In this document: positions 1 to 56,901 of the stretch, piece after piece | Position numbering within the stretch: position 1 is the stretch's first letter | How the letters are laid out: each line of letters begins with the position of its first letter | Source: Chloroflexota bacterium | Lineage (GTDB): Bacteria > Chloroflexota > Limnocylindria > QHBO01 | Assembly (NCBI GenBank): GCA_020848055.1 | Contig: JADLBB010000185.1 | Span: forward strand, 1-56,901 | DNA length: 56,901 nucleotides | Direction of reading: 5' to 3' | The notes under the pieces: model-generated | Seen by the model: only the letters and a program-made list of their open reading frames with translations | What the model was told of the DNA's origin: nothing | Database searches by the model: none | Translations under genes and position numbers: made by a program

Positions 1-127
1 CTACACGGGCGTTCGGTCGGAGATAACAATTACATATCAGGATCAGTACGCATTTGGGTCCTTGAAACTTAGCAGGAACGTGCGTGCAATGATCTTGAAA
101 TCGAGGAGCAACGACCAATTTTCAATA
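1..127. repeat. Terminal identity, copy 1 (identical to 56775-56901)
   Basis: Read base by base: ctacacgggcgttcgg...caattttcaata occurs at both ends. The repeat begins exactly at base 1 and ends exactly at the last base. Confidence 0.95.
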
Positions 128-129
128 GA

Positions 130-157
130 GGGTTGCTCCCGGCAGCAGCCCTTTTTT
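130..157 (+). terminator. Rho-independent terminator downstream of int (across the circular junction)
   Basis: 8-bp stem gggttgct/agcagccc with a 6-nt loop, followed by TTTTTT. Confidence 0.7.
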
Positions 158-257
158 CGGCTGGTTGAGATGACAGGGAGGGCGGTACCACGAGGTACGG
201 CTCCAGTTCCCCCGCCCGCTTCGCCGCTGCGCAACTCAAGCTCTCACGGAGCATAAC

Positions 258-665
258 ATGACCCAGGACGCCCTACCCCGCGAGCAGACAGCCAGCACTC
301 CGGCGGTGCCACCGAGACCGGTCCGTCGGGTCCCTGCGCGCCGACTCGATGTTCTGCATTTCATTGCCAGCTTTATCGACTCCAATGGCTACCCGCCGAC
401 CATCCGTGAAATCGGCACGGGCTGCACGATTCTATCGACCAGCGTCGTCAATTACCACCTGGACAAGCTGGTCGCCGGCGGCTCGGTCGAGCGCGACGAC
501 TTCACGTCGCGCGGGCTGCGCGTCACCGACCTCGGGTGGGCGCAGCTCGGAATCGCCGTGCCCGGCGCAGAGTGCGGATGCCTCGTGTCGGCGGTTCGTG
601 CCGCAGTCGAGGCCGGCGAGATCCTGCCGGCCGGCGTCTTGGCTGCATACCGGGCGGTGGCCTGA
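258..665 (+). CDS. LexA-type winged-helix DNA-binding protein lacking the S24 peptidase domain (repressor-like)
   Basis: LDVLHFIASFIDSNGYPPTIREIG...STSVVNYHLDKLVAGGSVER...RGLRV matches the LexA N-terminal DNA-binding domain pattern. Only about 45 aa follow it, which is too short for the Ser/Lys autocleavage domain. GGAG lies 7 nt upstream of the ATG. Confidence 0.75.
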   Translation: MTQDALPREQTASTPAVPPRPVRRVPARRLDVLHFIASFIDSNGYPPTIREIGTGCTILSTSVVNYHLDKLVAGGSVERDDFTSRGLRVTDLGWAQLGIAVPGAECGCLVSAVRAAVEAGEILPAGVLAAYRAVA

Positions 666-946
666 TGGCCCGCCCGTTCCCGGTCTACCCGCCTCAGCTG
701 GCGTTCCTCGGCGTGATCGACAGGACGAGCCTGCTGCGCCGCGCGTGGTCGGACCAGGAGCTGCCGCCTGTGTACTTCGGCGTCGGCACGATCGACGACG
801 CGCTCAGCGAGGCCGACGCCGTCGGCGTGACCGCGGTGTGGTTCCGCGGGCGCGTGTGGACGCATGACGGCGGCAACGGATGGTCGACGGCGATGAGGGC
901 GGTGGAGCGATCAGTGCCGACGCGCCAGATGGCACTGGGGGTCTGA
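665..946 (+). CDS. Hypothetical protein, translationally coupled to the LexA-like gene
   Basis: The ATG overlaps the upstream TGA (TGATG). 93-aa ORF with normal composition. Confidence 0.55.
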   Translation: MARPFPVYPPQLAFLGVIDRTSLLRRAWSDQELPPVYFGVGTIDDALSEADAVGVTAVWFRGRVWTHDGGNGWSTAMRAVERSVPTRQMALGV

Positions 947-957
947 GGTGTACACGA

Positions 958-1029
958 TGCGCGGTGGAGCAGCGGTAGCTCGGGGGTCTCATACGCCCCA
1001 GGTCGCCGGTTCGAGTCCGGCCCGCGCAA
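958..1029 (+). tRNA. tRNA-Met (anticodon CAT); an Ile2/lysidine identity cannot be excluded
   Basis: Hand-folded cloverleaf. Acceptor tgcgcgg/ccgcgca, D arm gagc..gctc, anticodon stem ggggt/gcccc with loop ctCATac, T arm gccgg-ttcgagt-ccggc, discriminator A. No CCA is encoded. Confidence 0.85.
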
Positions 1030-1199
1030 CTACGTCGATTCTCGGTCTGGCCGAGAAGCCCCGCTGCGGTACGAGCCGCGACCTGGTAGTCGTGTTGGGA
1101 AGGCGGCGAGCCCCGGGCAGCGCTCGGAGGTCCAGCCGGTGGCACGAGGGCCGACCGCAGGGTCCGGACCAGCGCGCCGTCTTCCCGCACGGCGAGTTA

Positions 1200-1799
1200 T
1201 CAGCGCCTGGGAGCACGGTATCCGGCAGCCACAGCGTCCTCCGGCGTTGCGAAGCACTCCTCGGGCTGAGTGCGCTCGTAGTTCGGCGACGAGTAGTCGT
1301 GATAGATCCAGCCGTTGCTCCCGCGGTTGCCCTTCACTGGAAACTCCGCTGGGCATGCCGACCCTTGGGGCGCGCCGCTGCGCCTGGCGGGTGGTGGAGC
1401 CTGCGCAGGTTGCTCGACCGGTGGTGCTATCAGTGGCTGGATCGCCGCCGGCGGTGCCTCCGTGGGTAGCACCGGCACCGCGGTCGGCGGCACCGGCGCT
1501 TCCGTCGCCGGCTCTCTCGTCTCCGTCGGCGGTCGCGGCGTCCGCGTTGGCCCCGTGGTGCGCGTCGGCGCCGGCGTCCTCGAAGGCCGCGCCGTGTTCG
1601 TGGGTCGCGGCGTGGGCGTCGGTGCGTCAGGGAGGACCGTCGTCGCGACCGCGCCGCAGAACCAGCAGGCGAAGCACGGGATCAGCAGCGCGATCGCGAT
1701 CCCGCCGCGGCCGGCCTTCCAGAGGGCGAGGTACTTCGCCCAGGCGCCGACGGCGAACTGGCGGACGCGGACGATGGGCGGCTCGTTGACGGGCGTCAC
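1200..1799 (-). CDS. Membrane-anchored protein with a Pro/Thr-rich linker and a small C-terminal Cys-bounded domain (sunset-domain-like)
   Basis: N-terminal TM segment (GGIAIALLIPCFACWFCGAV), a long P/T/A linker, and the C-terminal motif CP..FPVKGNRGSNGWIYH..SPNYERT..ECF.TPEDAVAAGYR. GTG start with GAGGAG 7 nt upstream. Confidence 0.7.
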   Translation of the reverse strand: MTPVNEPPIVRVRQFAVGAWAKYLALWKAGRGGIAIALLIPCFACWFCGAVATTVLPDAPTPTPRPTNTARPSRTPAPTRTTGPTRTPRPPTETREPATEAPVPPTAVPVLPTEAPPAAIQPLIAPPVEQPAQAPPPARRSGAPQGSACPAEFPVKGNRGSNGWIYHDYSSPNYERTQPEECFATPEDAVAAGYRAPRR

Positions 1800-1851
1800 G
1801 GTGGGGCTCCTCGATGTGCGGTTGGTGCGGCGAGGTGGGCTAGGGGTCGGG

Positions 1852-2778
1852 TTACTTCGTGCATACGACCAGCGAAGCGGCGTCTATGTGCCACCACGTG
1901 CTCTGGAAGAAGTCGTTCTGTGCGGAAAAGTACAAGACGATCTCTTGCCATCCAGCGCGAAACTGCGCGGTCACGTCGAACGCTCGTGCGCGCCAGTCTC
2001 GGGGTCCCTCCTTGTTCCAGAGCAACTCGAGGTTGTGTCGACAATCCGAGCACCTGAGCACGTCGGGGTCCTGGACGTTGACGATGAGTGCGTCGGTCCG
2101 CTCCAGTTCGCCGACGGATCTGCCACGCAGCTGGTAGCGAACAGTTGCAGATACCAGCCGACCGGGAGGCGGGGGCACGATCCTATTGCTCTGGACGCGA
2201 GAGTACGAATCGTCGTCAGGCGGCCACATTTCCAGGAATCGGCTCCCCTCGAAGGGGGTGTCACCGGACCGGCCTGTTGTATCTGCTATGCCCTGGCCAC
2301 TTACATCCCAGAAGGCGAGGCCGTCCTCGAACCCTCCGTTGCGGATTTGCTCAGCACAGATTGGAGTGGGAGTGACGGCCGGGGTGGACGTGCTTGTTGC
2401 GGTCGCCATGTGAGTCGCGGTGGGCGTGCGCGTGGTGGTGGCCGTATGTGTGGCCGTGGATGTGAGGGCGATGAGGGTGGCCGCGACGGAGGTCTGAATG
2501 CGATCGGGCGTGTCGGTCGGCGTCGGAGCGCCGGCAGTGAGGGTGGCCGCCACAATCGTTCCCACGACGTCGGATGTGCCGGTTGCGGTCGGCGGGGGCG
2601 TCGCTGTAGGCGTGCGCGTGATCATCGCGGTGGGCACGTCGCGATAGGCGATCGCTCCGCGGGACAGGCTCGGCAAGTAGATTTTCGATTGCGTGTCGCC
2701 GGGCTGCTGCGCCGACACCCGAGTGCTGATGAATACGGCGGCTATGACGATGGCAACGACCCAACCTATGCTGCGCAT
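1852..2778 (-). CDS. Secreted protein: signal peptide, Thr/Pro linker and a C-terminal jelly-roll/CBM-like domain
   Basis: Start chosen at MRSIGWVVAIVIAAVFISTRVSAQQ (signal-peptide-like, GAGGA upstream). T/P/A-rich linker. The C-terminus reads ICAEQIRNGGFEDGLAFWDV, typical of CBM4/9-like galactose-binding folds. The longer 440-aa ORF was rejected. Confidence 0.65.
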   Translation of the reverse strand: MRSIGWVVAIVIAAVFISTRVSAQQPGDTQSKIYLPSLSRGAIAYRDVPTAMITRTPTATPPPTATGTSDVVGTIVAATLTAGAPTPTDTPDRIQTSVAATLIALTSTATHTATTTRTPTATHMATATSTSTPAVTPTPICAEQIRNGGFEDGLAFWDVSGQGIADTTGRSGDTPFEGSRFLEMWPPDDDSYSRVQSNRIVPPPPGRLVSATVRYQLRGRSVGELERTDALIVNVQDPDVLRCSDCRHNLELLWNKEGPRDWRARAFDVTAQFRAGWQEIVLYFSAQNDFFQSTWWHIDAASLVVCTK

Positions 2779-2905
2779 GATGGCATCCTCATTGTTCATC
2801 GACGGATCGCGGCAGATTGCCAGAGGACGACGGACCATGCAAGTGACCGAGGCAGCACCCTTGGTAATCGGTGGCAACCTCCACCCATTCGGTACAATCC
2901 CCGTC

Positions 2906-3184
2906 ATGTCCGAACGGAAACCCGACCACCGGGGCGTGACCGCCCAGCGCGCGATCCTCGCCGAGCTGCGCCGACGCGAGCGTGCCGAGCCGCCTTTGCA
3001 GGCTCCGTCACTGCGCGAACTCGCGGCGGCCATCGGTCTGACATACATGCCGACTCGGCGCCATGTAATCAAACTTGCCAGCGATGGCCTCGTCGCATGG
3101 CTGCCCGTTCCTCGCGGGAGATCGTCGGTTCTCTCTCTGACGATAGCCGGGCGCACAGCGGCCGACTTGTCCACAGGGGCTTGA
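2906..3184 (+). CDS. Winged-helix transcriptional regulator (MarR/LexA-like wHTH)
   Basis: AQRAILAELRRRERAEPPLQAPSLRELAAAIGLTYMPTRRHVIKLASDGLVAW. Divergent from the 1852-2778 operon. The start is uncertain (an alternative ATG lies at 2837). TACAAT lies 8 nt upstream of the 2906 ATG, so the transcript may be leaderless. Confidence 0.6.
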   Translation: MSERKPDHRGVTAQRAILAELRRRERAEPPLQAPSLRELAAAIGLTYMPTRRHVIKLASDGLVAWLPVPRGRSSVLSLTIAGRTAADLSTGA

Positions 3185-3209
3185 CGTCTGATTTAGTCTA
3201 TGGTACGCT
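3181..3209 (+). promoter_or_regulatory. Sigma70-type promoter for the rightward early operon
   Basis: TTGACG-N17-TACGCT, located upstream of the first early gene (3292). Confidence 0.5.
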
Positions 3210-3291
3210 CTGTCCCGTAACAACCGAAACGGCCCCGCGCGGTGGTGGAACACCGACACGGGGCCTGACGCCACAGGAGGTACTATCTCCC

Positions 3292-3516
3292 ATGAGCGCT
3301 ACCGCGCATTCTACCCGACGCGCGCGTGCTGGCACGCGCACACATGGCCGGCCCCGTCCGGCCGCCCCGCCCCCCATCTCAGCCGAGGCCCTCGGCGAGA
3401 TGACCGACGCCGACCTGCGCTGCATCCAGCGCTACGGCGAGACCACCGCGGTGCGCTACGCCGCGACGCTGGTCCTCATCGGCCGCGCGACGACGAACCT
3501 GGCGGTGCTCTCGTGA
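3292..3516 (+). CDS. Hypothetical early protein (74 aa)
   Basis: AGGAGG lies 11 nt upstream of the ATG. This is the tail of an otherwise spurious 733-aa ORF. Its stop overlaps the next start (GTGA). Confidence 0.6.
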   Translation: MSATAHSTRRARAGTRTHGRPRPAAPPPISAEALGEMTDADLRCIQRYGETTAVRYAATLVLIGRATTNLAVLS

Positions 3517-4046
3517 CCGCCTACGCCCCCGTCGCCTTCCTGCCGGCCCTGCCACCGCCCGCCCCGACGACCGAGGACCGCGCCCGCGAGGTCGCCGCAC
3601 AAGTCTCCGCAGACATCCGTGCGGCGCGCATCGAGCGACTGAACCCGACCCGGGTGAAGCGCGCCACCCTGCGCCGGATCAGCTTCGACGCGTGGTACAA
3701 AGGCCTGCGCGCCCATGCCAACGCCCACGACGCCCTGAGCGGAGCGCGCGCGCGCTGGTCGGCAACGGAGATCGAGCGCGGCGCGAACGGGACGTACCAC
3801 CCGCAGGTCCAAGGCGCTGCCCGGCTGCTCGTTTCCCTCGGTCGCGGCCACCTCGTCTACGAAGGCTACGACGACGTGATGACGGGCGGTCTGGCGATCA
3901 GCTACTGGACCGACCCCGACGACCGCAATCAGGTCACGACGGCCAGCGAGCGCCACGTGCTCCACACGCTGGGCGAACGCGCTGCGAAGCGGGCGCTAAA
4001 AGCGCTTGCGATCGGCCTCGAGCACGTGGGCGAGGTGGCGCGATGA
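3513..4046 (+). CDS. Hypothetical early protein
   Basis: GTG start overlapping the upstream stop. 177-aa ORF with protein-like composition. Confidence 0.6.
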   Translation: MTAYAPVAFLPALPPPAPTTEDRAREVAAQVSADIRAARIERLNPTRVKRATLRRISFDAWYKGLRAHANAHDALSGARARWSATEIERGANGTYHPQVQGAARLLVSLGRGHLVYEGYDDVMTGGLAISYWTDPDDRNQVTTASERHVLHTLGERAAKRALKALAIGLEHVGEVAR

Positions 4047-4411
4047 CGCGCCGCATCGTGGACCACGAGACCACGCTCATCCCGCTGATGATGGCCGTCG
4101 CCGACGCGCCGGACTGGATGGCGCGCATGTGGATCTTCGCGCACGCGCCGTCTCGCCGTGCCAACGTCGAGTTCGGTCGCAACTCCTGCTGCGACGCCGA
4201 AGAGGTGGCGACCGAGTTTGCCACGGACGTGGCCACCTTGCGCGCTGGCGGCGCCCTTCATGTGTGCCAGGACTGCGGAGTGCCGATCGCCCCAGCATGG
4301 TTCACCACGCCGACGCACGCATCCACGAGCACCGTCTGCGCCGAGTGCTGGACCAAGTACCCGGCGCCCGTCCACGTGCGCTTCGAGCGCAGCGAGACGT
4401 GGGGGACCTGA
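4043..4411 (+). CDS. Hypothetical Cys-rich (zinc-ribbon-like) protein
   Basis: ATGA overlap with the upstream gene. Contains CQDC...CAEC cysteine pairs. Confidence 0.55.
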   Translation: MTRRIVDHETTLIPLMMAVADAPDWMARMWIFAHAPSRRANVEFGRNSCCDAEEVATEFATDVATLRAGGALHVCQDCGVPIAPAWFTTPTHASTSTVCAECWTKYPAPVHVRFERSETWGT

Positions 4412-4713
4412 TGGCCATCCACGATGTGATCGAAGCCCTTCTCGTCGGCGCACGCGACGCGCTCGACGATGACTTGCGCCCTACAGAGCCCGGACCAGTC
4501 AAGGTCGTCACGCTCGCGCCGCAGGACGCCGACGTGCTGCTGCGCATCATCGAAGCGACGTGGGAAGCGCTGTGCGCAGGCCATGTCACAGGCGCATCGT
4601 GCGATCAGCTGGACCGCGCATTCGAGGATCTCGCAGCGGCCGCTTCCGGCCCGGTCACCCAGTGCAAGCAGGACACTCTCCCCACGACCGCACCCTTGGC
4701 GGTGGTTCGATGA
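4411..4713 (+). CDS. Hypothetical early protein
   Basis: TGATG coupling with the upstream gene. 100 aa, acidic. Confidence 0.55.
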   Translation: MAIHDVIEALLVGARDALDDDLRPTEPGPVKVVTLAPQDADVLLRIIEATWEALCAGHVTGASCDQLDRAFEDLAAAASGPVTQCKQDTLPTTAPLAVVR

Positions 4714-5000
4714 GCGCGCTCGCACCCACGCTGATCGACCGCACAGCGATGCTCCTTGCCGCCGATGGCGCAGCTGAGGCCTCGCGCCTCCTGCGTGTCG
4801 CAGCCGAAGGCACGTCGCAGCCGGCCGCGCCGAACAGCGCCCTCACGGTGGTGCTCGCGGGCGTGGTCCTGGAGCACTGCCCCGTCACGGCCGAGACCGC
4901 GCTCCGAGCCGGTCAGGCCCTCGCCGCAGCTGCTGCCCGCCGCCTGGCCACGATGCCAACAGCCACCAGCCAGGAGGACACCGATGCCGCAGGCGCGTGA
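4710..5000 (+). CDS. Hypothetical early protein
   Basis: ATGA coupling with the upstream gene. 96 aa, Ala-rich. Confidence 0.5.
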   Translation: MSALAPTLIDRTAMLLAADGAAEASRLLRVAAEGTSQPAAPNSALTVVLAGVVLEHCPVTAETALRAGQALAAAAARRLATMPTATSQEDTDAAGA

Positions 5001-5331
5001 CATCGACTCGACCGAGGAACTCGGCCGGCTTCGGCGCCATCGAGAGATGGTCCTCACCGACGTCAGCCGGGCGCTCGCAGAGACGGCCGAAGCGATCGGC
5101 ATCCTGCGCATGGTGAACAACGACGTCGACCGTATGTACGGCTTGGCCGGACTCAGCCCGAGCGAGCCGGACGCGTTCAAGGCCAGGGCGGGCGAGCTCC
5201 TCGACCAGGTGATCGTCTGGCTCCGCCGGGACCACCACGACGAGCTCGACGCGAGCGCAGAACGGCAGCGCCAGATCGACACCCTGGCCAGGGTCGCACA
5301 GCTCCTGGCCATCCCGACGGGCGAGGCATGA
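4984..5331 (+). CDS. Hypothetical early protein
   Basis: AGGAGG lies 6 nt upstream of the ATG at 4984. 115 aa. Confidence 0.6.
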   Translation: MPQARDIDSTEELGRLRRHREMVLTDVSRALAETAEAIGILRMVNNDVDRMYGLAGLSPSEPDAFKARAGELLDQVIVWLRRDHHDELDASAERQRQIDTLARVAQLLAIPTGEA

Positions 5332-5332
5332 G

Positions 5333-5527
5333 ATGGACGTGACGTCGCCCATGCCAGCGCCCGCAGTGCGTCTCGCAGACGCCGCCCCTCTGCTGCGATC
5401 GGTCTTCGAGTGGCTCGAGGCCCAGCGCGATGAGGCAGACCGGGCAGACCGATCCCATTGGCAAGACCAGATCCACAACCTCGGCGGGGCGATGGCGATC
5501 CTTCGCCTGCCGATCACGGAGGAATGA
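5333..5527 (+). CDS. Hypothetical early protein (64 aa)
   Basis: ORF with a GAGG upstream. Its stop overlaps the next ATG (ATGA). Confidence 0.5.
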   Translation: MDVTSPMPAPAVRLADAAPLLRSVFEWLEAQRDEADRADRSHWQDQIHNLGGAMAILRLPITEE

Positions 5528-6639
5528 CCATGACCATGTTCAAGAAGGCCGAGCGGACGCAGGCCAAGGCACGTGTCGCGCTCATCGGACCCAGTGGCAG
5601 CGGCAAGACCTACACGGCGCTGCGCGTCGCCGCCGGACTCGGGACGCGTATCGCGGTGATCGACACCGAACACGGCTCGGCGAGCAAGTACGCCGGTGTG
5701 CCCGGCCTGCCCGAGTTCGACGTGCTGGAACTCTCGCGCCACCACCCGGACGAGTACATCCAAGCCATCCGCGCAGCGGAGGCCGAGGGCTACGACGTGC
5801 TCATCATCGACAGTCTCAGCCACGCATGGAACGGCCGCGACGGCGCCCTGGAGCTTGTCGACCGCGAGGCGAAGGGCAACCGCGACAACAGCTTCGTCGC
5901 CTGGGCAAAGGTCACGCCGCTGCACACCCGACTGATCGACGCGATCACGGGCGCTCAGGTCCACCTGGTGGCGACGATGCGGGCCAAGACGGAGTACGCC
6001 CTCACCAGGGACGAGAAGAGCGGGAAGATGCGACCGGAGAAGGTCGGCGTCGGGCCGGTCCAGCGCGATGGGATGGAGTACGAGTTCGACTTCGTCGTCG
6101 AGCTGGATGCGACGCACACCGCTCGCATCACCAAGACGCGCTGCGCCTCGCTCGACGGGTGGGTCGAGGAATGCGCTGGCGAGGCGTTCGGCGAGCGCAT
6201 CGCCACTTGGTTGGCTGATGGTGTGCCGGTCCAGCCGACGTCCGGCAAGTGGAGCGCGCTCATCGTCAAGGCCACCGCACCACGCTCTGCGCTGCAGACG
6301 ATGCTGGCGATCTGGCGCGGCGAGCCGAACACACTCATCCGCGCTGCAGCGCTCCTCGAATGCGCCGGCCAGTTCTTGGTGGTCACCACCCGAGCTGCCG
6401 AGATCGCGAACGCGATCGACTGGGCGGAGCAGTCCGAAGACATGCGCGTCGGCACCGAGGTTCTCGCCCTCTGGCGGCGCGCGCTCGACGAGCGGATGGT
6501 GGCGGAGGAGGCAGCGGCGGCATCGGAGCCCGATCTGGCCGAAGCCGCCGGCGACAGCCCGGAGACGTGGCCGTGGGGCGGCGCTGACGAGTCGGACGAG
6601 CTCGAGGCCGAGCGCATGGAGATGGCGGACGCCGAGTAG
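5524..6639 (+). CDS. Sak4-like AAA_24 (RecA-fold) ATPase, recombination/annealing accessory protein
   Basis: Walker A motif IGPSGSGKT and Walker B motif VLIIDSLSH. The overall pattern (VIDTEHG...NSF..W..VT..H..L...I......HLV.T.R.K) is typical of phage AAA_24/Sak4 proteins. An extra acidic C-terminal region of about 160 aa follows. Confidence 0.75.
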   Translation: MTMTMFKKAERTQAKARVALIGPSGSGKTYTALRVAAGLGTRIAVIDTEHGSASKYAGVPGLPEFDVLELSRHHPDEYIQAIRAAEAEGYDVLIIDSLSHAWNGRDGALELVDREAKGNRDNSFVAWAKVTPLHTRLIDAITGAQVHLVATMRAKTEYALTRDEKSGKMRPEKVGVGPVQRDGMEYEFDFVVELDATHTARITKTRCASLDGWVEECAGEAFGERIATWLADGVPVQPTSGKWSALIVKATAPRSALQTMLAIWRGEPNTLIRAAALLECAGQFLVVTTRAAEIANAIDWAEQSEDMRVGTEVLALWRRALDERMVAEEAAAASEPDLAEAAGDSPETWPWGGADESDELEAERMEMADAE

Positions 6640-6655
6640 GCGCACGACACCGCGA

Positions 6656-6695
6656 GGGTGAGTCGGCGATGCCAAGTTCGAACGCCGGCTCACCC
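6656..6695 (+). terminator. Hairpin terminator after the ATPase gene
   Basis: 13-bp stem gggtgagtcggcg/cgccggctcaccc (one G:U pair) with a 14-nt loop. No U-tract follows. Confidence 0.45.
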
Positions 6696-6712
6696 TACCG
6701 GAATGGAGGGCA

Positions 6713-7210
6713 ATGACGATGGAAGCAGATCAGTTCTACGCCGCCTCGCTCGAGGTGGCCCGTGAGCAGACCGCCGAGCTGCGCCGGATCCGGGTGGCGA
6801 TCGAGCAACTGAGCGCCGCGGCGGACGAGACGTGGGCGCAGGGCAACCGAACGGCGCCGGCTCAGCTCGCCCTCGCAGCAGCCGAGGCCACCAACGGCTC
6901 GAAGCCGTCGAGCAACGGCCACAAGCCGGCAGCGACGCCGCAGCCGCGCACGGACCCCTTCGGCCACGAGCTGCCCCGCGGCGTCTCGTGGGACGCGAGC
7001 GGCGAGGTCTGGCAGGTGGACGTCACGCTGCCTGGACGACCGCGCCGCCGCGTGCGCGTGCCAGCCGGTCGATTCGTCGGCCATCCCGCCCTCGGCCTTG
7101 CCGAAGCGTGCCGCGTGCGCGCTGTGCTGCAGGGCATCGACACGAAGGTCCACCTGGCCGCCATGCATCCGGACACCGCGAGGGACGTCGCATCGGCGAC
7201 AGCTCCCTAA
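6713..7210 (+). CDS. AP2-like DNA-binding domain protein
   Basis: LPRGVSWDASGEVWQVDVTLPGR..RRVRVPAGRF...LAEACRVRA resembles the AP2/ERF-type beta-sheet DNA-binding domain seen in phage proteins. GGAGGG upstream of the start. Confidence 0.5.
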   Translation: MTMEADQFYAASLEVAREQTAELRRIRVAIEQLSAAADETWAQGNRTAPAQLALAAAEATNGSKPSSNGHKPAATPQPRTDPFGHELPRGVSWDASGEVWQVDVTLPGRPRRRVRVPAGRFVGHPALGLAEACRVRAVLQGIDTKVHLAAMHPDTARDVASATAP

Positions 7211-7217
7211 ACAAATC

Positions 7218-7265
7218 AGGCGCCCGGGTCGGCCGATGCTTGGCGGCTGACCGGCCCGGGCGCCT
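7218..7265 (+). terminator. Strong GC hairpin after the AP2-like gene
   Basis: aggcgcccggg...cccgggcgcct outer stem plus an inner tcggccg/cggctga stem. Confidence 0.45.
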
Positions 7266-7295
7266 CCTGCAGAACTCCTTTGGAGGAGGTCCTAC

Positions 7296-7556
7296 GTGGA
7301 CAAGCCTACCACGCCCCCGGGCGCACCCCCAGCGGTGCCCCGTCGGAGCATCGACCGCATCCTGGTCGACGCGTACGCGGACCACCCTGGTCGCGTGATC
7401 GAGCTCGCGCTCGAGCCACACCTGGGCCACACGCCCACGGTGCGCATGTTCGGCGGCACGCTCGCGGATCCCGACGTGCGGCTCGTCGTGAACGAGTGGG
7501 CGGCGATGATCGCGAACTGCGTGCCGAAGGGGCCACGGCGCGAGGTGCGATCGTGA
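7296..7556 (+). CDS. Hypothetical protein (86 aa)
   Basis: GTG start preceded by GGAGGAGG. GTGA coupling with the next gene. Confidence 0.55.
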   Translation: MDKPTTPPGAPPAVPRRSIDRILVDAYADHPGRVIELALEPHLGHTPTVRMFGGTLADPDVRLVVNEWAAMIANCVPKGPRREVRS

Positions 7557-8701
7557 GCCTGCGCGCGTTGACGGCGGTGTGGGAGACGAGCACGTTCGAT
7601 GGTGGCACCCTCCTCGTCCTCCTCGCCCTGGCCGACTACGCCGACGAGCACGGCTGGTCCTATCCGTCGATCGCCACCCTGTCTCGGAAGGCTCGCCTCA
7701 GCGAGCGTGCGACGCAGTACTGCCTGCGCGACCTGGCCGCTCGCGGTGAGGTAGTCGTGGAGGAGCGGACTGGCCCGAAGGGCTGCAACCGCTACCGAGT
7801 GACCTGTCTCGACGGGGGTGCAAATTCTGCACCCCGCAGGAATTGCACCGGTGCAATCGACGACACAGGGGGTGCAAACGGCAGCGCCGGGGGGTGCAGT
7901 TCGGCGCACGAGGGGGTGCAGCCCACTGCACCCAAACCTCCAAGGAACCACCAACAAGAACCTCCAAAGGAGCCGCCAGCAGCCGCATGCAACGCGCCCG
8001 AGCACGAGCGGCCGGCGGCGGCGCTGTCGCAACCCGGGCTCGCCGATGCACAGTCGTCCGCCGCGGGCGAGACCAACGTCGTCGACGCCATGCTCGACGC
8101 CTTCCTCGCGGCGATGCAGACCGACCTCGCGGCGCTGCGCGAGAAGGTCGCCCTCGATGTCGTGCGGCATGCCGGCCGCGCCGTCGAGCTGGGCCACCAC
8201 GCCGACGACGTCGACCCGGCCGTCCGAGCGTGGCGCCGCAACCTGGAGAGCGGCGCTCGGCGGCATGCGGTGCGACCGCCGCGATCTGGCCAGGTCCTCG
8301 ACGCGCTCGTGAAGTGGGCAGCAACTGCACCGCCCGTTCCGCTGCTGCACCCGACCGACATCATCGCGCCGGCCATCGACCTCGGCCTGCTCTGGAAGCA
8401 GCCCGACCCGACGCCGCCCACGGCCGCCGAGCAGCTTTGGTCCAGGGTCTTGGCGGACCTCCGGATCCAGATGACGACCGCGACCTACAACGCGTGGCTC
8501 CGGGACACGCGCGCGCTATCGCTCGACGGCGACCTGGTCGTCGAGGTCCCGACTCCCGCGCATCGCGACTGGCTCACAAACCGCCTCGGCGTAGCGCTGC
8601 GCTCCACGGTCGAACGCGTAGCCGGCGCTGAGGTCGCTGGGATGCGATTGGTGGTGGCTGGCGCGGTCGAGGCCGCTCTCGAAGCACCGGTGCCCGCATG
8701 A
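7553..8701 (+). CDS. Replication organiser/initiator-like protein: N-terminal wHTH and C-terminal DnaA-N-terminal-like domain
   Basis: The N-terminus (LLVLLALADYADEHGWSYPSIATLSRKARLSERATQYCLRDLAARGEV) is a typical phage replication wHTH. The C-terminus (LWSRVLADLRIQMTTATYNAWLRDTRALSLDGDLVVEVPTPAHRDWLTNRL) matches the DnaA domain I pattern. Confidence 0.6.
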   Translation: MSLRALTAVWETSTFDGGTLLVLLALADYADEHGWSYPSIATLSRKARLSERATQYCLRDLAARGEVVVEERTGPKGCNRYRVTCLDGGANSAPRRNCTGAIDDTGGANGSAGGCSSAHEGVQPTAPKPPRNHQQEPPKEPPAAACNAPEHERPAAALSQPGLADAQSSAAGETNVVDAMLDAFLAAMQTDLAALREKVALDVVRHAGRAVELGHHADDVDPAVRAWRRNLESGARRHAVRPPRSGQVLDALVKWAATAPPVPLLHPTDIIAPAIDLGLLWKQPDPTPPTAAEQLWSRVLADLRIQMTTATYNAWLRDTRALSLDGDLVVEVPTPAHRDWLTNRLGVALRSTVERVAGAEVAGMRLVVAGAVEAALEAPVPA

Positions 8702-8844
8702 GCGCGCTCGCTGCAGTCCTCTGCCTTCTCGTGACCGCAGCGGCGCTTATGCGCGTCCGGCGACCGCGCCGCGGCGCCTATCGCTTCATCGTCGCGCTCC
8801 GTCCGCTTGTGCCGCTCCCCACCGCCCAGGACAACCGCCCATGA
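8698..8844 (+). CDS. Small single-pass membrane protein (48 aa)
   Basis: Not in the ORF track because it is under 60 aa. I translated it by hand as MSALAAVLCLLVTAAALMRVRRPRR... It has ATGA overlaps at both ends, which suggests translational coupling. Confidence 0.4.
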   Translation: MSALAAVLCLLVTAAALMRVRRPRRGAYRFIVALRPLVPLPTAQDNRP

Positions 8845-9509
8845 GCCGTCGCCTGCCCGTGCTCATCTGCCTCCTGCTCGTGCTCGCCGCGAGCATGACC
8901 CACGTCGCCGCCGGCTTCGGCTCGCTGGAGCAGGGCACGCGCGGCGCCGCCGTCGGCTGGCTCGCCGCCTCCGGGATCGACGCCGGGATCGCCGTGCTCA
9001 TGTGGCGGCTGATGGCCGGCAACGCCGCCGGTCGGCGCTGGGCGGTCGCGGGCATTGTGCTCATGAGCGCCGTGAGCGCCTATGCCAACCTCGATCACGC
9101 GCTCGGCGTGGCCGCGGCCGAGCAGCTGGCGAGCACTGTGCTCACCGCTTGGCACGGCTCGCCGTGGTGGCAGGTTGCCCGCGTGCTCGTGCTCAGCGTG
9201 ACGCTGCCCGCGCTCACCATCGTGCTCGCCGCCGTTGCCCACAGCGACGCCATGCCCACCGCGCCCACGCCAGTGCTCGCACCTGCTCGACGTGCCCGCG
9301 CTGCTCGCGGCGCCAACGCGAACGCCCAGCCGCTCACCGTCGTGCCCGACGAGCGGCTGTCGCTCGCCGTCGCCCACTACGTTGCCCACCCGCTCGCGAG
9401 CGACCTGGCCATCGCCGATGCCACCGACATCCCGCGGAGCACCGTGGGCAGGTGGCGTCGAGCCGGGCTGCTCGACGCGCCCACCAAGCAGGAGGCCTCC
9501 AATGCGTGA
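8841..9509 (+). CDS. Polytopic membrane protein with C-terminal HTH (DUF2637-like)
   Basis: About 4 TM segments (LPVLICLLLVLAA, WLAASGIDAGIAVLMW, AVAGIVLMSAVSAY, VLVLSVTLPALTIVLAAV) and a C-terminal ASDLAIADATDIPRSTVGRWRRAG helix-turn-helix. Confidence 0.55.
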   Translation: MSRRLPVLICLLLVLAASMTHVAAGFGSLEQGTRGAAVGWLAASGIDAGIAVLMWRLMAGNAAGRRWAVAGIVLMSAVSAYANLDHALGVAAAEQLASTVLTAWHGSPWWQVARVLVLSVTLPALTIVLAAVAHSDAMPTAPTPVLAPARRARAARGANANAQPLTVVPDERLSLAVAHYVAHPLASDLAIADATDIPRSTVGRWRRAGLLDAPTKQEASNA

Positions 9510-10473
9510 CGCTCGCAGCTACCTCGACGCCGCCACCGGTGATGATCAGCCGGGCGTCACCGTCGCCCTCACGGAACTTGGCGAGGCAGTCGCGGCGCTC
9601 GGCCGCCTGCTTGGCCGCGCGCTCCGCCATGCCGGATTGGTGCTCATCGCCCTCGCGTGGATCCACCGCCGCGACCTGACGATGGTCGCCCTCGGTGCGC
9701 TCGCTGCCAGCCTGCTCACGTGGGCGACCGCACCGGCGTGGTACGGGCAGGCCGGCCCGGTGGGATCCGCACCGCGTGGCGTGGTGTTCGCCGAAGCGGC
9801 GCCACCAAGCGAGGCGACGCCGACCCGCGAGCACGTGGTCGACGTCGAAACCACGACCACCGTGCCCGCGGCGACCGAGCCACCGGAACCGCCGGTCGAG
9901 GCCATCGTCTGGCCCGCGTGGATGCCGGACACCGTGATGCGCTGGGCCAGCCTTGCCGAGGCCTCCGGACGACAGCACGGCGTCGACCCCGTCCTCGTCG
10001 CGATCGTCGTGCTGGTGGAGTCGGGTGGCAGCCCGACGGCGCGCAGCCACGTCGGCGCCACCGGTCTCATGCAGGTCATGCCGGCCACGGCCGGCGACAT
10101 CGCGAGCCAACGCGGGATGGGGCCGATCGATCCAGCGACGCTGAGCGACCCGACCGTCTGCGTCGACTTCGGCGCGTGGTACCTGTCGAAGCAGCTGCAG
10201 GCCTTCGGCGCGCTGGACGACCCGGACTGGCAGACGAGCGTCGAGCGCGCGGCCGCGGCGTACAACGGCGGGCCCGGCACGGCGGGCAAGTGGCTGCGCG
10301 GCAGTGCACTGCCCAACGAAACCGCGGCCTATGTTCGGTGGGTCGGCGGCATGTGGCGGGAGCGGCGCGATCCGACGTCGCCGACGCTCGATGCTTGGCG
10401 CGCCGCGGGTGGGCAGGTCCTCCTCGATCGAGCGGACGCGGCGCGCGTCGTGCCGCAGGGCGAGGCGTGGTGA
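9502..10473 (+). CDS. Membrane-anchored lytic transglycosylase (SLT domain)
   Basis: LVAIVVLVESGGSPTARSHVGATGLMQVMPATA carries the catalytic Glu and the GLMQ motif, followed by AYNGGPG. TM segments lie near the N-terminus. Confidence 0.8.
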   Translation: MRDARSYLDAATGDDQPGVTVALTELGEAVAALGRLLGRALRHAGLVLIALAWIHRRDLTMVALGALAASLLTWATAPAWYGQAGPVGSAPRGVVFAEAAPPSEATPTREHVVDVETTTTVPAATEPPEPPVEAIVWPAWMPDTVMRWASLAEASGRQHGVDPVLVAIVVLVESGGSPTARSHVGATGLMQVMPATAGDIASQRGMGPIDPATLSDPTVCVDFGAWYLSKQLQAFGALDDPDWQTSVERAAAAYNGGPGTAGKWLRGSALPNETAAYVRWVGGMWRERRDPTSPTLDAWRAAGGQVLLDRADAARVVPQGEAW

Positions 10474-10754
10474 TGACGCCGTTCGCGCTCGCCGCCGCTG
10501 CGCTGGCCACCTACCGCCTCGCCCGCCTCGTCGCCGTCGAGGACGGACCAGCCCTCGTCCTACATCGCTTCCGAACCTGGCACCGCTGGCCGGCCTGGAT
10601 GCTGGATCTGCTCTCGTGCCCGCTGTGCCTGTCGGTGTGGATCGCGCCTGCCGTCGTCCTTCTGACCATCACCCGACCCGGCCTCTTCGTCGTGTGCGCG
10701 CTGGCCGCATCCGGCGGCGCCACCGCCCTCTACCTCCAGGAGCGTGGATCGTGA
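10473..10754 (+). CDS. DUF1360-like small membrane protein
   Basis: TGATG coupling with the upstream gene. YRLARLVAVEDGP....LSCPLCLSVWIA pattern plus hydrophobic helices. Confidence 0.5.
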   Translation: MTPFALAAAALATYRLARLVAVEDGPALVLHRFRTWHRWPAWMLDLLSCPLCLSVWIAPAVVLLTITRPGLFVVCALAASGGATALYLQERGS

Positions 10755-11131
10755 TCATCGTCCAAGCCATGCTGCGCGAGATGGACGGCACCGTCGCCTA
10801 TCGCATCGAGCGCTTCCTCAGCGAGACACCCATCACCCCGGCCGAGCTCCAGGTGAGCGATGCCGTTCGGCAGGCGGCCGCGGCATGCGTCGCGGAGCTG
10901 TGCGGGCCGCCGGGCACCTCCGACGCTGCAACCTCGCCGGACGCGGCGCCCGCCGCGAGCACCGCGGCGCCGACGTCGTCGCCGACATCGGACGCCGCCG
11001 CCCAGCTCTCGTCGATCGCGCACCTCGTCGACCGCTACGACCCGAGCGACGTGCGCCGCGGCGAACCGCTCGCGGCGCGCCTCGAGCGCGTCCTCGCCTT
11101 TCACCTCGCCGACGACGGCGACACCGAGTAG
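10751..11131 (+). CDS. Hypothetical protein
   Basis: GTGA coupling with the upstream gene. 126 aa. An alternative ATG lies at 10769. Confidence 0.5.
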   Translation: MIIVQAMLREMDGTVAYRIERFLSETPITPAELQVSDAVRQAAAACVAELCGPPGTSDAATSPDAAPAASTAAPTSSPTSDAAAQLSSIAHLVDRYDPSDVRRGEPLAARLERVLAFHLADDGDTE

Positions 11132-11140
11132 GAGCACCGC

Positions 11141-11773
11141 GTGAACGAGCCACAGCCAGCCCCACGCCTTGACCTCGAAGCCCTCGCCCGTGAGATGCGC
11201 GCCGCGTTCGATGGCCAGGCCATCGACATCGTCGACGCCCTGGGCGATCTGCGCGACGCCTGCGGGCAGACCCGCTCGATGGAGATCGTCTGCATCATCT
11301 GGGAGGCAGCGCAGCGCTCCTTCCTCGACGCCGTCGCCGACGCGATGGAGGACAGCGAACCGGATCCGGACGAGGTCTTCGCGTTCGCCGCGCAGCTTCG
11401 GCCGAAGATGCCGATCTCCCGCGACAAGGAAGGGATGATGTCGCTGGAGATCGGGTTCGTCGTCGGCTCCAGCCGCGACCGCGCCGCCGAGCGCTTCGCC
11501 GAACCGCTGCGCCTGGGCCTGTCTGGCCCGCTGTACTGCCGCGTCGTCGTCCAGCCGATCATCAATCAGCCACGCCTCCCGGTGGCGCCGCCCGCCGAGG
11601 CTGCCCCGCCGGACGCGGCGACCGACGTCGACGACCAGCTCACGCTCGACGACGCCGCGAGCGAGTCCGGGATCAGCCTCGTGGAGATCTCGGCTCCCGG
11701 CCACGATCCCGTGCGGATGACGGGACGACAGTTCGATCGCGTGGTCGAGACGATCACGGGAGGAGCGGCGTGA
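11141..11773 (+). CDS. Hypothetical protein (210 aa)
   Basis: ORF with protein-like composition. Its stop overlaps the next GTG. Confidence 0.55.
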   Translation: MNEPQPAPRLDLEALAREMRAAFDGQAIDIVDALGDLRDACGQTRSMEIVCIIWEAAQRSFLDAVADAMEDSEPDPDEVFAFAAQLRPKMPISRDKEGMMSLEIGFVVGSSRDRAAERFAEPLRLGLSGPLYCRVVVQPIINQPRLPVAPPAEAAPPDAATDVDDQLTLDDAASESGISLVEISAPGHDPVRMTGRQFDRVVETITGGAA

Positions 11774-13083
11774 ACGACCAGCCCGTCCACCTCCGCCGGC
11801 TCGACGACCTCAAGATCTGGAGCCAGAACTACAACCGCGGCGACGTGCCCGCCATACGCGCGTCGATCTCCGAATTCGGCATGAACGGCGCCCTGCGCGT
11901 GTGGGAGGACGGCATCGTCATTGCCGGCAACCACGCGCTCCTTGGCCTGCGCGCAATGCGTGACGCCGGCGAATTGCCGCCGACCCACGTCGTCCTCGAC
12001 GCCGACGGCGCCTGGCTGGTCCCGTGCATCGACGTCACCCACCTCGACCGCCGGCGCGCCGAAGCATTCGCCATCGCCGACAATCGCACCGCGGCGCTGG
12101 CGACGCAGGACGACGTCGCGCTCGCGGCGCTGCTGCGCGTCATCGCCGAGGAGGCGCCGGACGCGTTCGAGGCCACCGGCTATGACGACGGCGATCTGAA
12201 CCGCCTGCTGTCCATCCTGCACGCCGGCGAGGAATCCGACGTCGACGCCGAGCCGCGCTTCGACAAAGCCGACGAGCTGCAGGAGAAGTGGAAGGTCGAG
12301 CCCGGTCAGCTGTGGCTGCTCGGCGACCACCGGCTGCTGTGCGGCGACAGCACGAAGCCAGAGGACGTGGCGCGCGTGATGGACGGCCAGCGTGCCCGCC
12401 TGTTCGCCACCGACCCGCCGTACCTCGTGGACTACGACGGCACGAACCATCCGACAAGATGGAACGCTCCCGCCAAGGAGCGCGCCGTCAAGAATAAGGA
12501 GTGGGGCGACGACTACAAGGACTGGGATCGCAGCGACCAGGGCGACGGCCTGTACCGCGGCTTCTACGCCGCCGCCGTCGAGCACGCGATCCTCCCCGAC
12601 GCCGCGTGGTACTGCTGGCACGCTTCGCGGCGCCAGGCCATGCTCGAGGCCATCTGGACGGAGTTCGGCGCGTTCGCGCACCAGCAGATCATCTGGGCGA
12701 AGGATCGCGGCGTCCTCGGTCGCACGTGGTACCGCTTCGCCCACGAGCCGTGCTTCTTCGGCTGGGTGAAGGGCAACAAGCCGCCGCGCGTCGCCGAGGA
12801 TTACCCGACGACCGTCTGGAACTTCCCCACGTCGCGCGTGGGCGAGGACACGGGGCACCCGACGTCCAAGCCCGTCCAGCTCTTCGAGATCCCGATGCTG
12901 CAGCACGCGGCGCCCGGAGAGGTCTGCTACGAGCCGTTCAGCGGATCCGGCAGCCAGATCATCGCGGGCGAGCGCACGGGGAGGCGCGTGTACGCCATCG
13001 AGATCGCGCCGCCGTTCGTCTCCGTCGCCCTCGAGCGCTACCTCGAGGCCACGGGGGTCACGCCCACCCTGGCGGCTGCGTGA
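11770..13083 (+). CDS. ParB-like nuclease domain fused to a beta-class N6A/N4C DNA methyltransferase (orphan)
   Basis: N-terminal ParB/Srx-like region (IAGNHALLGL), the LLCGDS motif, catalytic DPPY (FATDPPY) and a C-terminal SAM motif (YEPFSGSGSQ). No cognate endonuclease is adjacent. Confidence 0.85.
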   Translation: MNDQPVHLRRLDDLKIWSQNYNRGDVPAIRASISEFGMNGALRVWEDGIVIAGNHALLGLRAMRDAGELPPTHVVLDADGAWLVPCIDVTHLDRRRAEAFAIADNRTAALATQDDVALAALLRVIAEEAPDAFEATGYDDGDLNRLLSILHAGEESDVDAEPRFDKADELQEKWKVEPGQLWLLGDHRLLCGDSTKPEDVARVMDGQRARLFATDPPYLVDYDGTNHPTRWNAPAKERAVKNKEWGDDYKDWDRSDQGDGLYRGFYAAAVEHAILPDAAWYCWHASRRQAMLEAIWTEFGAFAHQQIIWAKDRGVLGRTWYRFAHEPCFFGWVKGNKPPRVAEDYPTTVWNFPTSRVGEDTGHPTSKPVQLFEIPMLQHAAPGEVCYEPFSGSGSQIIAGERTGRRVYAIEIAPPFVSVALERYLEATGVTPTLAAA

Positions 13084-13110
13084 CCTCCTCGATCCACCAG
13101 GGGACGACGT

Positions 13111-13139
13111 GGGGGCGGGCTGTCGTCGAGCCCGCCCCC
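13111..13139. terminator. Bidirectional hairpin between convergent genes
   Basis: 11-bp perfect stem gggggcgggct/agcccgccccc with a 7-nt loop. It sits between the methylase stop (13083) and the reverse-strand gene stop (13146). Confidence 0.55.
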
Positions 13140-13145
13140 CGCCTC

Positions 13146-13394
13146 CTATGCCGCTCGGCGCTTGCCCTTGGGCGCCCAGATCTCGGCTGCCCGCTCGAAC
13201 CCCACCCATTGGCCGCTCTCGCCAACACCTCGGTGCGATACAAATCGGCGGGCCACCTCGTTCAGGTCGATCTCGCCCGTCGCGGCTTGAATCAGCAGGG
13301 CTGTCGACATCAGCTGCATGCATCCCAGCGATTCGAGATCCGCGACATCGACATCGGCTTCGTAGCGGTCCAGCATTTCCTGCGTCTTGCTCAT
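13146..13394 (-). CDS. Small hypothetical protein (82 aa) driven by the inverted copy of the repeated promoter
   Basis: AAGGAG lies 6 nt upstream of the ATG at 13394. The protein begins MSKTQEMLDRYEADVDVADLE. The longer 128-aa ORF was rejected. Confidence 0.6.
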   Translation of the reverse strand: MSKTQEMLDRYEADVDVADLESLGCMQLMSTALLIQAATGEIDLNEVARRFVSHRGVGESGQWVGFERAAEIWAPKGKRRAA

Positions 13395-13440
13395 GTTCGT
13401 GCTCCTTGGTGGTGCGCGTCGCGCGCGTTCGTTGTGAACC

Positions 13441-13468
13441 ATATTACTCGGTGTGCGGGCGATATCAA
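13441..13468 (-). promoter_or_regulatory. Repeated phage promoter, copy A (reverse orientation)
   Basis: The reverse complement reads TTGATA-N16-TAATAT. The flanks match the consensus ccTTGCTATCG...ACCGAGCAATATGrAC of copies B-D. Confidence 0.65.
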
Positions 13469-13551
13469 GGGGTGTGCGCGACAAGTTACCCACTTCGTGA
13501 TAGTAATGTTGACGCGCTGTCGGCGTTATCAATCACTTAACATTTACCCAC

Positions 13552-13579
13552 TTGCTATCGTGCCCACACCGAGCAATAT
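13552..13579 (+). promoter_or_regulatory. Repeated phage promoter, copy B
   Basis: TTGCTA-N16-CAATAT within cttgctatcgtgcccacaccgagcaatatgaac. Confidence 0.65.
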
Positions 13580-13626
13580 GAACATCACAACGACCGACGT
13601 TGAATTGCACCCAAGGAGCACGAACG

Positions 13627-13998
13627 ATGACCACGACGCTAATGACAGAGACGCGCGAGATGCAGCTGGACTTCAGGATTCACGACGAGCGGGGCGACAC
13701 GGTTGCCAGCGCCGCAACGCAACTTCGCCTGCCGCGGCTGCTGGTGGACCACTTGCACCCGGAACGCTGGACGGCGGTGCTACGCGCTGCAATCGAAGCC
13801 GGCGCGAGCAACGCCGACTTCAACGACTCCCTTCAGATCAGCCTGGTCTTCACGCTGAGGGTCCCTGGTGGCCACGAGATCGGAGAGGGACACACCCTGA
13901 TCGAGCTGCCCTGGCTGCTCGCGACCTACATCCGGACCGACGCCTGGGGCGAACTTCTCACGAAGGTGATCGAGGACCAGCTGCTCCTGCCAGGGTAG
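13627..13998 (+). CDS. Small hypothetical protein (123 aa), cassette 1
   Basis: AAGGAG lies 8 nt upstream of the ATG. A 14-bp hairpin follows the gene. Confidence 0.65.
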   Translation: MTTTLMTETREMQLDFRIHDERGDTVASAATQLRLPRLLVDHLHPERWTAVLRAAIEAGASNADFNDSLQISLVFTLRVPGGHEIGEGHTLIELPWLLATYIRTDAWGELLTKVIEDQLLLPG

Positions 13999-14013
13999 GA
14001 AGCGACGGCCCAG

Positions 14014-14047
14014 CGGCGGGCGAGGATGAAGTGATCCTCGCCCGCCG
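14014..14047 (+). terminator. Hairpin terminator of cassette 1
   Basis: Perfect 14-bp stem cggcgggcgaggat/atcctcgcccgccg with a 6-nt loop. Confidence 0.55.
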
Positions 14048-14088
14048 ATGGCCGCCAAGCCCTTATCAATCTCTTATCAATTCAGGCC

Positions 14089-14116
14089 TTGCTATCGTCC
14101 CAAAACCGAGCAATAT
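14089..14116 (+). promoter_or_regulatory. Repeated phage promoter, copy C
   Basis: TTGCTA-N16-CAATAT within ccttgctatcgtcccaaaaccgagcaatatggac. Confidence 0.65.
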
Positions 14117-14163
14117 GGACACCAACGAAAGCGCACCGCGCGCGACACGAATGGAGGACGAGA

Positions 14164-14433
14164 ATGCAGACCTTGACCAGCGAGCGATGGCAGGAAGTGT
14201 TCGAGGGGGTGCAGATGGAGATGATCCTGATCGAGGAGAGCCTCGGCCGACTCCGGAAGCTGGTGGACGGAACCGGATACGAGAAGGAAGCCGATGCGAT
14301 CCTCTGGCATCTGGATGCCCTGACCACCACGGACCCGACGCGATTGGAGGCACAACCCGGATTGTGGTCAATCATCGAAGCGATCGGCGGACCGACAGCC
14401 GCATGGATGGCAGAGGCGAACGCGGACGAGTAG
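14164..14433 (+). CDS. Small acidic protein (89 aa), cassette 2; paralog of the cassette 3 protein
   Basis: GGAGG lies 7 nt upstream of the ATG. LTSERWQEV...ESLGRLRKLVDGTGYEKEADA aligns with LPTETWERI...EAIAKIEDALHGTGLARYADA from cassette 3. Confidence 0.65.
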   Translation: MQTLTSERWQEVFEGVQMEMILIEESLGRLRKLVDGTGYEKEADAILWHLDALTTTDPTRLEAQPGLWSIIEAIGGPTAAWMAEANADE

Positions 14434-14447
14434 CAGCCACCGAACCA

Positions 14448-14483
14448 ACCCGCAGGGCGCGACCAATGTGGCGCCCTGCGGGT
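14448..14483 (+). terminator. Hairpin terminator of cassette 2
   Basis: 13-bp stem acccgcagggcgc/gcgccctgcgggt with a 10-nt loop. It is near-identical to the hairpin at 14937. Confidence 0.55.
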
Positions 14484-14564
14484 CGTTCCGGTGGCGAAGA
14501 TCGCGCCCGCCCCCCAGGAAAACGACCGCTCCAAATACGTACCATATGTGGTGACGTACAGGCC

Positions 14565-14592
14565 TTGCTATCGTTCGTAAACCGAGCAATAT
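14565..14592 (+). promoter_or_regulatory. Repeated phage promoter, copy D
   Basis: TTGCTA-N16-CAATAT within ccttgctatcgttcgtaaaccgagcaatatgaac. Confidence 0.65.
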
Positions 14593-14639
14593 GAACGTCA
14601 CGACGCGCACGCGGTGCGCAGCACAAAGGAGCTAGGAAA

Positions 14640-14918
14640 GTGAACCTACCGACGGAGACCTGGGAGCGGATCGCCCTTCTTGAGGAGGCCGCGGACATGG
14701 TTTCGGAGGCCATCGCCAAGATTGAAGATGCGCTGCACGGAACGGGCCTCGCGAGATACGCCGACGCCTACCAGCTCGCCCAGCTCAAGATCCTCGCCTA
14801 CCCGAGTCACGGCTACCTCACACGCGACAAGGGGATCCACCATCTGATCGAGGACCTCAAGCAGGACGAGCGCGAGCAGCGCGAGGAGGAAGTGGACGAG
14901 GAGTACGAACCAGCCTGA
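14640..14918 (+). CDS. Small acidic protein (92 aa), cassette 3; paralog of the cassette 2 protein
   Basis: GTG start with AAGGAG 8 nt upstream. Very acidic C-terminus (DEREQREEEVDEEYEPA). Confidence 0.65.
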   Translation: MNLPTETWERIALLEEAADMVSEAIAKIEDALHGTGLARYADAYQLAQLKILAYPSHGYLTRDKGIHHLIEDLKQDEREQREEEVDEEYEPA

Positions 14919-14936
14919 TCCAGACCTACCGAATCA

Positions 14937-14972
14937 ACCAGCAGGGCGCGACACACGTGGCGCCCTGCTGGT
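14937..14972 (+). terminator. Hairpin terminator of cassette 3
   Basis: 13-bp stem accagcagggcgc/gcgccctgctggt with a 10-nt loop. Confidence 0.55.
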
Positions 14973-15006
14973 CGCTCCGGTGGGCGGCGACCGACGTTGC
15001 GATTGG

Positions 15007-15041
15007 ACACCCCATGCAATCCGGAACACCCCATGCAATCC
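15007..15041 (+). repeat. Tandem 16-bp direct repeat (acaccccatgcaatcc x2, 19-bp register) spanning the terS start
   Basis: Read directly at 15007-15022 and 15026-15041. Confidence 0.8.
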
Positions 15042-15701
15042 CCCGAAGTACGACGGCGGTGCGGCGCGAAGACGCGGGCCGGCAAGCCCTGCAACGCGTG
15101 GGCCGTGTCGGGCCGCGAGCGCTGCCGCATGCACGGCGGCGCGTCGCCGCGTGGCCTGGCCCACCCGTCGACGACGCACGGCGCGTACTCGCGCGCCCTG
15201 CCACAGCGGATCGTCGCCGACTTCGAGGCGGCGCGCACCGACCCGGAGCTCCTCGAACTCCGCAACCAGATCGGCCTGATCGACGCGCGGATCCTCGACG
15301 TCCTGCGGCGTGTGGACACGGGGGAGAGCGGCGCCCGGTGGCGAGAGCTGAACGCGGCGTGGCGCGCGTACCGCGACGCGGTGAAGGCCAAGGACCCGGA
15401 CGCGATGGGGACGGCGCTGGGCAGCGTTGGCCAGGCGATCGACGCGGGCGAGGGCGACTGGCGGGCGTGGCGCGAGGTGGGTTCGCTCGTCGAGCAGCGG
15501 CGTCGGCTGGTCGAGACCGAGCGGCGTCGGCTGGTCGATCTGCGGCAGGTGATTACCAGCGAACAGGTGCTGCTACTCAGCCACGCTTTGCTGAAGGTGG
15601 TGCTTGAGCATGTTCGCGACCAGGGCACCCGCGAGGCCATCGCGGTCGGGTTCCGCGGCATCCTCGACCGCCCTGGAGATGGCGGTCCAAGCGATCGCTG
15701 A
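15033..15701 (+). CDS. terS: Terminase small subunit (zinc-ribbon type), assigned by position
   Basis: It lies immediately upstream of terL and overlaps it. The N-terminal RCGAKTRAGKPCNAWAVSGRERCRMHGG Cys4-type motif is followed by a helical/coiled region. No clear SD, so the start is uncertain (an alternative TTG lies at 14997). Confidence 0.55.
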   Translation: MQSPEVRRRCGAKTRAGKPCNAWAVSGRERCRMHGGASPRGLAHPSTTHGAYSRALPQRIVADFEAARTDPELLELRNQIGLIDARILDVLRRVDTGESGARWRELNAAWRAYRDAVKAKDPDAMGTALGSVGQAIDAGEGDWRAWREVGSLVEQRRRLVETERRRLVDLRQVITSEQVLLLSHALLKVVLEHVRDQGTREAIAVGFRGILDRPGDGGPSDR

Positions 15702-17229
15702 CGGCCTGCTCGGGCGCAGCACGGCGTTCGAACGACCCGCCGTCGTCCCACACGACGGGCCGCAGCACGCGTTCGTCGACAGCGACGCCGACATCGTCGT
15801 GTACGGCGGCGGCGCCGGCGGTGGCAAGACGTGGGGCCTGTTGATGGCGCCGCTGTTCCGCGGCGACGTCGACGTGCCTCGCTTCGGCGCCGTGGTGTTC
15901 CGCCGCACGTACCCGGACATCTTCGCGACCGGAAGCCTCTGGGACGAGGCGCAGATGCACTTCCCGGACCACGGCGCCGTGTTCCGGCAGACACCGCTGC
16001 CGGAGGCGCGCTTCCCGTCCGGCGCGACGATCCGCTTCAGCCACATGGAGCGCGAGGCCGACCGGCTGAACTGGAAGGGCTCGCAGATCCCGTACATCGC
16101 GTTCGACCAGCTGGAGGAGTTCACCGAGGGCCAGTTCTTCTACCTGATGAGCCGCAACCGCTCGACGGCGGGCGTTCGCCCTTACATGCGCGCCACCGTG
16201 AATCCCGACCCCGACAGCTGGGTGAAGCGCCTGCTCGCGCCGTGGGTGGACGAAGAGCACCCTGAGTACCCGTTCCCGCCGGGCGAACTGCGCTGGCTGA
16301 CGCGCGACGAGATCACCGACGACATCGTGTGGGTCGACGCCGCGTGGCGCGATGCCGACGGGCAGCCGGCGCGATCGATCACGTACATCCCGGCGACGAT
16401 CTACGACAACCCGACGCTGCTCACGAACAACCCGGAGTACCTGGCGGCGCTGCGCACGATGCCGCGCGTCGACCGCGCGCGGCTGCTCGACAGCGACTGG
16501 TCCATCCGCGAGGCGGCCGGCTTCATCGACGAGACGTGGTTCGAGATCGTCGACGAGGCGCCGGCCGGCCTCGAGCTCGTCGGCCGGTCCTGGGACATCG
16601 CCGGCACGCAGCAAGGCAAGGGTCGCGGCAAGGGCCGGGATCCGGACTGGACGGCCGGTCCGTTCATCGGCTTCAAGGACGGCGTCTGGTACATCGCCGA
16701 CCTGCACACGACGCGCGGCACGGCCAAGAGCGTCGACGATCTGATGGACCAGGTCGCCGCGCTCGACGGGCCGCTCGTGCCGATCCTCCTGCAGCAGGAC
16801 CCGGGCGAGGCAGGCAAGCGCGCCGTGGCGGCCCACAAGAAGCGCCTCGCCGGCCACGCGGTGCGGTCACGGCCTCCGACCGGCGACAAGGTCCAGCGCG
16901 CCCGCATCCTCGCATCGGCGGCCGAGGCCGGCAACGTGAAGCTGGTGCGCTACTGGCCGGCGCGGCCGGTCGACGACGACGAGCGCCGCGAGTTGCTGGC
17001 CCGCGCGATGGAGTGGATCCGCGCGTTCCTCGCCGAGGTGCGCGGCTTCCCCGACGGCGCGCACGACGACCGGATCGACGCAGTGTCGTGGGGGATGCTG
17101 ATGCTCTCCTTCCCCGACGAGAAGAAGGCCAAGCACAAGCCGATGCCGAAGGGCTTCACGCCCGACCGCTGGTTCAAAGCCGCCGGAAGCGACTGGCTGC
17201 GCGGCGCACCCAAGGGAGGACGATCATGA
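15679..17229 (+). CDS. terL: Terminase large subunit
   Basis: Walker A-like motif VVYGGGAGGGKTWG, a size of about 516 aa, a C-terminal nuclease-like region with acidic motifs (AHDDRIDA), and position upstream of the portal gene. The start is uncertain (alternative at 15604). Confidence 0.8.
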   Translation: MAVQAIADGLLGRSTAFERPAVVPHDGPQHAFVDSDADIVVYGGGAGGGKTWGLLMAPLFRGDVDVPRFGAVVFRRTYPDIFATGSLWDEAQMHFPDHGAVFRQTPLPEARFPSGATIRFSHMEREADRLNWKGSQIPYIAFDQLEEFTEGQFFYLMSRNRSTAGVRPYMRATVNPDPDSWVKRLLAPWVDEEHPEYPFPPGELRWLTRDEITDDIVWVDAAWRDADGQPARSITYIPATIYDNPTLLTNNPEYLAALRTMPRVDRARLLDSDWSIREAAGFIDETWFEIVDEAPAGLELVGRSWDIAGTQQGKGRGKGRDPDWTAGPFIGFKDGVWYIADLHTTRGTAKSVDDLMDQVAALDGPLVPILLQQDPGEAGKRAVAAHKKRLAGHAVRSRPPTGDKVQRARILASAAEAGNVKLVRYWPARPVDDDERRELLARAMEWIRAFLAEVRGFPDGAHDDRIDAVSWGMLMLSFPDEKKAKHKPMPKGFTPDRWFKAAGSDWLRGAPKGGRS

Positions 17230-17522
17230 CGTTCGAGGCGTACGATGCGTCGCAGCCGATCCGCGAGCTGCACCGGCTGCCGTTCTGGCCCGCGCTGGTC
17301 CTCGTGGCCAACGCCGAAGATGCGGCGGCGATGCTGGCGTTGGTGGCGTACGTGCAGCGGTGGCGGCCGTCGTTGGAGGCGCCGCAGGTCGAGGTGTGCC
17401 GCGTGGCGGGGGTGTGCAGGGCGGGGCGTCCGCGGGCGTTCAGGACGGTGGGGGAGGTGCCGGGGGGGTGGCTGGGCAGCAGCGCGCTGGCGACGTTGGC
17501 CGTGGGCGAGGTGGAGCGATGA
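17226..17522 (+). CDS. Hypothetical protein (98 aa)
   Basis: ATGA coupling to terL. The second half is encoded by a very G-rich tract, so coding status is uncertain. Confidence 0.4.
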   Translation: MTFEAYDASQPIRELHRLPFWPALVLVANAEDAAAMLALVAYVQRWRPSLEAPQVEVCRVAGVCRAGRPRAFRTVGEVPGGWLGSSALATLAVGEVER

Positions 17523-17791
17523 CGGCGGCGAACGGGGCGGGGCAGGCGCCGCGGCAGGGGGAGCCGGCGATGTCGCCGCGGACGCGGGTGGCGATCCTCA
17601 CGGTGCGGCGGGCGTTGATCATGATGGTGAACGCGCTTGGGGAGTTGGTGGGCCAGCCGGCAGTTCGCGTCGAGCTACTACGCCGGCCAACGCGTCGCCT
17701 TCCTAACGACGATCGGGCGACGAGTCAATCAGAATGCCAAGAGTCTAGCCCGGACCGGAGATCACTCCATGAACGCGAGGATAGCTTTTAG
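17519..17791 (+). CDS. Hypothetical protein (90 aa)
   Basis: ATGA coupling with the upstream gene. Its 3' end overlaps the convergent membrane gene by 30 nt. Confidence 0.35.
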   Translation: MTAANGAGQAPRQGEPAMSPRTRVAILTVRRALIMMVNALGELVGQPAVRVELLRRPTRRLPNDDRATSQSECQESSPDRRSLHEREDSF

Positions 17792-18352
17792 TAGCGCCAA
17801 GATCGCGGTCAGAAGGGAAACCATCCCCACGAGAATTCGCGCGAACACCTCCCAGCCACCTGGACGATTCTGGACGACAGCTTCGGCTTGCTCCTCGGGA
17901 TCGGGTGCTGGGGGGTCGCCCGATGGTGGTCGCTTCCACGCAAGGTAAGGCAGGCTACCGATCGCGAACGTGCCTCCAAGTGCGGCGAGAAGCAGCACTG
18001 CCAAACGAACAGCAGGCCGGAACAGTGCGATCTGGTCGGAGTATTCAGCCCAGGCAAGTATTCCTGACGGAAGGAGGAGCGCAAGGCCGACCCCGATGTA
18101 CGAGAGTCCTTCGTTCTTCAAGCTGCGTTCGAGTTCGATGAACGTGCCGACGAAGCTGAAGAACAAGACGACAGCCGTTAGTCCGTAAAGGATGTAGCTC
18201 CACGGGGCACCGAATCCGACATAGGGCGGTGCCGCAATTAGCAGGAGTCCAATCCAAAGCAGGATCCCCGCTACGGCGAACCCCCACGCAGGTGGTGTCT
18301 CTTTGCTGGTAGTGCCTTGAGGCTGCTCTGCGGGCCGCTCATCTTCGGGCAT
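17762..18352 (-). CDS. Polytopic membrane protein, reverse-strand moron between terL and portal
   Basis: Visibly lower GC than its surroundings. Four or more TM helices (WGFAVAGILLWIGLLLIAA, YILYGLTAVVLFFSFVGTFI, YIGVGLALLLPSGILAW, LAVLLLAALGGTFAIGSL, ILVGMVSLLTAILALL). AAAGGAAAG lies upstream of the ATG at 18352 (an alternative start lies at 18418). Confidence 0.7.
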   Translation of the reverse strand: MPEDERPAEQPQGTTSKETPPAWGFAVAGILLWIGLLLIAAPPYVGFGAPWSYILYGLTAVVLFFSFVGTFIELERSLKNEGLSYIGVGLALLLPSGILAWAEYSDQIALFRPAVRLAVLLLAALGGTFAIGSLPYLAWKRPPSGDPPAPDPEEQAEAVVQNRPGGWEVFARILVGMVSLLTAILALLKAILAFME

Positions 18353-18411
18353 CGTCTTTCCTTTCGTGAGCAGCAATGCATACGTCGATGTCGCGGCATG
18401 AGTTTCGGGGG

Positions 18412-18440
18412 TTGACATCGTGCGGCCAGTTCCTTATACT
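18412..18440 (+). promoter_or_regulatory. Near-consensus sigma70 promoter facing the portal/late genes
   Basis: TTGACA-N17-TATACT, read directly. Confidence 0.6.
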
Positions 18441-18446
18441 CGTTAC

Positions 18447-18583
18447 ACCGGTCACGCCTGGTGTCGTCCTTGGCCCAGTCCGTGACCCTCATACAGGGCC
18501 GCACCGGCATACGCCGGCCCCGCCCGCCTCGAAGTAAGGCCGCACCCCCTGGTCCCGCCCGAAACTGGGCGGGCTTTGTCTTT
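18447..18583 (+). ncRNA. Candidate short structured leader/sRNA of about 135 nt (promoter to intrinsic terminator)
   Basis: It lies between the TTGACA/TATACT promoter and a canonical terminator. Internal stems include ggtcacg/cgtgacc and ccggc-atac-gccgg. No ORF with an SD is present. Confidence 0.35.
18554..18583 (+). terminator. Canonical intrinsic terminator just upstream of the portal gene
   Basis: cccgccc-gaaact-gggcggg followed by cTTTgTcTTT. Confidence 0.6.
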
Positions 18584-18594
18584 AACCAGGCGGT

Positions 18595-21381
18595 GTGATG
18601 GCTTCGAACCCCAACGGCGGTCAGCTCACGCTGGCCCAACTGCAGAGGCTCCGAGCACGGCGCGACCGCGGCGAGATCACCGCCAAGGCCTACGCGCGTG
18701 CCGTCGCCGCTGCCCAGGCCGGCCGCCTCGAGCCCGTCGCGTACGAGACCGCACCGCGCGTCGCCGTACCACAAGGCATGACGCAGGGAACGGCACGCGG
18801 CGTCACGCCTCGTTATGCCCGCGCAGACGACGCCGACCCACAGCCACTCACACGCGCCCTCCTCGCCCCCGGCCGCCAGTCCGTCGTCCTCGCCGCCAAG
18901 GGCGCCACCACCACCGACACGACCGTTCCGCGCCCGGACTACCTCAAGCCAGGCGCGCAGAAGAGCCTGCGTCGCATCGCCGACGTCAACCCGGACGCGT
19001 CACTCGCCCTGTCCCACATCCGCCGTCTGGCCATGACGGACCACCGCGTGCGCGTGCTGGCCGTCGGACCGGACGGGCCGCTGGAGGAAGAGCACGAGGA
19101 GGGGATGCGCGAGATCGCGCAGTTCCTCGCGCGGTGCTTCCGGACGTTCGAAGGCGGCGGTGTCACGGCGATGATGAGCGTCGGCCTGGACAGTGCGGCC
19201 ACCGGCGGCGCCGTCGCCGTCGAGCTCGATGTGGCGCCGAGCCGCGCCGACGTGCGCGACATCTGGATGGTGGATCCCGGCATCGTCGAGATGGAGCGCG
19301 TGCGGGAGGGCGAGACCGAAACGATCATCCCCGTCCTGACGGACGGCATGGGTGGCAAGGGTAAGCCGTTCAACCTCAACCAGTTCGCGTACATCGGCCT
19401 GGACACGAACACGAAGCAGCCGCACGGCAAGCCGTGGTTCGCGCCGGCCCTGGACACGACGCTGCCGCAGCACGAGATGCGCAACACCCTCCAGGCGGTC
19501 GTGAAGAACCAGGGGTTCGGACGGCTGGCAGCGAAGGTCAGCTGGGACCGCATCGCCGAGCTGATGCCGGACACGGTCGCCTCTGGCAACGAGGCGGCCG
19601 CGTTCATCGAGCAGGTGATGGACGGCGTGCGCCGCTCGCTGGAGCGGCTCGAGGCGGACGATACGGTCATCCATCCGGACTTCGTCGCCCTCGACTACTA
19701 CGGCGCGAACCACAGCGGTAACAGCTTCCGGCCCAAGGACCTGTCGGACATTTACGACACGGACCAGGGCGCCGCGGTGAAGACGCCGCTCGCGCTGCTC
19801 GGCCGCTCGACCGGCAACGCGCTGTCCAGCAACGCCGACATCCACTGGGTCGTGTACGCCCTGTCCGTCGAGGCGCTGCGCGACCTGGTCAACCGCGCCA
19901 TCCAGTGGGCGCTGTCGCAGGTCCTGCGGATCAAGGGAATCCCCGCCGTCGTGGTTATCGAGTGGGATCCCATCCGCAAGGAGGACCGCGTCGCCGAGGC
20001 GAACGCCAGCAAGGCGGAGCACGAGGCCGTGCTCGCCATGTGGGACCGCGGACTGATCGACGATGAGACGGCGCGCGAGCGGCTCGGCTACCCGGAGCCG
20101 CAGGGGGCGAACACTCGCCCGGCTCCAGCGGCTGCCAACGCCGCAACGCCGCCCGCTCGCGGCGATGCCGAGGACGCCGACGCCGACCCGGCCGCCCGCT
20201 TCACCGGCCTCGTGAAATGTACCAAGTGCGGCGGCACGTCGTGGCGCCGGACCACGAAGCACCGGCAGCAGTGCCTCGGCTGCGGCGCGTACCAGTCCAA
20301 GCCGCCGCAGGACAAGGGCGACGACGCGGAGCGCGCTCCGCTCGACCCGTGGGCTGGCGTCTGGCGGTTCGCCGGCACGCTCCCCGCCGCCGACACCGAC
20401 GCGTTCCTCAGCGCCTACGTCGACGCCGTCGGCGAGGCGAACCACGTCTCGCTGTGCGGCTGCCAGGCGTGCCGAGCCGAGCGCGAGCCGGTGCGCGGGC
20501 CGGCGTTCCAGCCGAAGAACACGACGCCCGTCAGCGCGGTCGAACTCGCCCAGGAGTTCACGCACATCGACGACGGTGACGTGCGCGCTGCGGTCGAGGC
20601 TTGGCGAGCGTGGGCGCGGCGAGCGGCGCCGCGGTACGTGCGGCTGCTGGACGCGGTGCTCGCCGAGGACGAGGACGACGAGGACCGCGTCGACCGCGCG
20701 CCGGCAACGAGCGCGCCGGACTACGAGTGGGACCTCGTCACGCAGCGGTTCCGCGACCAGAGCAACGGCCGGTTCGTCGGCGAGGCCGTCGTCAACAACC
20801 TTCTCGAACGGCGGATCCGGGACGTCGAGCGGGACATCGACCGGCTCACCACGCGCCTGCTCGACAACCGCATGAACCCGGCCGAGTTCGGCCGCGGCAT
20901 GGCGTCGCTCCTGCGCGACGCGCACCTCGCCGCGCGCGAGCTGGCCGTGGGCGGCGCCGAGCGGATGACGGCTCGGCACAACGGCTCGGTTGGCGGCTAC
21001 ATGCGCTACGACACGGACCACCTCGCCGGGTTCGTGAACGCGATCGCGCGCGGCGACCTGTCGCCCGAGCAGATCCGCGCGCGCGGCCGGCTGTACGCCG
21101 GCGCCAACCTGCGGCGCGAGTTCGACCGTGGGCGCGCGTGGGCGCACGAGGAAGCTGGCTACACCGAGGAGCGCCGAGTCCTGCGGCAGGGCGCCGCGCA
21201 CTGCAAGGGCTGCGCGGATGAGGCGGCGCGCAGCTGGATGGCCATCGGCACCGGCACGCCGATCGGCGGGCACGAGTGCGGGCCGAACGACATGTGCGGG
21301 CGCGAGTACCGCTTCGACAAGAACCGCCGCTACCCGCCGCGACGCATCGACGCGCCGCGCGCGGTGCCGGCCCACGCGTAG
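18595..21381 (+). CDS. Portal protein fused to a MuF/SPP1-gp7-like head morphogenesis domain (928 aa)
   Basis: The N-terminal region of about 500 aa is portal-like by position and size. A central zinc ribbon reads KCTKCGG...CLGCG. The C-terminus (MRYDTDHLAGFVNAI...RLYAGANLRREFDRGRAWAHEEAGYTEERRVL...HCKGCADEA..W..IG...PIGGHECGPNDMCGREY) matches the minor-head-protein (Phage_Mu_F) pattern. The start is GTG at 18595 or ATG at 18598. Confidence 0.7.
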   Translation: MMASNPNGGQLTLAQLQRLRARRDRGEITAKAYARAVAAAQAGRLEPVAYETAPRVAVPQGMTQGTARGVTPRYARADDADPQPLTRALLAPGRQSVVLAAKGATTTDTTVPRPDYLKPGAQKSLRRIADVNPDASLALSHIRRLAMTDHRVRVLAVGPDGPLEEEHEEGMREIAQFLARCFRTFEGGGVTAMMSVGLDSAATGGAVAVELDVAPSRADVRDIWMVDPGIVEMERVREGETETIIPVLTDGMGGKGKPFNLNQFAYIGLDTNTKQPHGKPWFAPALDTTLPQHEMRNTLQAVVKNQGFGRLAAKVSWDRIAELMPDTVASGNEAAAFIEQVMDGVRRSLERLEADDTVIHPDFVALDYYGANHSGNSFRPKDLSDIYDTDQGAAVKTPLALLGRSTGNALSSNADIHWVVYALSVEALRDLVNRAIQWALSQVLRIKGIPAVVVIEWDPIRKEDRVAEANASKAEHEAVLAMWDRGLIDDETARERLGYPEPQGANTRPAPAAANAATPPARGDAEDADADPAARFTGLVKCTKCGGTSWRRTTKHRQQCLGCGAYQSKPPQDKGDDAERAPLDPWAGVWRFAGTLPAADTDAFLSAYVDAVGEANHVSLCGCQACRAEREPVRGPAFQPKNTTPVSAVELAQEFTHIDDGDVRAAVEAWRAWARRAAPRYVRLLDAVLAEDEDDEDRVDRAPATSAPDYEWDLVTQRFRDQSNGRFVGEAVVNNLLERRIRDVERDIDRLTTRLLDNRMNPAEFGRGMASLLRDAHLAARELAVGGAERMTARHNGSVGGYMRYDTDHLAGFVNAIARGDLSPEQIRARGRLYAGANLRREFDRGRAWAHEEAGYTEERRVLRQGAAHCKGCADEAARSWMAIGTGTPIGGHECGPNDMCGREYRFDKNRRYPPRRIDAPRAVPAHA

Positions 21382-21390
21382 GAGGCGCTC

Positions 21391-21756
21391 GTGAGGGACC
21401 GACCCGTGATCGAAGTCCACAGCGGCGACATCGCCCTTCTCACCTTCGAGGTGGTCGACGAGGACGGCGACGCCGTCAACCTGTCCACCGCCACGGACAT
21501 CGACGTGCAGCTCTTCGCCATCGGCGTTGGCGGTGTGCCAACCGGCGCGGCCGTGCTTGCCGAGAACCTCGCCGGCGACGTCGACCTGGTCGGCGGCGGG
21601 ACGGCCGGCAAGTGCTCGCTGGCCCTCGCCGCAGTCGACACCGCCGCGCTGGCCGGCGACTACTGGATCGAGGTGCGCGTCGAGGACGCCGCCGGCCTCT
21701 TCCGAACGGCCACGCCGTGCACGCTGCGGGTGCTGGGGGACCTGATCACCTCATGA
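21391..21756 (+). CDS. Small beta-rich (Ig-like?) virion-associated protein, paralog A
   Basis: GTG start. Shares DGDAVNLS...LVGGGTAG...DTAALAGDYWIEVRVE with the next gene. Confidence 0.55.
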   Translation: MRDRPVIEVHSGDIALLTFEVVDEDGDAVNLSTATDIDVQLFAIGVGGVPTGAAVLAENLAGDVDLVGGGTAGKCSLALAAVDTAALAGDYWIEVRVEDAAGLFRTATPCTLRVLGDLITS

Positions 21757-22142
21757 CGACCCGAGTCACCGTCTACCACCTGACCAAGTCCATCACCGTT
21801 CGGGAGGGCCGCGCCAACCGGATCGTCGTCAAGGCGCGCCAAGCCAACGACCTCGTGCTGCGCTTCACGGTCATCGACGCCGACGGCGACGCCGTGGACA
21901 TCAGCGGCTACACGACGCGCGCGTTCGGCGTGTACCCGCTGGAGAGCGGCACCGCCACGTTCAGCAAGACGCCCTCGCTCGTCGGCGGCGGCACCGGCGG
22001 GCAGATGGACGTAACGATCACCGACACCGACCTGGCCGCCCTTGCGGGCGACTACCGTCTCGAGCTGCAGGTGGAAGGTACGGGCTTCAAGCAGACGCTC
22101 GTGACCGGCCTCCTCAAGCTCGACGCGACGTTCGTGAGCTAG
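21753..22142 (+). CDS. Small beta-rich (Ig-like?) virion-associated protein, paralog B
   Basis: ATGA coupling with the upstream gene. DGDAVDIS...LVGGGTGG...DLAALAGDYRLELQVE parallels the upstream gene. Confidence 0.55.
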   Translation: MTTRVTVYHLTKSITVREGRANRIVVKARQANDLVLRFTVIDADGDAVDISGYTTRAFGVYPLESGTATFSKTPSLVGGGTGGQMDVTITDTDLAALAGDYRLELQVEGTGFKQTLVTGLLKLDATFVS

Positions 22143-22145
22143 GCG

Positions 22146-23606
22146 ATGAGCGAGGAGATGCTCGACGTCTTCACGACCGGCGACATCGTCGTCGATCGCG
22201 CCGACGGCGTCGCACCGGGAACGCCGGCCGTCGAGGACCTGCGGGCGATCAACGCGCGCGTCGCGGTGGCGCCGCTGTCGGCCGAGCAGGTGTTCGTATT
22301 CCGCGTCGAGATGTCGAACACGGAGCTGGACACGTACGGCACGTGGTTCGACGTCTCATCGCTTCGGAACTTCGCCCGCGACTGCAGCGCGCCGCGTGGC
22401 GTGCCGCTGTTCCGCAACCACGCCACCAGCCCGTGGTTCGGCATGCAGGATCCGCACGGCCGCTTCTTCTCGGCGCTCGTCGAGGAGGTGACCACGCAGC
22501 GCGACCCGTCCAAGGACAAGACACCGTTCGCCCGTGACCTCTTCAACCGGGCGAAGGGCCAGAGCCTGCGCGTCGTCGAGTCCGCCTTCCTCGTGCGCGA
22601 CGCCGCGCCCAACGGCTATCCGAACGCCGAGATCATCCTCGGCCTCGTCAGCGGCACCGCTGGCGCCGCGTCCATCGGGGCGACGATCGATCCCGTCCGC
22701 GCGCCCGGCGCCGACCTCATCGACGACATCACGGGCCTGTCGGTCATGTCGCCCGAGTGCCCGTACTTCCCGATGGCCAAGTACGAGGTCGACGGGAAGC
22801 TGGTGCGCGCCACCGCCCACTTCACCGCGGCGCGCCAGCGCGAGGGCAGCCTCGTGCCAATCGGCGCCAACCCGCGCGCGATGGCCCAGCGCAGCGGCTT
22901 CGAGACCGCGATGCTGAACCGCGCCTCGGAGCTGGTCAACGCCAACCGCCTCGACCCCCGCGAGGCCACGTGGCTGGAGAGCGTCTACGGCGGCCACATC
23001 TTGCCGCCGCGTCACCACAGCATCCCCGCCCCCGCGCCGCGCACCGAGGCGGCGACCACGCATGAGGAGCAGCCGATGGCCGATCCCGCCCCCACGGGCG
23101 GCACGCAGCCGCCCGCCTCGTCCACCCCGAACCTCGACACGTTCGACCAGCTGCGCACCGAGCTCGACGAGGCGCGCAGCACCATCGCCACCCTGGAGCA
23201 GCGCGCGATCCAGGGTGAGCAGCGGGCGAGCGGCCTCGAGCGCTCGATCACCGACGCCGTCGGCCTCGAGGACGGCGAGGAGCCGGCGGAGGCGATCGCG
23301 CGCGCGGCCGGCCTCATCACGTTCGGCCGCGCGTACCGCGGCGACCTCGAGGAGCAGATGGTGCGCGCGTACGTCCGGGCACACGGCCTGGCGGACGGCT
23401 TCGACCGCGCGCGCATCGTCGGCCGCGCCGCGCACTGGTCGCCGGACCAGGTGAAGGAGGAGATCGCCTCGCTCCAGCGCCTGGCCGCCAGCCAGTTCAA
23501 GCCCGGTACGACGGCGCCGCGCGAAGTCGATCGCCGCGGCGGCGACGCGCCGGCCGAGCAGCCCAAGCGGCCGACGACCGGCAGCCCGTCGCTCTACCGC
23601 AGCTAG
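22146..23606 (+). CDS. Prohead protease (S78/HK97-like) fused to a coiled-coil scaffold region
   Basis: The VPLFRNH..S motif and surrounding region resemble HK97-family prohead proteases. The C-terminal third is a helical, charged scaffold-like region (LDTFDQLRTELDEARSTIATLEQRAIQGEQR). It lies between the portal and capsid genes. Confidence 0.55.
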   Translation: MSEEMLDVFTTGDIVVDRADGVAPGTPAVEDLRAINARVAVAPLSAEQVFVFRVEMSNTELDTYGTWFDVSSLRNFARDCSAPRGVPLFRNHATSPWFGMQDPHGRFFSALVEEVTTQRDPSKDKTPFARDLFNRAKGQSLRVVESAFLVRDAAPNGYPNAEIILGLVSGTAGAASIGATIDPVRAPGADLIDDITGLSVMSPECPYFPMAKYEVDGKLVRATAHFTAARQREGSLVPIGANPRAMAQRSGFETAMLNRASELVNANRLDPREATWLESVYGGHILPPRHHSIPAPAPRTEAATTHEEQPMADPAPTGGTQPPASSTPNLDTFDQLRTELDEARSTIATLEQRAIQGEQRASGLERSITDAVGLEDGEEPAEAIARAAGLITFGRAYRGDLEEQMVRAYVRAHGLADGFDRARIVGRAAHWSPDQVKEEIASLQRLAASQFKPGTTAPREVDRRGGDAPAEQPKRPTTGSPSLYRS

Positions 23607-23654
23607 TCCGCCCCGATCCCTCCCGCCTGAACACGCACCGCCAAGGAGAAGCGC

Positions 23655-24080
23655 ATGGCCGAGAACCGCAACGTGGAGTACGACGGCATCGGCGCCGAGT
23701 ACGCCCCCTTCGAGATCGACGGCGTGACGATCACGCACGACGACGACGAGACCGGCGGCAGCGCCCAGGTGGGCCTGGCCGTCACGATGACCGACGACAA
23801 GGAGGTGGGCCTCACCGAGGACGCCGACCCCGTGAAGGGGATCCTGGTTTCGGTCGAAGGCGACGGCCGCTGCCTGGTCCAGACCGGTGGCTACATGGAG
23901 CTGCCGAAGGGGGACGGCGCCACCTACACCCTCGGCGGCCAGCTGGTCGGCGACCTCGGCGCGGCCAGCGCCAAGGGCTACGTTCGGGGTGTGAACTCCG
24001 CCGTGGCCGCCGAGCTCGCCGTGGCGCGCGGCGAGGTGATCGACGAGAGCGACGCCGACGTCGTCGGCGCGATCCTCTGA
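23655..24080 (+). CDS. Putative head decoration/DUF2190-like protein
   Basis: AAGGAG upstream. 141 aa, Gly/Val-rich and probably beta-rich, immediately upstream of the capsid gene. Confidence 0.4.
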   Translation: MAENRNVEYDGIGAEYAPFEIDGVTITHDDDETGGSAQVGLAVTMTDDKEVGLTEDADPVKGILVSVEGDGRCLVQTGGYMELPKGDGATYTLGGQLVGDLGAASAKGYVRGVNSAVAAELAVARGEVIDESDADVVGAIL

Positions 24081-24130
24081 CACGCGCCCGCCGCGATCCT
24101 CCCACCTGATCCACCCAAGGAGCACCACCC

Positions 24131-25525
24131 ATGCCGACGGCCATCAAGAACGTCCCGACCGTGTCCGAGCTGGTCGACCAGATCGAGCGGGAGGACGGCG
24201 TCGCCATCCCGATCGAGGTCGCCCAGCGCATCTGGGACAGCGCCAGCACCCGCCGCGAGTTCGCCGGCTCGACCGGCACCTCCGAGCGGACCGACGCGCT
24301 GATCAACCGCATCGACGTCGACTTCGTCACCGAGGCGATCGAGCGCCAGGAGAGCCTGTCCGAGGCGCTGGAGCGCGAGGACCCCACCGAGACCGAGCGC
24401 GACATGTCGCTGGGCGTGGACGCATTCCAGCGCGTCATGCGCGGCCTGAACATCCGCACGGCCTCCAGCCGCAACGCCGGCGTGCGCGCCCACACGATGG
24501 GCGATCTCGACGTCGCGGGCCCGCGCATCGCCGGCGACGTGAACGTCGGACGCTGCATGGTGCCCGAACTCCTGCGCCGCGCCTACATCGAGGGGCAGCG
24601 TTTCGGCACGCAGCGGTTCAGCATCGACCGCTTCTACGCCAGCTCAGCGCCGCTGTCCGAGGTGCTTGAGCCGAAGTTCATGCTCCAGCTGATGACGACC
24701 TTCAAGTTCCGCCAGCCGATCCTCAACCTCCTGGTCGCGATCGAGACGGGCGTCGAGGCCGGCGTCTTCAAGTACGTCTTCATCGACGAGCAGGCGGACG
24801 CGGAGCGGATGGCGCGCGTGCCGCTCGGCGCCGATCTGCCGACGTCCAAGCTCACCGTCTCGGACCGCGAGGGCCGGGTCTACCAGTACGGTCGCGCCAT
24901 CGAGGCGCAGGACGCGGCGCTGCGGCGCATGACGATCGACATGGTCCGCTTCCAGACGGCGCGCCTCGGCCAGCGGAACGCGCTGGACAAGGAAGAGGTC
25001 GCCGTCGACACGGCTATCAACGGCGACTCGAACGCCGGCACCGCGGCCACCGAGACCGACATCACGACGGTCGGCGGCATCGTCGACCGCGTGACGAGCA
25101 CGCCGCTGTTCAACTTCCTCGGCCTGTTCGAGGAGAGCGGCGCCTACACGCCGACGATCTGCCTCGCGCGGCGCACGACCAAGACCAAGATCCGCAGCGC
25201 GGTGCTGGACGACGGAGCCGCCTCACCGGCTCCGACCGAGGCGGCGCCCGTCTTCATGGGCGACATGCGCCTGTGGCCGAACGGCGGCGAGGGCCCCGAG
25301 GAGCGCGACCACCCGCCGATCTACGCCCGCTCCTACACGCCGGCCGACAAGGGCGTCTACATCGACGCCAGCCAGGCGATTGGTCTGGCGTTCGAGGTGG
25401 GCGCCAACAAGACCGAAACCGACCGCTACATCAAGCGGCTGGTCAACGTGGTGGCCATCAGCGAGGTCGTCGGCTTCTGGGTCGTCGACTCGCGCGCCAC
25501 GCGGATCTTCGACATCACCAACTGA
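24131..25525 (+). CDS. Major capsid protein (assigned by position)
   Basis: AAGGAG upstream. 464 aa, following the protease/scaffold and decoration genes. No motif check was possible by eye. Confidence 0.6.
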   Translation: MPTAIKNVPTVSELVDQIEREDGVAIPIEVAQRIWDSASTRREFAGSTGTSERTDALINRIDVDFVTEAIERQESLSEALEREDPTETERDMSLGVDAFQRVMRGLNIRTASSRNAGVRAHTMGDLDVAGPRIAGDVNVGRCMVPELLRRAYIEGQRFGTQRFSIDRFYASSAPLSEVLEPKFMLQLMTTFKFRQPILNLLVAIETGVEAGVFKYVFIDEQADAERMARVPLGADLPTSKLTVSDREGRVYQYGRAIEAQDAALRRMTIDMVRFQTARLGQRNALDKEEVAVDTAINGDSNAGTAATETDITTVGGIVDRVTSTPLFNFLGLFEESGAYTPTICLARRTTKTKIRSAVLDDGAASPAPTEAAPVFMGDMRLWPNGGEGPEERDHPPIYARSYTPADKGVYIDASQAIGLAFEVGANKTETDRYIKRLVNVVAISEVVGFWVVDSRATRIFDITN

Positions 25526-25586
25526 TCGACCGTCGCATCCGACTGGGCGCCCGTCGCCCGCTCGAATCTCTCAATCGGAGGTCCCC

Positions 25587-26012
25587 ATGGCTTTGCAGAC
25601 GATCACGGTCCACGCGCCGCGCAAGAAGGCGCTGGACCCCGACAACCCGGGCAACCGGGTGGTGCTCTTCGAGCGCGACAAGCGCCACCCCGGCGGCGAG
25701 GTGTTCATCGCCGAGGGCGACACGGTGAAGGCCTACCCCACCAAGGAAATCAAGGTGCGGCTCGGGAGTTCGCTTGTGGAACTCCGCGACGGCCAAGTGC
25801 CATCGCGCGACGAGATCGATCCCGAGTCGCTCGGCTCGCTCGGCCTGTCGGGTTCGGTCACGCGCGCGCTCGGCGCGGCCAACATCGACAGCGTGTCCGA
25901 CCTGCTCGAGGCGTGGACGGACGGCCGCGTCACGAACATCAAGGGCATCGCCGAGCACAGCCTCGAGGCGATCAAGACCGCGCTGGCCAAGCGCGACCTG
26001 ATCGACGCGTAG
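25587..26012 (+). CDS. Protein with a C-terminal RpoA-alphaCTD-like helix-hairpin-helix domain
   Basis: LGLSGSVTRALGAANIDSVSDLLEAW....VTNIKGIAEHSLEAIKTALAKRDL follows the L.LS.R..N.L....I..V.DL......L..I.N.G.KSL.EI pattern of the RNA polymerase alpha C-terminal domain. GGAGG upstream. Confidence 0.5.
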   Translation: MALQTITVHAPRKKALDPDNPGNRVVLFERDKRHPGGEVFIAEGDTVKAYPTKEIKVRLGSSLVELRDGQVPSRDEIDPESLGSLGLSGSVTRALGAANIDSVSDLLEAWTDGRVTNIKGIAEHSLEAIKTALAKRDLIDA

Positions 26013-26018
26013 GCAGCC

Positions 26019-26573
26019 ATGCCGCTCTACCTCACGGACGCCGACTACCCGGCCATCCGCCGCATGCTCGGCCTCGCCGGCGACGACACCGTGTCGCTGC
26101 CGGACGAGGTCATCGAGGACCGGCCGCACCTGGCGCGCGTCGAGCGCGAGGTGACGCCGATCCTCGAAGCGTGTGCGATCGAGATGGACTCGGGCGAGCC
26201 GGCGTACGTCGCGGAGACGGCGGAGTGGGTGCTCGAAGCGCTGCAGTACCTCACCGCCGGTCGCCTTGCTGCGCTGATGAAGCAGGCGGCGACCGGCGAA
26301 GAGATCAGTAGCGAGTCGGTCGGGCCGGTGCGGGTCAGCTACCGCACCGGCGCCGACTGGCAAGCGCAGGCGCAGTCGCTCCTGAAGCAGGGCGTGCAGG
26401 CGCTGGCCAAGGTCTGTTCGGGGGCCGGTGACTTGGGCGCGCGCGGCTTCCCGGGTGACGTGATCGTGCTCGCCGGCCCGACGCGGCGCGTGCGCTCGTC
26501 GACGGCCGGGCAGCGGTCGCTCGCGTCGATGCTCGACGAGCTGCGACCGAACCTGCTCGGGGGGCGACCCTGA
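26019..26573 (+). CDS. Head-tail connector/adaptor (assigned by position)
   Basis: 184 aa, first gene after the capsid block. TGATG coupling to the next gene. Confidence 0.4.
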   Translation: MPLYLTDADYPAIRRMLGLAGDDTVSLPDEVIEDRPHLARVEREVTPILEACAIEMDSGEPAYVAETAEWVLEALQYLTAGRLAALMKQAATGEEISSESVGPVRVSYRTGADWQAQAQSLLKQGVQALAKVCSGAGDLGARGFPGDVIVLAGPTRRVRSSTAGQRSLASMLDELRPNLLGGRP

Positions 26574-26956
26574 TGCCGAGCGGCACGCCGGCCCAGGTCC
26601 TCGCGCGGTACTTCAACGCGACGCTCACGCTGCGGCGCAAGACGGCCGGCGCGTGGGCGGAGGTGCCGGGCACGGTGCGGGCGTTCGTGGACTTCTCGCC
26701 GTCGGGCGTGCTGCGTGTCGCGGCCGCTGCCGGTGCGGTGGGCGGGAGCCTGGGCGGCGGCGGCATCGCCGCGGAGTCGTCCGGCATCGCCGTCTACGTC
26801 GAGCCGGCCGAGGATCTGCGCGTCGGCGACATGTTCGCCCACGAGGGCAGCACGTACCGCGTCGATTGGGTCGGGCCGACAGGCAGCGGACCGAGCGGCG
26901 CCGTGCTTCGGACGTGCTTCGCGCGGGCGCAGAAGGCGCCGGGAGCGACGCCGTGA
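26573..26956 (+). CDS. Head closure protein (assigned by position)
   Basis: 127 aa. A C-terminal VGDMFAHEGSTYRVDWV-like motif is common in SPP1 gp16-type proteins. Confidence 0.4.
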   Translation: MPSGTPAQVLARYFNATLTLRRKTAGAWAEVPGTVRAFVDFSPSGVLRVAAAAGAVGGSLGGGGIAAESSGIAVYVEPAEDLRVGDMFAHEGSTYRVDWVGPTGSGPSGAVLRTCFARAQKAPGATP

Positions 26957-27417
26957 TCAAGCCGACGCTGAAGTGGAAGCGACGCACCGAGATCCGCACC
27001 CTCAAGAGCGGGGCGAGCGTTGAAGGCCCGACGGCGTCGATCGCGCTGCTCGAAGGGCTGCGCGACGAGGTCATCCCCGGCGGCGCGCTCTCGGGCTGCC
27101 ACCGTGCGGCGGCTGCGGGCGAGCAGTACATGAAGGCGAACGCGCCGTGGACCGATCGCACCGGCACCGCGCGCCGCGGGCTGTACGGGGCGGCGGCGCA
27201 GTCGGGCGACCAATTCGCCGTGGTGTTCAGCTACGGGCCTGACATCGACTACGGCTTCTGGTTGGAGAACCGGTTCAACGGTCGGTTCGCGATCGTGCTG
27301 CCGACACAGGAGGTGTTCAGCAACTGGCTGCCGCGGTTCGTTGCCGAGGACATCACGCTGGAGCTGCGAGGCCAAGGGTCCAAGTTCCGGCACCGCGAGA
27401 CGGGGCGGTTCGCGTGA
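26953..27417 (+). CDS. HK97 gp10-like tail completion/neck protein (assigned by position)
   Basis: GTGA coupling with the upstream gene. The MKANAPWTDRTGTARRGL motif resembles the gp10 family. Confidence 0.45.
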   Translation: MIKPTLKWKRRTEIRTLKSGASVEGPTASIALLEGLRDEVIPGGALSGCHRAAAAGEQYMKANAPWTDRTGTARRGLYGAAAQSGDQFAVVFSYGPDIDYGFWLENRFNGRFAIVLPTQEVFSNWLPRFVAEDITLELRGQGSKFRHRETGRFA

Positions 27418-27662
27418 CGGCGCTCGGTGGCAACCTCGCCGGATCGCTCGCCTACGCACGCCGGTGCGCCGCGCGCGCCATCGCGCACCTCGGCCATGCG
27501 CGCGCGGAGCTGGGCGAGTCCGACGCCAATGTGCAGCGGATCGAGCGCGCGCTCGACGAGCTCGGCAACGCCGAAGGCGCGCTGAACGAGTGGCTCGGCT
27601 TTATGGAGGGCGAGACCGCCGCTCATGACGAGGAGGACGCCAGTGGCCGCAAACGTCGCTGA
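27414..27662 (+). CDS. Hypothetical protein (82 aa)
   Basis: GTGA coupling with the upstream gene. Helical and acidic. Confidence 0.4.
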   Translation: MTALGGNLAGSLAYARRCAARAIAHLGHARAELGESDANVQRIERALDELGNAEGALNEWLGFMEGETAAHDEEDASGRKRR

Positions 27663-28134
27663 CGACCTTCGAACGCGGCTCATGGCCGACGGGGCGCTCG
27701 CCGCGCTGCTCACGGGCGGCGTGCTCGTCGACGAGGAGGGCGAGTGGCCGCTGCATCCCGAGCGGCCGGGCGCGCCGTACGAGGACGCGTCGGGCATGGC
27801 GAAGCTGATGCCCTGCGCGGTGCTCACGGAGTCGTCCCTGGTGCCGGTCGCTCCGACCGACTCAGGGCAGCGGATCGTCTTCCGGATCGGCTACTACGCG
27901 CCGGACGACTACGGCGTGCTGCGACGCGCGGCGGAGCGGACGCGTTACGTACTGGATCCGGACGGCAACGGCGAGCAGCACGGGCCGCTGGACGACGGGC
28001 GGTACTACATCGTGCGGTTCCTGGACGCGCCGGTCCGCGCATCCAAGGACGACCAGGTGATCAGCGCGGACGCCGAGGGCGGCGTCTGCTACGAAGCGGC
28101 GCGCTACCAGGTCGATATCGACTGGCCCGAGTAG
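27643..28134 (+). CDS. Tail terminator/DUF3168-like protein (assigned by position)
   Basis: AGGAGG lies 6 nt upstream of the GTG at 27643 (an alternative ATG lies at 27625). It sits upstream of the tail tube gene. Confidence 0.45.
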   Translation: MAANVADDLRTRLMADGALAALLTGGVLVDEEGEWPLHPERPGAPYEDASGMAKLMPCAVLTESSLVPVAPTDSGQRIVFRIGYYAPDDYGVLRRAAERTRYVLDPDGNGEQHGPLDDGRYYIVRFLDAPVRASKDDQVISADAEGGVCYEAARYQVDIDWPE

Positions 28135-28203
28135 GAGCGCGCGGTGGCGTGTGGATGTGGATCGAAGGCGTCGAGGACGCCCTTACCAAACGGAGTGACG
28201 ATC

Positions 28204-28668
28204 GTGGCCAAGACCATCGACAAGAACACCGTCCTCGTGCGCATCACGGCCGGCGCCGGCGGCACCGGAAGCGTGCGCACCAACGTGTGGCTGGGCGACA
28301 AGCTCGGGCTCGGGCTCAGCCAGGGCTACCTGCTCACCGGAGCCGGCACGCGCATGAGCCGAGCCGACGCGGTGGCGCTGCTGGTCGCGGCGCGTAATGG
28401 CCACCCGAACCTGAGCGGCCGCGCGTTCGCCGCCGACGAGGACCTCGCGGCCGCGGTCGACGCTGCGGTGAAGGCGGCGGAGGCGGCGAAGGAGAAGGCA
28501 GCGGCGGCGACCAATGAGGACGGAGCCCAGGCCGGCGCCGAGAGCGACACGGCCCAGCCGGTCGAGGGCGAGGCGACGACCCAACCCGCCGAGACCACCG
28601 AACCAGCCGAGACGGTCGCACCCGCCGCGGCCGAGAGCGCCACTCCCCGGGCGCGCCACCAGCGCTAG
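28204..28668 (+). CDS. Hypothetical structural protein with an Ala/Glu/Thr/Pro-rich tail
   Basis: ORF 28144-28668. GGAG lies 8 nt upstream of the GTG at 28204, but the start is uncertain. Confidence 0.45.
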   Translation: MAKTIDKNTVLVRITAGAGGTGSVRTNVWLGDKLGLGLSQGYLLTGAGTRMSRADAVALLVAARNGHPNLSGRAFAADEDLAAAVDAAVKAAEAAKEKAAAATNEDGAQAGAESDTAQPVEGEATTQPAETTEPAETVAPAAAESATPRARHQR

Positions 28669-28733
28669 GCCACCCGCCTGGCCACGCACCGACCGATCGG
28701 CAACCGACCCCCAGGTAGGAGAGGAGCACCCCC

Positions 28734-29321
28734 ATGACCGTCAAGGTAGTCCACTTCAGCGCGAAGCGCGCCTACGCCTTCGAGATCACGGACGACACCG
28801 TAGGCGCGCCGGTCTACGCGGCTGGCCAGCGGCTGAACTGCGTCCGCAAGGTCGGCTTCGAACGCAACGTGGCAGAGGCCATGTTGGAGGGCGACGGCGG
28901 CGTGTGCGACGCGACGCGCGAGAACAAGTCCATCAACTTCGAGCTGGACTTCGGCGGCGTCGAGCTCGACCTCATCGCCCTCATCCAGGGCGCGACGCTC
29001 AATGAGATCGCCGGCCCGCCGGCCGAGTCGCACCTCATCGTCGGGACCGAGGACGTCGAGATCGCGTTCGGCGTGATCACGAAGATCCTCGGCCGCCGCG
29101 GCGGCTCGGCGCACATCGCGCTGTTCAACTGCCGCGAGCAGGGCGGCGGCTACAACGCGGCCGAGCTCGACAACTACGGCAAGACGATGTTCAAGGGCAT
29201 CGGCCTGGCGAGCCCGTACAACGAGAAGGCGCTGTACGCGGTCTGGCACTCGGGCCTGAACGTCGACGTCGACGCCACGTGGGCCGACAACGTGGTGACC
29301 AACCTCACCGGCTCCTACTGA
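28734..29321 (+). CDS. Major tail (tube) protein
   Basis: Strong SD (AGGAGAGGAG). 195 aa. It lies directly upstream of the chaperone pair and the tape measure gene, and a strong hairpin follows it. Confidence 0.65.
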   Translation: MTVKVVHFSAKRAYAFEITDDTVGAPVYAAGQRLNCVRKVGFERNVAEAMLEGDGGVCDATRENKSINFELDFGGVELDLIALIQGATLNEIAGPPAESHLIVGTEDVEIAFGVITKILGRRGGSAHIALFNCREQGGGYNAAELDNYGKTMFKGIGLASPYNEKALYAVWHSGLNVDVDATWADNVVTNLTGSY

Positions 29322-29348
29322 TCCAACTTCCTCGCCGGAGCCCCCCGT

Positions 29349-29388
29349 AGCCGAGGGGGCGGTGGCATACGCTGCCGCCCCCTCGGCT
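29349..29388 (+). terminator. Hairpin after the tail tube gene (probable attenuating terminator)
   Basis: Perfect 14-bp stem agccgagggggcgg/ccgccccctcggct with a 12-nt loop. Confidence 0.5.
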
Positions 29389-29405
29389 AACCCTCGGAGA
29401 TCCAC

Positions 29406-30149
29406 ATGCCGACCGCCAAGCCATCCCAGTCCACACGTGCACGCCGCGGCCGTGCCGAGAAGCAGCAAGCAGCCGCGGCGCTGTCCAAGTACGCATCGCG
29501 CGCCAGCTTGCGCGGCTCCCAGGGCCCGCCGGTCCTGGAGGTCGAGTGCTACCGCGCCGACCGCGTGTTCCTGGTGCGGCGGCTGAACCTGATGCAGCTC
29601 GTCAACTCGGGCGTGTTCCCGCGCCCAATCACGGCCGAGGTGCGCCGGATCATCCTGCAGGGCGTGGTCTTCGCGATGCAGGACAACCGGCAGTGGAGCG
29701 ACTACGTGACGGCGTGCATGCGGCTCGCCGTCGAGGCGGTCATCGTCCCGCCACCCGAGCTCGAGGCGGGCGACGTTGCGGTCGACGAGATCACGAGCGA
29801 CCTGTGCCGTCCGCTGTTCGTGGAAGCAGGCACGACGCCCGACGCCGACCAGTACGCGCTCGTGGTGTGGGACGACTACAAGCGCGTGCAGGAGGAGGCG
29901 ATCAAGCTGCGGCGGCTGGCGCGATCGGGCAAGGCGGACGACGAGGACCGCGAGGCGCTCGCCGAGAAGGAGCGCTACCTCGAGGACTCGATGGCGCTGC
30001 ACTTCGACGACCTGGCGGCGATCGCGGGCGCGCTGACGCTCCGCGGTCCCGGGGCGGTGGGCCGATTTCGCGACCAACCGGGTGCTGCTGTGGGACCTGT
30101 GGCAGACGACGAAGGCGTCGCCGCGATGGTCGCCGGGGGAGCTGCTTGA
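29406..30149 (+). CDS. Tail assembly chaperone (G-like)
   Basis: It lies between the tail tube and tape measure genes. Its 3' end overlaps an ORF in another frame, which is the classic G/GT arrangement. Confidence 0.6.
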   Translation: MPTAKPSQSTRARRGRAEKQQAAAALSKYASRASLRGSQGPPVLEVECYRADRVFLVRRLNLMQLVNSGVFPRPITAEVRRIILQGVVFAMQDNRQWSDYVTACMRLAVEAVIVPPPELEAGDVAVDEITSDLCRPLFVEAGTTPDADQYALVVWDDYKRVQEEAIKLRRLARSGKADDEDREALAEKERYLEDSMALHFDDLAAIAGALTLRGPGAVGRFRDQPGAAVGPVADDEGVAAMVAGGAA

Positions 30150-30588
30150 GGACGACCTGCGCGCGGAGTTCGGGGGCGACTGGTCGCTGTGGGCTTCGGA
30201 CATCGACCAAGCCGTCCACGAGTTCGGCGCGTTCGTCGAGGGGAAGATCGACGAGCGGATCCACGATTACCTGCAGGAGATCCAGGACGGCAACGCGCGG
30301 CGCGCCCGGATGGCATCCAAGAGCAACACCTCGGCGTCGTTCGAGCGGCCATCCAAGGAGCACCTGCGGCGGCTCTACGACGAGGCCGTCATGTACTGGG
30401 TGCATTCGATCGTGCGCGAGTACACGGCCGTGCCGGGTGAGAAGGGGCTGTTCGACGTCAGCTGGGCCTACCAACAGAAGGCCGCGACGTTCGATCCGGC
30501 GATCGATTTCGATTGGGACGTGGGCGACATCGAGGTCGTCTACTTGGACGAGGCACCTCCAGGGATGATGAATGTCGACGACGATTGA
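30082..30588 (+). CDS. Tail assembly chaperone T-like segment (probably expressed as a frameshift extension of 29406-30149)
   Basis: This frame is open from 30037. It overlaps the upstream ORF by at least 68 nt and has no SD. Its 3' end overlaps the tape measure start. Confidence 0.5.
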   Translation: MLLWDLWQTTKASPRWSPGELLEDDLRAEFGGDWSLWASDIDQAVHEFGAFVEGKIDERIHDYLQEIQDGNARRARMASKSNTSASFERPSKEHLRRLYDEAVMYWVHSIVREYTAVPGEKGLFDVSWAYQQKAATFDPAIDFDWDVGDIEVVYLDEAPPGMMNVDDD

Positions 30589-33500
30589 ATCGCTCGTCGG
30601 GCAGCTCGGGTACGACTACGACAAGAGCGGCCTGAACGCGGCGATCGGCGACCAGCGCGAGTTCCTGAAGGCCACGACGGACGTGGGAGCAGGGATGGCC
30701 AGCACCACCCAGCAGGGCGGTGCGATGGGTGGCGTGCTGGGCGGCATCGGCAAGCACAAGGCCGGCATGCTCGCCGTCGCCGGCGGTGCGGCGGCGCTTG
30801 GTCTCGGAATCATCTCGGCGACGGGCAGCGCCCGCAACTACGAATCGGCGCTGGCTTCGATCGACACCCTCGGTCCCCAGGTCGCGGCGCATCACGCCGA
30901 GTTCAAGGACCAGATCCTCGACGTGTCGACAGCGATGGGACAGGACCTCGTCGGGTCGACGAACGCCGTCTACGACGCGCTCTCTTCGGGGGTGCCTCCC
31001 GACAACGTTATCGACTTCATGTCGACGGCCTCGAAAGCGGCCGTTGCCGGTGCGACCGACACGGGCACCTCGGTGCGCGCGCTCACGGCCACCCTCAACG
31101 CCTGGAAGCTGAACGCCGCAGAGGCGGGCAACGTCAGCGACGTCTTCTTTACCGGCGTCAACGTCGGCGTGTTCCGCTTCGAGGACCTGGCCAACAGCAT
31201 CGGCCAGGTCGCACCGCTCGCGGCCTCGCTCGGCGTCACGTACCAGGAGGTCACGGCGGCGACGGCGACGCTCACGAAGAGCGGTCTGACGGCGTCGCAG
31301 GCGATCACCCAGCAGCGCGCTTCCATGGTCTCGCTCATCACGCCCAATCGCGAGATGTCGGGCGTCCTAAAGCAGCTGGCCCTCGACAACGAGGACGTCG
31401 CCCGGACGGCCGAGGAGCAAGGCATCTCGATCGGCGAAGCCGCGCTGCGCACGCTCGGCTACCAGGGCGCGATGGTGGCGGTGCGGGACTCGGCGAAGAA
31501 CGCCGACGTCGAGCTGGCCAAGGCGGCAGGGTCGGTCGAGTCGCTCGGCGCGTTCCTGGGCCTGTCCGGCGAAAACGCGGTCGGCGCTGCGGCTGACCTC
31601 GACCTCATGAGCTCAAGCGCTGGAGCGAGCCAGGCGGCGTTCGACACGATGGCCGAGACGACCGACGCCAAGATGGCCAAGTTCCGCGCAGCTTGGGAGG
31701 CGGCCAAGGTATCGGTGGGCGACCTCTTCCTGCCCGTCCTGGCCAGCCTGGCTGAAGCCGCGGTCCCGGTGATGAACTTCCTGGCCGACGGCGCACGAAT
31801 GCTGCAGCCGCTCGCGGCCGGCTTCGACTCCCTACCGGGACCGATCAAGATGGTCGGCGCGGCGCTCGCAGCCATGACCGCCGGCGGCGTAGGCCTCGCG
31901 GGTGGCGCGATTGCGTTGGCACCGTGGATGAAGCACCTCAAGGAGTTCGCACCGCTGGCTGATGCGGCGAAGGGCCGAGTCGGCGGCCTGATCTCGACGC
32001 TGATGGATCTGGGCGGATCGGTGGCCGGCGAGAGCGGGCTGCAGGTCGTCCTCGGCCAGCTCCCGAAGCTTGGCTCGCTCTCGACGGTCGCGAAGGGCGG
32101 GATCGCCAGCCTGACCGGCTCGCTGTCGCCGCTGCAGTCCGTCCTGGGCATGGCCTCTGGCGGCCTGACCGCCCTTGGTACCGCGGCGAAGGGCGCGATC
32201 GTTGCAGCTGGTCCGATCGGCGTCGTCCTCGGCGCCGTCGCGCTCGCTGGATACGCGGCGTACAAGGGCGTCAGCTCGGCCAACGCGGCGCTCGACGAGC
32301 AGTTCGCAGCTGCGCAGAAGGCCGGCGGCGGGTTCCAGGCGTACCTCGGCGGCGCCCAGCGGGCGCGCGATGAGTCCGGGCTGCTTGGCAAGGCAGGCTT
32401 CCTTCTCAAGGACGTGTGGCACGGCCTGACCGATGCCTGGCACAGGGGGCTGGCGGCGCTGCAGCCGGTAGGCGAATGGTTCTCGTCGATCAGCGACAAG
32501 GCAGCCGGCCTCATCCAATCGGTCACCGGGATCTCGGGCGGACTGATGGGACTGGGCAGCTCGCTTCTCAAGATGATCCCCGGCGTCGGTGCAATCTCGA
32601 TGCTGGGCGGTGCCCTGACCGACCAGAACGGCGCCGTGCGCGACGCCACCGTGGCGTGGTTGGAGATGGAGAAGGGGATCGACCCTGCGATCCTCAAGAC
32701 CAGTGAGTTCGCCACAGCCCAGGCCCAGCTGGGCGCGAAGCTCGACGACGGGTCGTTGTCGCAGGAGGAGTACTCGCAGCGGCTTCTGGGCGTCGCGCGC
32801 GAGCTGGGAGGAGTCGAGGCTGCAGGCGGCGCTGCCGCGCGCGAGATCGCTTCGACCGGCGAGGCGTTGGCGATGGCGTCCGCGGGCGCCGAGCAGGCGG
32901 TCGGCGGCTTCCAGCAGTACAGCGATGCGCTGATCGGCATGGTCGGCGGCGCCGCCATCGGGTTCGATCCGAACGCAGAGCGCGACGAGGACCAGCTGGA
33001 GAAGCTCGACAAGGAGAACCAGCAGCAGCGCGAAGCCCAGGCCCAGCACTTCGGCTCGATGATGCAGTCGCGTCGCGAGTTCAACGCCCAGCACACGGCG
33101 CTCCTGGCCGAGGGCAAGACCGCCGAGGTGGCGACGCTGGCCGAGCAGTACGCATCCGAGCAGTCGATGCAGGTCGAGCACCTGGCGCAGCTGGCGATCA
33201 ACCACGTCAATTCCATGCTCCAGATGAACAACATCAGCGAGCAGCAAGCGCAACTGATCTATGGCTCGATCGCCTCGGCCTTCCCTGGCGCCGACATCTT
33301 CGACGGCAGCACCGCCGCGATGATGGAGTTCAGCACTGTCATGGGCCAGGCGCTGGCCGGCAACGAGGAGGCGGCGCTGCGGCTGGGTGGCGTCATCGCG
33401 TCGACGCCTGACCGGCTGACCGAGGGTCAGGAGGCCGTCGACTCGTACGCGTCGCTGTCCATCCAACGCTACGAAGAGGCGAAGGCCGCGGCCGAGGCGC

Positions 33501-36500
33501 ACGCCACTGGGATCTCCGATGCCGGCGCCATCGTCTCGACCGGCGTGACATCGGCTGCCGATGCGACCGGCGCCGCGACCGCCCTCATGGTCGAGTCGTA
33601 CGCCTCCAGCCAGTCCGCCGCCGGCAACCACGCCGCCGTGACCGAGGCCGATGCTGCCCGCGTGCGCGGTGCACTGACCACGACCGCCGACGTGGGCGAT
33701 TCCTCGTCCGGCCGCATGGAGCAGGCCTACGAGCGGAGCGGCGTGGCGGCGACCCAGCACGCGGAGTCGACCTCGGCCGCTGGGGCTGATGCGGCGGGCA
33801 GCGTCGAGACGATGGCGGGCGGCATCGGCACGAGCCTGCAGTCGGCCGGCACGGAGTTCAAGAAGGCCGGCCAGACGGCATCGGGTGCAGGCACGCAGAT
33901 CCGCGGTGCGTTCGGCGGACTCGGCCAGCAGATCGAGGGCGACGCGCGGCGAGGGACCACGGCGCTGGGCGAGCTGGGGACGAAGCAGCAGGAGGTCGTC
34001 CAGCAGAGCCGCAACCTCGGAGCGGCCAGCCAGGCGGGCTTCGGCGCCGGGGCAGGCGCGGCGCAGCAGGCGGCGCGCGGGATCGCCTCGTCGGCCGACG
34101 ACATCGGCGGAGCGCTGGTCGAGGCGGGCGAAGGCTCCGTACGGCTGGGCGACGAGCTGGCCGAACTGCCCGACCGCGTGGAGATCGAGATCGAGGTCCT
34201 CGGGATGGCGCAGATCTTCACGGACCTGCGCCGGCTGAACGGCACGATCAACGACATCCGTGCGAACGCGCGTCGGCCGTTCCCGATTGGCACAGGCGAT
34301 TCCGGCGACAACCGAGGCGGCGGCGGTGGGGGTGGCGCACCGCCGCGTGGCGGTGGCCCGCAGTCCGTTCTTCCTCCGTCGAGTACTTTCTCGGCGCCAC
34401 CAACGTGGATGGACGACCTGCGCGACATGGCAGACGTCGGCGTCTCAGTCAACGCCTCGCTGAACGACGAGTCCGGCGGCGCGCTGCTATCGGCCACCGG
34501 CGGCGATCTGCTCTACAAGCGCTACCTGGACGCCCTCGCCGCCGCCGACTACGACGTGACGGTGCATGCCGACCTCGACGAGACCGACATCCTCGGCCAG
34601 ATCGACGCTGCGATGCAGGCGGCCGCCGGTCTGCTCGACATCCTGGAGGAGCAGCACAGGGTGTTCTTGCGCGGCAACGAGGCCGAACAGGGCAGCCTGG
34701 CATGGCTCATCCAGAACTGGCGCTCGTCTGGGTTTGGCGAGGTCGATTTCGCCGAGGTCATGCGCCAGCTGAACGTGCCGGCGGCGACGCTCGACGAGTT
34801 CATCCAGCACTTCGAGGGTCTGGATCCCGAGGCCCAGGGCGAGCTCTGGAAGCGCTTCTACGACGACCTGCGCCGGATGGAGAAGGACCGCCACGAGCAG
34901 CGCATGACGGCGCTGAAGGACGAGCAGGACGGTACCAAGAAGGGCTACGACGACCAGATCGAGGGCATCCGCGACGCGCGCGAAGCGGCGCAGAAGGCCG
35001 GCGTCGAGAACCTGGACGCGTTCGAATTGCAGATCGAGGCGCTGGAAAAGCAGCGCGACACGGCCATCGAAGGGATCGAGGCGCGGCGCCGGGCCGAAGA
35101 GGAGCGCAACGACGCCGTCGAGCGCGCGCTCGAAGAGCAGGACCGGCTGATCAAGCGTCAGCAGGAGGACTACGAGGACGGGCTGAAGCGCGCGGCCGCG
35201 CTCGAAAAGGAACGCGAGGAGCTGCGCAAGGCCTACCACAAGGCGCTGCAGGACGAGCAGAAGGAGAACGAGGAGATCGAGAAGGAGGCGCATGACCTCA
35301 CCCTCGAGATGCTCGCCGACCTGAAGCAGGCCCAGGAGGAGCAGCACGACGCGCGCCTCGAGCTCCTGGACGAGGAGAAGCGCCGCGAGGACGAGATGCA
35401 CAAGGCGCGGCTTGCCCAGCTCGACGACGAGCTCCGCCGCGAGCGCGCGCATCTCGACGGCCTCGAAGATCAGATGGCCGAACTGAAGATCGAGATGGCC
35501 GAGCTGAAGCTGGACACCGGTCCGCTCGAGGCGGCCAAGTCGCTACTCGACCAGATCAAGGAGGTCATCGGCGATCTGGACGATGCGCGCCGCAACCGCG
35601 CCGGTCAGGTCCAGCTCGACGACGGTGCGCGCGCCGCGCTCGAGGCGGCGCTTGCCACCGGCCGGCTGAGCGAGGCCGGTGCGCGCCGTGCACAGCGGGT
35701 GCTCGGCGGCGCGGCGCTCGGTGCCGCCCAGATGCGCGCGCTTCTCGAAGAGGCGGCTGGCCTGCTGACCGGCAACGTGAAGCAGGAGGAGACCGTCCTC
35801 GACGCGAAGCAGCGCGAACTGGACATGCTGCAGATCCAGATCGACAAGGAGAAGCTGCGTTTCGACCGCGCGGCGGATGCGATCAAGGACCAGCAGGACG
35901 CCGAGAAGGCGCGCCACGACGCCCGCATGGACGCGATCGCCGACCAGGTCGACGCCGAGAAGCGGGCCTGGGATGCGTTCGTCGATCGGCTGGACGCGGC
36001 CAAGCGCGCCGAGGATGAGCGGCACGATGCCAAGATGCGCCAGATCGAGGCCGAGTTCCGGGCGCGCCTCATTGCCGAGGGGCTGATCGAGGAGGCCGGC
36101 CGGGATCCGGAGGCGGCGCTGGAACGCGCGCGGCAGATCGCGGAGGAGATCTTCGGCCGGCTCAGCCAGCTCGTGAACGGCGGCGGCGCTGCGGTGACGC
36201 CGCCGCCCACGCTCGTGCCGCCCGGCCCTCCTGGCGGACCGGCGCCGATCCTGCCGCCGGGCGGGCCGGGCCTACCGCCTGGCCCGTCGCCCTACAGCGA
36301 CGGCACCGGCGACGACGGGCTGACGCCGTTCGGGCGTTTCGCCACGGCCATGCAGTCGTACCAGCAGGGGCAGTTGGCCTCGGCCATTCCGGTCATCATC
36401 GCGGGCGTCGAGCAGGCGGCGAGCAGCAACGCGCTCCTGGGCGGCGTGAACTTCACGTACAACCAGTACGCGCCCAACCAGGTCTTCGACGCCACCGACG

Positions 36501-36559
36501 CGCCGGCAGAATGGATCGACGCGCTGTACGGAGTCGTCGGCCTGAGGAGCGCGCCCTGA
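30572..36559 (+). CDS. Tape measure protein (1995 aa)
   Basis: Largest ORF in the window. Gly/Ala-rich hydrophobic central segments, then a long charged coiled coil in the C-terminal third. Position is canonical. Confidence 0.9.
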   Translation: MSTTIESLVGQLGYDYDKSGLNAAIGDQREFLKATTDVGAGMASTTQQGGAMGGVLGGIGKHKAGMLAVAGGAAALGLGIISATGSARNYESALASIDTLGPQVAAHHAEFKDQILDVSTAMGQDLVGSTNAVYDALSSGVPPDNVIDFMSTASKAAVAGATDTGTSVRALTATLNAWKLNAAEAGNVSDVFFTGVNVGVFRFEDLANSIGQVAPLAASLGVTYQEVTAATATLTKSGLTASQAITQQRASMVSLITPNREMSGVLKQLALDNEDVARTAEEQGISIGEAALRTLGYQGAMVAVRDSAKNADVELAKAAGSVESLGAFLGLSGENAVGAAADLDLMSSSAGASQAAFDTMAETTDAKMAKFRAAWEAAKVSVGDLFLPVLASLAEAAVPVMNFLADGARMLQPLAAGFDSLPGPIKMVGAALAAMTAGGVGLAGGAIALAPWMKHLKEFAPLADAAKGRVGGLISTLMDLGGSVAGESGLQVVLGQLPKLGSLSTVAKGGIASLTGSLSPLQSVLGMASGGLTALGTAAKGAIVAAGPIGVVLGAVALAGYAAYKGVSSANAALDEQFAAAQKAGGGFQAYLGGAQRARDESGLLGKAGFLLKDVWHGLTDAWHRGLAALQPVGEWFSSISDKAAGLIQSVTGISGGLMGLGSSLLKMIPGVGAISMLGGALTDQNGAVRDATVAWLEMEKGIDPAILKTSEFATAQAQLGAKLDDGSLSQEEYSQRLLGVARELGGVEAAGGAAAREIASTGEALAMASAGAEQAVGGFQQYSDALIGMVGGAAIGFDPNAERDEDQLEKLDKENQQQREAQAQHFGSMMQSRREFNAQHTALLAEGKTAEVATLAEQYASEQSMQVEHLAQLAINHVNSMLQMNNISEQQAQLIYGSIASAFPGADIFDGSTAAMMEFSTVMGQALAGNEEAALRLGGVIASTPDRLTEGQEAVDSYASLSIQRYEEAKAAAEAHATGISDAGAIVSTGVTSAADATGAATALMVESYASSQSAAGNHAAVTEADAARVRGALTTTADVGDSSSGRMEQAYERSGVAATQHAESTSAAGADAAGSVETMAGGIGTSLQSAGTEFKKAGQTASGAGTQIRGAFGGLGQQIEGDARRGTTALGELGTKQQEVVQQSRNLGAASQAGFGAGAGAAQQAARGIASSADDIGGALVEAGEGSVRLGDELAELPDRVEIEIEVLGMAQIFTDLRRLNGTINDIRANARRPFPIGTGDSGDNRGGGGGGGAPPRGGGPQSVLPPSSTFSAPPTWMDDLRDMADVGVSVNASLNDESGGALLSATGGDLLYKRYLDALAAADYDVTVHADLDETDILGQIDAAMQAAAGLLDILEEQHRVFLRGNEAEQGSLAWLIQNWRSSGFGEVDFAEVMRQLNVPAATLDEFIQHFEGLDPEAQGELWKRFYDDLRRMEKDRHEQRMTALKDEQDGTKKGYDDQIEGIRDAREAAQKAGVENLDAFELQIEALEKQRDTAIEGIEARRRAEEERNDAVERALEEQDRLIKRQQEDYEDGLKRAAALEKEREELRKAYHKALQDEQKENEEIEKEAHDLTLEMLADLKQAQEEQHDARLELLDEEKRREDEMHKARLAQLDDELRRERAHLDGLEDQMAELKIEMAELKLDTGPLEAAKSLLDQIKEVIGDLDDARRNRAGQVQLDDGARAALEAALATGRLSEAGARRAQRVLGGAALGAAQMRALLEEAAGLLTGNVKQEETVLDAKQRELDMLQIQIDKEKLRFDRAADAIKDQQDAEKARHDARMDAIADQVDAEKRAWDAFVDRLDAAKRAEDERHDAKMRQIEAEFRARLIAEGLIEEAGRDPEAALERARQIAEEIFGRLSQLVNGGGAAVTPPPTLVPPGPPGGPAPILPPGGPGLPPGPSPYSDGTGDDGLTPFGRFATAMQSYQQGQLASAIPVIIAGVEQAASSNALLGGVNFTYNQYAPNQVFDATDAPAEWIDALYGVVGLRSAP

Positions 36560-38640
36560 TGAGCCGCTCGCACGCGCTGACCCTCACGGTCCTGGCCACC
36601 GGCCGGCAGTTCGACCTGAACCCCGCCGACGGGGCGTACACGACCGTCCTGCCGCTCGACGCCTGGCGGATGGCCACGGCGCAGCAGTCGCCGCAGACCA
36701 TCGAGCGGTCCGGCGGCGCTGCCATCTTCACCGGCTCGACGCTGGCCGCGCGCACGTTCATCGCGCAGCACCGCATCAGCGCTGGCGGCAAGGGCGTGCG
36801 GGCGAACCGCAACCGGCTGGCCGCGCTCTACGACCACCGCCACGGCGAGGCCGAGGTGACGTTCACGGACGCGGCCGAACCCGGCATCACGTTCGTCGTT
36901 CGCGTGAAGCTCGTGCAGATGCTGCCGCATGCATCGGGCCAGACGAGCCGGGTGGCGCAGGCGCAGTGGCTGCTGCTCTCGACGTTCCGCTACGAGTCGG
37001 AGGACCAGGAGACCGCGCCGACCGCGCTGTCGTCGTCGCCGTCGTCGATCGAGGTGACGAACAAGGGCAACGTCGACAGCGACCGCCTGGCGATCACGGT
37101 CACGCCGACCGTCCAGAAGGCGGACACGGATGGCCAGCGGTTCCTGATGTACGTCGACCCGTTCATCCGGCAGCCGCGCGCCGGAAAGGTGGCCCTCGAG
37201 CTGACGGGCGACCTCGGCTGGAACCACGCCGCCGAGGTCACGGCGGGCCGAAGCCAGGACACCGGCGCCGACGTGCGTGTGCTCGACGACAGCGTCGAGG
37301 TACCGCGATGGTTCGGCGACGGCACGGCCGCGGCGAACCAGTCGGCGACGCGGGTGTGGATCGCCGATGAGGTTGGCGCAGGACGCGAGTGGCGACACCG
37401 CGGCTCGGCGACGATCGGCGCGGCCGACACCGAGTGGCAGGGCGACCGCGGGCTGACGAACATCCCTCCTCTGCCTGCGCTCGCCGGGTTCTACGACGAG
37501 GTCGGCGGTCACGAGAAGGTGTGGGTGACCGCGTACAGCGAGGCTTCGGGGGTCATGACGATCGAGCGCGGGGTGCGCGGCTCGGCGGCGGCCAGCCACG
37601 CCGCCGGCACATCGCTGTGGTGGATGCCCAAGCAGATCGTCATCCTCTACGGCGACCTCGAGTGCGACGCCCCGTTCTACGACGACAGCTTCAAGCCGAT
37701 CCCCGCCGAGGACGAGGGCAGCTCGAACGAGGAGTGGGTGTTTGCGGTCTACCTCGAGACGGCGGTCGCGAGCAACCTGCAGACCCGTCTGCCGCGCGTC
37801 GGTTCGTGGGTGCCGGCGCGGCATCCCTTCCCCGACTGGACCGACCGCGACGAGCTGTTCCGCACGTGGATCCCGTGGACGGGCGGACTGGGCGTCGACG
37901 CGTCGCCGGCAACGAAGCTGGCCATCGGCTACCGGCACACTGTGACGATGGGCGGCCACCCGCTCGTCGACCGCTGGGAGCAATTGTTCACGGTGGCGGT
38001 CAGCGAACTACGGTACGCTCAGGGCACGCTGCCACTGGAGCACCCCGGTCCACCGAACGAGGGCAAGCTCGTCGTACTCGGCACGTGCTCCGACGGCACC
38101 GAGATCGTGATCGACGTCCACAACTCCACGACGACGAGCGAGACGCACGCGTCCACGCCGTCGCTCGTGTACATCGCGTTCGCCATCAAGCCCTGGGATC
38201 CGAACGACCTCGACGACAACACGTCGGGTGCCGAGTCGAGCGTGCCCCAGGAGCCCGACGACGACGACGGGTTCGAGATCGTCAACGTCGAGCTGGAGTT
38301 CGATGCCGACGAGCGGTTGTTCGTCGAGCCCTCGGCGCGCATCGCCGCCTACCAGCTGGGCACGGCCGAGCACCCGGCGACGATCGAGGACGAGCAGGGC
38401 AACGTGCTGTCCATCAACGGCGTCGCGCTGGCGATCGGCGCGACGCTGGAGATCGACGTGATCGCCGGCACCGCGCTCGTCGACGGCCGCGTCGGCGTTG
38501 CGCACCGCATCACCGGCCTGCGCGACATCACGGTGCCGGCGGATCCCGAAGACGTACCGCACACCTCCGAGCTGACCTTCACCGAGGCCGGCATCGGCGA
38601 GGTCGAGATCGGCGCCGTCTGGCGCTCGGCGTGGTTGTAG
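36559..38640 (+). CDS. Distal tail/baseplate protein (assigned by position)
   Basis: TGATG coupling to the tape measure gene. 693 aa. Confidence 0.5.
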   Translation: MSRSHALTLTVLATGRQFDLNPADGAYTTVLPLDAWRMATAQQSPQTIERSGGAAIFTGSTLAARTFIAQHRISAGGKGVRANRNRLAALYDHRHGEAEVTFTDAAEPGITFVVRVKLVQMLPHASGQTSRVAQAQWLLLSTFRYESEDQETAPTALSSSPSSIEVTNKGNVDSDRLAITVTPTVQKADTDGQRFLMYVDPFIRQPRAGKVALELTGDLGWNHAAEVTAGRSQDTGADVRVLDDSVEVPRWFGDGTAAANQSATRVWIADEVGAGREWRHRGSATIGAADTEWQGDRGLTNIPPLPALAGFYDEVGGHEKVWVTAYSEASGVMTIERGVRGSAAASHAAGTSLWWMPKQIVILYGDLECDAPFYDDSFKPIPAEDEGSSNEEWVFAVYLETAVASNLQTRLPRVGSWVPARHPFPDWTDRDELFRTWIPWTGGLGVDASPATKLAIGYRHTVTMGGHPLVDRWEQLFTVAVSELRYAQGTLPLEHPGPPNEGKLVVLGTCSDGTEIVIDVHNSTTTSETHASTPSLVYIAFAIKPWDPNDLDDNTSGAESSVPQEPDDDDGFEIVNVELEFDADERLFVEPSARIAAYQLGTAEHPATIEDEQGNVLSINGVALAIGATLEIDVIAGTALVDGRVGVAHRITGLRDITVPADPEDVPHTSELTFTEAGIGEVEIGAVWRSAWL

Positions 38641-38643
38641 GCG

Positions 38644-39051
38644 ATGGCAGTCCCAGCGCGGTGGCGCACGCTTGCAGGGCAGATCGACGCGGCAGTGGAG
38701 TCGCGGCTGACCGACCTTGCCACTCGGCAGACTGCTTACGCCCAGACGCGCAGCGGCCGACTGTGGCAGGGCGTGCGCTGGCCGGAGCCTGCGGACGGCG
38801 CCGACGGCGACCGGGACGCCGCGCGCAAGCCGACGGACCAGAACGAGGACTGGACGGCGTTCGGCCTGTCGCTGCCCGCGCGCCTGCCGATGGCGCTCTC
38901 CGTGGACGTGTTCCTGGCGCCGGCGCCCGTGGGCTGGGGCTGGACGATCACGGCGTACGTGCGGCTGGACGGCGCGCTGTGGGCGCGCACGTGGGCGAGC
39001 GGAAGCGACCCGCTTGGGCGGGCGCACGGCTGGCAGAGGGATGACGGCTGA
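38644..39051 (+). CDS. Hypothetical tail-tip protein
   Basis: 135-aa ORF within the tail module, coupled to the next gene (TGATG). Confidence 0.45.
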   Translation: MAVPARWRTLAGQIDAAVESRLTDLATRQTAYAQTRSGRLWQGVRWPEPADGADGDRDAARKPTDQNEDWTAFGLSLPARLPMALSVDVFLAPAPVGWGWTITAYVRLDGALWARTWASGSDPLGRAHGWQRDDG

Positions 39052-39788
39052 TGGCGACGAACCCAGGACGAACAAACCTGGTCGCCTGGTGGGCGATGGA
39101 CGAGGCGTCCGGCAGCCGGGCGGACTCGCACACCGGCGGCCTGACCCTGACCGACAACAACACGGTCGCGGCCGCGGCGGGCAAGCACGGAAACGGCGCC
39201 GACTTCGAATCGGCGAACAGCGAGTCGCTCTCCCGCAACGACGGATCCGAGTTCGACATGTTGACGGGCGACTGGACCCTGGCCGGATGGATCAAGTTGG
39301 AGAGCGCGCCGGCCTCCAACTTCTCGATCTTCTCGAAGTACCTGACCACCGGTGAACAGCGCGCGATCCTGTTCAACAAGAACACGAGCAACGTGCTAAC
39401 CTTCACCACCTACAGCCTGGGAACCGCCACGCCGGTGGACACGCTCGCATCGACGTTCGGCGCCTTGTCAGCTGGAGTGTGGTACTTCGTCGCGATTTAC
39501 CACGATGCGACGAACGACATCAAGGGGATCCGCGTCAACGCGACCCTCGACACGGTGGGCTACGCGGCCGGCGTATTCGACAGCACTTTCCTGTTCCTCT
39601 TCGGTCGCACCGGCGGCAGCACGAACTACTTCGACGGCGTCATGGACGAGATGTGCCTGTGGAACAAGGTGCTCTCGGCGGACGAGCTCGACTGGCTCTA
39701 CAACGGCGGCACCGGCCGCACCTATGCGGAGACGCTAGCGAGCGGCACACCGATCAAGGTGCAGCTCGGCCTCGGGATGATGGGGTAG
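39051..39788 (+). CDS. LamG/concanavalin-A-like lectin domain protein
   Basis: LVAWWAMDEASG...GDWTLAGWIKL...WYFVAIYHD...FDGVMDEMCLWNKVLSADELDWLYN is the characteristic Laminin_G_3 signature. Confidence 0.8.
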   Translation: MATNPGRTNLVAWWAMDEASGSRADSHTGGLTLTDNNTVAAAAGKHGNGADFESANSESLSRNDGSEFDMLTGDWTLAGWIKLESAPASNFSIFSKYLTTGEQRAILFNKNTSNVLTFTTYSLGTATPVDTLASTFGALSAGVWYFVAIYHDATNDIKGIRVNATLDTVGYAAGVFDSTFLFLFGRTGGSTNYFDGVMDEMCLWNKVLSADELDWLYNGGTGRTYAETLASGTPIKVQLGLGMMG

Positions 39789-39791
39789 ACG

Positions 39792-40871
39792 ATGACCGTA
39801 CAGATGCTGGCCAATGTCACCGACCGAAGCGTCACGCTGCGGATGATCGACTCCGGGGACGGCACCCCCGAGACGGGGGTCACATCTGCCACCGGCGGCG
39901 TTGCCGCGTGGTACCGCCGCGGTGTGGCCGGCGCCAAGACTGCGATCAGTCTGGGCGACCACACGAACCTCACCGACGCGCACAGCGACGGCAAGCTGAA
40001 GCACATCGGCGACGGCTGGTATCGGCTGGACCTACCGGACGCGGCGATCGCCTCGGGCGTCGAGACCGTGTTCGTCGGCTGGGGCGCGACGGGGATGATT
40101 GGCTCGGGCGAGACGATCCAGCTGATCGGCAACGACCCGGCGGAATTGCTGCTCACGTTCAACACATTCGACGCGGTGGTGGGCACGCCAGCCAACACCG
40201 TCTCGGACGACATCGCCGAGGTCCTGGCGGCCGTCGTGGTTGTCGAAACCAAGGTCGATGGCGTGCAGACCGACACGAACGATATCCAGGCGCGCGTGCC
40301 CGCAGCCCTGATCGGTGGCCGGATGGACAGCAGCCTGGCAGCCGCCGGGCTGGAGGCCGACGCCGTGGCCGAGATCCAGTCGGGTCTGGCGACGTCGGCC
40401 GCGGTCGCCGGCGTGCAAGCTGACACCGATGCACTGCAGACCGCCGTGGCCGTTCTCGAAGCCAAGGTCGACAGCGTCCAGACCGACACGAACGACATCC
40501 AGACCCGGATGCCCGCAGCCCTCGTCGGAGGTCGCATGGACGCATCCACTGGGGCGATGGCCGACAACGTCCTCACCGCGGCGGCAGTGGCTGCCGGGGC
40601 ACTCGACGAGGACGCTGTGACCACCGGCCTCGGCAACCGCCTCGCCGACCATACGCTGCGCCGCTCGTGGGCGTCGGCGGCGGCATCGGCATACGGCGAC
40701 GCGAAGAGCTTCCGGTCCCTCCTCGGCGCGGTGGCCAAGCTGGTGAACCGGTTCAAGTTCCTCCTCGGCGTGGCCACGATCTATGAGGCGGACGACACCA
40801 CCGTGCTCGGCACTCAGAACGGGACGACCGACCCGGCGGCCGAGCTGCTCGTGGAGCTCGACACCGTATGA
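39792..40871 (+). CDS. Tail fibre protein with an internal tandem repeat
   Basis: Repeats E[TA]KVD[GS]VQTDTNDIQ[AT]R[VM]PAAL[IV]GGRMD[SA]S. Position in the tail-tip module. Confidence 0.65.
   Translation: MTVQMLANVTDRSVTLRMIDSGDGTPETGVTSATGGVAAWYRRGVAGAKTAISLGDHTNLTDAHSDGKLKHIGDGWYRLDLPDAAIASGVETVFVGWGATGMIGSGETIQLIGNDPAELLLTFNTFDAVVGTPANTVSDDIAEVLAAVVVVETKVDGVQTDTNDIQARVPAALIGGRMDSSLAAAGLEADAVAEIQSGLATSAAVAGVQADTDALQTAVAVLEAKVDSVQTDTNDIQTRMPAALVGGRMDASTGAMADNVLTAAAVAAGALDEDAVTTGLGNRLADHTLRRSWASAAASAYGDAKSFRSLLGAVAKLVNRFKFLLGVATIYEADDTTVLGTQNGTTDPAAELLVELDTV
40245..40541 (+). repeat. Two diverged 84-bp direct repeats inside the tail fibre gene (40245-40328 and 40458-40541)
   Basis: Aligned by eye. 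The substitutions are of mixed types. Confidence 0.8.
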
Positions 40872-42070
40872 GCGGCCTGTCGGGTCTCCTCGCGCTGCAG
40901 GGCGTGTGGCTGGCGTCTACGCCGGCCGCGGCGCCGGCTACGCCAACCACGCCGTCCGTTGGACGTGACGTCGTCGTGCGGATCTACGACGGCGAGAGCG
41001 GCGCCTTCCTGGCCTCGTGGACGGCACTGACATCGCTGAGCGTGACGTACGGCGTGCACGGGCCGGAGACGGCCACGGTCGGGATGCCGCGCGAGCTGGA
41101 CGGCGTGCTCAACCCCGCGCTGCACTACCGCCGCCTGATGCCCGGGTTCCGCGGCGTGTTCGTCGAGGTCGACGCGCGAGCGCTCGGCATCGAGGAGGTG
41201 TGGCTCGGGCGCGCGACGAACGCGCCCGTCGGCAGCACGCAGCCCGAGGTGCAGGTGTCGTGCCAGGGCCCGAACCGGATCCTGGAGCGCGAGTCGGTGC
41301 CCGTCGAGTCCGAGTTCATGGCAACGGCCGGCACAGCGATCCTGCACCTGCTCGCCGATCACCCGACGCCGCTTCGCATGTCGCCTGACACGTTCGAGGA
41401 AGGGCCGGTGGTCATGGTCTCGCTCGGCGGCGCGTCGCTGTGGGAAGCGATCACGACGATCGAGGACATGTCGCTCGGCCGGCTGTACTTCGTCGGCGTG
41501 CCCGGCCGCGTCCAGTGGCGCACGTCGTACCGCAGCCAGATCGTCCCGACGCCAGTCGAGCGCGGGCGCGTGGTGCTCGATGATGGCTACAACGCCGAGT
41601 GGGACATCGACAACGACCTCGACCCGGGCACCGACCAGCTGGTGCTCGTGGGCCAGTCGTTCGCCGATGGGCAGGACAACAACGCGGTGCGCGCGTTCGC
41701 ACCGGGCGGACTCGTGATGGGGCGGCGGGCGGCGCTCACGGCAACGGTGCAGTCGGCCGTGGCGGCGACGGTGTCGGGGCAGGGCGAGACGGCGGTGCGG
41801 CCGGATCTGGCGGCGCTGCCGACGCTGGTCAGCCAAGTGGACGCGGAGTTGCGCGCTGGGTTGTACCCGCCCGTGGTGGCGTCGGTGCGGGTGCTGGACG
41901 AGGGACTGTGGAGCAAGCTGCGCGTGGGGATGATCGTCGAGACGCGGTTCCGGAAGGATCCGCTCGGGCTATTCACGCACGCCCTGGCCGAGGTGCAGCA
42001 GATCACGTGGGGCCTGAAGCCGCAGCGTACGTGCGACCTGGGCGTCGAGCTCTGGGCGCTGGCGGAATAG
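40868..42070 (+). CDS. Tail/baseplate protein (assigned by position)
   Basis: ATGA coupling with the upstream gene. 400 aa. Confidence 0.45.
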   Translation: MSGLSGLLALQGVWLASTPAAAPATPTTPSVGRDVVVRIYDGESGAFLASWTALTSLSVTYGVHGPETATVGMPRELDGVLNPALHYRRLMPGFRGVFVEVDARALGIEEVWLGRATNAPVGSTQPEVQVSCQGPNRILERESVPVESEFMATAGTAILHLLADHPTPLRMSPDTFEEGPVVMVSLGGASLWEAITTIEDMSLGRLYFVGVPGRVQWRTSYRSQIVPTPVERGRVVLDDGYNAEWDIDNDLDPGTDQLVLVGQSFADGQDNNAVRAFAPGGLVMGRRAALTATVQSAVAATVSGQGETAVRPDLAALPTLVSQVDAELRAGLYPPVVASVRVLDEGLWSKLRVGMIVETRFRKDPLGLFTHALAEVQQITWGLKPQRTCDLGVELWALAE

Positions 42071-42080
42071 GGAGGCACCG

Positions 42081-42554
42081 ATGTTGATGGCGACCGATCG
42101 ACGTGTGGGCGCGACCGCCGACTGGATGCGGCGCAAGGTAGGCAAGAGCCCGGTGCCGGCCATCCGTTCGACGACGCGCCGCGTCTCGCGCCTCGAGCGG
42201 ACGGTCGGGATGCAGCTGAAGGTGCCACGCGGCTTATGGATGCAGGGCGCGACCGGGCCGGTGATCATCCCTTTCGACGCGCGCGGGCTGATCCAGGTCT
42301 GGTCGCCGCAGGAGACGATCGACCTGGCGAAGACACCGTGGGCGCGCAAGCACGCGCTGGGCCTCGACATCGACACGGGCCTGATTCCGGAGGGATGCGC
42401 TTGCTGCCCTGAGGACATGAACTACGAGGTGTTGATCATCGGTGCGCCGAGCGTCACTGGTGAATGGCTGTTCAACGAGGAGACCTGCACGCGAGTGCTG
42501 GTCCTGACGTTCGAGTGCGATCCCTGTGTCGGTGGACCCGGAGGAGGAGTCTGA
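42081..42554 (+). CDS. Hypothetical tail-associated protein
   Basis: GGGAGG upstream of the ATG. 157 aa, Cys-rich toward the C-terminus. Confidence 0.45.
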   Translation: MLMATDRRVGATADWMRRKVGKSPVPAIRSTTRRVSRLERTVGMQLKVPRGLWMQGATGPVIIPFDARGLIQVWSPQETIDLAKTPWARKHALGLDIDTGLIPEGCACCPEDMNYEVLIIGAPSVTGEWLFNEETCTRVLVLTFECDPCVGGPGGGV

Positions 42555-43198
42555 TGCGATACGTTCCCGCCTATCTGCTCGCTCTCGCTGCCCTAGCCCT
42601 CGTCGGTTCGGCCGCACGACTGCCGCGTCCGTCGACGGCGGAAGCGCGGTCGGCGGCGCGCGTGCACGCCCAAGTGACGGCAACGCTGCCGGTCTCGCCG
42701 ACGGCGCCCAGTACACCCACGCAGCTTGTGATGACTCCGGGGACTACACCCGACGTCACGGCAACAGTCACCGCGACATTGACGATCACCCCCACTTCAA
42801 CGATCACGCCGACCCTCGGCGCCGAGTGGGGCGTCGACGCGCTCTGCAGGTGCCACGTCCCGCCGCTCGACCCGGGCAGCTCGGAGTGCGAACGACTCAA
42901 GCTGGAATACATCCGCGACGTGATCCGCGCGTGGGGCAGCCAGACGGCAGCTGCTCGCGGCACGGACACGCCGACGCCGACCGCGTCGGACTCACCCACC
43001 GGTACGCCGACGTCGACCGCGAGCCCGTCGTCGACGCCGGCGCCGACGCTCGAACCGACGCCGACGACTGTGCCATCCCCCACGCCCACGCCGGCCGCCA
43101 CGCAGACGCCGCACGTGGTCGTCGTCACCGCGACGCCGCCGCCGATCGTGCGCCGCGCGTGGCTGCCCTTCGCCTACCTCCGCCGAACACAGCGATAA
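42554..43198 (+). CDS. Secreted Thr/Pro-rich protein
   Basis: GGAGGAGG upstream. Signal-peptide-like N-terminus (YLLALAALALVGSAA). Two T/P-rich tracts flank a small Cys-containing core. Confidence 0.55.
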   Translation: MRYVPAYLLALAALALVGSAARLPRPSTAEARSAARVHAQVTATLPVSPTAPSTPTQLVMTPGTTPDVTATVTATLTITPTSTITPTLGAEWGVDALCRCHVPPLDPGSSECERLKLEYIRDVIRAWGSQTAAARGTDTPTPTASDSPTGTPTSTASPSSTPAPTLEPTPTTVPSPTPTPAATQTPHVVVVTATPPPIVRRAWLPFAYLRRTQR

Positions 43199-43214
43199 CC
43201 CAGGGGCAGTCCAA

Positions 43215-43562
43215 ATGCAGTGGGATCAGATCATCGGTTGGACGGTTGCGATCCTGGGCGCTGGAGGGGTCGGAGCGTTCATCAAGCAGTGGTACGACTC
43301 GCAGAACGCGGTCGACGGCGCGGCGCTGGATCGAACCATCAGGGCGCTCGACGAGACCCGCGAGGAGGTCACGCGCCTGGCCGGACGGACCCTCACGCTC
43401 GAGGCTCAGTATCGGGCGCTGTGGGATGAGCACGTCCTCCTGCAGCGCGCGCACGCCGACCTCATGCGGGACCACGCCGCCGAGCGTGCCAGGTGGCTAA
43501 TGCGAGAGCGGGAGCTCGAGGCTCGCGTTGCCGAACTCGAACGGGCGGCGGCAGCGGGGTGA
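43215..43562 (+). CDS. Membrane-anchored coiled-coil protein (holin/lysis-accessory candidate)
   Basis: N-terminal TM segment (IIGWTVAILGAGGVGAFI) followed by a long charged helix. It is the first gene of the lysis block. Confidence 0.45.
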   Translation: MQWDQIIGWTVAILGAGGVGAFIKQWYDSQNAVDGAALDRTIRALDETREEVTRLAGRTLTLEAQYRALWDEHVLLQRAHADLMRDHAAERARWLMRERELEARVAELERAAAAG

Positions 43563-43626
43563 GGGCCACAACCGACATCGCCCTGGCTGTACGGGCGGTG
43601 AAGCAGTACTTCTCAGGGAGGGCGAA

Positions 43627-44955
43627 ATGACCGATCAACGTGATGCCCGAGGTATGCACATCAGCAACGGCCCACAGTGGCACGTCGAGGACTGCCTGCG
43701 CGCCGCCGGCGACGACGGTGCCGTGACGATCCTCCACCACCTGATGCGCGACGACCCCCTCACCCAACAGCACAGCGACATCGAGAACGGGCGCTGGTAC
43801 TCCAAGCTGCGGTTCGGGCATCCGCCGCAAGGAATCCCACCGGCGCCGAACCGGCTGATCCACGTCCGCATGTACCAGCCGAACTGGAAGTCCCTCGACC
43901 CGGTGGCATGGGCGAAGCACAGCGTCGAGATGCTGTCGGCTATCGACAGCGGCGGCCGGGTCCACAACCTGTGGAACGACCCGCTGGTATGCGTGTCGCC
44001 GGCGAACGAGCAGAACCTGCACTACGAACGCGGCGATAACAACGAGGCGAACCAGCACCTCTACCAGACGGTCGAGGCCTACCGCGAGATCGCGGCCTGG
44101 AACGCGGCCTGGGCCGACGAGGTAAACCGCCTCCTGCCCAATCGCAAAGCGCTCTTGTGCTGGCCCGCGCTGGCGTTCGGCCACGAGCCGCCCGGCTTCC
44201 AGCCCGACGGCGAGTACACCATCCCCGAGATCCGCGCCGCGATCGCGCGCTTCGAGATCATGGCCACGCACCCGTACGCGCTGCTGCACACGGCGGGCGC
44301 GAAGTCCGCTCCCGGCGGGGCCGAGGCCTACTTTTACATGCTGCGCGACTTCCGGCTGGCGGGCTTCGACAACCCGCGGGACCCGGGCGGCGTGCTGGCG
44401 CAGTTCCCCGACAAGCCGCTGCTCATCACCGAGTGCGGCACGTTCACCCACACCGCCGTAGCCCGGACGGCCGAGACGCTGGCGGCCATGAAGGCGACGC
44501 TTGCGAAGGCAGCCGCATCGGGCCGCGTGCTGGGCATCACGTGGTTCATCTGGCACAGCGACCAGGCGCACCCGACGAACGTCATCTGGCCGAACGAGGG
44601 GCTTCGCAACGCGCTCGCCAACCTGCCGCCCTACCGCACCGCAGCCGCGGTGCCGATCGCGCGCGTTTCCGGCGCGGCGCCGCTGCCTTCGCCTGTTCCG
44701 CCGACGGCACCCTCGCCCGCCCCGCCGACGTCGCCCGGTCCTACGACCCTCACCTTCGTCGTCGAGGCGCGGATCCAGGTCCTGCCAGGCGAGAAGAGCT
44801 GGTACGCCGTCGCACGCCGCGCTCTCGGCCATCCGAACGCGACAGCCAAGCACGTGGCCGCGCTGCAGGCGGCGAACCCCGTCGAGGCCGCGGGCGGGCT
44901 GAGGGTCGGCCAGTGGCTGCGCTCGCCCTGGCACAAGGTCGAGAGGAGCGGCTGA
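43627..44955 (+). CDS. Clan GH-A-like TIM-barrel glycoside hydrolase with a C-terminal LysM-like domain (lysin/depolymerase)
   Basis: PANEQN (acid/base NE) and LLITECG (nucleophile E) spaced as in (beta/alpha)8 clan A hydrolases. A Pro-rich linker precedes VLPGEKSWYAVARRALG...LQAANPV..GGLRVGQWLRSP. GGGAGGG upstream of the ATG at 43627. Confidence 0.55.
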   Translation: MTDQRDARGMHISNGPQWHVEDCLRAAGDDGAVTILHHLMRDDPLTQQHSDIENGRWYSKLRFGHPPQGIPPAPNRLIHVRMYQPNWKSLDPVAWAKHSVEMLSAIDSGGRVHNLWNDPLVCVSPANEQNLHYERGDNNEANQHLYQTVEAYREIAAWNAAWADEVNRLLPNRKALLCWPALAFGHEPPGFQPDGEYTIPEIRAAIARFEIMATHPYALLHTAGAKSAPGGAEAYFYMLRDFRLAGFDNPRDPGGVLAQFPDKPLLITECGTFTHTAVARTAETLAAMKATLAKAAASGRVLGITWFIWHSDQAHPTNVIWPNEGLRNALANLPPYRTAAAVPIARVSGAAPLPSPVPPTAPSPAPPTSPGPTTLTFVVEARIQVLPGEKSWYAVARRALGHPNATAKHVAALQAANPVEAAGGLRVGQWLRSPWHKVERSG

Positions 44956-45695
44956 TGGGCTGCCGTCCCTACACGACGACCGTCAAGCCGGGCGACGGCT
45001 GGTACCGCATCGCATCTCGGTTCCGCATCACCGCTGCCGAGCTCACGGCCGCCAACGGCGCGACGCTGCGCACAGTCCTGCACCCGGGCATGGAGCTCGT
45101 GGTGCCCGGGCGCTGCGCCGAGGTGCCGCCGGCGGCGCCGGGTCCGATCGACACGAAGCCCTCGTTCATCTGGGTCACGTCGACCGACGACGATACCGAG
45201 GAGCGGTGGTACCTGCGAAATCGCCGCACGATCTTCATCGTCGTGCACGACCCCGTAGCCGGCTCGCCGGACGGGCTGCTCCGCTACCTGAAGCGCAACG
45301 ACCGCCAGGTCAGCTACGACGACGTGCTCGTCCCTGGCTCGCCGCCAAAGGCGCACGTGCTCGTGCCGTCGGCCGACTGGTGGGTGGGGCACGCCGGCGG
45401 CGGCACCGCGACCGACGTGCGCACCGGGATCGTGTTCGGCAAGGCCGCGGGCGGCAACCTGAACCACGTCTCGTGGGGCGTGTGCATCTACAAGCACGCT
45501 GAAGATGGCGGCCCGTTCAGCGAGCCGCTGTACACGGCGGCCGTGGCGCTCGTCGCGGCGCGTGCGCGTCAGTTCGACGTCGACCCCCAGAACATCCTCG
45601 CCCACCGTGAGGTGGACCCAACGCGGCGCTCGGATCCGCGAGGCGTGAACATCGCCCGCTTCCGTGCGCACGTGATCGAGGCGATGAACCTGTAG
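44955..45695 (+). CDS. LysM + N-acetylmuramoyl-L-alanine amidase (Amidase_2/PGRP) endolysin
   Basis: N-terminal LysM (YTTTVKPGDGWYRIASRFRITAAELTAANG...LHPGMELVVP). The amidase part contains IVVHD..., WVGHAG, and ILAHREVDPTRRSDP. Confidence 0.8.
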   Translation: MGCRPYTTTVKPGDGWYRIASRFRITAAELTAANGATLRTVLHPGMELVVPGRCAEVPPAAPGPIDTKPSFIWVTSTDDDTEERWYLRNRRTIFIVVHDPVAGSPDGLLRYLKRNDRQVSYDDVLVPGSPPKAHVLVPSADWWVGHAGGGTATDVRTGIVFGKAAGGNLNHVSWGVCIYKHAEDGGPFSEPLYTAAVALVAARARQFDVDPQNILAHREVDPTRRSDPRGVNIARFRAHVIEAMNL

Positions 45696-45783
45696 TCCGT
45701 GACCATCGGCGCCGTCGTGGCACCGTGGCGATATCCCGCCGGCGACGGCCGCGCGGGCTGAACCCCTCGAGGAGGATCCGAAC

Positions 45784-46314
45784 ATGCACCTCTCCATCCG
45801 CCCGCGCCGCTTCTGGCGCCCGCTCCTGGCTCTGGCCTTCGTGGTCGGGGTCGCCTTCGTCCTCCGTTCCACGGCCCACGCCGCGGCGCTGCTGCAGGCG
45901 GTCGAACCCGACCCCGGCCTCGTGGAGGTGACCGACCTCGTGAGTTCGCTCATGAAGGTCGTCGCCGTCGCCCTCTCGATCGTCGGGATCACCGGCGGCA
46001 TCAAGGGGCTCGTCGGGGGGATCCCGGATCTGAACGTCGGGAAGAACCCGGACGGCTCGCCGCGGTTCGTCCTGAAGGGTGGGCTGATCCTGTCGTGGGT
46101 CGTCGGGTTCCCGGTGACGCTCGTCGCCCTCTCGCAGGGCTGGGGACCGGACCTGTCCTCGTACCCGTCGGGTGAGGCGGCGATCGCGGGTCTCTGGGCG
46201 TTCTACTCGTCCGTTTCGAACATCGTCCGCAACGCGATCGTCGGTGCCGGCGGCGGCGGGACGGACACCGTGATCCGCGAGCTCGCACGGCGCGGGCTGC
46301 TGTCGCGGGCGTAG
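45784..46314 (+). CDS. Polytopic membrane protein (holin candidate)
   Basis: GAGGAGG upstream. Three to four TM helices. It is the last gene of the lysis block and a hairpin follows it. Confidence 0.5.
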   Translation: MHLSIRPRRFWRPLLALAFVVGVAFVLRSTAHAAALLQAVEPDPGLVEVTDLVSSLMKVVAVALSIVGITGGIKGLVGGIPDLNVGKNPDGSPRFVLKGGLILSWVVGFPVTLVALSQGWGPDLSSYPSGEAAIAGLWAFYSSVSNIVRNAIVGAGGGGTDTVIRELARRGLLSRA

Positions 46315-46357
46315 GAGGGTCTGCGGGAGAAGGTCTGTAAGGCAAAGAGTGCGATCC

Positions 46358-46395
46358 GCGAGCCCTCACCCCCAACATCGGAGGTGGGGGCTCGC
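46358..46395 (+). terminator. Hairpin terminator ending the late/lysis operon
   Basis: 13-bp stem gcgagccctcacc/ggtgggggctcgc (one G:U pair) with a 12-nt loop. Confidence 0.5.
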
Positions 46396-46493
46396 TCTAT
46401 CACGGGGCCTCAAACAAGGGGCCTTGACCAGGCCGCCTGCATGGCCGTAATCTTCGCGCCTCGCCTGACCAGTTGCCTCCCGGAGCAAAATTA

Positions 46494-48452
46494 GTGAACG
46501 ACCCCATCGCGACCTCCTGGGCACACAAGCCCTCTCTCGGGCAGCTGACATTGCCAACCTATTCTGAACGATTCCTTGAGTCCTATGCCGGCAAGATTGT
46601 CACGTCACCGCTCGTGGCCCTGGTGGAATTGGTTGCCAATTCCTGGGATGCGGGCGCCGTTCTTGTTGACCTGACCTGGCCAGATGAAGGTCAGTCGACA
46701 TTTCGACTTTCCGACAATGGTGTCGGTATGAAACATGATGATGTGTGGGGCCGATGGCTCAATCTAAGCTACAACCGACAGAAGGCACAAGGCGAGAATG
46801 TCGTCTTTCCTCCAACAACGGAGCGCACGCATCGGAAAGCATTTGGGCGGAACGGCAAGGGAAGACTCGCGCTATTCGCGTACTGTGACCAATACGTTTT
46901 GACGACTTGGCGTGATGGTCTATTCAATTCGTATCGGGTTGCCCTCACCTCTGGCGGAACGGTGCCCTATAGCGTCGATCACATTGAGACTGGTGACAGA
47001 GACGGATCTGGCACAATGTTCGAAGGGACTCTTGTGAGAAACCATCTGTCACCTACGATGATGGCCCGCGAACTTGCGATGAGATTCATCATCGATCCAA
47101 AGTTTATGATTCAGGTAAACGGACGCAAGATTGACGCTGGCGACCAAGGCATTCCTACTACCGCGCATCCTTTTACGTCTGGTCCTTTCGACTTCGAGAT
47201 AAAGCTCTACGCCGGCTCCAAAAGCGGCCGCCTAAGTGGGTATCACGGGGTAGCATGGTGGGTGAACAGTCGACTGGTCGGCACGCCGTCTTGGAATCGC
47301 CTTGCAAAGGGTCGTCCATACTTGGACGCGCGCACGACATTCGCGAAGCGGCACACAATTATTGTGGAGGCAGACGGACTTGCCAATCATGTTCTCGACG
47401 ACTGGTCTGGATTTGACGAAGACGAAGTTACAACGAAGGCAATCGACGACGTAGAGGGATACGTTGCCGCGATCTGCCAATCGCTGGTAGCCGACCTTCA
47501 TCGCGAACAGAAGACGGATGTCCTTCGCGCCAATGCGGTCGAAATGCGCGCTCTCCCTCCAGGTTCGCGCCACGCAGTAGGCGAGCTGATTTCTGAAATG
47601 CAACGAAGGGTTCCCACGATCGACGAGGATGTCCTAAGTGCAACGGTGGCCGCTGCCTCCAACATCCTGAACGCGAGGTCCGGTCACGCACTACTCCGGC
47701 AACTGGCCGATCTGTCGCTTGATGATCTAGATGGACTGCATCGCCTTCTGGCGAACTGGACGGTTCAGGAAATCCGCATCATTGTTGACGAACTGCAGCG
47801 GCGACTGGATCTCGTCAAGAAGCTAGAAGAGGTGACCTCTCGATCCAGCGACGAACTCCACGAGGTCCAACCACTATTTGACACAGGATTGTGGATCTTT
47901 GGCCCTGAGTACGATGGCATTTCATTCATGTCCAATCGCGCCCTGGCCACTGTGATCAAGAAGTACTTCGCAAAGCAGATAGATGTAAGCCTCATTGAGG
48001 ATCCGGCATCGAGGCCAGACATTGTGGTCACGAGCGACATGTCACTTCGCGTGTTTGCGCGGGATCATTACGACGACACGTTTAATGTTAGCGGGTTTGA
48101 AACAGTGCTTCTACTTGAATTGAAGCGTGGAGGACATACAGTGAATGACAACAACGTGTTCCAGGCGATGAAGTACGCGGCCGAATTGCGTCGAACGAAT
48201 GCTGTACAAGCAGACACGAAAATCGTTTGCATGATATTGGGCAGCAAGATTGCTTGGGGCGTGGGTGAAATGCGGAAGCCGGAGCAGAACATCAGATGTC
48301 TTCCGCGCGACTTTCAGACGGTCCTTCGTCAGGCGCACGCACGGACGTTCAATATTCTTCGACAAATTGAGGACGCCAATGGAGGCGCTATTTACGACAG
48401 CGAAGTCGAGGCCGCGATCATGCAGGCTCCAATTCCCTTCGAAGAGATATAG
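46494..48452 (+). CDS. GHKL (Bergerat-fold, MORC/HATPase_c_3-like) ATPase fused to a C-terminal PD-(D/E)xK nuclease of Shedu/DUF4263 type
   Basis: N box ELVANSWDAGA, G1 box SDNGVGM, G2-like GRNGKGRLA, and GSGTMFEG. The C-terminus carries LFDTGLWIFGPEY, RPDIVV (Asp), LLLELKRG (Glu-x-Lys) and QAMKY (QxxxY). GC is much lower than the phage backbone. GGAG lies 8 nt upstream of the GTG at 46494 (an alternative TTG lies at 46473). Confidence 0.7.
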   Translation: MNDPIATSWAHKPSLGQLTLPTYSERFLESYAGKIVTSPLVALVELVANSWDAGAVLVDLTWPDEGQSTFRLSDNGVGMKHDDVWGRWLNLSYNRQKAQGENVVFPPTTERTHRKAFGRNGKGRLALFAYCDQYVLTTWRDGLFNSYRVALTSGGTVPYSVDHIETGDRDGSGTMFEGTLVRNHLSPTMMARELAMRFIIDPKFMIQVNGRKIDAGDQGIPTTAHPFTSGPFDFEIKLYAGSKSGRLSGYHGVAWWVNSRLVGTPSWNRLAKGRPYLDARTTFAKRHTIIVEADGLANHVLDDWSGFDEDEVTTKAIDDVEGYVAAICQSLVADLHREQKTDVLRANAVEMRALPPGSRHAVGELISEMQRRVPTIDEDVLSATVAAASNILNARSGHALLRQLADLSLDDLDGLHRLLANWTVQEIRIIVDELQRRLDLVKKLEEVTSRSSDELHEVQPLFDTGLWIFGPEYDGISFMSNRALATVIKKYFAKQIDVSLIEDPASRPDIVVTSDMSLRVFARDHYDDTFNVSGFETVLLLELKRGGHTVNDNNVFQAMKYAAELRRTNAVQADTKIVCMILGSKIAWGVGEMRKPEQNIRCLPRDFQTVLRQAHARTFNILRQIEDANGGAIYDSEVEAAIMQAPIPFEEI

Positions 48453-48505
48453 CAGGCTGCAACGTGTAGTCCCCAAGATTCGTCCGTCTGCCGGTTGCTT
48501 GCCAC

Positions 48506-48521
48506 CCGAACGCCCGTTCTA
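48506..48521. promoter_or_regulatory. LexA (Cheo-type) box upstream of the 84-aa gene
   Basis: ccGAAC-GCCC-GTTCta. The 14-mer GAACGCCCGTTCTA is identical to the one at 55694-55707. It lies between TTGCCA (48499) and TACTAT (48520). Confidence 0.55.
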
Positions 48522-48535
48522 CTATCCTCTCCCGC

Positions 48536-48790
48536 ATGCGCTCGTACGACCCGCCCCTCCCCATCCGCGCCCGCGTCGCAGTCGACGGCGCGCCCCACTC
48601 GTTCGTCCTGGACGGCGTGACCTACGTCGTCGAGACGATCGAGGAGGTCCGCGCGCCGTGCCTCGACTGGTGGACGGCGACGCCGGCGCACCGGACGTAC
48701 TACCTCGTCACGACGAACCGCGGGATGGTCGCCGAGCTCGTGCGGGACGAGGTGGCGGGGACGTGGGGGGTGGCGCGACGGTTGGATTGA
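48536..48790 (+). CDS. Small protein (84 aa), DUF6504-like by recollection
   Basis: ORF with high GC, unlike its neighbours. PHSFVLDGVTYVVETIEE....WW.......YYLVTTNRGMVAELVRDEVAGTWGVARRLD. No SD, and the -10-like TACTAT lies 10 nt upstream of the ATG, so the mRNA may be leaderless. Confidence 0.5.
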   Translation: MRSYDPPLPIRARVAVDGAPHSFVLDGVTYVVETIEEVRAPCLDWWTATPAHRTYYLVTTNRGMVAELVRDEVAGTWGVARRLD

Positions 48791-49080
48791 CCGCGTGGGC
48801 GAACCGTCACGGCGACTGTTGCGCCGTTGTGTACTCGATGGACCGCAGCCAGATCGTCAGGTGCCAATTGCACAGCCATTGGCTGGTACTGTCAGGCTGA
48901 GGCACTCAGTCGTCAGAAGTACTCGGCTCTGTGCCCGGTCCGACACGGCCGACACTTCCCACTGTCGGAGCATGCACTCGCGTTCTTCCGACCACTCGCA
49001 CCTGTCCGACCAGCTCGGGGGCGTACGAGATCTCACCCGCAACGTGCGTCGCCGATGACCGCAAGCGATAGGGGCCGTCG

Positions 49081-50268
49081 CTAAGGCTCACCGCTAGGTC
49101 CGTCTGTGGCCCCGTGGTCAGCTCCATCTGCACCTCGGCCTCCTCCCGCGATCAGCTGATCTGTCGATCGCCAACAGGCGCTCTTCTGGACACTCGTGAC
49201 GCGCAGCTCGGATGAGGGGAGTCGCTGCGCGTTGATCACTCCGCGCATCTCGAACCGACTCGCCCAACGGGCGCTCTCCATCAAGGCGAGCACGAGAGTG
49301 TAGTCAACCGGCGGCACCATGACAACTTCCAGTTTCTGAAGCACGTTCTGCAGAACCTGCTGTTGGACCTCAGGCGGCAATCCGGCCGGGATGTTCACCT
49401 GAGGAGCCGGGCCGAACAGCGCTGCTGCCGCTCCGGATGACGCCAGTTCTGAGGTCGGGTTGAACGGTTCGCGCGTATTTAGCTCGGCTTCGATGTCCTG
49501 CCACACTGCGGAAATCAGCCCCTCAAGGTCAGGCTCCGGCCTAATCACCTTCAACCCCATCTGTTCGGCCTCGGTTCGGCTCAAAGGGTACCCGTGTGCC
49601 TGGAATGTCTTGTTGAGCGCCTCCGCTATGTTGCGAGCCTGCTGAGCTTCAGCGTCGGACGCCATGTGCATACGGAGTAGCTTCTCTCCCATGCTGAGAG
49701 ATAGCTGCGTGCTGCGCGCCGCAACACCGATAGGGACGGCACCAACCTCTGAGCAGAGGAGCTCGAACACTCGTACAAGCTGGCCCTGATCAGTCAGGCC
49801 AACTGTGTTACGCGCAAAGTCGAGGAACGCGGCAGCATCTTCTGAACCGAACGCAGTCTGGGTGGCTGGCCCCTCGTCGCCTGACCGGCGTACAGAGGTT
49901 ATCTGGGGATCGATCGGCCCCAGGTTCCCGTAACGGTGCATGACAATCTCGTCTGCCCCGAGCGCGATGAGCGTGGCTGCACTGAAAGCCGCTTGAGGAA
50001 CCAGAACCGCGAAATGGTCCACCCTCTCGCGAATGTGGGACACCATGCGCCATGCCACAAGCGGATCGCCGCCGTTGCTCGCCAGTAGCAGGTCGAGGCA
50101 TGTTGCATCGGCCGGCAGTGCATCCAGCTGGCGGAGGAGCTCGCCGATCGCATCTGAGCTGATCTTGGCAGTTGCACCGGGCCGCGTGCCTGTGACGTAC
50201 GCGACCAATGGCCTTCCACGTATCTGCTCAATGTTGGAGTACAAGGCCATACGGCGTTCGATTCCCAT
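49081..50268 (-). CDS. SDH-family ClpP/crotonase-fold serine protease (S49/SppA-like)
   Basis: LDLLLASNGGDPLVAWRMVSHIRERVDHFAVLVPQAAFSAATLIALGADEIVMHRYGNLGPIDPQ matches the serine dehydrogenase proteinase family pattern. GGAGGG lies 10 nt upstream of the ATG at 50268 (the ORF extends to 50322). Confidence 0.7.
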   Translation of the reverse strand: MGIERRMALYSNIEQIRGRPLVAYVTGTRPGATAKISSDAIGELLRQLDALPADATCLDLLLASNGGDPLVAWRMVSHIRERVDHFAVLVPQAAFSAATLIALGADEIVMHRYGNLGPIDPQITSVRRSGDEGPATQTAFGSEDAAAFLDFARNTVGLTDQGQLVRVFELLCSEVGAVPIGVAARSTQLSLSMGEKLLRMHMASDAEAQQARNIAEALNKTFQAHGYPLSRTEAEQMGLKVIRPEPDLEGLISAVWQDIEAELNTREPFNPTSELASSGAAAALFGPAPQVNIPAGLPPEVQQQVLQNVLQKLEVVMVPPVDYTLVLALMESARWASRFEMRGVINAQRLPSSELRVTSVQKSACWRSTDQLIAGGGRGADGADHGATDGPSGEP

Positions 50269-50487
50269 GGTGTTGTTACCCTCCGCGAGGTTCTGCGGTG
50301 CATCGACAAGTGCGAATAGCATGATGCGCCACCATGCGATTCAAATCCAACGGCAGCGGAACCTGGCAGCGCAGCGACTGGAGGGTCCTGAGAAACGCTC
50401 CCGTAGTACGCTCTCCGATCCCAGCCGCCTTGCCCCCAGCCTCCGCCCCAGGTATAACCCCGCGCCACCCTGGAGGCCCGCCCCCAC

Positions 50488-53304
50488 ATGACCCCCCAAC
50501 AATTCGTCGCCACCTGGAAGAACGTCACCCAGACCGAGCGCGCCACGTCGCAGACGCACTTCAACCATCTCTGCCAGCTGCTCGGCGTCGACGACCCGGT
50601 CACCGGTGACCCGACCGGCCAGACGTACGCATTCGAGCCGGGCGTCCGCAAGTCGAGCGGTGGCCAGGGATGGGCGGACGTCTGGAAGCGTGGGCACTTC
50701 GGGTGGGAGTACAAGGGGCCAGGGCGCGACCTCGAGGCGGCGTACCGCCAGCTGCTCAACTACAAGGACGCCCTCGAGAACCCGCCGCTGCTGATCGTCA
50801 GCGACATCCAGACGATCATCGTCCGCTCCAACTTCACGAACAGCGTCCAGCGCACTCGCGTGTTCACCGTCGAGGGGATGCTGGACCCGGCCGAACGCGA
50901 CGCGCTGCGTGCCATCTGGACAAACCCCGAGGCGTTCAGGAGCCGACGGACCACCGAGGCCGTCACACGGGAGGCGGCGACGCAGTTCGCCAAACTCGCC
51001 GACCATCTGCGCGCCAAGGATGTGGCGCCGGACGCGGCCGCCCACTACCTGATCCGGCTGCTGTTCTGCCTCTTCGCCGAAGACATCGGGCTGCTGCCGA
51101 AGAGCCTGTTCACGACGCTGGTGCACAGCGGTCATCGCCAGCCGGAGCGCTTCAACAACCAGCTCCGCACACTCTTCGCGGCGATGAGCACCGGTGGCTA
51201 CTTCGGCGCCGATGACATCCTCCACATCAACGGCCGGCTGTTCGACAGTGCTGCCGTGATCGACCTGGACAGCGACGCCCTGTGGATCCTGAAGGGGGTC
51301 TGCGACCTGGACTGGTCGGCGATCGAACCCGCGATCCTCGGCACGCTGTTCACGCGCTCGCTTGACCCGGCGATGCGCGCCCAGCTCGGCGCGCAGTACA
51401 CGAGCCGTGACGACATCCTGCTCGTCGTCGAGCCGGTGCTCATGGCGCCGCTGCGTCGTCGATGGGCGGAGGTGAAGGCGCAGGCCGAGGCGATCGCGGC
51501 CGAGCGCGACACTGCGCCGGCGGGGAGCGCGCGGACGAAGAAGGATAACCAGCTGCGCGCCGTCCTCGTCGCCTTCGCGCAGGAGCTCGCCCGCATCCGC
51601 GTCCTCGACCCCGCCTGCGGCAGCGGCAACTTCCTCTACGTCGCCCTCCTGTTGCTGCTCGACCTCTGGAAGGAGGTCTCGACCGCCGCTGCGGACTTCG
51701 GGCTGTCACTGCTCATGCCGACCGATGACCAAGCTCCGTCGCCAGCGCAGCTGCACGGCATCGAGATCAACGAGTACGCCCACGAGCTGGCGCAGGTGAC
51801 GATCTGGATCGGCTACATCCAGTGGATGCGCGACAACGGGTTCGGGCGGCCGGGCGAGCCGGTGCTCAAGCCGATCGACACGATCGAGCATCGGGACGCA
51901 ATCCTGGCGTTCGACGCGGAGGGGAGGCCGGTTGAGCCGGAGTGGCCGGCGGTGGATGTGGTCGTCGGGAATCCGCCCTTCCTGGGCACGAAGCTGATGC
52001 GTGCAGGTCTCGGTGATGCCATTGTCGATCGCCTCTTCGAACTGTACGACGGCAAGGTGGCGCGGGAGTCCGACCTCGTCGTCTATTGGTTCCACCGTGC
52101 TCAGCAACTCGTGGCCAGCGGCCGACTCAAGCGCGTGGGTCTGCTTGCCACGAACTCCATCCGAGGAGGCGCGAATCGTCGCGTCATCGAGGACATCAAG
52201 CGAAGTGGCGACATCTTCATGGCATGGAGTGACCGCCCTTGGATTCTGGACGGCGCCGCCGTAAGGGTGTCAATGGTCGGGTTCGACGACGGCTCGGAGC
52301 ACGACCGCAACCTCGACGGCATGTCCGTCTCCGAGATCCACTCCGACTTGACGAGCGGCGGCGCAGATCTGACTCAGGCAGTACGGCTGGTCGAGAACGT
52401 CGGGCTCGCGTTCATGGGCGACACGAAGGGCGGCGCGTTCGACGTCAATGATGTGACTGCGACGGCGATGCTGGCCGCCAAGGGCAACCCAAATGGTCGA
52501 CCAAACAGCGACGTCGTGCGGCCCTGGGTGAACGGCATGGACCTGACGCGTCGACCGCGGGGGATGTGGATCATCGACTTCGGCATCGATTCCACGCAGG
52601 ACTCTGCATCGGGCTACGAGCGGCCGTTCGAACACGTCGTGTCACACGTGAAGAAAGACCGTGACCGCAATCGTCGCGACGCCTATCGCCTGCGCTGGTG
52701 GCTTCACATGGAGCCTCGTCCAGCGATGCGCCAGGCTCTGGCATTACTACCGCGCTTCATCTGCACGCCTCGGGTGTCAAGCCATCGGGTGTTTGTCTGG
52801 CTGTCCCCACCGACACTCCCAGACAGCGCCACAATAGCCATCGCGCGCGACGATGACTACTTCCTTGGCGTCCTCCACTCCCGCGCCCACGAGCTGTGGT
52901 CGCTCCGCATGGGCACGTGGCTGGGCGTCGGCAATGATCCGCGCTACACGCCGACGACCACGTTCGAGTCGTTCCCCTTCCCCTGGCCCCCCGGCCACGA
53001 GCCGGCCGACGACCACCGCGTCCTCACAATCGCCACCGCCGCCCGCGAGCTCGTCGAGCAGCGCGACCGCTGGCTCAACCCCGATGAAGCCACCGAGGCT
53101 GAGCTGAAGAAGCGGACGCTCACCAACCTGTACAACCAGCGGCCGACGTGGCTTGACCTCGCACACCGGAGGCTAAATGAGGCGGTGCTGGACGCGTTCG
53201 GGTGGCCTCGGGACTTAGGGGACGAGGAGCTGCTGGAGCAACTCTTGGCGCTGAATCTTGATCGGGCGAGTCGATCTGCAGCGACGGACAGGGTCACCAA
53301 GTGA
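50488..53304 (+). CDS. MmeI-family type IIL (IIG) restriction-modification enzyme: N-terminal D-X9-E-X-K nuclease, gamma-class N6A methyltransferase and TRD
   Basis: GWADVWKRGHFGWEYKG gives D64-X9-E74-X-K76. Motif I is VLDPACGSGNFL and motif IV is VVGNPPF. The 938-aa size and domain order match the MmeI family. GGAGG upstream. Confidence 0.75.
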   Translation: MTPQQFVATWKNVTQTERATSQTHFNHLCQLLGVDDPVTGDPTGQTYAFEPGVRKSSGGQGWADVWKRGHFGWEYKGPGRDLEAAYRQLLNYKDALENPPLLIVSDIQTIIVRSNFTNSVQRTRVFTVEGMLDPAERDALRAIWTNPEAFRSRRTTEAVTREAATQFAKLADHLRAKDVAPDAAAHYLIRLLFCLFAEDIGLLPKSLFTTLVHSGHRQPERFNNQLRTLFAAMSTGGYFGADDILHINGRLFDSAAVIDLDSDALWILKGVCDLDWSAIEPAILGTLFTRSLDPAMRAQLGAQYTSRDDILLVVEPVLMAPLRRRWAEVKAQAEAIAAERDTAPAGSARTKKDNQLRAVLVAFAQELARIRVLDPACGSGNFLYVALLLLLDLWKEVSTAAADFGLSLLMPTDDQAPSPAQLHGIEINEYAHELAQVTIWIGYIQWMRDNGFGRPGEPVLKPIDTIEHRDAILAFDAEGRPVEPEWPAVDVVVGNPPFLGTKLMRAGLGDAIVDRLFELYDGKVARESDLVVYWFHRAQQLVASGRLKRVGLLATNSIRGGANRRVIEDIKRSGDIFMAWSDRPWILDGAAVRVSMVGFDDGSEHDRNLDGMSVSEIHSDLTSGGADLTQAVRLVENVGLAFMGDTKGGAFDVNDVTATAMLAAKGNPNGRPNSDVVRPWVNGMDLTRRPRGMWIIDFGIDSTQDSASGYERPFEHVVSHVKKDRDRNRRDAYRLRWWLHMEPRPAMRQALALLPRFICTPRVSSHRVFVWLSPPTLPDSATIAIARDDDYFLGVLHSRAHELWSLRMGTWLGVGNDPRYTPTTTFESFPFPWPPGHEPADDHRVLTIATAARELVEQRDRWLNPDEATEAELKKRTLTNLYNQRPTWLDLAHRRLNEAVLDAFGWPRDLGDEELLEQLLALNLDRASRSAATDRVTK

Positions 53305-53384
53305 CGCATGCGAGCGCGCCATTCGCATTCGGCCGACTGGCATGAGCAGCCACGAGTCGAACTGTATGCCGAGAGGAGAAGGCT

Positions 53385-54194
53385 GTGTCCAGGAAACGGC
53401 GTGACGACACTCAATCTGCAGCAGACGCACTCGAAGCCGCCGCAAAGGCGATGCAGGGAATGCAGTCCATAGCGGTGTCCGGAACGATGTCGCCGCCGCC
53501 CGCCACCGGCCGCGTCACGGCCATGTCCCCTCGGCACTCAACCGATCGCGAGGGCACGGCATCGACAAATCCCGACATGACCATCGACCGCGCCTTTGCT
53601 CAGTTCGAGGGCTGGCACCTTGGCATCGCCACGAAGTGCCTCGACATTCCACACGGGGCGTTCGGCGCGCTGTGCATCGCCTTCAGCTACTTCGAGACAG
53701 TCTGGCAGCTCACCAGAGGAGAGTCGAGCAAGGGGAGGAGTTCCGAGGCGTTTCGTGAGGGGCTCCTCCTGGTCTTCCCGGCACTCGATGCATGCTCCGA
53801 GTCCGATCTCAAATCGCTCAGCGAGGCGCTCTATGGCGGCTTCCGGAACTCGTTCTTCCACAACATGATCGTCGGTCATAGCGTCGCGATCGCGGTCTAT
53901 CCCTGGCTCCTCCTCATGCTCAGGGACGGTACTCCCGTTTTGGCGCTGTCGAACGATGGCGCCATGTTCGGCACAAGCGAGCTGCCAGATGAGTATGGTG
54001 TCGACGCTCGACGCTATGCGGGCACGCAAGGCGACTTCATCTGCCTGAATCCCCACACATTCATCCCGGCGCTGGTCAGTCACCTAGGCCAGTTCCGGAC
54101 AGAGATCGAGACCGGTACGGACGATGGCAAGGATCGCTTTCTCCGTGGCTACTGGGGGCTGCTGGGCGCTCGCCCGGAGGGTCAGCCCAATTAG
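53385..54194 (+). CDS. Hypothetical protein with an Rx4H (HEPN-like) motif
   Basis: AGGAG lies 8 nt upstream of the GTG at 53385. The predicted helical protein contains GGFRNSFFHN (R154-x4-H159). An alternative ATG lies at 53577. Confidence 0.45.
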   Translation: MSRKRRDDTQSAADALEAAAKAMQGMQSIAVSGTMSPPPATGRVTAMSPRHSTDREGTASTNPDMTIDRAFAQFEGWHLGIATKCLDIPHGAFGALCIAFSYFETVWQLTRGESSKGRSSEAFREGLLLVFPALDACSESDLKSLSEALYGGFRNSFFHNMIVGHSVAIAVYPWLLLMLRDGTPVLALSNDGAMFGTSELPDEYGVDARRYAGTQGDFICLNPHTFIPALVSHLGQFRTEIETGTDDGKDRFLRGYWGLLGARPEGQPN

Positions 54195-54570
54195 CAACTG
54201 GCCAGCGGCGCGTCGACGCGCACGTCTTGTCCCCGCGTTATCCCCATCTCATCCACACCCAGCCCACCCCCGTGCAACCCAACCCCCCGTCCTGCGTATA
54301 GCCCCCACCAAGCGCGACAAGGCGACCGCGGGATTGCGCCCCACGGCCGCCCATAGCGGGTTGAGGTAACCCGCCGTAACAGAGTATACGCGCCGTGCAT
54401 TGGAGGTGATGCACCGTGGAAGACCCCCCACCAGAACCCAGCGCCGCCCGCGCGCGCCACCAGCCGCCACGCGCCCTCAGGCGCTCCTGGCCGCGGCGTA
54501 GCACCGGCACGCAAGGCGGTCGCCGGCGGCGCTGAGTCCGACCCCCAACGACAACTTAACGCCTGGGCCC

Positions 54571-54613
54571 TTGCCACCCCTGGCCGTGTCCGTACAATAG
54601 AACACCCGTTCTA
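54571..54613 (+). promoter_or_regulatory. Strong promoter overlapped by a perfect palindromic LexA-type box
   Basis: TTGCCA-N16-TACAAT. TAGAAC-ACCC-GTTCTA (54598-54613) starts at the last base of the -10 element. Confidence 0.65.
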
Positions 54614-54640
54614 ATTGTGCTTGCGCGAAGGGATTCGGCA

Positions 54641-54916
54641 ATGGCTCTCGGCACCGGCTCTGGAACTGTCCCCCACGGCGACGCTCCGGTGCGGCTCTTC
54701 ATCACCTGCGATGTCGGCCGCCAGCGCTTCAGCTTCCGGTCGTTCATCGGACCCTTCGGCGTCGACGAGGAGTCGACGTTGATCGAGCAGAGCGGCGTGG
54801 ACGACATCCACACTGAGGCGGTCCTCGCTGCAGCGTCGGAGTTCGCTCACGACCTCCGGACTACGATCGAGGCCATCCTTCGGCGCGATGCAGTGGAGGC
54901 GAACCAGGACCGGTGA
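54641..54916 (+). CDS. Small protein (91 aa) under the boxed promoter; antirepressor candidate
   Basis: AAGGGA upstream of the ATG at 54641 (the ORF opens at GTG 54617). No recognisable domain. Confidence 0.5.
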   Translation: MALGTGSGTVPHGDAPVRLFITCDVGRQRFSFRSFIGPFGVDEESTLIEQSGVDDIHTEAVLAAASEFAHDLRTTIEAILRRDAVEANQDR

Positions 54917-54962
54917 CAGCTCACGGGATGGCGGATTGCCGCCTTCCCCTGTCCACAGTGCG

Positions 54963-55006
54963 TGATATACTGGCGCAGGTGTTCTATAGAACGCTTGCAC
55001 TAGTTC
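54963..55006 (+). promoter_or_regulatory. Extended -10 promoter with GTTCTA/TAGAAC half-sites in a non-canonical arrangement
   Basis: TGaTATACT (54963-54971). GTTCTATAGAAC (54981-54992) is followed by GAAC-N10-GTTC. Confidence 0.4.
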
Positions 55007-55033
55007 CGCGCTGTGTCACCGTGGGAGCCCTGG

Positions 55034-55657
55034 ATGAACAAGCGAATCCCGCCGGCACCGGCCGGCATGGCGCGCGACGAGTGGATCGCTCTCGAAACCG
55101 CGTCGCTCCTTGAGGCCTTCGGCGACGCCGACTTCGACGAGGCCCTCTGCCGCCGACTTGCCGCCCTCGAGCTCGACATCGACGTCGACACCGACGACGG
55201 CGGCCTATCGCCCGAAGAGCGCTTCAACGCCGAGATCCTCATGCACGAGGGCCTCGACAACGCCTGGGCCCGCCAGGTCGCACAGGCGCTCACGCGAGTT
55301 GACCTCGGCAAGCTGCTCATCGGCAGCCGCATCGCCGCCCAGGCGCTCGGCACGAACCGCAACACCATCCGCACGAACATGGTCGAGGACCGCCTCCCGG
55401 CCCGCATCGTCCACGTGGCTGAGGGTCGCCAGGAGGTCATCGCCTTCTCGACCGGCCGCGTCCTCTTCACGCGCGAGTGGCAGCGGCGCTACCCCCGCAC
55501 CGGCGGTCCCGTGAGCGGCTTCCCGCCGCGCGCGCCGTACAACGCGTCCCGCCGCCGGGTCGTGCGGACGGGCGTCCTCGACCGCGGCACCCTGGCTGAG
55601 ATGGACCGCGCCGGGGCGGCGCCAGCCAGTCCACGAGAGGACGGCACCGGCGCTTGA
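55034..55657 (+). CDS. Excisionase/RDF-like HTH protein (HTH_17/MerR-like)
   Basis: GGGAG lies 6 nt upstream of the ATG. LIGSRIAAQALGTNRNTIRTNMVEDRLPARIVHVAEGRQ fits the Xis-type HTH pattern. It lies directly upstream of int. Confidence 0.5.
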   Translation: MNKRIPPAPAGMARDEWIALETASLLEAFGDADFDEALCRRLAALELDIDVDTDDGGLSPEERFNAEILMHEGLDNAWARQVAQALTRVDLGKLLIGSRIAAQALGTNRNTIRTNMVEDRLPARIVHVAEGRQEVIAFSTGRVLFTREWQRRYPRTGGPVSGFPPRAPYNASRRRVVRTGVLDRGTLAEMDRAGAAPASPREDGTGA

Positions 55658-55707
55658 CGTGACCCGCGTAACGACTAGAATGGACGTTCTAGAGAACGCC
55701 CGTTCTA
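55654..55707 (+). promoter_or_regulatory. int promoter with two tandem LexA-type boxes
   Basis: TTGACG-N16-TAGAAT. Box 1 is TAGAAT-GGAC-GTTCTA (55676-55691, which includes the -10). Box 2 is GAGAAC-GCCC-GTTCTA (55692-55707). GGAGG and the ATG follow. Confidence 0.65.
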
Positions 55708-55720
55708 ATTTGGAGGTTGT

Positions 55721-56773
55721 ATGAACGCGCCGTCGCCTGACTCCACCGTCGCCGCCTACCTCGACTGGTGGGCCTCCACGCACGTCGCGCGCCTGCGCAC
55801 GAACACCCGCGAGAACTACCTGAAGGGCGTCGAACTCTACCGGCCGGAGCTGGGCAGCGTCCTCATGCGTGACCTCGGGCCGCAGCACCTGCAGCGGATT
55901 GTCGACGCCCAGGTCGAGGAAGCGCACTACTGCCCGAACACGATCCGGTTGTTCTTCGGCGTGATCCGCTCCGCCCTGCGCCGCGCGGCCGTCGAACACC
56001 GCCTGCTGGAGTACAACCCCGCACCGATGGTCCGGCTGCCATCACGCAACCCGGTCCGGTCCAAGGCCTTCGGCCGCGACGACGCCGTGGCGTTCATCAA
56101 CGAGGCCCTCGCTCCCGACGGCACGGGCGGGCGCCACTACCACGGCGTCATGCTGACGACGGCCATCAAGACCGGCATGCGCTTCGGCGAGCTGCGCGGC
56201 CTGCGGATCGACAACCTCGAGCTGCGCGACGCGCCGACCGGCAGCCTTGGAGGGATCGTCCGGATCTGTGAGCAGATCGCGTCCAACGTCTCGCGGGCCG
56301 AGTGGAGCGAGCCCAAGACCGTGGCCAGCCACCGCGAGATCCCGGTCTCGCCCGACCTCGCCGGCATCCTGCGGCGCCACCTCGAGCGGCTGGCCATCCA
56401 GCGGCGACGGGTCGGGACTCGGAAGTGGCAGGACAACCAGCTGGTGTTCCCGGCGCTCCGCGGCGGCCTGGTCATGAGCAAGGACCTGGCTTGGGCCAGA
56501 CGCACGATCGCCCTCTCGGCCGGCCTCTCACGGATCCCCACGATGCACTGTCTGCGTCATACCTATGCCACCCAATTGGCTAATGGACGCATCCGCCCTG
56601 AGGCTTTGCAGGAGGTCGTCGGGCACGCCGACATTCGGACCACGATGAACGTCTACTACGACGCGACCGAGGAGACGCTCGAAGAGGTCGCGGCCGCCGT
56701 GGCGGATTGGTCGCGTGAGGGGCTTGACAACAGACCACGCGCCGGATACAATGGACTTCGCCCGAACGGATGA
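55721..56773 (+). CDS. int: Tyrosine integrase
   Basis: N-terminal SAM-like core-binding domain. Catalytic residues are present in order: R (TGMRFGELRGL), K, HCLRH (H-x-x-R), GHADIRTT (H) and NVYYD (Y). Confidence 0.9.
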   Translation: MNAPSPDSTVAAYLDWWASTHVARLRTNTRENYLKGVELYRPELGSVLMRDLGPQHLQRIVDAQVEEAHYCPNTIRLFFGVIRSALRRAAVEHRLLEYNPAPMVRLPSRNPVRSKAFGRDDAVAFINEALAPDGTGGRHYHGVMLTTAIKTGMRFGELRGLRIDNLELRDAPTGSLGGIVRICEQIASNVSRAEWSEPKTVASHREIPVSPDLAGILRRHLERLAIQRRRVGTRKWQDNQLVFPALRGGLVMSKDLAWARRTIALSAGLSRIPTMHCLRHTYATQLANGRIRPEALQEVVGHADIRTTMNVYYDATEETLEEVAAAVADWSREGLDNRPRAGYNGLRPNG

Positions 56774-56774
56774 T

Positions 56775-56901
56775 CTACACGGGCGTTCGGTCGGAGATAA
56801 CAATTACATATCAGGATCAGTACGCATTTGGGTCCTTGAAACTTAGCAGGAACGTGCGTGCAATGATCTTGAAATCGAGGAGCAACGACCAATTTTCAAT
56901 A
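56775..56901. repeat. Terminal identity, copy 2 (identical to 1-127)
   Basis: Same 127-mer as 1-127. It lies immediately downstream of the int stop codon (56773). Confidence 0.95.

Follow-up and report, generated by a model that had tools for sequence, protein, structure and literature searches.

A divergent relative of paraMORC3 and Shedu type I-D, a predicted ATP-dependent nuclease, encoded by a temperate phage

A single gene in a phage genome from a Chloroflexota-binned assembly encodes a 652-aa protein that joins a predicted GHKL (Bergerat-fold) ATPase to a predicted PD-(D/E)xK nuclease. Judging from its sequence, structural models and analogy with characterised relatives, it is probably a standalone ATP-dependent nuclease of the paraMORC3 / Shedu I-D type, acquired recently by the phage through horizontal transfer and most likely guarding the lysogen against superinfecting phages or invading DNA. 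The first-pass annotation had not recognised this combination of a GHKL ATPase and a nuclease as a characterised architecture, a claim of novelty that does not hold. A single chain with GHKL, S5 and restriction-fold nuclease domains was reported in 2008 under the name paraMORC3 (PMC2292703), Shedu type I-D followed in 2023–25, and VcSduA was validated in 2025. Because the architecture is already known, the gene is a divergent member of this group and not a new kind of system.

The gene and its phage context

The window, meaning the whole 56,901-nt stretch of DNA that was analysed (contig JADLBB010000185.1), is the whole genome of a temperate phage, closed into a circle. It carries genes for TerL, portal, major capsid protein, tape measure, endolysin, integrase and repressor, so that the gene does sit in a phage, as had been proposed. 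Between the lysis genes and the integrase lies the GHKL-nuclease gene, an insert whose GC content of 53.8% is low (vs 68.4% for the phage genome), as is its GC3 of 58% (vs ~90%). The same phage genome encodes an MmeI-like type IIG restriction-modification (R-M) enzyme (50488-53304). The features of the gene and the region upstream of it are:

45784-46314, holin-like gene, upstream of the stem-loop
46358..46395, + strand, strong stem-loop between the holin-like gene and the GHKL-nuclease gene
46482..46485, + strand, Shine-Dalgarno sequence GGAG, 8 nt before GTG 46494, read from the sequence
46494..48452, + strand, coding sequence of the GHKL ATPase-nuclease fusion, 652 aa plus stop

In the ORF list, the gene is a real open reading frame from GTG 46494 to 48452 (+), and an in-frame TTG at 46473 would give an alternative product of 659 aa. 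The coordinates 46494-48452 given earlier are right, because the GTG is preceded by the GGAG Shine-Dalgarno sequence and the NCBI-annotated protein is the 652-aa GTG product (100% identity). The residue numbers that accompanied them hold only in the 659-aa frame and are 7 too high for the 652-aa protein. Residues are numbered here in the 659-aa frame, from which 7 must be subtracted for the 652-aa protein.

The stem-loop has a predicted folding energy of -32 kcal/mol (z = -5.96), and none of 200 shuffled sequences was as stable. It is likely a terminator that insulates the GHKL-nuclease gene from the late/lysis operon. A promoter scan found no plus-strand sigma-70-like promoter upstream of the gene, a result that is uninformative for a Chloroflexota-type host; expression of the gene in the lysogen is therefore an assumption.

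Domain organisation

The protein can be divided into four regions, the last of which contains six candidate catalytic residues:

46560..47042, + strand, GHKL (Bergerat-fold) ATPase domain, residues ~30-190, motifs I-IV
47052..47417, + strand, transducer (S5-like "middle") domain, residues ~194-315, from Foldseek spans, conservation and hhalign pairing
47424..47855, + strand, all-helical linker, residues ~318-461, with helices across 318-456 in the AF2 model
47856..48392, + strand, PD-(D/E)xK nuclease domain, residues ~462-640, from conservation, the AF2 alpha/beta core and hhalign
47907-47909, + strand, E479, candidate catalytic residue
48018-48020, + strand, D516, candidate catalytic residue
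48117-48119, + strand, E549, candidate catalytic residue
48123-48125, + strand, K551, candidate catalytic residue
48162-48164, + strand, Q564, candidate catalytic residue
48174-48176, + strand, Y568, candidate catalytic residue

From sequence and model together, the N-terminal ~315 residues are assigned to a GHKL ATPase followed by an S5-like transducer, and ATPase activity is predicted. The complete Bergerat-fold motif set noted at first reading is present: motif I (E52-x3-N56-x2-D59-A60), motif II (D81-N-G83-V-G85-M86), motif III (G125-R-N127-G128-K-G130-R131) and motif IV (G180-T181). In an alignment of 42 full-length homologues with 36-45% identity, E52, N56, D59, D81, G83, G85, N127, G128, G130, R131 and G180 are invariant, while T181 is kept in at least 90% of the sequences. 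Residues 46-157 match Pfam HATPase_c_3 (PF13589) with an E-value of 1.1e-13 and 51.8 bits (cut-off 25). The sequence matches of the N-terminus were to MutL/PMS2, with the GHKL motifs of the two aligned; in a profile search GRP94/Hsp90 ranked first and MutL was also matched. The full-length AF2 model (pLDDT 80.6) was matched by Foldseek to the N and middle domains of Hsp90/TRAP1, to the ATPase modules of MORC2/3/4 and to MutL, with E-values of 3e-11 to 5e-9 over 350-430 columns. Both the Pfam and the Foldseek matches thus agree with the GHKL fold that had been proposed.

The transducer is marked by the family signature HGVAWWVNxRLVGxPSW and has an invariant D285-x-R287, of which R287 may be the gamma-phosphate sensor. 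In hhalign, this region pairs with the middle region of paraMORC3, whose helical region in turn runs collinear with the linker. The protein had been called MORC-like, a description that applies to the GHKL + S5 module only, because by hhalign the protein groups with paraMORC3. Iyer, Abhiman & Aravind separated the paraMORCs, which lack the MORC-specific motif, from the MORCs proper (PMC2292703). MORC, MutL and Hsp90 share with the window protein the Bergerat fold, the middle domain and the Glu/Asn/Asp/Gly motifs. The window protein lacks the CW and coiled-coil domains of MORC, the C-terminal endonuclease domain of MutL and the C-terminal dimerisation domain of Hsp90, and its predicted nuclease stands where these proteins have their C-terminal domains.

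The C-terminus is a predicted PD-(D/E)xK nuclease. Its motifs are L473-W474-I-F476-G-P478-E479-Y480, R514-P515-D516, E549-L-K551 and Q564-x3-Y568, and the order LWIFGPEY, PD, ExK and QxxxY, likened to that of Shedu in the first-pass annotation, is conserved across homologues. W474, F476, R514, P515, D516, E549, K551 and Y568 are invariant in the 42-sequence alignment, and E479 and Q564 are kept in at least 90% of the sequences. Which residue serves as the catalytic Asp is uncertain, because D516 and the ExK motif are 33 residues apart (vs 14 in paraMORC3 and Shedu) and hhalign leaves D516 unaligned with the Asp of either. The 19-residue longer segment between this candidate Asp and ExK was modelled as a beta-hairpin.

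Since the full-length Foldseek search was swamped by GHKL matches and silent on the C-terminus, the C-terminus was modelled separately for its own fold search, which gave an alpha/beta core with a pLDDT of 78. The best PDB matches of this model were the PD-(D/E)xK nuclease NucS/EndoMS (2vld, 5gkj and 5gke), all weak, with E-values of 3e-3 to 2e-2 and a TM-score of ~0.2. No PDB match fell below E 1e-3, and the SduA structure 8ps4, a comparison suggested at first reading, was outside the top 50. Among the BFVD viral structures nothing fell below E 1e-3, scattered Mrr and PD-(D/E)xK names appearing among the noise, and the C-terminal profile gave only a chance match to PDB sequences (Niban 2, E 0.64). 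NucS itself is a repair enzyme that has no ATPase and binds DNA through an N-terminal domain of a different kind. Gu et al. likewise took EndoMS as the reference structure for the nuclease of Shedu (bioRxiv 10.1101/2023.08.10.552793), and EndoMS/NucS is the nearest structural relative of canonical Shedu and the closest, if weak, match of the window C-terminus.

Relation to paraMORC3 and Shedu

The homology of the window protein and its closest homologues (the window clade) to paraMORC3 extends over the full length. An hhalign comparison of the clade with 26 paraMORC3 / BbrUII/HgiDII proteins gave a probability of 99.6% and an E-value of 2.9e-24 over 542 collinear columns (residues 38-642). The C-termini alone were paired at E 9.5e-6 with the catalytic motifs in register, namely GLWIFGPEYE with HLWLLDPSWE, ELKRGG with EMKRP, and QAxxYA with QGxKY. 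Three intermediate sequences (L098-L100) align by BLASTP to both the window clade and paraMORC3 through the nuclease core. The window protein has in one chain the GHKL, S5 and restriction-fold nuclease domains with E-D-ExK by which paraMORC3 is recognised, and shares with it the helical linker and the QxxxY motif as well. A P2-like coliphage has already been annotated as carrying ParaMORC3, and the ParaMORC3 of Escherichia phage PhiR44_1 (XSB42653.1) has the same length as the window protein (652 aa), both being on temperate phages. Profile identity between the window clade and paraMORC3 is nevertheless only ~20%, and single-sequence BLASTP sees the GHKL part alone. A Dcm-type methyltransferase gene lies next to that of the PhiR44_1 protein, and a Dcm-like gene next to L099 and L100, two of the three intermediates, whereas in the window clade such a neighbour is almost never seen.

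The relation to Shedu is less direct. The window protein has no match to PF14082 (SduA_C / DUF4263; gathering threshold 27 bits) and no significant match to the PADLOC SduA models; sub-threshold PF14082 matches occur in 6 of 27 clade homologues (best E 0.0053). Against a canonical Shedu profile, the clade C-terminus gave an hhalign E-value of 0.048 (probability 1%, 48 columns), which is not significant, with ExK and QAxKY in register. Of 19 paraMORC3 C-termini, in contrast, 18 match Pfam SduA_C (best 5e-7); by hhalign the paraMORC3 C-terminus matches canonical Shedu at E 3.1e-6, and the merged profile matches Shedu at E 4e-6 to 8e-8. Against the PDB, the paraMORC3 C-terminal profile reached Shedu 8ps4 very weakly (E 0.83), and this match was used only as the source of a Shedu fragment for collecting real Shedu genes. 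As the direct link between the clade and Shedu is not significant, the relation rests on the paraMORC3 intermediate; the original assignment of the C-terminus to a Shedu-type (DUF4263) nuclease is upheld only transitively (E 9.5e-6, then 3e-6). Canonical SduA shares the motif order hydrophobic-(F/G)P-x-Y, R-x-D-hydrophobic, E-x-K and Q-A-x-K/x-Y, and both proteins are single-gene with the nuclease core under an N-terminal domain, which in the window protein would be regulatory. The N-terminal domain of canonical SduA is different, and the window protein has a fused ATPase in its place. SduA is reported to form a tetramer; its N-terminal domains need no ATP to sense DNA ends or to inhibit the nuclease, and anti-phage activity has also been shown for the SduA of B. 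cereus and E. coli.

Gu et al. listed fusions of GHKL (HATPase_c_3) and Shedu as type 1D (bioRxiv 10.1101/2023.08.10.552793). One such protein, VcSduA of the Vibrio cholerae WASA lineage (VSP-II; Shedu type I-D), defends against phages as a single gene, and its E27A (ATPase) and K557A (nuclease) mutants are both inactive (PMC12137116). In its model there is a clamp-like cavity resembling those with which other GHKL enzymes bind DNA or protein, and proteins of this type were formerly annotated as paraMORC3 (PMC12137116). VcSduA and the window protein are both encoded by a single gene and have N-terminal GHKL motifs I-IV, a clamp-like middle, a C-terminal PD-(D/E)xK domain and ~650 aa; this likeness is drawn from the published description of VcSduA, and the family link from the paraMORC3 annotation of such proteins. 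VcSduA was described with a recognisable DUF4263 domain, which by PF14082 is not seen in the window protein, and it is chromosomal, on a genomic island, whereas the window copy is phage-borne, its host being of high GC and Chloroflexota-binned. One V. cholerae protein among the sequences collected (P0315) was considered as a candidate for VcSduA itself and rejected, its Glu-to-Lys spacing being 518 vs 530 for E27/K557.

The widespread clade is at present labelled only "ATP-binding protein", and its nuclease half is missed by the Pfam SduA_C, NCBIfam NF050001, PADLOC SduA and REase_II models. As the profiles used here tie the clade to paraMORC3 / Shedu I-D, censuses of defence systems would undercount the type, especially in archaea, Chloroflexota and cyanobacteria. 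It is unlikely that the clade is a functionally distinct family of ATP-gated nucleases and not simply a divergent Shedu I-D; in that case it would merit its own entry in defence-system catalogues. The longer Asp-ExK segment, the transducer signature and the failure of existing models to detect the nuclease half might nevertheless point to a trigger or substrate different from those of VcSduA and the methylation-linked HgiDII-type enzymes.

Distribution and probable role

More than 347 homologues were found in the first sequence search. The C-terminal profile alone retrieved 728 cluster representatives at 50% identity (E ≤ 1e-3), the best 150 of which were all from the window clade, and the clade comprises at least 241 cluster representatives at the same identity. 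Together with the Pfam match of the N-terminus, these numbers put the observation well outside what chance could produce. The hosts of the clade include Chloroflexota, cyanobacteria, methanogenic archaea, alphaproteobacteria and Clostridia as well as several phages. The 75 genomic loci inspected occur sporadically among bacteria and archaea, and even the commonest neighbour family is present at six of them at most; like Shedu, the clade is thus single-gene, with no obligate partner. Recurrent neighbours include R-M genes, SNF2 helicases, integrases and AAA_21 ATPases. Twelve full-length relatives were found on otherwise unrelated IMG/VR viral contigs, several adjoining integrases. The first-pass annotation had named housekeeping contexts of homologues as evidence against its reading; the homologues lie in defence islands, mobile elements and prophages, and not in conserved housekeeping operons.

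Three neighbours in the window, an SDH-type ClpP-like protease, a small DUF6504-like ORF and the MmeI-like enzyme, were considered as partners and rejected, since none recurs beside homologues; the only recurrence is one distant MmeI-like match at a single locus (L017). The GC content of these neighbours also differs from that of the GHKL-nuclease gene. An SNF2 helicase lies directly upstream in three Anaerolineae relatives, but it was rejected as an obligate partner, being found within the 6-kb flank in 6 of ~87 clade loci and not at all in the window.

By analogy with VcSduA, MORC, MutL and Hsp90, the protein would dimerise through its ATP-bound GHKL domains, and its middle domains would form a clamp that captures DNA. 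A cycle of ATP binding and hydrolysis could then license the C-terminal nuclease (E479, D516, E549 and K551) to cut the trapped foreign DNA; ideas on what the protein would sense, and on how the DNA of its own cell would be spared, are drawn from the same comparison. The mechanistic questions are those already raised by VcSduA, namely the signal to which the GHKL clamp responds and the way in which ATP controls the nuclease.

R.HgiDII and R.BbrUII, type II enzymes with a GHKL N-terminus, cleave GTCGAC and have an m5C methyltransferase as their partner. The window protein could in the same manner be the restriction endonuclease of an R-M system, cutting unmodified DNA at specific sites while a methyltransferase encoded elsewhere protects the DNA of phage and lysogen, a reading that we consider quite improbable. 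It draws on the full-length homology to the BbrUII/HgiDII family, in which R.HgiDII was noted in 2008 as a type II restriction enzyme with a GHKL N-terminus (PMC2441816). The best NCBIfam match is NF050001 "BbrUII/HgiDII family restriction enzyme" (E 2.9e-26) and the best PADLOC match is REase_II PDLC03419. The former scores 92.2 bits against a curated cut-off of 550 and covers profile positions 25-209 of 659, and both are confined to the GHKL part, whereas true paraMORC3 members match PDLC03419 along most or all of their length. The phage does encode two methyltransferase activities that could be protective, a ParB-N6/N4 methyltransferase (11770-13083) and the MmeI-like enzyme, but neither is adjacent; the nearer, the MmeI-like enzyme, is a self-contained type IIG enzyme 2 kb off, beyond two intervening genes of different GC. 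A Dcm-like gene adjoins the coliphage paraMORC3 and the intermediates L099 and L100, and N6_N4 methylases are neighbours in 5-6 of the 75 loci. The C5-methyltransferase linkage of HgiDII and BbrUII is nevertheless absent from the window, occurring within 6 kb in only 1 of ~87 clade loci (L091), and, as noted, no neighbour family is conserved. Since some paraMORC3 members have no linked methyltransferase (PMC2292703), this linkage is a mark of the R-M subtype only, and VcSduA is sufficient as a single gene (PMC12137116).

It is more doubtful still that the GHKL module is an Hsp90-like protein sensor instead of a DNA clamp, in which case binding of a phage or misfolded protein would release the nuclease, with architecture and defence role unchanged. 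Gu et al. raised this possibility for the N-terminal domains of GHKL-Shedu proteins (bioRxiv 10.1101/2023.08.10.552793), and Hsp90/TRAP1/GRP94 come slightly ahead of MORC and MutL among the full-length Foldseek matches, as GRP94/Hsp90 does in the profile search. Hsp90 (3e-11) and MORC (2e-10) hardly differ in E-value, however, and the sequence matches are to MutL/PMS2 and HATPase_c_3, a MutL/MORC-type family. The related R.HgiDII and R.BbrUII act on DNA, and the clamp-like cavity in the VcSduA model (PMC12137116) fits a clamp as well, though none of these points decides firmly between a clamp and a protein sensor.

Least probable is a nuclease serving the lytic cycle of the phage itself (host-DNA degradation, MutL-like recombination or repair, or plasmid competition): the gene is phage-encoded, directly follows the lysis genes on the same strand and combines GHKL and nuclease as MutL does, but a strong hairpin lies between it and the late operon, it differs from the phage in GC and codon usage, related phages lack it, the 12 homologue-bearing viral contigs share almost no other gene with this phage, most homologues lie in cellular genomes beside R-M systems, toxin-antitoxin modules, integrases and conjugation genes, and the protein has no MutL C-terminal endonuclease/dimerisation domain. 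As a probable guard of the lysogen, the gene would be a further example of a temperate-phage defence moron beside lysis and integration modules.

A GHKL ATPase–nuclease gene in a temperate phage genome

The window opens and closes with the same 127 nt (1-127 and 56775-56901), the mark of an assembly that is circularly closed or terminally redundant; it is therefore a complete temperate phage genome of ~56.8 kb, not a prophage flanked by host DNA. It encodes a large terminase, portal, major head protein, 1,995-aa tape measure, endolysin, integrase and repressor-like gene, bearing out the first-pass annotation, which had placed the fusion gene in a phage.

Features of the phage genome
258-665, + strand: LexA-DBD protein, possible repressor
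958-1030, + strand: tRNA-Met
11770-13083, + strand: ParB_N-like domain fused to N6/N4 DNA methyltransferase (phrog_498, E 1e-92)
18595-21381, + strand: unusually long portal ORF, 928 aa (portal match at residues 122-508)
44958-45695: endolysin (LysM and Amidase_2 domain matches)
45784-46314: holin-like ORF, 176 aa, a Pfam orphan
46358-46395, + strand: hairpin (-32 kcal/mol, z = -5.96) between the holin-like and GHKL-nuclease genes
46473-48452, + strand: GHKL-nuclease ORF as listed (TTG start, 659 aa)
46482-46485, + strand: GGAG, read from the sequence, 8 nt 5′ of the in-frame GTG at 46494
48536-48790, + strand: 84-aa ORF, native in codon usage (GC3 95%), whose DUF6504 match is weak and sub-threshold (E 9e-4)
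49081-50322, - strand: SDH-type ClpP-like serine protease, 413 aa (PF01972, E 1.5e-16), extended at length beyond its C-terminal end of the domain match
50488-53304, + strand: MmeI-like type IIG restriction-modification (R-M) enzyme, 938 aa (PADLOC REase_MTase_IIG, E 2e-274)
55721-56773: tyrosine integrase

The coordinates first proposed for the fusion gene, 46494-48452, remain the best gene model, since the GGAG precedes the GTG by 8 nt and the NCBI protein annotated on this same contig of a Chloroflexota MAG, labelled "ATP-binding protein" and 100% identical to the window protein, is also 652 aa long. Residue numbers in the first-pass annotation follow the 659-aa frame, unlike its coordinates; that numbering is kept here.

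The GHKL-nuclease is a standalone gene that was acquired horizontally by the temperate phage. Its GC content is 53.8% (GC3 58.5%), against 68.4% for the genome and a GC3 of ~90% for structural genes. Its location and hydrophobicity are the grounds for reading the 176-aa ORF as a holin, and the hairpin, which has only a weak U tract, is likely the late-operon terminator. The protease gene has an atypical, intermediate composition (GC 61%, GC3 68%). The GHKL-nuclease and the protease are low-GC inserts separated by the 84-aa ORF, whose codon usage is native, and this suggests two independent acquisitions. The MmeI-like enzyme, encoded 2 kb downstream of the GHKL-nuclease gene and carrying MmeI_N, helicase-spacer, MTase and TRD domains, is a second defence gene of the same accessory region, and an older one, as its GC3 of 85% is near-native. 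Neither the 84-aa ORF, the protease nor the MmeI-like enzyme is recurrent beside GHKL-nuclease homologues, save for one distant MmeI-like match in L017. On the circular map, the LexA-DBD gene and the nearby tRNA-Met both lie just downstream of the integrase. The portal ORF carries an extra C-terminal domain matching phrog_24776, of unknown function.

Domains of the fusion protein

The window protein was aligned with 41 full-length homologues (36-45% identity), and all the motifs named from the sequence alone proved to be present and either invariant or at least 90% conserved. In the GHKL half, E52, N56, D59, D81, G83, G85, N127, G128, G130, R131 and G180 are invariant, as are W474, F476, R514, P515, D516, E549, K551 and Y568 in the C-terminal half; T181, E479 and Q564 are kept in at least 90% of the 42 sequences. 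One chain carries an intact GHKL ATPase, a transducer and a PD-(D/E)xK nuclease, and this architecture and its family placement are very probably correct.

Residues 46-157 match Pfam HATPase_c_3 (E 1.1e-13; 51.8 bits, cut-off 25), MutL and PMS2 are matched over motifs I-II in NCBIfam and PDB sequence searches, and the family profile reaches GRP94/Hsp90 over ~190 residues. An AlphaFold2 full-length model built from the 42-sequence alignment (mean pLDDT 80.6) was compared with the PDB using Foldseek, and 350-430 columns aligned to the N and M domains of Hsp90/TRAP1 (E ~3e-11), the ATPase modules of MORC2/3/4 (~2e-10) and MutL (3e-9 to 5e-9). Residues ~30-315 are therefore a GHKL ATPase with its S5-like transducer domain, in line with the GHKL fold proposed for the N-terminus.

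[quoted passage not shown] Among 27 clade C-terminal fragments (the clade being the window protein's own branch of homologues), the family most often matched was PF14082 (SduA_C; six fragments, all sub-threshold, best E 0.0053), followed by the PD-(D/E)xK family HSDR_N_2. A separate AlphaFold2 model of residues 455-659 (pLDDT 78) has an alpha/beta core, in which a long beta-hairpin ends at E549xK551 and the next helix carries Q564...Y568. Its best PDB matches are NucS/EndoMS (2vld, 5gkj, 5gke; E 3e-3 to 2e-2, probability 0.80-0.95); none has E < 1e-3, and E. coli SduA (8ps4) is absent from the top 50. EndoMS is also the structural reference for the Shedu nuclease in Gu et al. (bioRxiv 10.1101/2023.08.10.552793). 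The proposed PD-(D/E)xK nuclease is thus well supported, as motifs and fold class agree.

Relationship to paraMORC3 and Shedu

In a tblastn search of phage genomes, the P2-like phage PhiR44_1 of Escherichia proved to encode a 652-aa "ParaMORC3" adjoining a Dcm gene; the family of this protein is the NCBI "BbrUII/HgiDII family restriction enzyme" (NF050001). With hhalign, the 42-sequence alignment matched 26 members of this family at 99.6% (E 2.9e-24) over 542 collinear columns, spanning window residues 38-642, that is, the GHKL domain, middle domain, helical linker and nuclease. The C-termini alone gave 82.7% (E 9.5e-6) and paired GLWIFGPEYE with HLWLLDPSWE, ELKRGG with EMKRP, and QAxxYA with QGxKY. 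Three IMG/VR proteins (L098:5890-7947, L099:5947-7983 and L100:5896-7950) are BLASTP intermediates, with 21-22% identity to the window protein and clade (22% over residues 33-595) and 24-26% to paraMORC3. Only 23-45 bp separate the GHKL-nuclease genes of L099 and L100 from a Dcm-like C5-methyltransferase, so these two look like R-M-type members.

PF14082 is matched by 18 of 19 paraMORC3 C-termini (best E 5e-7), which also match a canonical Shedu profile at 88% (E 3.1e-6); this profile comprised 90 nuclease domains, drawn from plasmid genes labelled "Shedu immune nuclease family" and from homologues of these. The clade alone does not match it significantly (E 0.048), with ExK and QAxKY in register, and the merged clade-paraMORC3 profile does (E 4e-6 to 8e-8). 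From these profile comparisons, the window protein is a full-length homologue of paraMORC3, which in turn bears a Shedu-type nuclease, with the clade as the more divergent branch. The original Shedu-type label is accordingly supported transitively, through paraMORC3; the direct tests (PF14082, 8ps4 and the Shedu profile) fail to establish it.

The invariant R514-P515-D516 resembles an R-x-D-hydrophobic element that reads GARIDIA in paraMORC3 and RHIDIG in Shedu. The interval between D516 and ExK is 33 residues; in paraMORC3 and Shedu the Asp lies 14 residues from ExK, and hhalign places it near D531. We favour D516 as the probable catalytic Asp, since of the two only D516 is invariant. The longer Asp-ExK segment, together with an invariant transducer motif, might reflect a trigger or substrate peculiar to the clade, which we consider unlikely.

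The first-pass annotation took the architecture to be possibly uncharacterised; it is already known. ParaMORC3 was defined as GHKL, S5 and a conserved C-terminal restriction-fold nuclease (E-D-ExK), laterally mobile and found in some cases within R-M operons and in others standalone (Iyer, Abhiman and Aravind, 2008; PMC2292703). The type II enzyme R.HgiDII has a GHKL N-terminal domain (Orlowski and Bujnicki, 2008; PMC2441816), and Shedu type 1D includes homologues with a HATPase_c_3 GHKL fold and an Hsp90/MORC-like middle domain (Gu et al., bioRxiv 10.1101/2023.08.10.552793). VcSduA, a single GHKL and DUF4263 protein predicted to dimerise with a clamp-like middle domain, shields E. coli and V. 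cholerae from phages at all MOIs, and protection is lost in both E27A (ATPase) and K557A (nuclease) mutants (Adams et al., 2025; PMC12137116). Thus neither this type of system nor its architecture nor its carriage by phages is new, and the window protein is homologous to a family with validated restriction and defence enzymes. The clade itself is a divergent, so far unannotated branch, since curated models fail to capture it: the window protein scores 92 bits for NF050001 (cut-off 550), the PADLOC REase_II match is confined to the GHKL part, and the PADLOC SduA and Pfam SduA_C models find nothing significant in the clade.

Distribution and probable function

The first search returned >347 homologous proteins, and the C-terminal profile 728 representatives (50% identity) at E <= 1e-3, 241 of them at E <= 1e-30. 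The clade occurs in 75 GTDB species genomes, from Anaerolineae, cyanobacteria, alphaproteobacteria, Clostridia, Bacteroidales, Verrucomicrobiota and Deinococcus to methanogenic and other archaea. When all ORFs within 3.5 kb were clustered, no neighbouring family was present in more than six of the 75 loci. Recurrent neighbours include N6_N4 methylases with ResIII (type III R-M), MmeI-like enzymes, SNF2 helicases, integrases, a ParB_N protein and an AAA_21 ABC ATPase; single loci have a HigB/HigA-like pair, an FtsK/ParM/DnaB mobile element or a type I R-M system. The homologue loci yielded no housekeeping contexts, which would have spoken against the original proposal. Three of the closer relatives (40-44% identity), all in Anaerolineae genomes, are preceded at 39-218 bp by a same-strand gene for an SNF2-family helicase (L017:2789-5962, L019:2768-5920, L064:2973-5783). 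L017 also has an MmeI/Eco57I-like methyltransferase-nuclease 54 bp downstream (7962-12221), and these three genes may form an operon like the helicase-MORC-methylase ones reported in 2008.

A defence role for the gene is likely, and slightly more so is the fuller reading of a paraMORC3 / Shedu type I-D ATP-dependent nuclease that protects the lysogen. An HgiDII-like restriction enzyme dependent on a methyltransferase elsewhere in the phage is improbable: a Dcm-type methyltransferase directly adjoins the coliphage paraMORC3 gene and two of the three intermediates, and lies within 6 kb at only one of ~87 clade loci. The ParB_N-N6/N4 methylase of this phage is an orphan that could shield it from host or self-encoded nucleases.

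For the protective nuclease, ATP-bound GHKL domains would dimerise, as in MutL, MORC, Hsp90 and modelled VcSduA, the middle domains would shape a DNA-capturing cavity, and the ATPase cycle would license the nuclease to cut foreign DNA, by which the lysogen would exclude other phages. Such DNA-clamp gating is possible, at a little under even chances. Foldseek scores for Hsp90 and MORC are practically equal, and "MORC-like" is a fair label for the whole ATPase-transducer module; a trigger of the Hsp90 kind, which would sense proteins instead of clamping DNA, seems marginally less credible even than the HgiDII-like enzyme. A nuclease working for the phage's own cycle is very unlikely, with 12 full-length relatives on IMG/VR viral contigs having essentially no other gene in common with this phage. 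Genes found beside these relatives include those for integrases (5-7 matches), terminases, portals and capsid proteins.

Follow-up and report, generated by a model that had tools for sequence, protein, structure and literature searches.

The question raised by this locus is why palindromes of the TAGAAC-N4-GTTCTA type should sit on the promoters of a phage integration module, and which protein would read them. The window (the whole stretch of 56,901 nucleotides analysed here) represents a circular tailed temperate phage of 56.8 kb, binned with a Chloroflexota MAG. Its contig ends overlap by 127 bp, and its gene set includes a tyrosine integrase, a T4-type terminase, an HK97-like capsid and a ~2000-aa ORF of the size of a tape measure protein; several small ORFs carry no annotation. 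The phage recurs in the datasets SRR11294019 and SRR11294033, and its likely host is an Ardenticatenales-like member of the Chloroflexota. A preliminary description of this DNA interpreted the palindromes as LexA boxes that place the excision functions under direct SOS control; it missed both the circularity of the window and a LexA-like gene (258-665) that follows int and attP, the product of which is referred to below as LexPhi.

The observation itself was confirmed: the palindromes are present, they exceed the numbers found in shuffled sequences and they are positioned on promoters. The exact GAAC-N4-GTTC core occurs three times in the window (at 48508, 54600 and 55694), compared to a mean of 0.58 in dinucleotide shuffles, only 1 in 100 of which reaches 3. 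The longer pattern TAGAAC-N4-GTTCTA with up to 2 mismatches is found at five positions (48506, 54598, 54987, 55676 and 55692; 0.16 expected), a number reached by none of the 100 shuffles. A position weight matrix (PWM) trained solely on sites from outside the window reported 54598 (21.9 bits, the best match in the window), 55692, 48506 and 55676 among its top five hits, and 8 sites scored at least 12 bits versus 1.2 in Markov nulls. All three exact sites are located 27-41 nt 5' of start codons (rough chance probability ~1e-4). The interval 54300-56901 contains exactly three sigma-70-like promoter matches (0.2 expected), each followed by a box. A scan for one-mismatch cores listed 31 sites (expected count 17.6 +/- 4.6), corresponding to 29 distinct ones because two fall in the terminal overlap, and to 26 after subtraction of the three exact sites; the majority of these lie away from the described promoter regions, and one good PWM match (49763, 16.2 bits) is within an ORF. 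The site at 76/56850 (GAACGTGCGTGC), which is not kept in contigs L001 or L002, was rejected as a chance occurrence. Neither the exact-pattern nor the PWM scan detected boxes at other early or lytic phage promoters in the window.

The perfect box TAGAACACCCGTTCTA (54598-54613) abuts the -10 element of a promoter identified by sequence scan, P_small (TTGCCA-N16-TACAAT, 54571-54598, forward strand), exactly as originally described. Directly behind it there is a small gene (54641-54916, forward strand, 91 aa), which is called as a gene also in the near-identical contigs L011 and L012, and the product of which has no match in Pfam or PHROG. In the distantly related locus L010, an exact box is found at the equivalent place (909), directly after a TATACT -10 element, and the small gene located there is not homologous to that of the window.

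The next gene (P0023; 55034-55657, forward strand, 207 aa) has no PHROG match, and its homologues precede int in relatives (40% identity in L010, 34% in another distant relative, L018). We call it xis-like from its position and from a weak HTH_17/MerR match, present among these proteins in the L018 homologue only, so that the label is a putative one. Reading of the sequence upstream of this gene (54963-55002, forward strand) revealed an extended -10-like element TGATATACT followed by the boxes TGGCGCAGGTGTTCTA (54971-54986; 10.0 bits) and TAGAACGCTTGCACTA (54987-55002; 11.9 bits). Rearranged half-sites had been reported here; half-sites are indeed present, but they belong to two abutting, half-degenerate 16-mers, with a perfect junction of GTTCTA and TAGAAC. 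The corresponding promoter contains GTACATCTGTAC in L010 and two one-mismatch boxes in L018.

The tyrosine integrase gene (55721-56773, forward strand; PF00589, E = 6e-18) is preceded by P_int (TTGACG-N16-TAGAAT, 55654-55681, forward strand), found by sequence scan, and by the tandem boxes TAGAATGGACGTTCTA and GAGAACGCCCGTTCTA (55676-55707), identified by pattern scans and the PWM. The pair does cover the promoter, as had been proposed, and the second box (55692) has an exact core, but the first (55676) carries one core mismatch (GAAT), its left arm being the -10 hexamer itself. The L010 counterpart (TTGACG-N17-TAGAAT) has an exact box right after the -10 element, and L018 a one-mismatch box on the -35 element; the integrases of the window and L010 are 35% identical. 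A further promoter-like sequence, P_out (TTGACA-N17-TACAAT, 56724-56752, forward strand), matches the consensus at 11/12 positions, lies inside the 3' end of int and reads across attP. A degenerate box CCGAACGGATGATCTA (56762-56777, 11.4 bits; one-mismatch core site at 56764) begins 9 nt past its -10 element. At the place of P_out, L010 exhibits TTGACG-N17-TAGACT, with the -35 element within conserved G-L-D codons, and an exact box GTGAACAACCGTTCCA at the same offset.

The comparison of the integration module comprises three independent lineages (the window, L010 and L018), and in both distant relatives (30-45% protein identity) the boxes occur at the same promoters. L010 has exactly three sigma-70-like promoter matches (0.1 expected), at homologous positions and each with an exact box after it; the module boxes of L018 are one mismatch off, and an exact box is found there at a DUF6504 gene (see below). 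Searches for further relatives returned none with the xis-like protein in IMG/VR, with the xis-like alignment in JGI metagenomes and GTDB genomes, with the back-translated PRTGGPVSGFPP pattern in IMG/VR, JGI metagenomes and GTDB genomes, and with the LexPhi alignment and tail pattern in IMG/VR; the comparison therefore relies on Logan, ENA and NCBI contigs retrieved by exact-protein look-ups. L013, the left end of a prophage with a more distant LexA-like gene that encodes a DNA-binding domain only, contains no exact box within 16 kb, and is uninformative without its int end. Results of tblastx searches of the loci against the window were dominated by high-GC noise and were disregarded.

The remaining exact site is found about 6 kb from the integration module, in the promoter of an 84-aa DUF6504-like gene (48536-48790, forward strand; weak PF20114 match). 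The box CCGAACGCCCGTTCTA (48506-48521, 15.1 bits) is enclosed between the -35 and -10 elements of a promoter-like sequence TTGCCA-N18-TATCCT (48499-48528, forward strand); it has an exact core, but its left flank is CC instead of TA. Gene, promoter and box constitute a ~300-bp cassette, which is the only part (48498-48802) that the window shares with the contigs encoding the DUF6504-like homologues (67-88% identity; one from an Ardenticatenales MAG). Over five lineages (the window, L014, L015, L018 and L019), the box has a variable spacer between invariant arms, and the CTTGC (-35) and ATCCT (-10) elements are invariant as well. On those contigs, the fetched flanks of the cassettes show no called LexA_DNA_bind gene; the DUF6504-like gene has no PHROG match, and a literature search on DUF6504 found nothing. 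We regard the gene as a moron with a box in its promoter; its cassette with the SOS box, which recurs in DNA that shares nothing else, is a candidate for a marker of the clade's LexA regulon.

The same motif is found at cellular lexA genes. By DNA-binding domain, the nearest cellular relatives of LexPhi are the products of three lexA genes (L007, L008 and L009). These genes have GAAC-N4-GTTC between the -35 and -10 elements, as the sole exact box of each locus, and each exact box among the 20 fetched loci maps to a promoter region, namely that of lexA, int, the small gene or the DUF6504-like gene, or P_out. Because the motif occurs at cellular lexA promoters and the boxes are kept in relatives, the palindromes are very likely functional LexA-type operators, which supports their earlier assignment to the GAAC-N4-GTTC class. 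The SOS interpretation attached to that assignment is thereby supported in part, with respect to the type of operator; host LexA is a candidate binder, and perhaps not the sole one.

LexPhi (258-665, forward strand, 135 aa; PF01726, E = 7.5e-14) is encoded by the first gene past int and attP, across attP from int, and in each of the three lineages this gene lies in synteny with the boxed promoters. It consists of a LexA winged helix-turn-helix (wHTH) and a conserved two-helix C-terminal tail, ends about 45 residues past the wing and lacks the S24 protease domain: no Pfam match to S24 was detected in LexPhi, and neither an S24-like sequence nor a cleavable repressor of the CI type was found anywhere in the window. 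LexPhi is 56-61% identical to the DNA-binding domains of cellular LexAs and matches the LexA structures 3k2z and 1lea, and its AF2 model exhibits the wHTH with a block-mean pLDDT of about 85-94. The recognition helix contains an invariant STSVVNY; its residues align with the recognition helix of E. coli LexA, and S60, T61, S62, V64, N65 and Y66 are the same as in cellular LexAs. Since these residues are identical and the autocleavage domain is missing, LexPhi is a second, SOS-insensitive candidate binder, and it probably shares the palindrome sites, as judged from its sequence. The LexPhi proteins of the window and L010 are 45% identical overall and keep STS(V/T)VNY; in the LexPhi-like protein of L018 the helix is diverged, and recognition helices differ among family members, varying as in private phage repressors. 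The best-conserved part of the family, above the recognition helix, is the tail (..AAGExLPxRVVAALEAVA), in which A125-G126 (AGEILP; AAGEPLP in L010 and L018) aligns with the AGEP cleavage site of LexA. The idea that the tail mimics the cleavage site is at most speculative: the motif is not strict in the family (AAGAHLP and AEGEALP also occur), and AF2 predicted low-confidence helices and not a strand. The family with this conserved tail comprises at least 9 clusters at 50% identity and is, as far as could be found, undescribed.

The attP region (56817-56901, reverse strand, identical to 43-127) contains the 3' end (~28 codons) of a bacterial gene for a sugar transferase, and the encoded peptide matches PF02397 at its C-terminal end (E = 0.011). 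In the junction contigs L001, L002 and L005, which represent the integrated state of the phage, homology stops exactly at the stop codon and the left flanks differ. Between attP and the LexPhi gene there is a hairpin with a T-run resembling an intrinsic terminator (127-160, forward strand), kept in L001 and L002; comparable hairpins with T-rich tracts are located just 5' of the LexPhi genes in L010 and L018. No separate promoter for LexPhi was found between the hairpin and the gene. The conserved leader of the gene folds no better than shuffled sequences (z = -0.81) and holds a conserved GTACC-N4-GGTAC palindrome.

The explanation that we favour, with moderate confidence, is that these boxes are LexA-type operators through which host LexA wires excision to the SOS response, with LexPhi as a second player. 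The boxes on or just past the -10 elements of P_small, of the xis-like promoter and of P_int, and the weaker one at P_out, would serve as operators on which a dimer of LexA-type winged-helix proteins would block the RNA polymerase. From its relatives and from published knowledge of Gram-positive LexA proteins, the host LexA is expected to recognize exactly GAAC-N4-GTTC, and so the boxed promoters would be held off in an undamaged lysogen. RecA-stimulated cleavage of LexA would then free int, the xis-like gene and the small gene from repression at the same time, which amounts to a direct SOS wiring; control of excision by host LexA is plausible on these grounds. LexPhi, unable to cleave itself and with the same boxes as its most likely target, may add an SOS-independent repression, for instance a shut-off following excision or infection. 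If LexPhi were made in the lysogen and occupied the same sites, it would block SOS induction, so the two-player model needs a low level of LexPhi in the prophage. The terminator-like hairpin could end P_out transcripts short of LexPhi. Tight repression of int by LexA would be awkward for the establishment of lysogeny in undamaged cells.

A more elaborate version, which we find doubtful, is a switch of two LexA proteins gated by the integration state, which would operate in a family of Chloroflexota temperate phages. In the prophage, the boxes of P_small, P_xis, P_int and P_out would be occupied by the cleavable host LexA only, and DNA damage would free them and let the element excise. Circularization would rejoin P_out, in the 3' end of int, to the LexPhi gene across attP, and LexPhi would take over the same operators, possibly together with SOS boxes of the host, turning the excision functions off independently of RecA. 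Its tail, which aligns with the cleavage-site strand of LexA, might dock on the host protein.

Among the alternatives to control by host LexA with LexPhi as a second player, the one that survives best is that host LexA alone uses the boxes and LexPhi acts elsewhere, as an activator or as a modulator of LexA/RecA via its tail; we consider this possible, albeit rather unlikely. A precedent is gp6 of the phage GIL01, a shortened LexA homologue whose binding site is another palindrome and which acts as a transcriptional activator (PMC6182141), and the palindrome in the LexPhi leader, as well as a tail conserved better than the recognition helix, would agree with such a role. GAAC-like boxes also persist in L018 despite its diverged LexPhi helix, which fits host LexA better than LexPhi. 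However, the retention of STS(V/T)VNY between the window and L010 at their low overall identity points to selection for recognition of the LexA box, and no alternative repeated palindrome is tied to LexPhi.

It is unlikely, in our opinion, that the boxes are private immunity operators bound by LexPhi alone, with no role for host LexA and no SOS induction through them. Such a system would account for the synteny of the LexPhi gene with the boxed promoters and for its position downstream of the box-controlled P_out, which looks autoregulatory; the recognition helix of LexPhi would read the boxes, the helices of the family vary like those of phage immunity repressors, and L018, with its diverged helix, has only imperfect int and xis boxes. 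On the other hand, a host LexA that reads GAAC-N4-GTTC could not avoid a perfect TAGAAC-N4-GTTCTA, the box of the DUF6504 cassette persists where the fetched flanks show no LexA_DNA_bind gene, and LexPhi lacks the dimerization domain of LexA. Moreover, boxes are absent from the other early or lytic promoters, which would leave LexPhi short of being a repressor of lysogeny in general. That the palindromes are not sites of the LexA family at all is very improbable: several boxes do cluster near int and attP, as expected of integrase arm or directionality sites or of sites for a different regulator (the xis-like HTH protein, for example), and overlap with -10-like sequences (TAGAAT, TCTAAT) could inflate their conservation, but the identical motif is found at cellular lexA promoters and in the DUF6504 cassette on unrelated contigs, constant arms with a free spacer are the pattern of a dimeric operator, and chance is excluded by the shuffles.

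The favoured arrangement, with host LexA and LexPhi on shared boxes, has its closest parallel in GIL01, a tectivirus of Bacillus thuringiensis, in which host LexA acts on tandem boxes together with gp7, a co-repressor that binds LexA, and which encodes the truncated LexA homologue gp6 (PMC6182141, PMC4551915). Gp6 has ~66 aa, reads another palindrome and is an activator (PMC6182141), whereas LexPhi has 135 aa, the LexA helix and an extra tail. Both phages have LexA-type boxes on their promoters, including tandem canonical and non-canonical ones (as judged here from sequence), both encode a LexA homologue cut down to the DNA-binding domain, and the window resembles GIL01 also in its apparent lack of a classical, cleavable repressor of the CI type. 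GIL01 is, however, a non-integrating linear plasmid-prophage with boxes on replication and late promoters, whereas the present contig is circular and belongs to a tailed phage with a tyrosine integrase and boxes on the int/xis-like module.

In coliphage 186, the antirepressor gene tum is controlled by LexA. The same is true of antirepressor genes in the Gifsy prophages of Salmonella (PMC3121763). The common features are a phage regulator without a cleavage domain and a small gene that lies directly behind a LexA box, away from the structural and replication genes; with a small gene so placed, prophage induction would join the SOS response without self-cleavage of a repressor. The differences are that the 91-aa product has no detectable family similarity and is replaced by a non-homologous one in L010, that boxes are present on int and the xis-like gene as well, and that the operator is of the Gram-positive/Chloroflexi type instead of CTGT-N8-ACAG. 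LexA boxes also overlap the promoter of a tyrosine recombinase (integron integrase intI) or an early phage promoter (CTXphi rstA), and DNA rearrangement is coupled there to DNA damage, as proposed here, but in Proteobacteria, with another LexA motif and no LexA paralogue known to be encoded by the element. Finally, topology-dependent expression across attachment sites is known from the sib retroregulation of int in lambda and from the joint-spanning transcription of Tn916. Here, P_out and the terminator flank attP, and integration would part them and excision rejoin them, yet neither an RNase III site nor a transfer operon is involved. The phage would represent a variation on the SOS-wired switches known from GIL01 and from Gifsy and 186.

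Almost nothing is known about the control of lysogeny in Chloroflexota phages. Taken as a whole, the data suggest that DNA damage probably controls, via an unusual two-repressor arrangement, when this phage leaves the chromosome of its host. If this is true, a tailed temperate phage would have SOS boxes on int, on the xis-like gene and on a small gene, beyond control by a cleavable CI repressor only, and the same phage would carry a protease-less copy of LexA with LexA-like specificity. The concept developed for GIL01, with host LexA as the prophage repressor and a LexA paralogue encoded by the phage, would then extend to integrating tailed phages and to another phylum.

The first 127 bp of the window are identical to positions 56775-56901; this exact terminal overlap shows the contig to be a closed circle of ~56,774 bp, and therefore int, attP and the gene of the truncated LexA paralogue LexPhi, found at its two ends, are neighbours. 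The element (GC ~0.69, nearly all genes on the plus strand; deposited in NCBI within a "Chloroflexi bacterium" MAG, locus tags IT341_*) is a temperate tailed phage. Pfam and ORF annotation revealed a T4-type large terminase (15604-17229), a capsid protein (24131-25525), a tape-measure-sized ORF (1995 aa), an AAA_24 and an HTH_36/DnaA_N replication protein, DNA methylases and a tyrosine integrase (int, 55721-56773). A lower-GC accessory island (46000-53300, GC 0.58-0.61) encodes a HATPase_c_3 protein (46473-48452), a DUF6504-like protein (48536-48790), an SDH/ClpP-like protease (49081-50322, minus strand) and an MmeI-like type IIL restriction-modification enzyme (50488-53304). Pfam scans of ~40 window ORFs found no CI-type repressor, and no S24-like sequence occurs anywhere in the window. 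Elsewhere, the region 13526-15000 comprises three tandem cassettes, each made up of a repeated ~60-nt promoter-like unit (TTATCAATC...CTTGCTATCGT-N9-CCGAGCAATATG, including the inverted repeat TTGCT...AGCAA), one small ORF and a GC-rich hairpin that recurs (copies at 14439-14494 and 14928-14983); these could serve the lytic switch as an operator/promoter set of their own.

The preliminary description had proposed at least four LexA-type boxes, all in promoters, against a random expectation below one site. The expectation was borne out: the exact core GAAC-N4-GTTC occurs three times in the window (48508, 54600, 55694) versus 0.58 expected from shuffles, and the extended form TAGAAC-N4-GTTCTA, with up to 2 mismatches, five times (48506, 54598, 54987, 55676, 55692) versus 0.16, five or more being reached in no shuffle. 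A weight matrix trained solely on sites outside the window ranked 54598, 55692, 48506 and 55676 all in the top five and reported 8 sites scoring 12 bits or more versus 1.2 in null sequences. A single good matrix site lies inside an ORF (49763-49778, TCGAACACTCGTACAA, 16.2 bits, within the protease ORF of the opposite strand), probably a chance match in the lower-GC island. Core sites with one mismatch number 31 as listed versus 17.6 +/- 4.6 expected, most of them outside the promoter regions described.

A scan of 54300-56901 for sigma-70-like promoters returned exactly three sites (0.2 expected). In P_small, which precedes the small gene 54641-54916 (TTGCCA-N16-TACAAT, 54571-54598), the final -10 base is the first base of a perfect palindrome; in P_int (TTGACG-N16-TAGAAT, 55654-55681) box 55676 has the -10 as its left arm, with the exact box 55692 immediately after it. 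The third, P_out (near-consensus TTGACA-N17-TACAAT, 56724-56752), lies within the int 3' end, is directed across attP and carries CCGAACGGATGATCTA 9 nt past its -10. Upstream of the xis-like gene (55034-55657) two adjoining half-degenerate 16-mers come after an extended -10-like TGATATACT and meet at a perfect junction of GTTCTA and TAGAAC, and box 48506 is located between TTGCCA and TATCCT elements upstream of the DUF6504-like gene. The promoter scan and the box positions therefore confirm, with small corrections, the palindrome abutting P_small, the tandem boxes of P_int and the rearranged half-sites at the xis-like promoter as previously described; P_out had been omitted.

Three lines of evidence assign the boxes to LexA-type operators: cellular lexA promoters, footprinting in diverged relatives and a mobile cassette. 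GAAC-N4-GTTC is the Gram-positive type LexA motif (PMC3323433). In the three loci encoding the full-length cellular LexAs closest to LexPhi (L007-L009), exact boxes are located solely upstream of lexA, and in each locus a box occupies the -35/-10 gap of a promoter-like element there (TTGACATCGAACACTTGTTCGCTTATAAT, TTGACTTAGAACGTGCGTTCGTGTTATAAT, TTGACTTGGAACAATTGTTCTGGTAGACT). The 5.9-kb Logan contig L010 shares the gene order of the window (small gene, xis-like gene, int, LexA-DBD gene) at protein identities of only 40% (xis-like), 35% (int) and 45% (LexA-like). Its promoter-like sites number exactly three (0.1 expected), occupy homologous positions and are each followed by an exact box (909, 1919, 3073); the third box, GTGAACAACCGTTCCA, is 9 nt beyond the -10 hexamer of the promoter that its int 3' end contains, the same offset as in the window. 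In a third lineage, L018 (xis-like protein 34% identical), one-mismatch boxes occur at the xis-like promoter (2786, 2847) and at the -35 of the int promoter (3418), and four of its five sites with up to one mismatch are intergenic. This phylogenetic footprinting supports a function of the boxes. In all 20 fetched loci, exact boxes are found exclusively in promoter regions (of lexA, the DUF6504-like gene, the small gene, int, and P_out).

The gene behind box 48506 belongs to a ~300-bp cassette (48498-48802; promoter, LexA box and DUF6504-like gene) conserved at ~83-86% nucleotide identity in L014-L017 (copies at L014 7127-7421 and L015 7962-8267; also L018 ~1100-1415 and L019 ~5950-6261) in otherwise non-homologous surroundings. 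CTTGC, CGAAC, GTTC and ATCCT are invariant in five cassette lineages, while the 4-nt spacer and flanks vary. One contig belongs to an Ardenticatenales MAG and others resemble prophage accessory-gene (moron) regions, where the cassette frequently adjoins HEPN_AbiU2 or toxin genes. The cassette gives a hint both of the host clade and of a mobile gene under SOS control.

The LexA interpretation of the preliminary description is thus partly supported: the operator class stands, but LexPhi, the first gene past int over the circle junction (258-665), had been missed. Its product contains LexA_DNA_bind (PF01726, E = 7.5e-14) and no other domain, lacking the S24 autoprotease and dimerisation domain. 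Identity to the corresponding domain of full-length cellular LexAs is 56-61%, and residues S60, T61, S62, V64, N65 and Y66 of its recognition helix, which line up with that of E. coli LexA, are shared without change by these cellular proteins. Past the wing, ~45 residues are modeled by AlphaFold, with low confidence, as two helices; this tail (..AVRxAxAAGExLPxRVVAALEAVA) also occurs in L010 and L018 and in at least nine additional clusters of proteins of 99-137 aa. The family (P0044, P0047, P0049, P0066, P0076, P0077, P0113, P0151, P0156 and L018 4718-5077) combines a LexA-type wHTH of variable recognition helix with the tail ..AAGExLPxRVVAALEAVA, which has diverged less than the DNA-reading helix. 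The tail A-G aligns with the LexA cleavage site, although the motif is not strict across the family, and we speculate that the tail could mimic such a site. PHROG matches to LexPhi are of unknown function, and LexA-DBD proteins of INPHARED phages are all distant (<47% identity).

Positions 43-127 (= 56817-56901) encode on the minus strand ...IENWSLLLDFKIIARTFLLSFKDPNAY*, the last ~28 codons of a bacterial sugar-transferase gene, matching the extreme C-terminus of these enzymes (PF02397 positions 158-178 of 179, E = 0.011; L001 2823-2907, L002 626-710). In contigs with LexPhi relatives of 86-88% nucleotide identity (L001, L002, L005), homology to the window ends exactly at the stop codon of this gene, beyond which the genes differ (SBP lipoprotein or PAP2-like). 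These look like attL junctions of integrated prophages, which together with the sugar-transferase end places the predicted attP between int and LexPhi; integration would bring the two genes to opposite prophage ends. In a lysogen, transcription from P_out would be antisense to the host sugar-transferase gene that integration restores. Between attP and LexPhi, ~190 nt downstream of P_out, the sequence contains a strong hairpin with a T-run (127-160); L010 and L018 have similar hairpins directly upstream of the LexPhi ribosome-binding site, and L010 keeps a promoter at the P_out position. No sigma-70 promoter was found between this putative terminator and LexPhi. The ~100-nt leader (160-257), nearly invariant among the 86-88% relatives, contains a GTACC-N4-GGTAC palindrome and folds no better than shuffles. 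Past LexPhi, just inside the prophage left end, two minus-strand genes without Pfam match (1200-1799, 1852-3174) are candidate lysogenic-conversion genes, and a 345-bp segment (674-1018; it holds an ORF of 93 aa and the larger part of a tRNA-Met gene, 958-1030) is present in L001 and absent from L002-L006.

Coliphage 186 has a small antirepressor gene under LexA. Gifsy prophages likewise carry such genes under LexA control (PMC3121763). The small gene that follows the perfect box may be a counterpart, but neither family searches nor comparison with the L010 gene at the same position detected any homology. The closest known system is GIL01, in which host LexA acts on tandem boxes with the co-factor gp7 and which encodes a truncated LexA homologue, gp6 (PMC6182141, PMC4551915). 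Both phages combine LexA-type tandem boxes (predicted here) with a truncated LexA homologue, but GIL01 is a non-integrating tectivirus, whereas ours is tailed with a tyrosine integrase, and gp6 recognises another palindrome and is a transcriptional activator.

We infer that the boxes are probably functional LexA-family operators, with host LexA, expected to recognise GAAC-N4-GTTC, among the predicted binders. LexA-type dimers would occlude the -10/+1 of P_small, P_xis-like, P_int, P_out and the DUF6504 promoter; a lysogen without DNA damage would keep the module off until RecA-dependent cleavage of LexA freed it, as in the direct SOS control of excision proposed earlier. Within this reading, host LexA might act alone on the boxes, with LexPhi active elsewhere like gp6; the diverged L018 helix alongside retained GAAC-like boxes and the gp6 precedent favour this sub-case, which we hold only tentatively. 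Somewhat less probable are private operators bound by LexPhi only: synteny and the variable helix of the family favour this, but a host LexA of the GAAC-N4-GTTC class could hardly skip a perfect site, and the DUF6504 cassette stays boxed on contigs whose fetched flanks yielded no LexA_DNA_bind gene call. That the boxes are non-LexA sites or chance matches is very improbable, given their excess and conservation.

Returning to LexA-family operators that include host LexA among their binders, LexPhi has the LexA recognition residues and no cleavage domain, so it would most likely act on the same sites and be SOS-insensitive; granted such operators, we consider it about evenly balanced whether LexPhi shares them. 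The placement of its gene behind the boxed P_out suggests autoregulation. A division of labour between two LexAs gated by topology is an unlikely elaboration as a whole: speculatively, P_out and LexPhi would be joined solely in the circular form, and LexPhi would act after excision or infection, re-silencing the module or damping the host SOS regulon.
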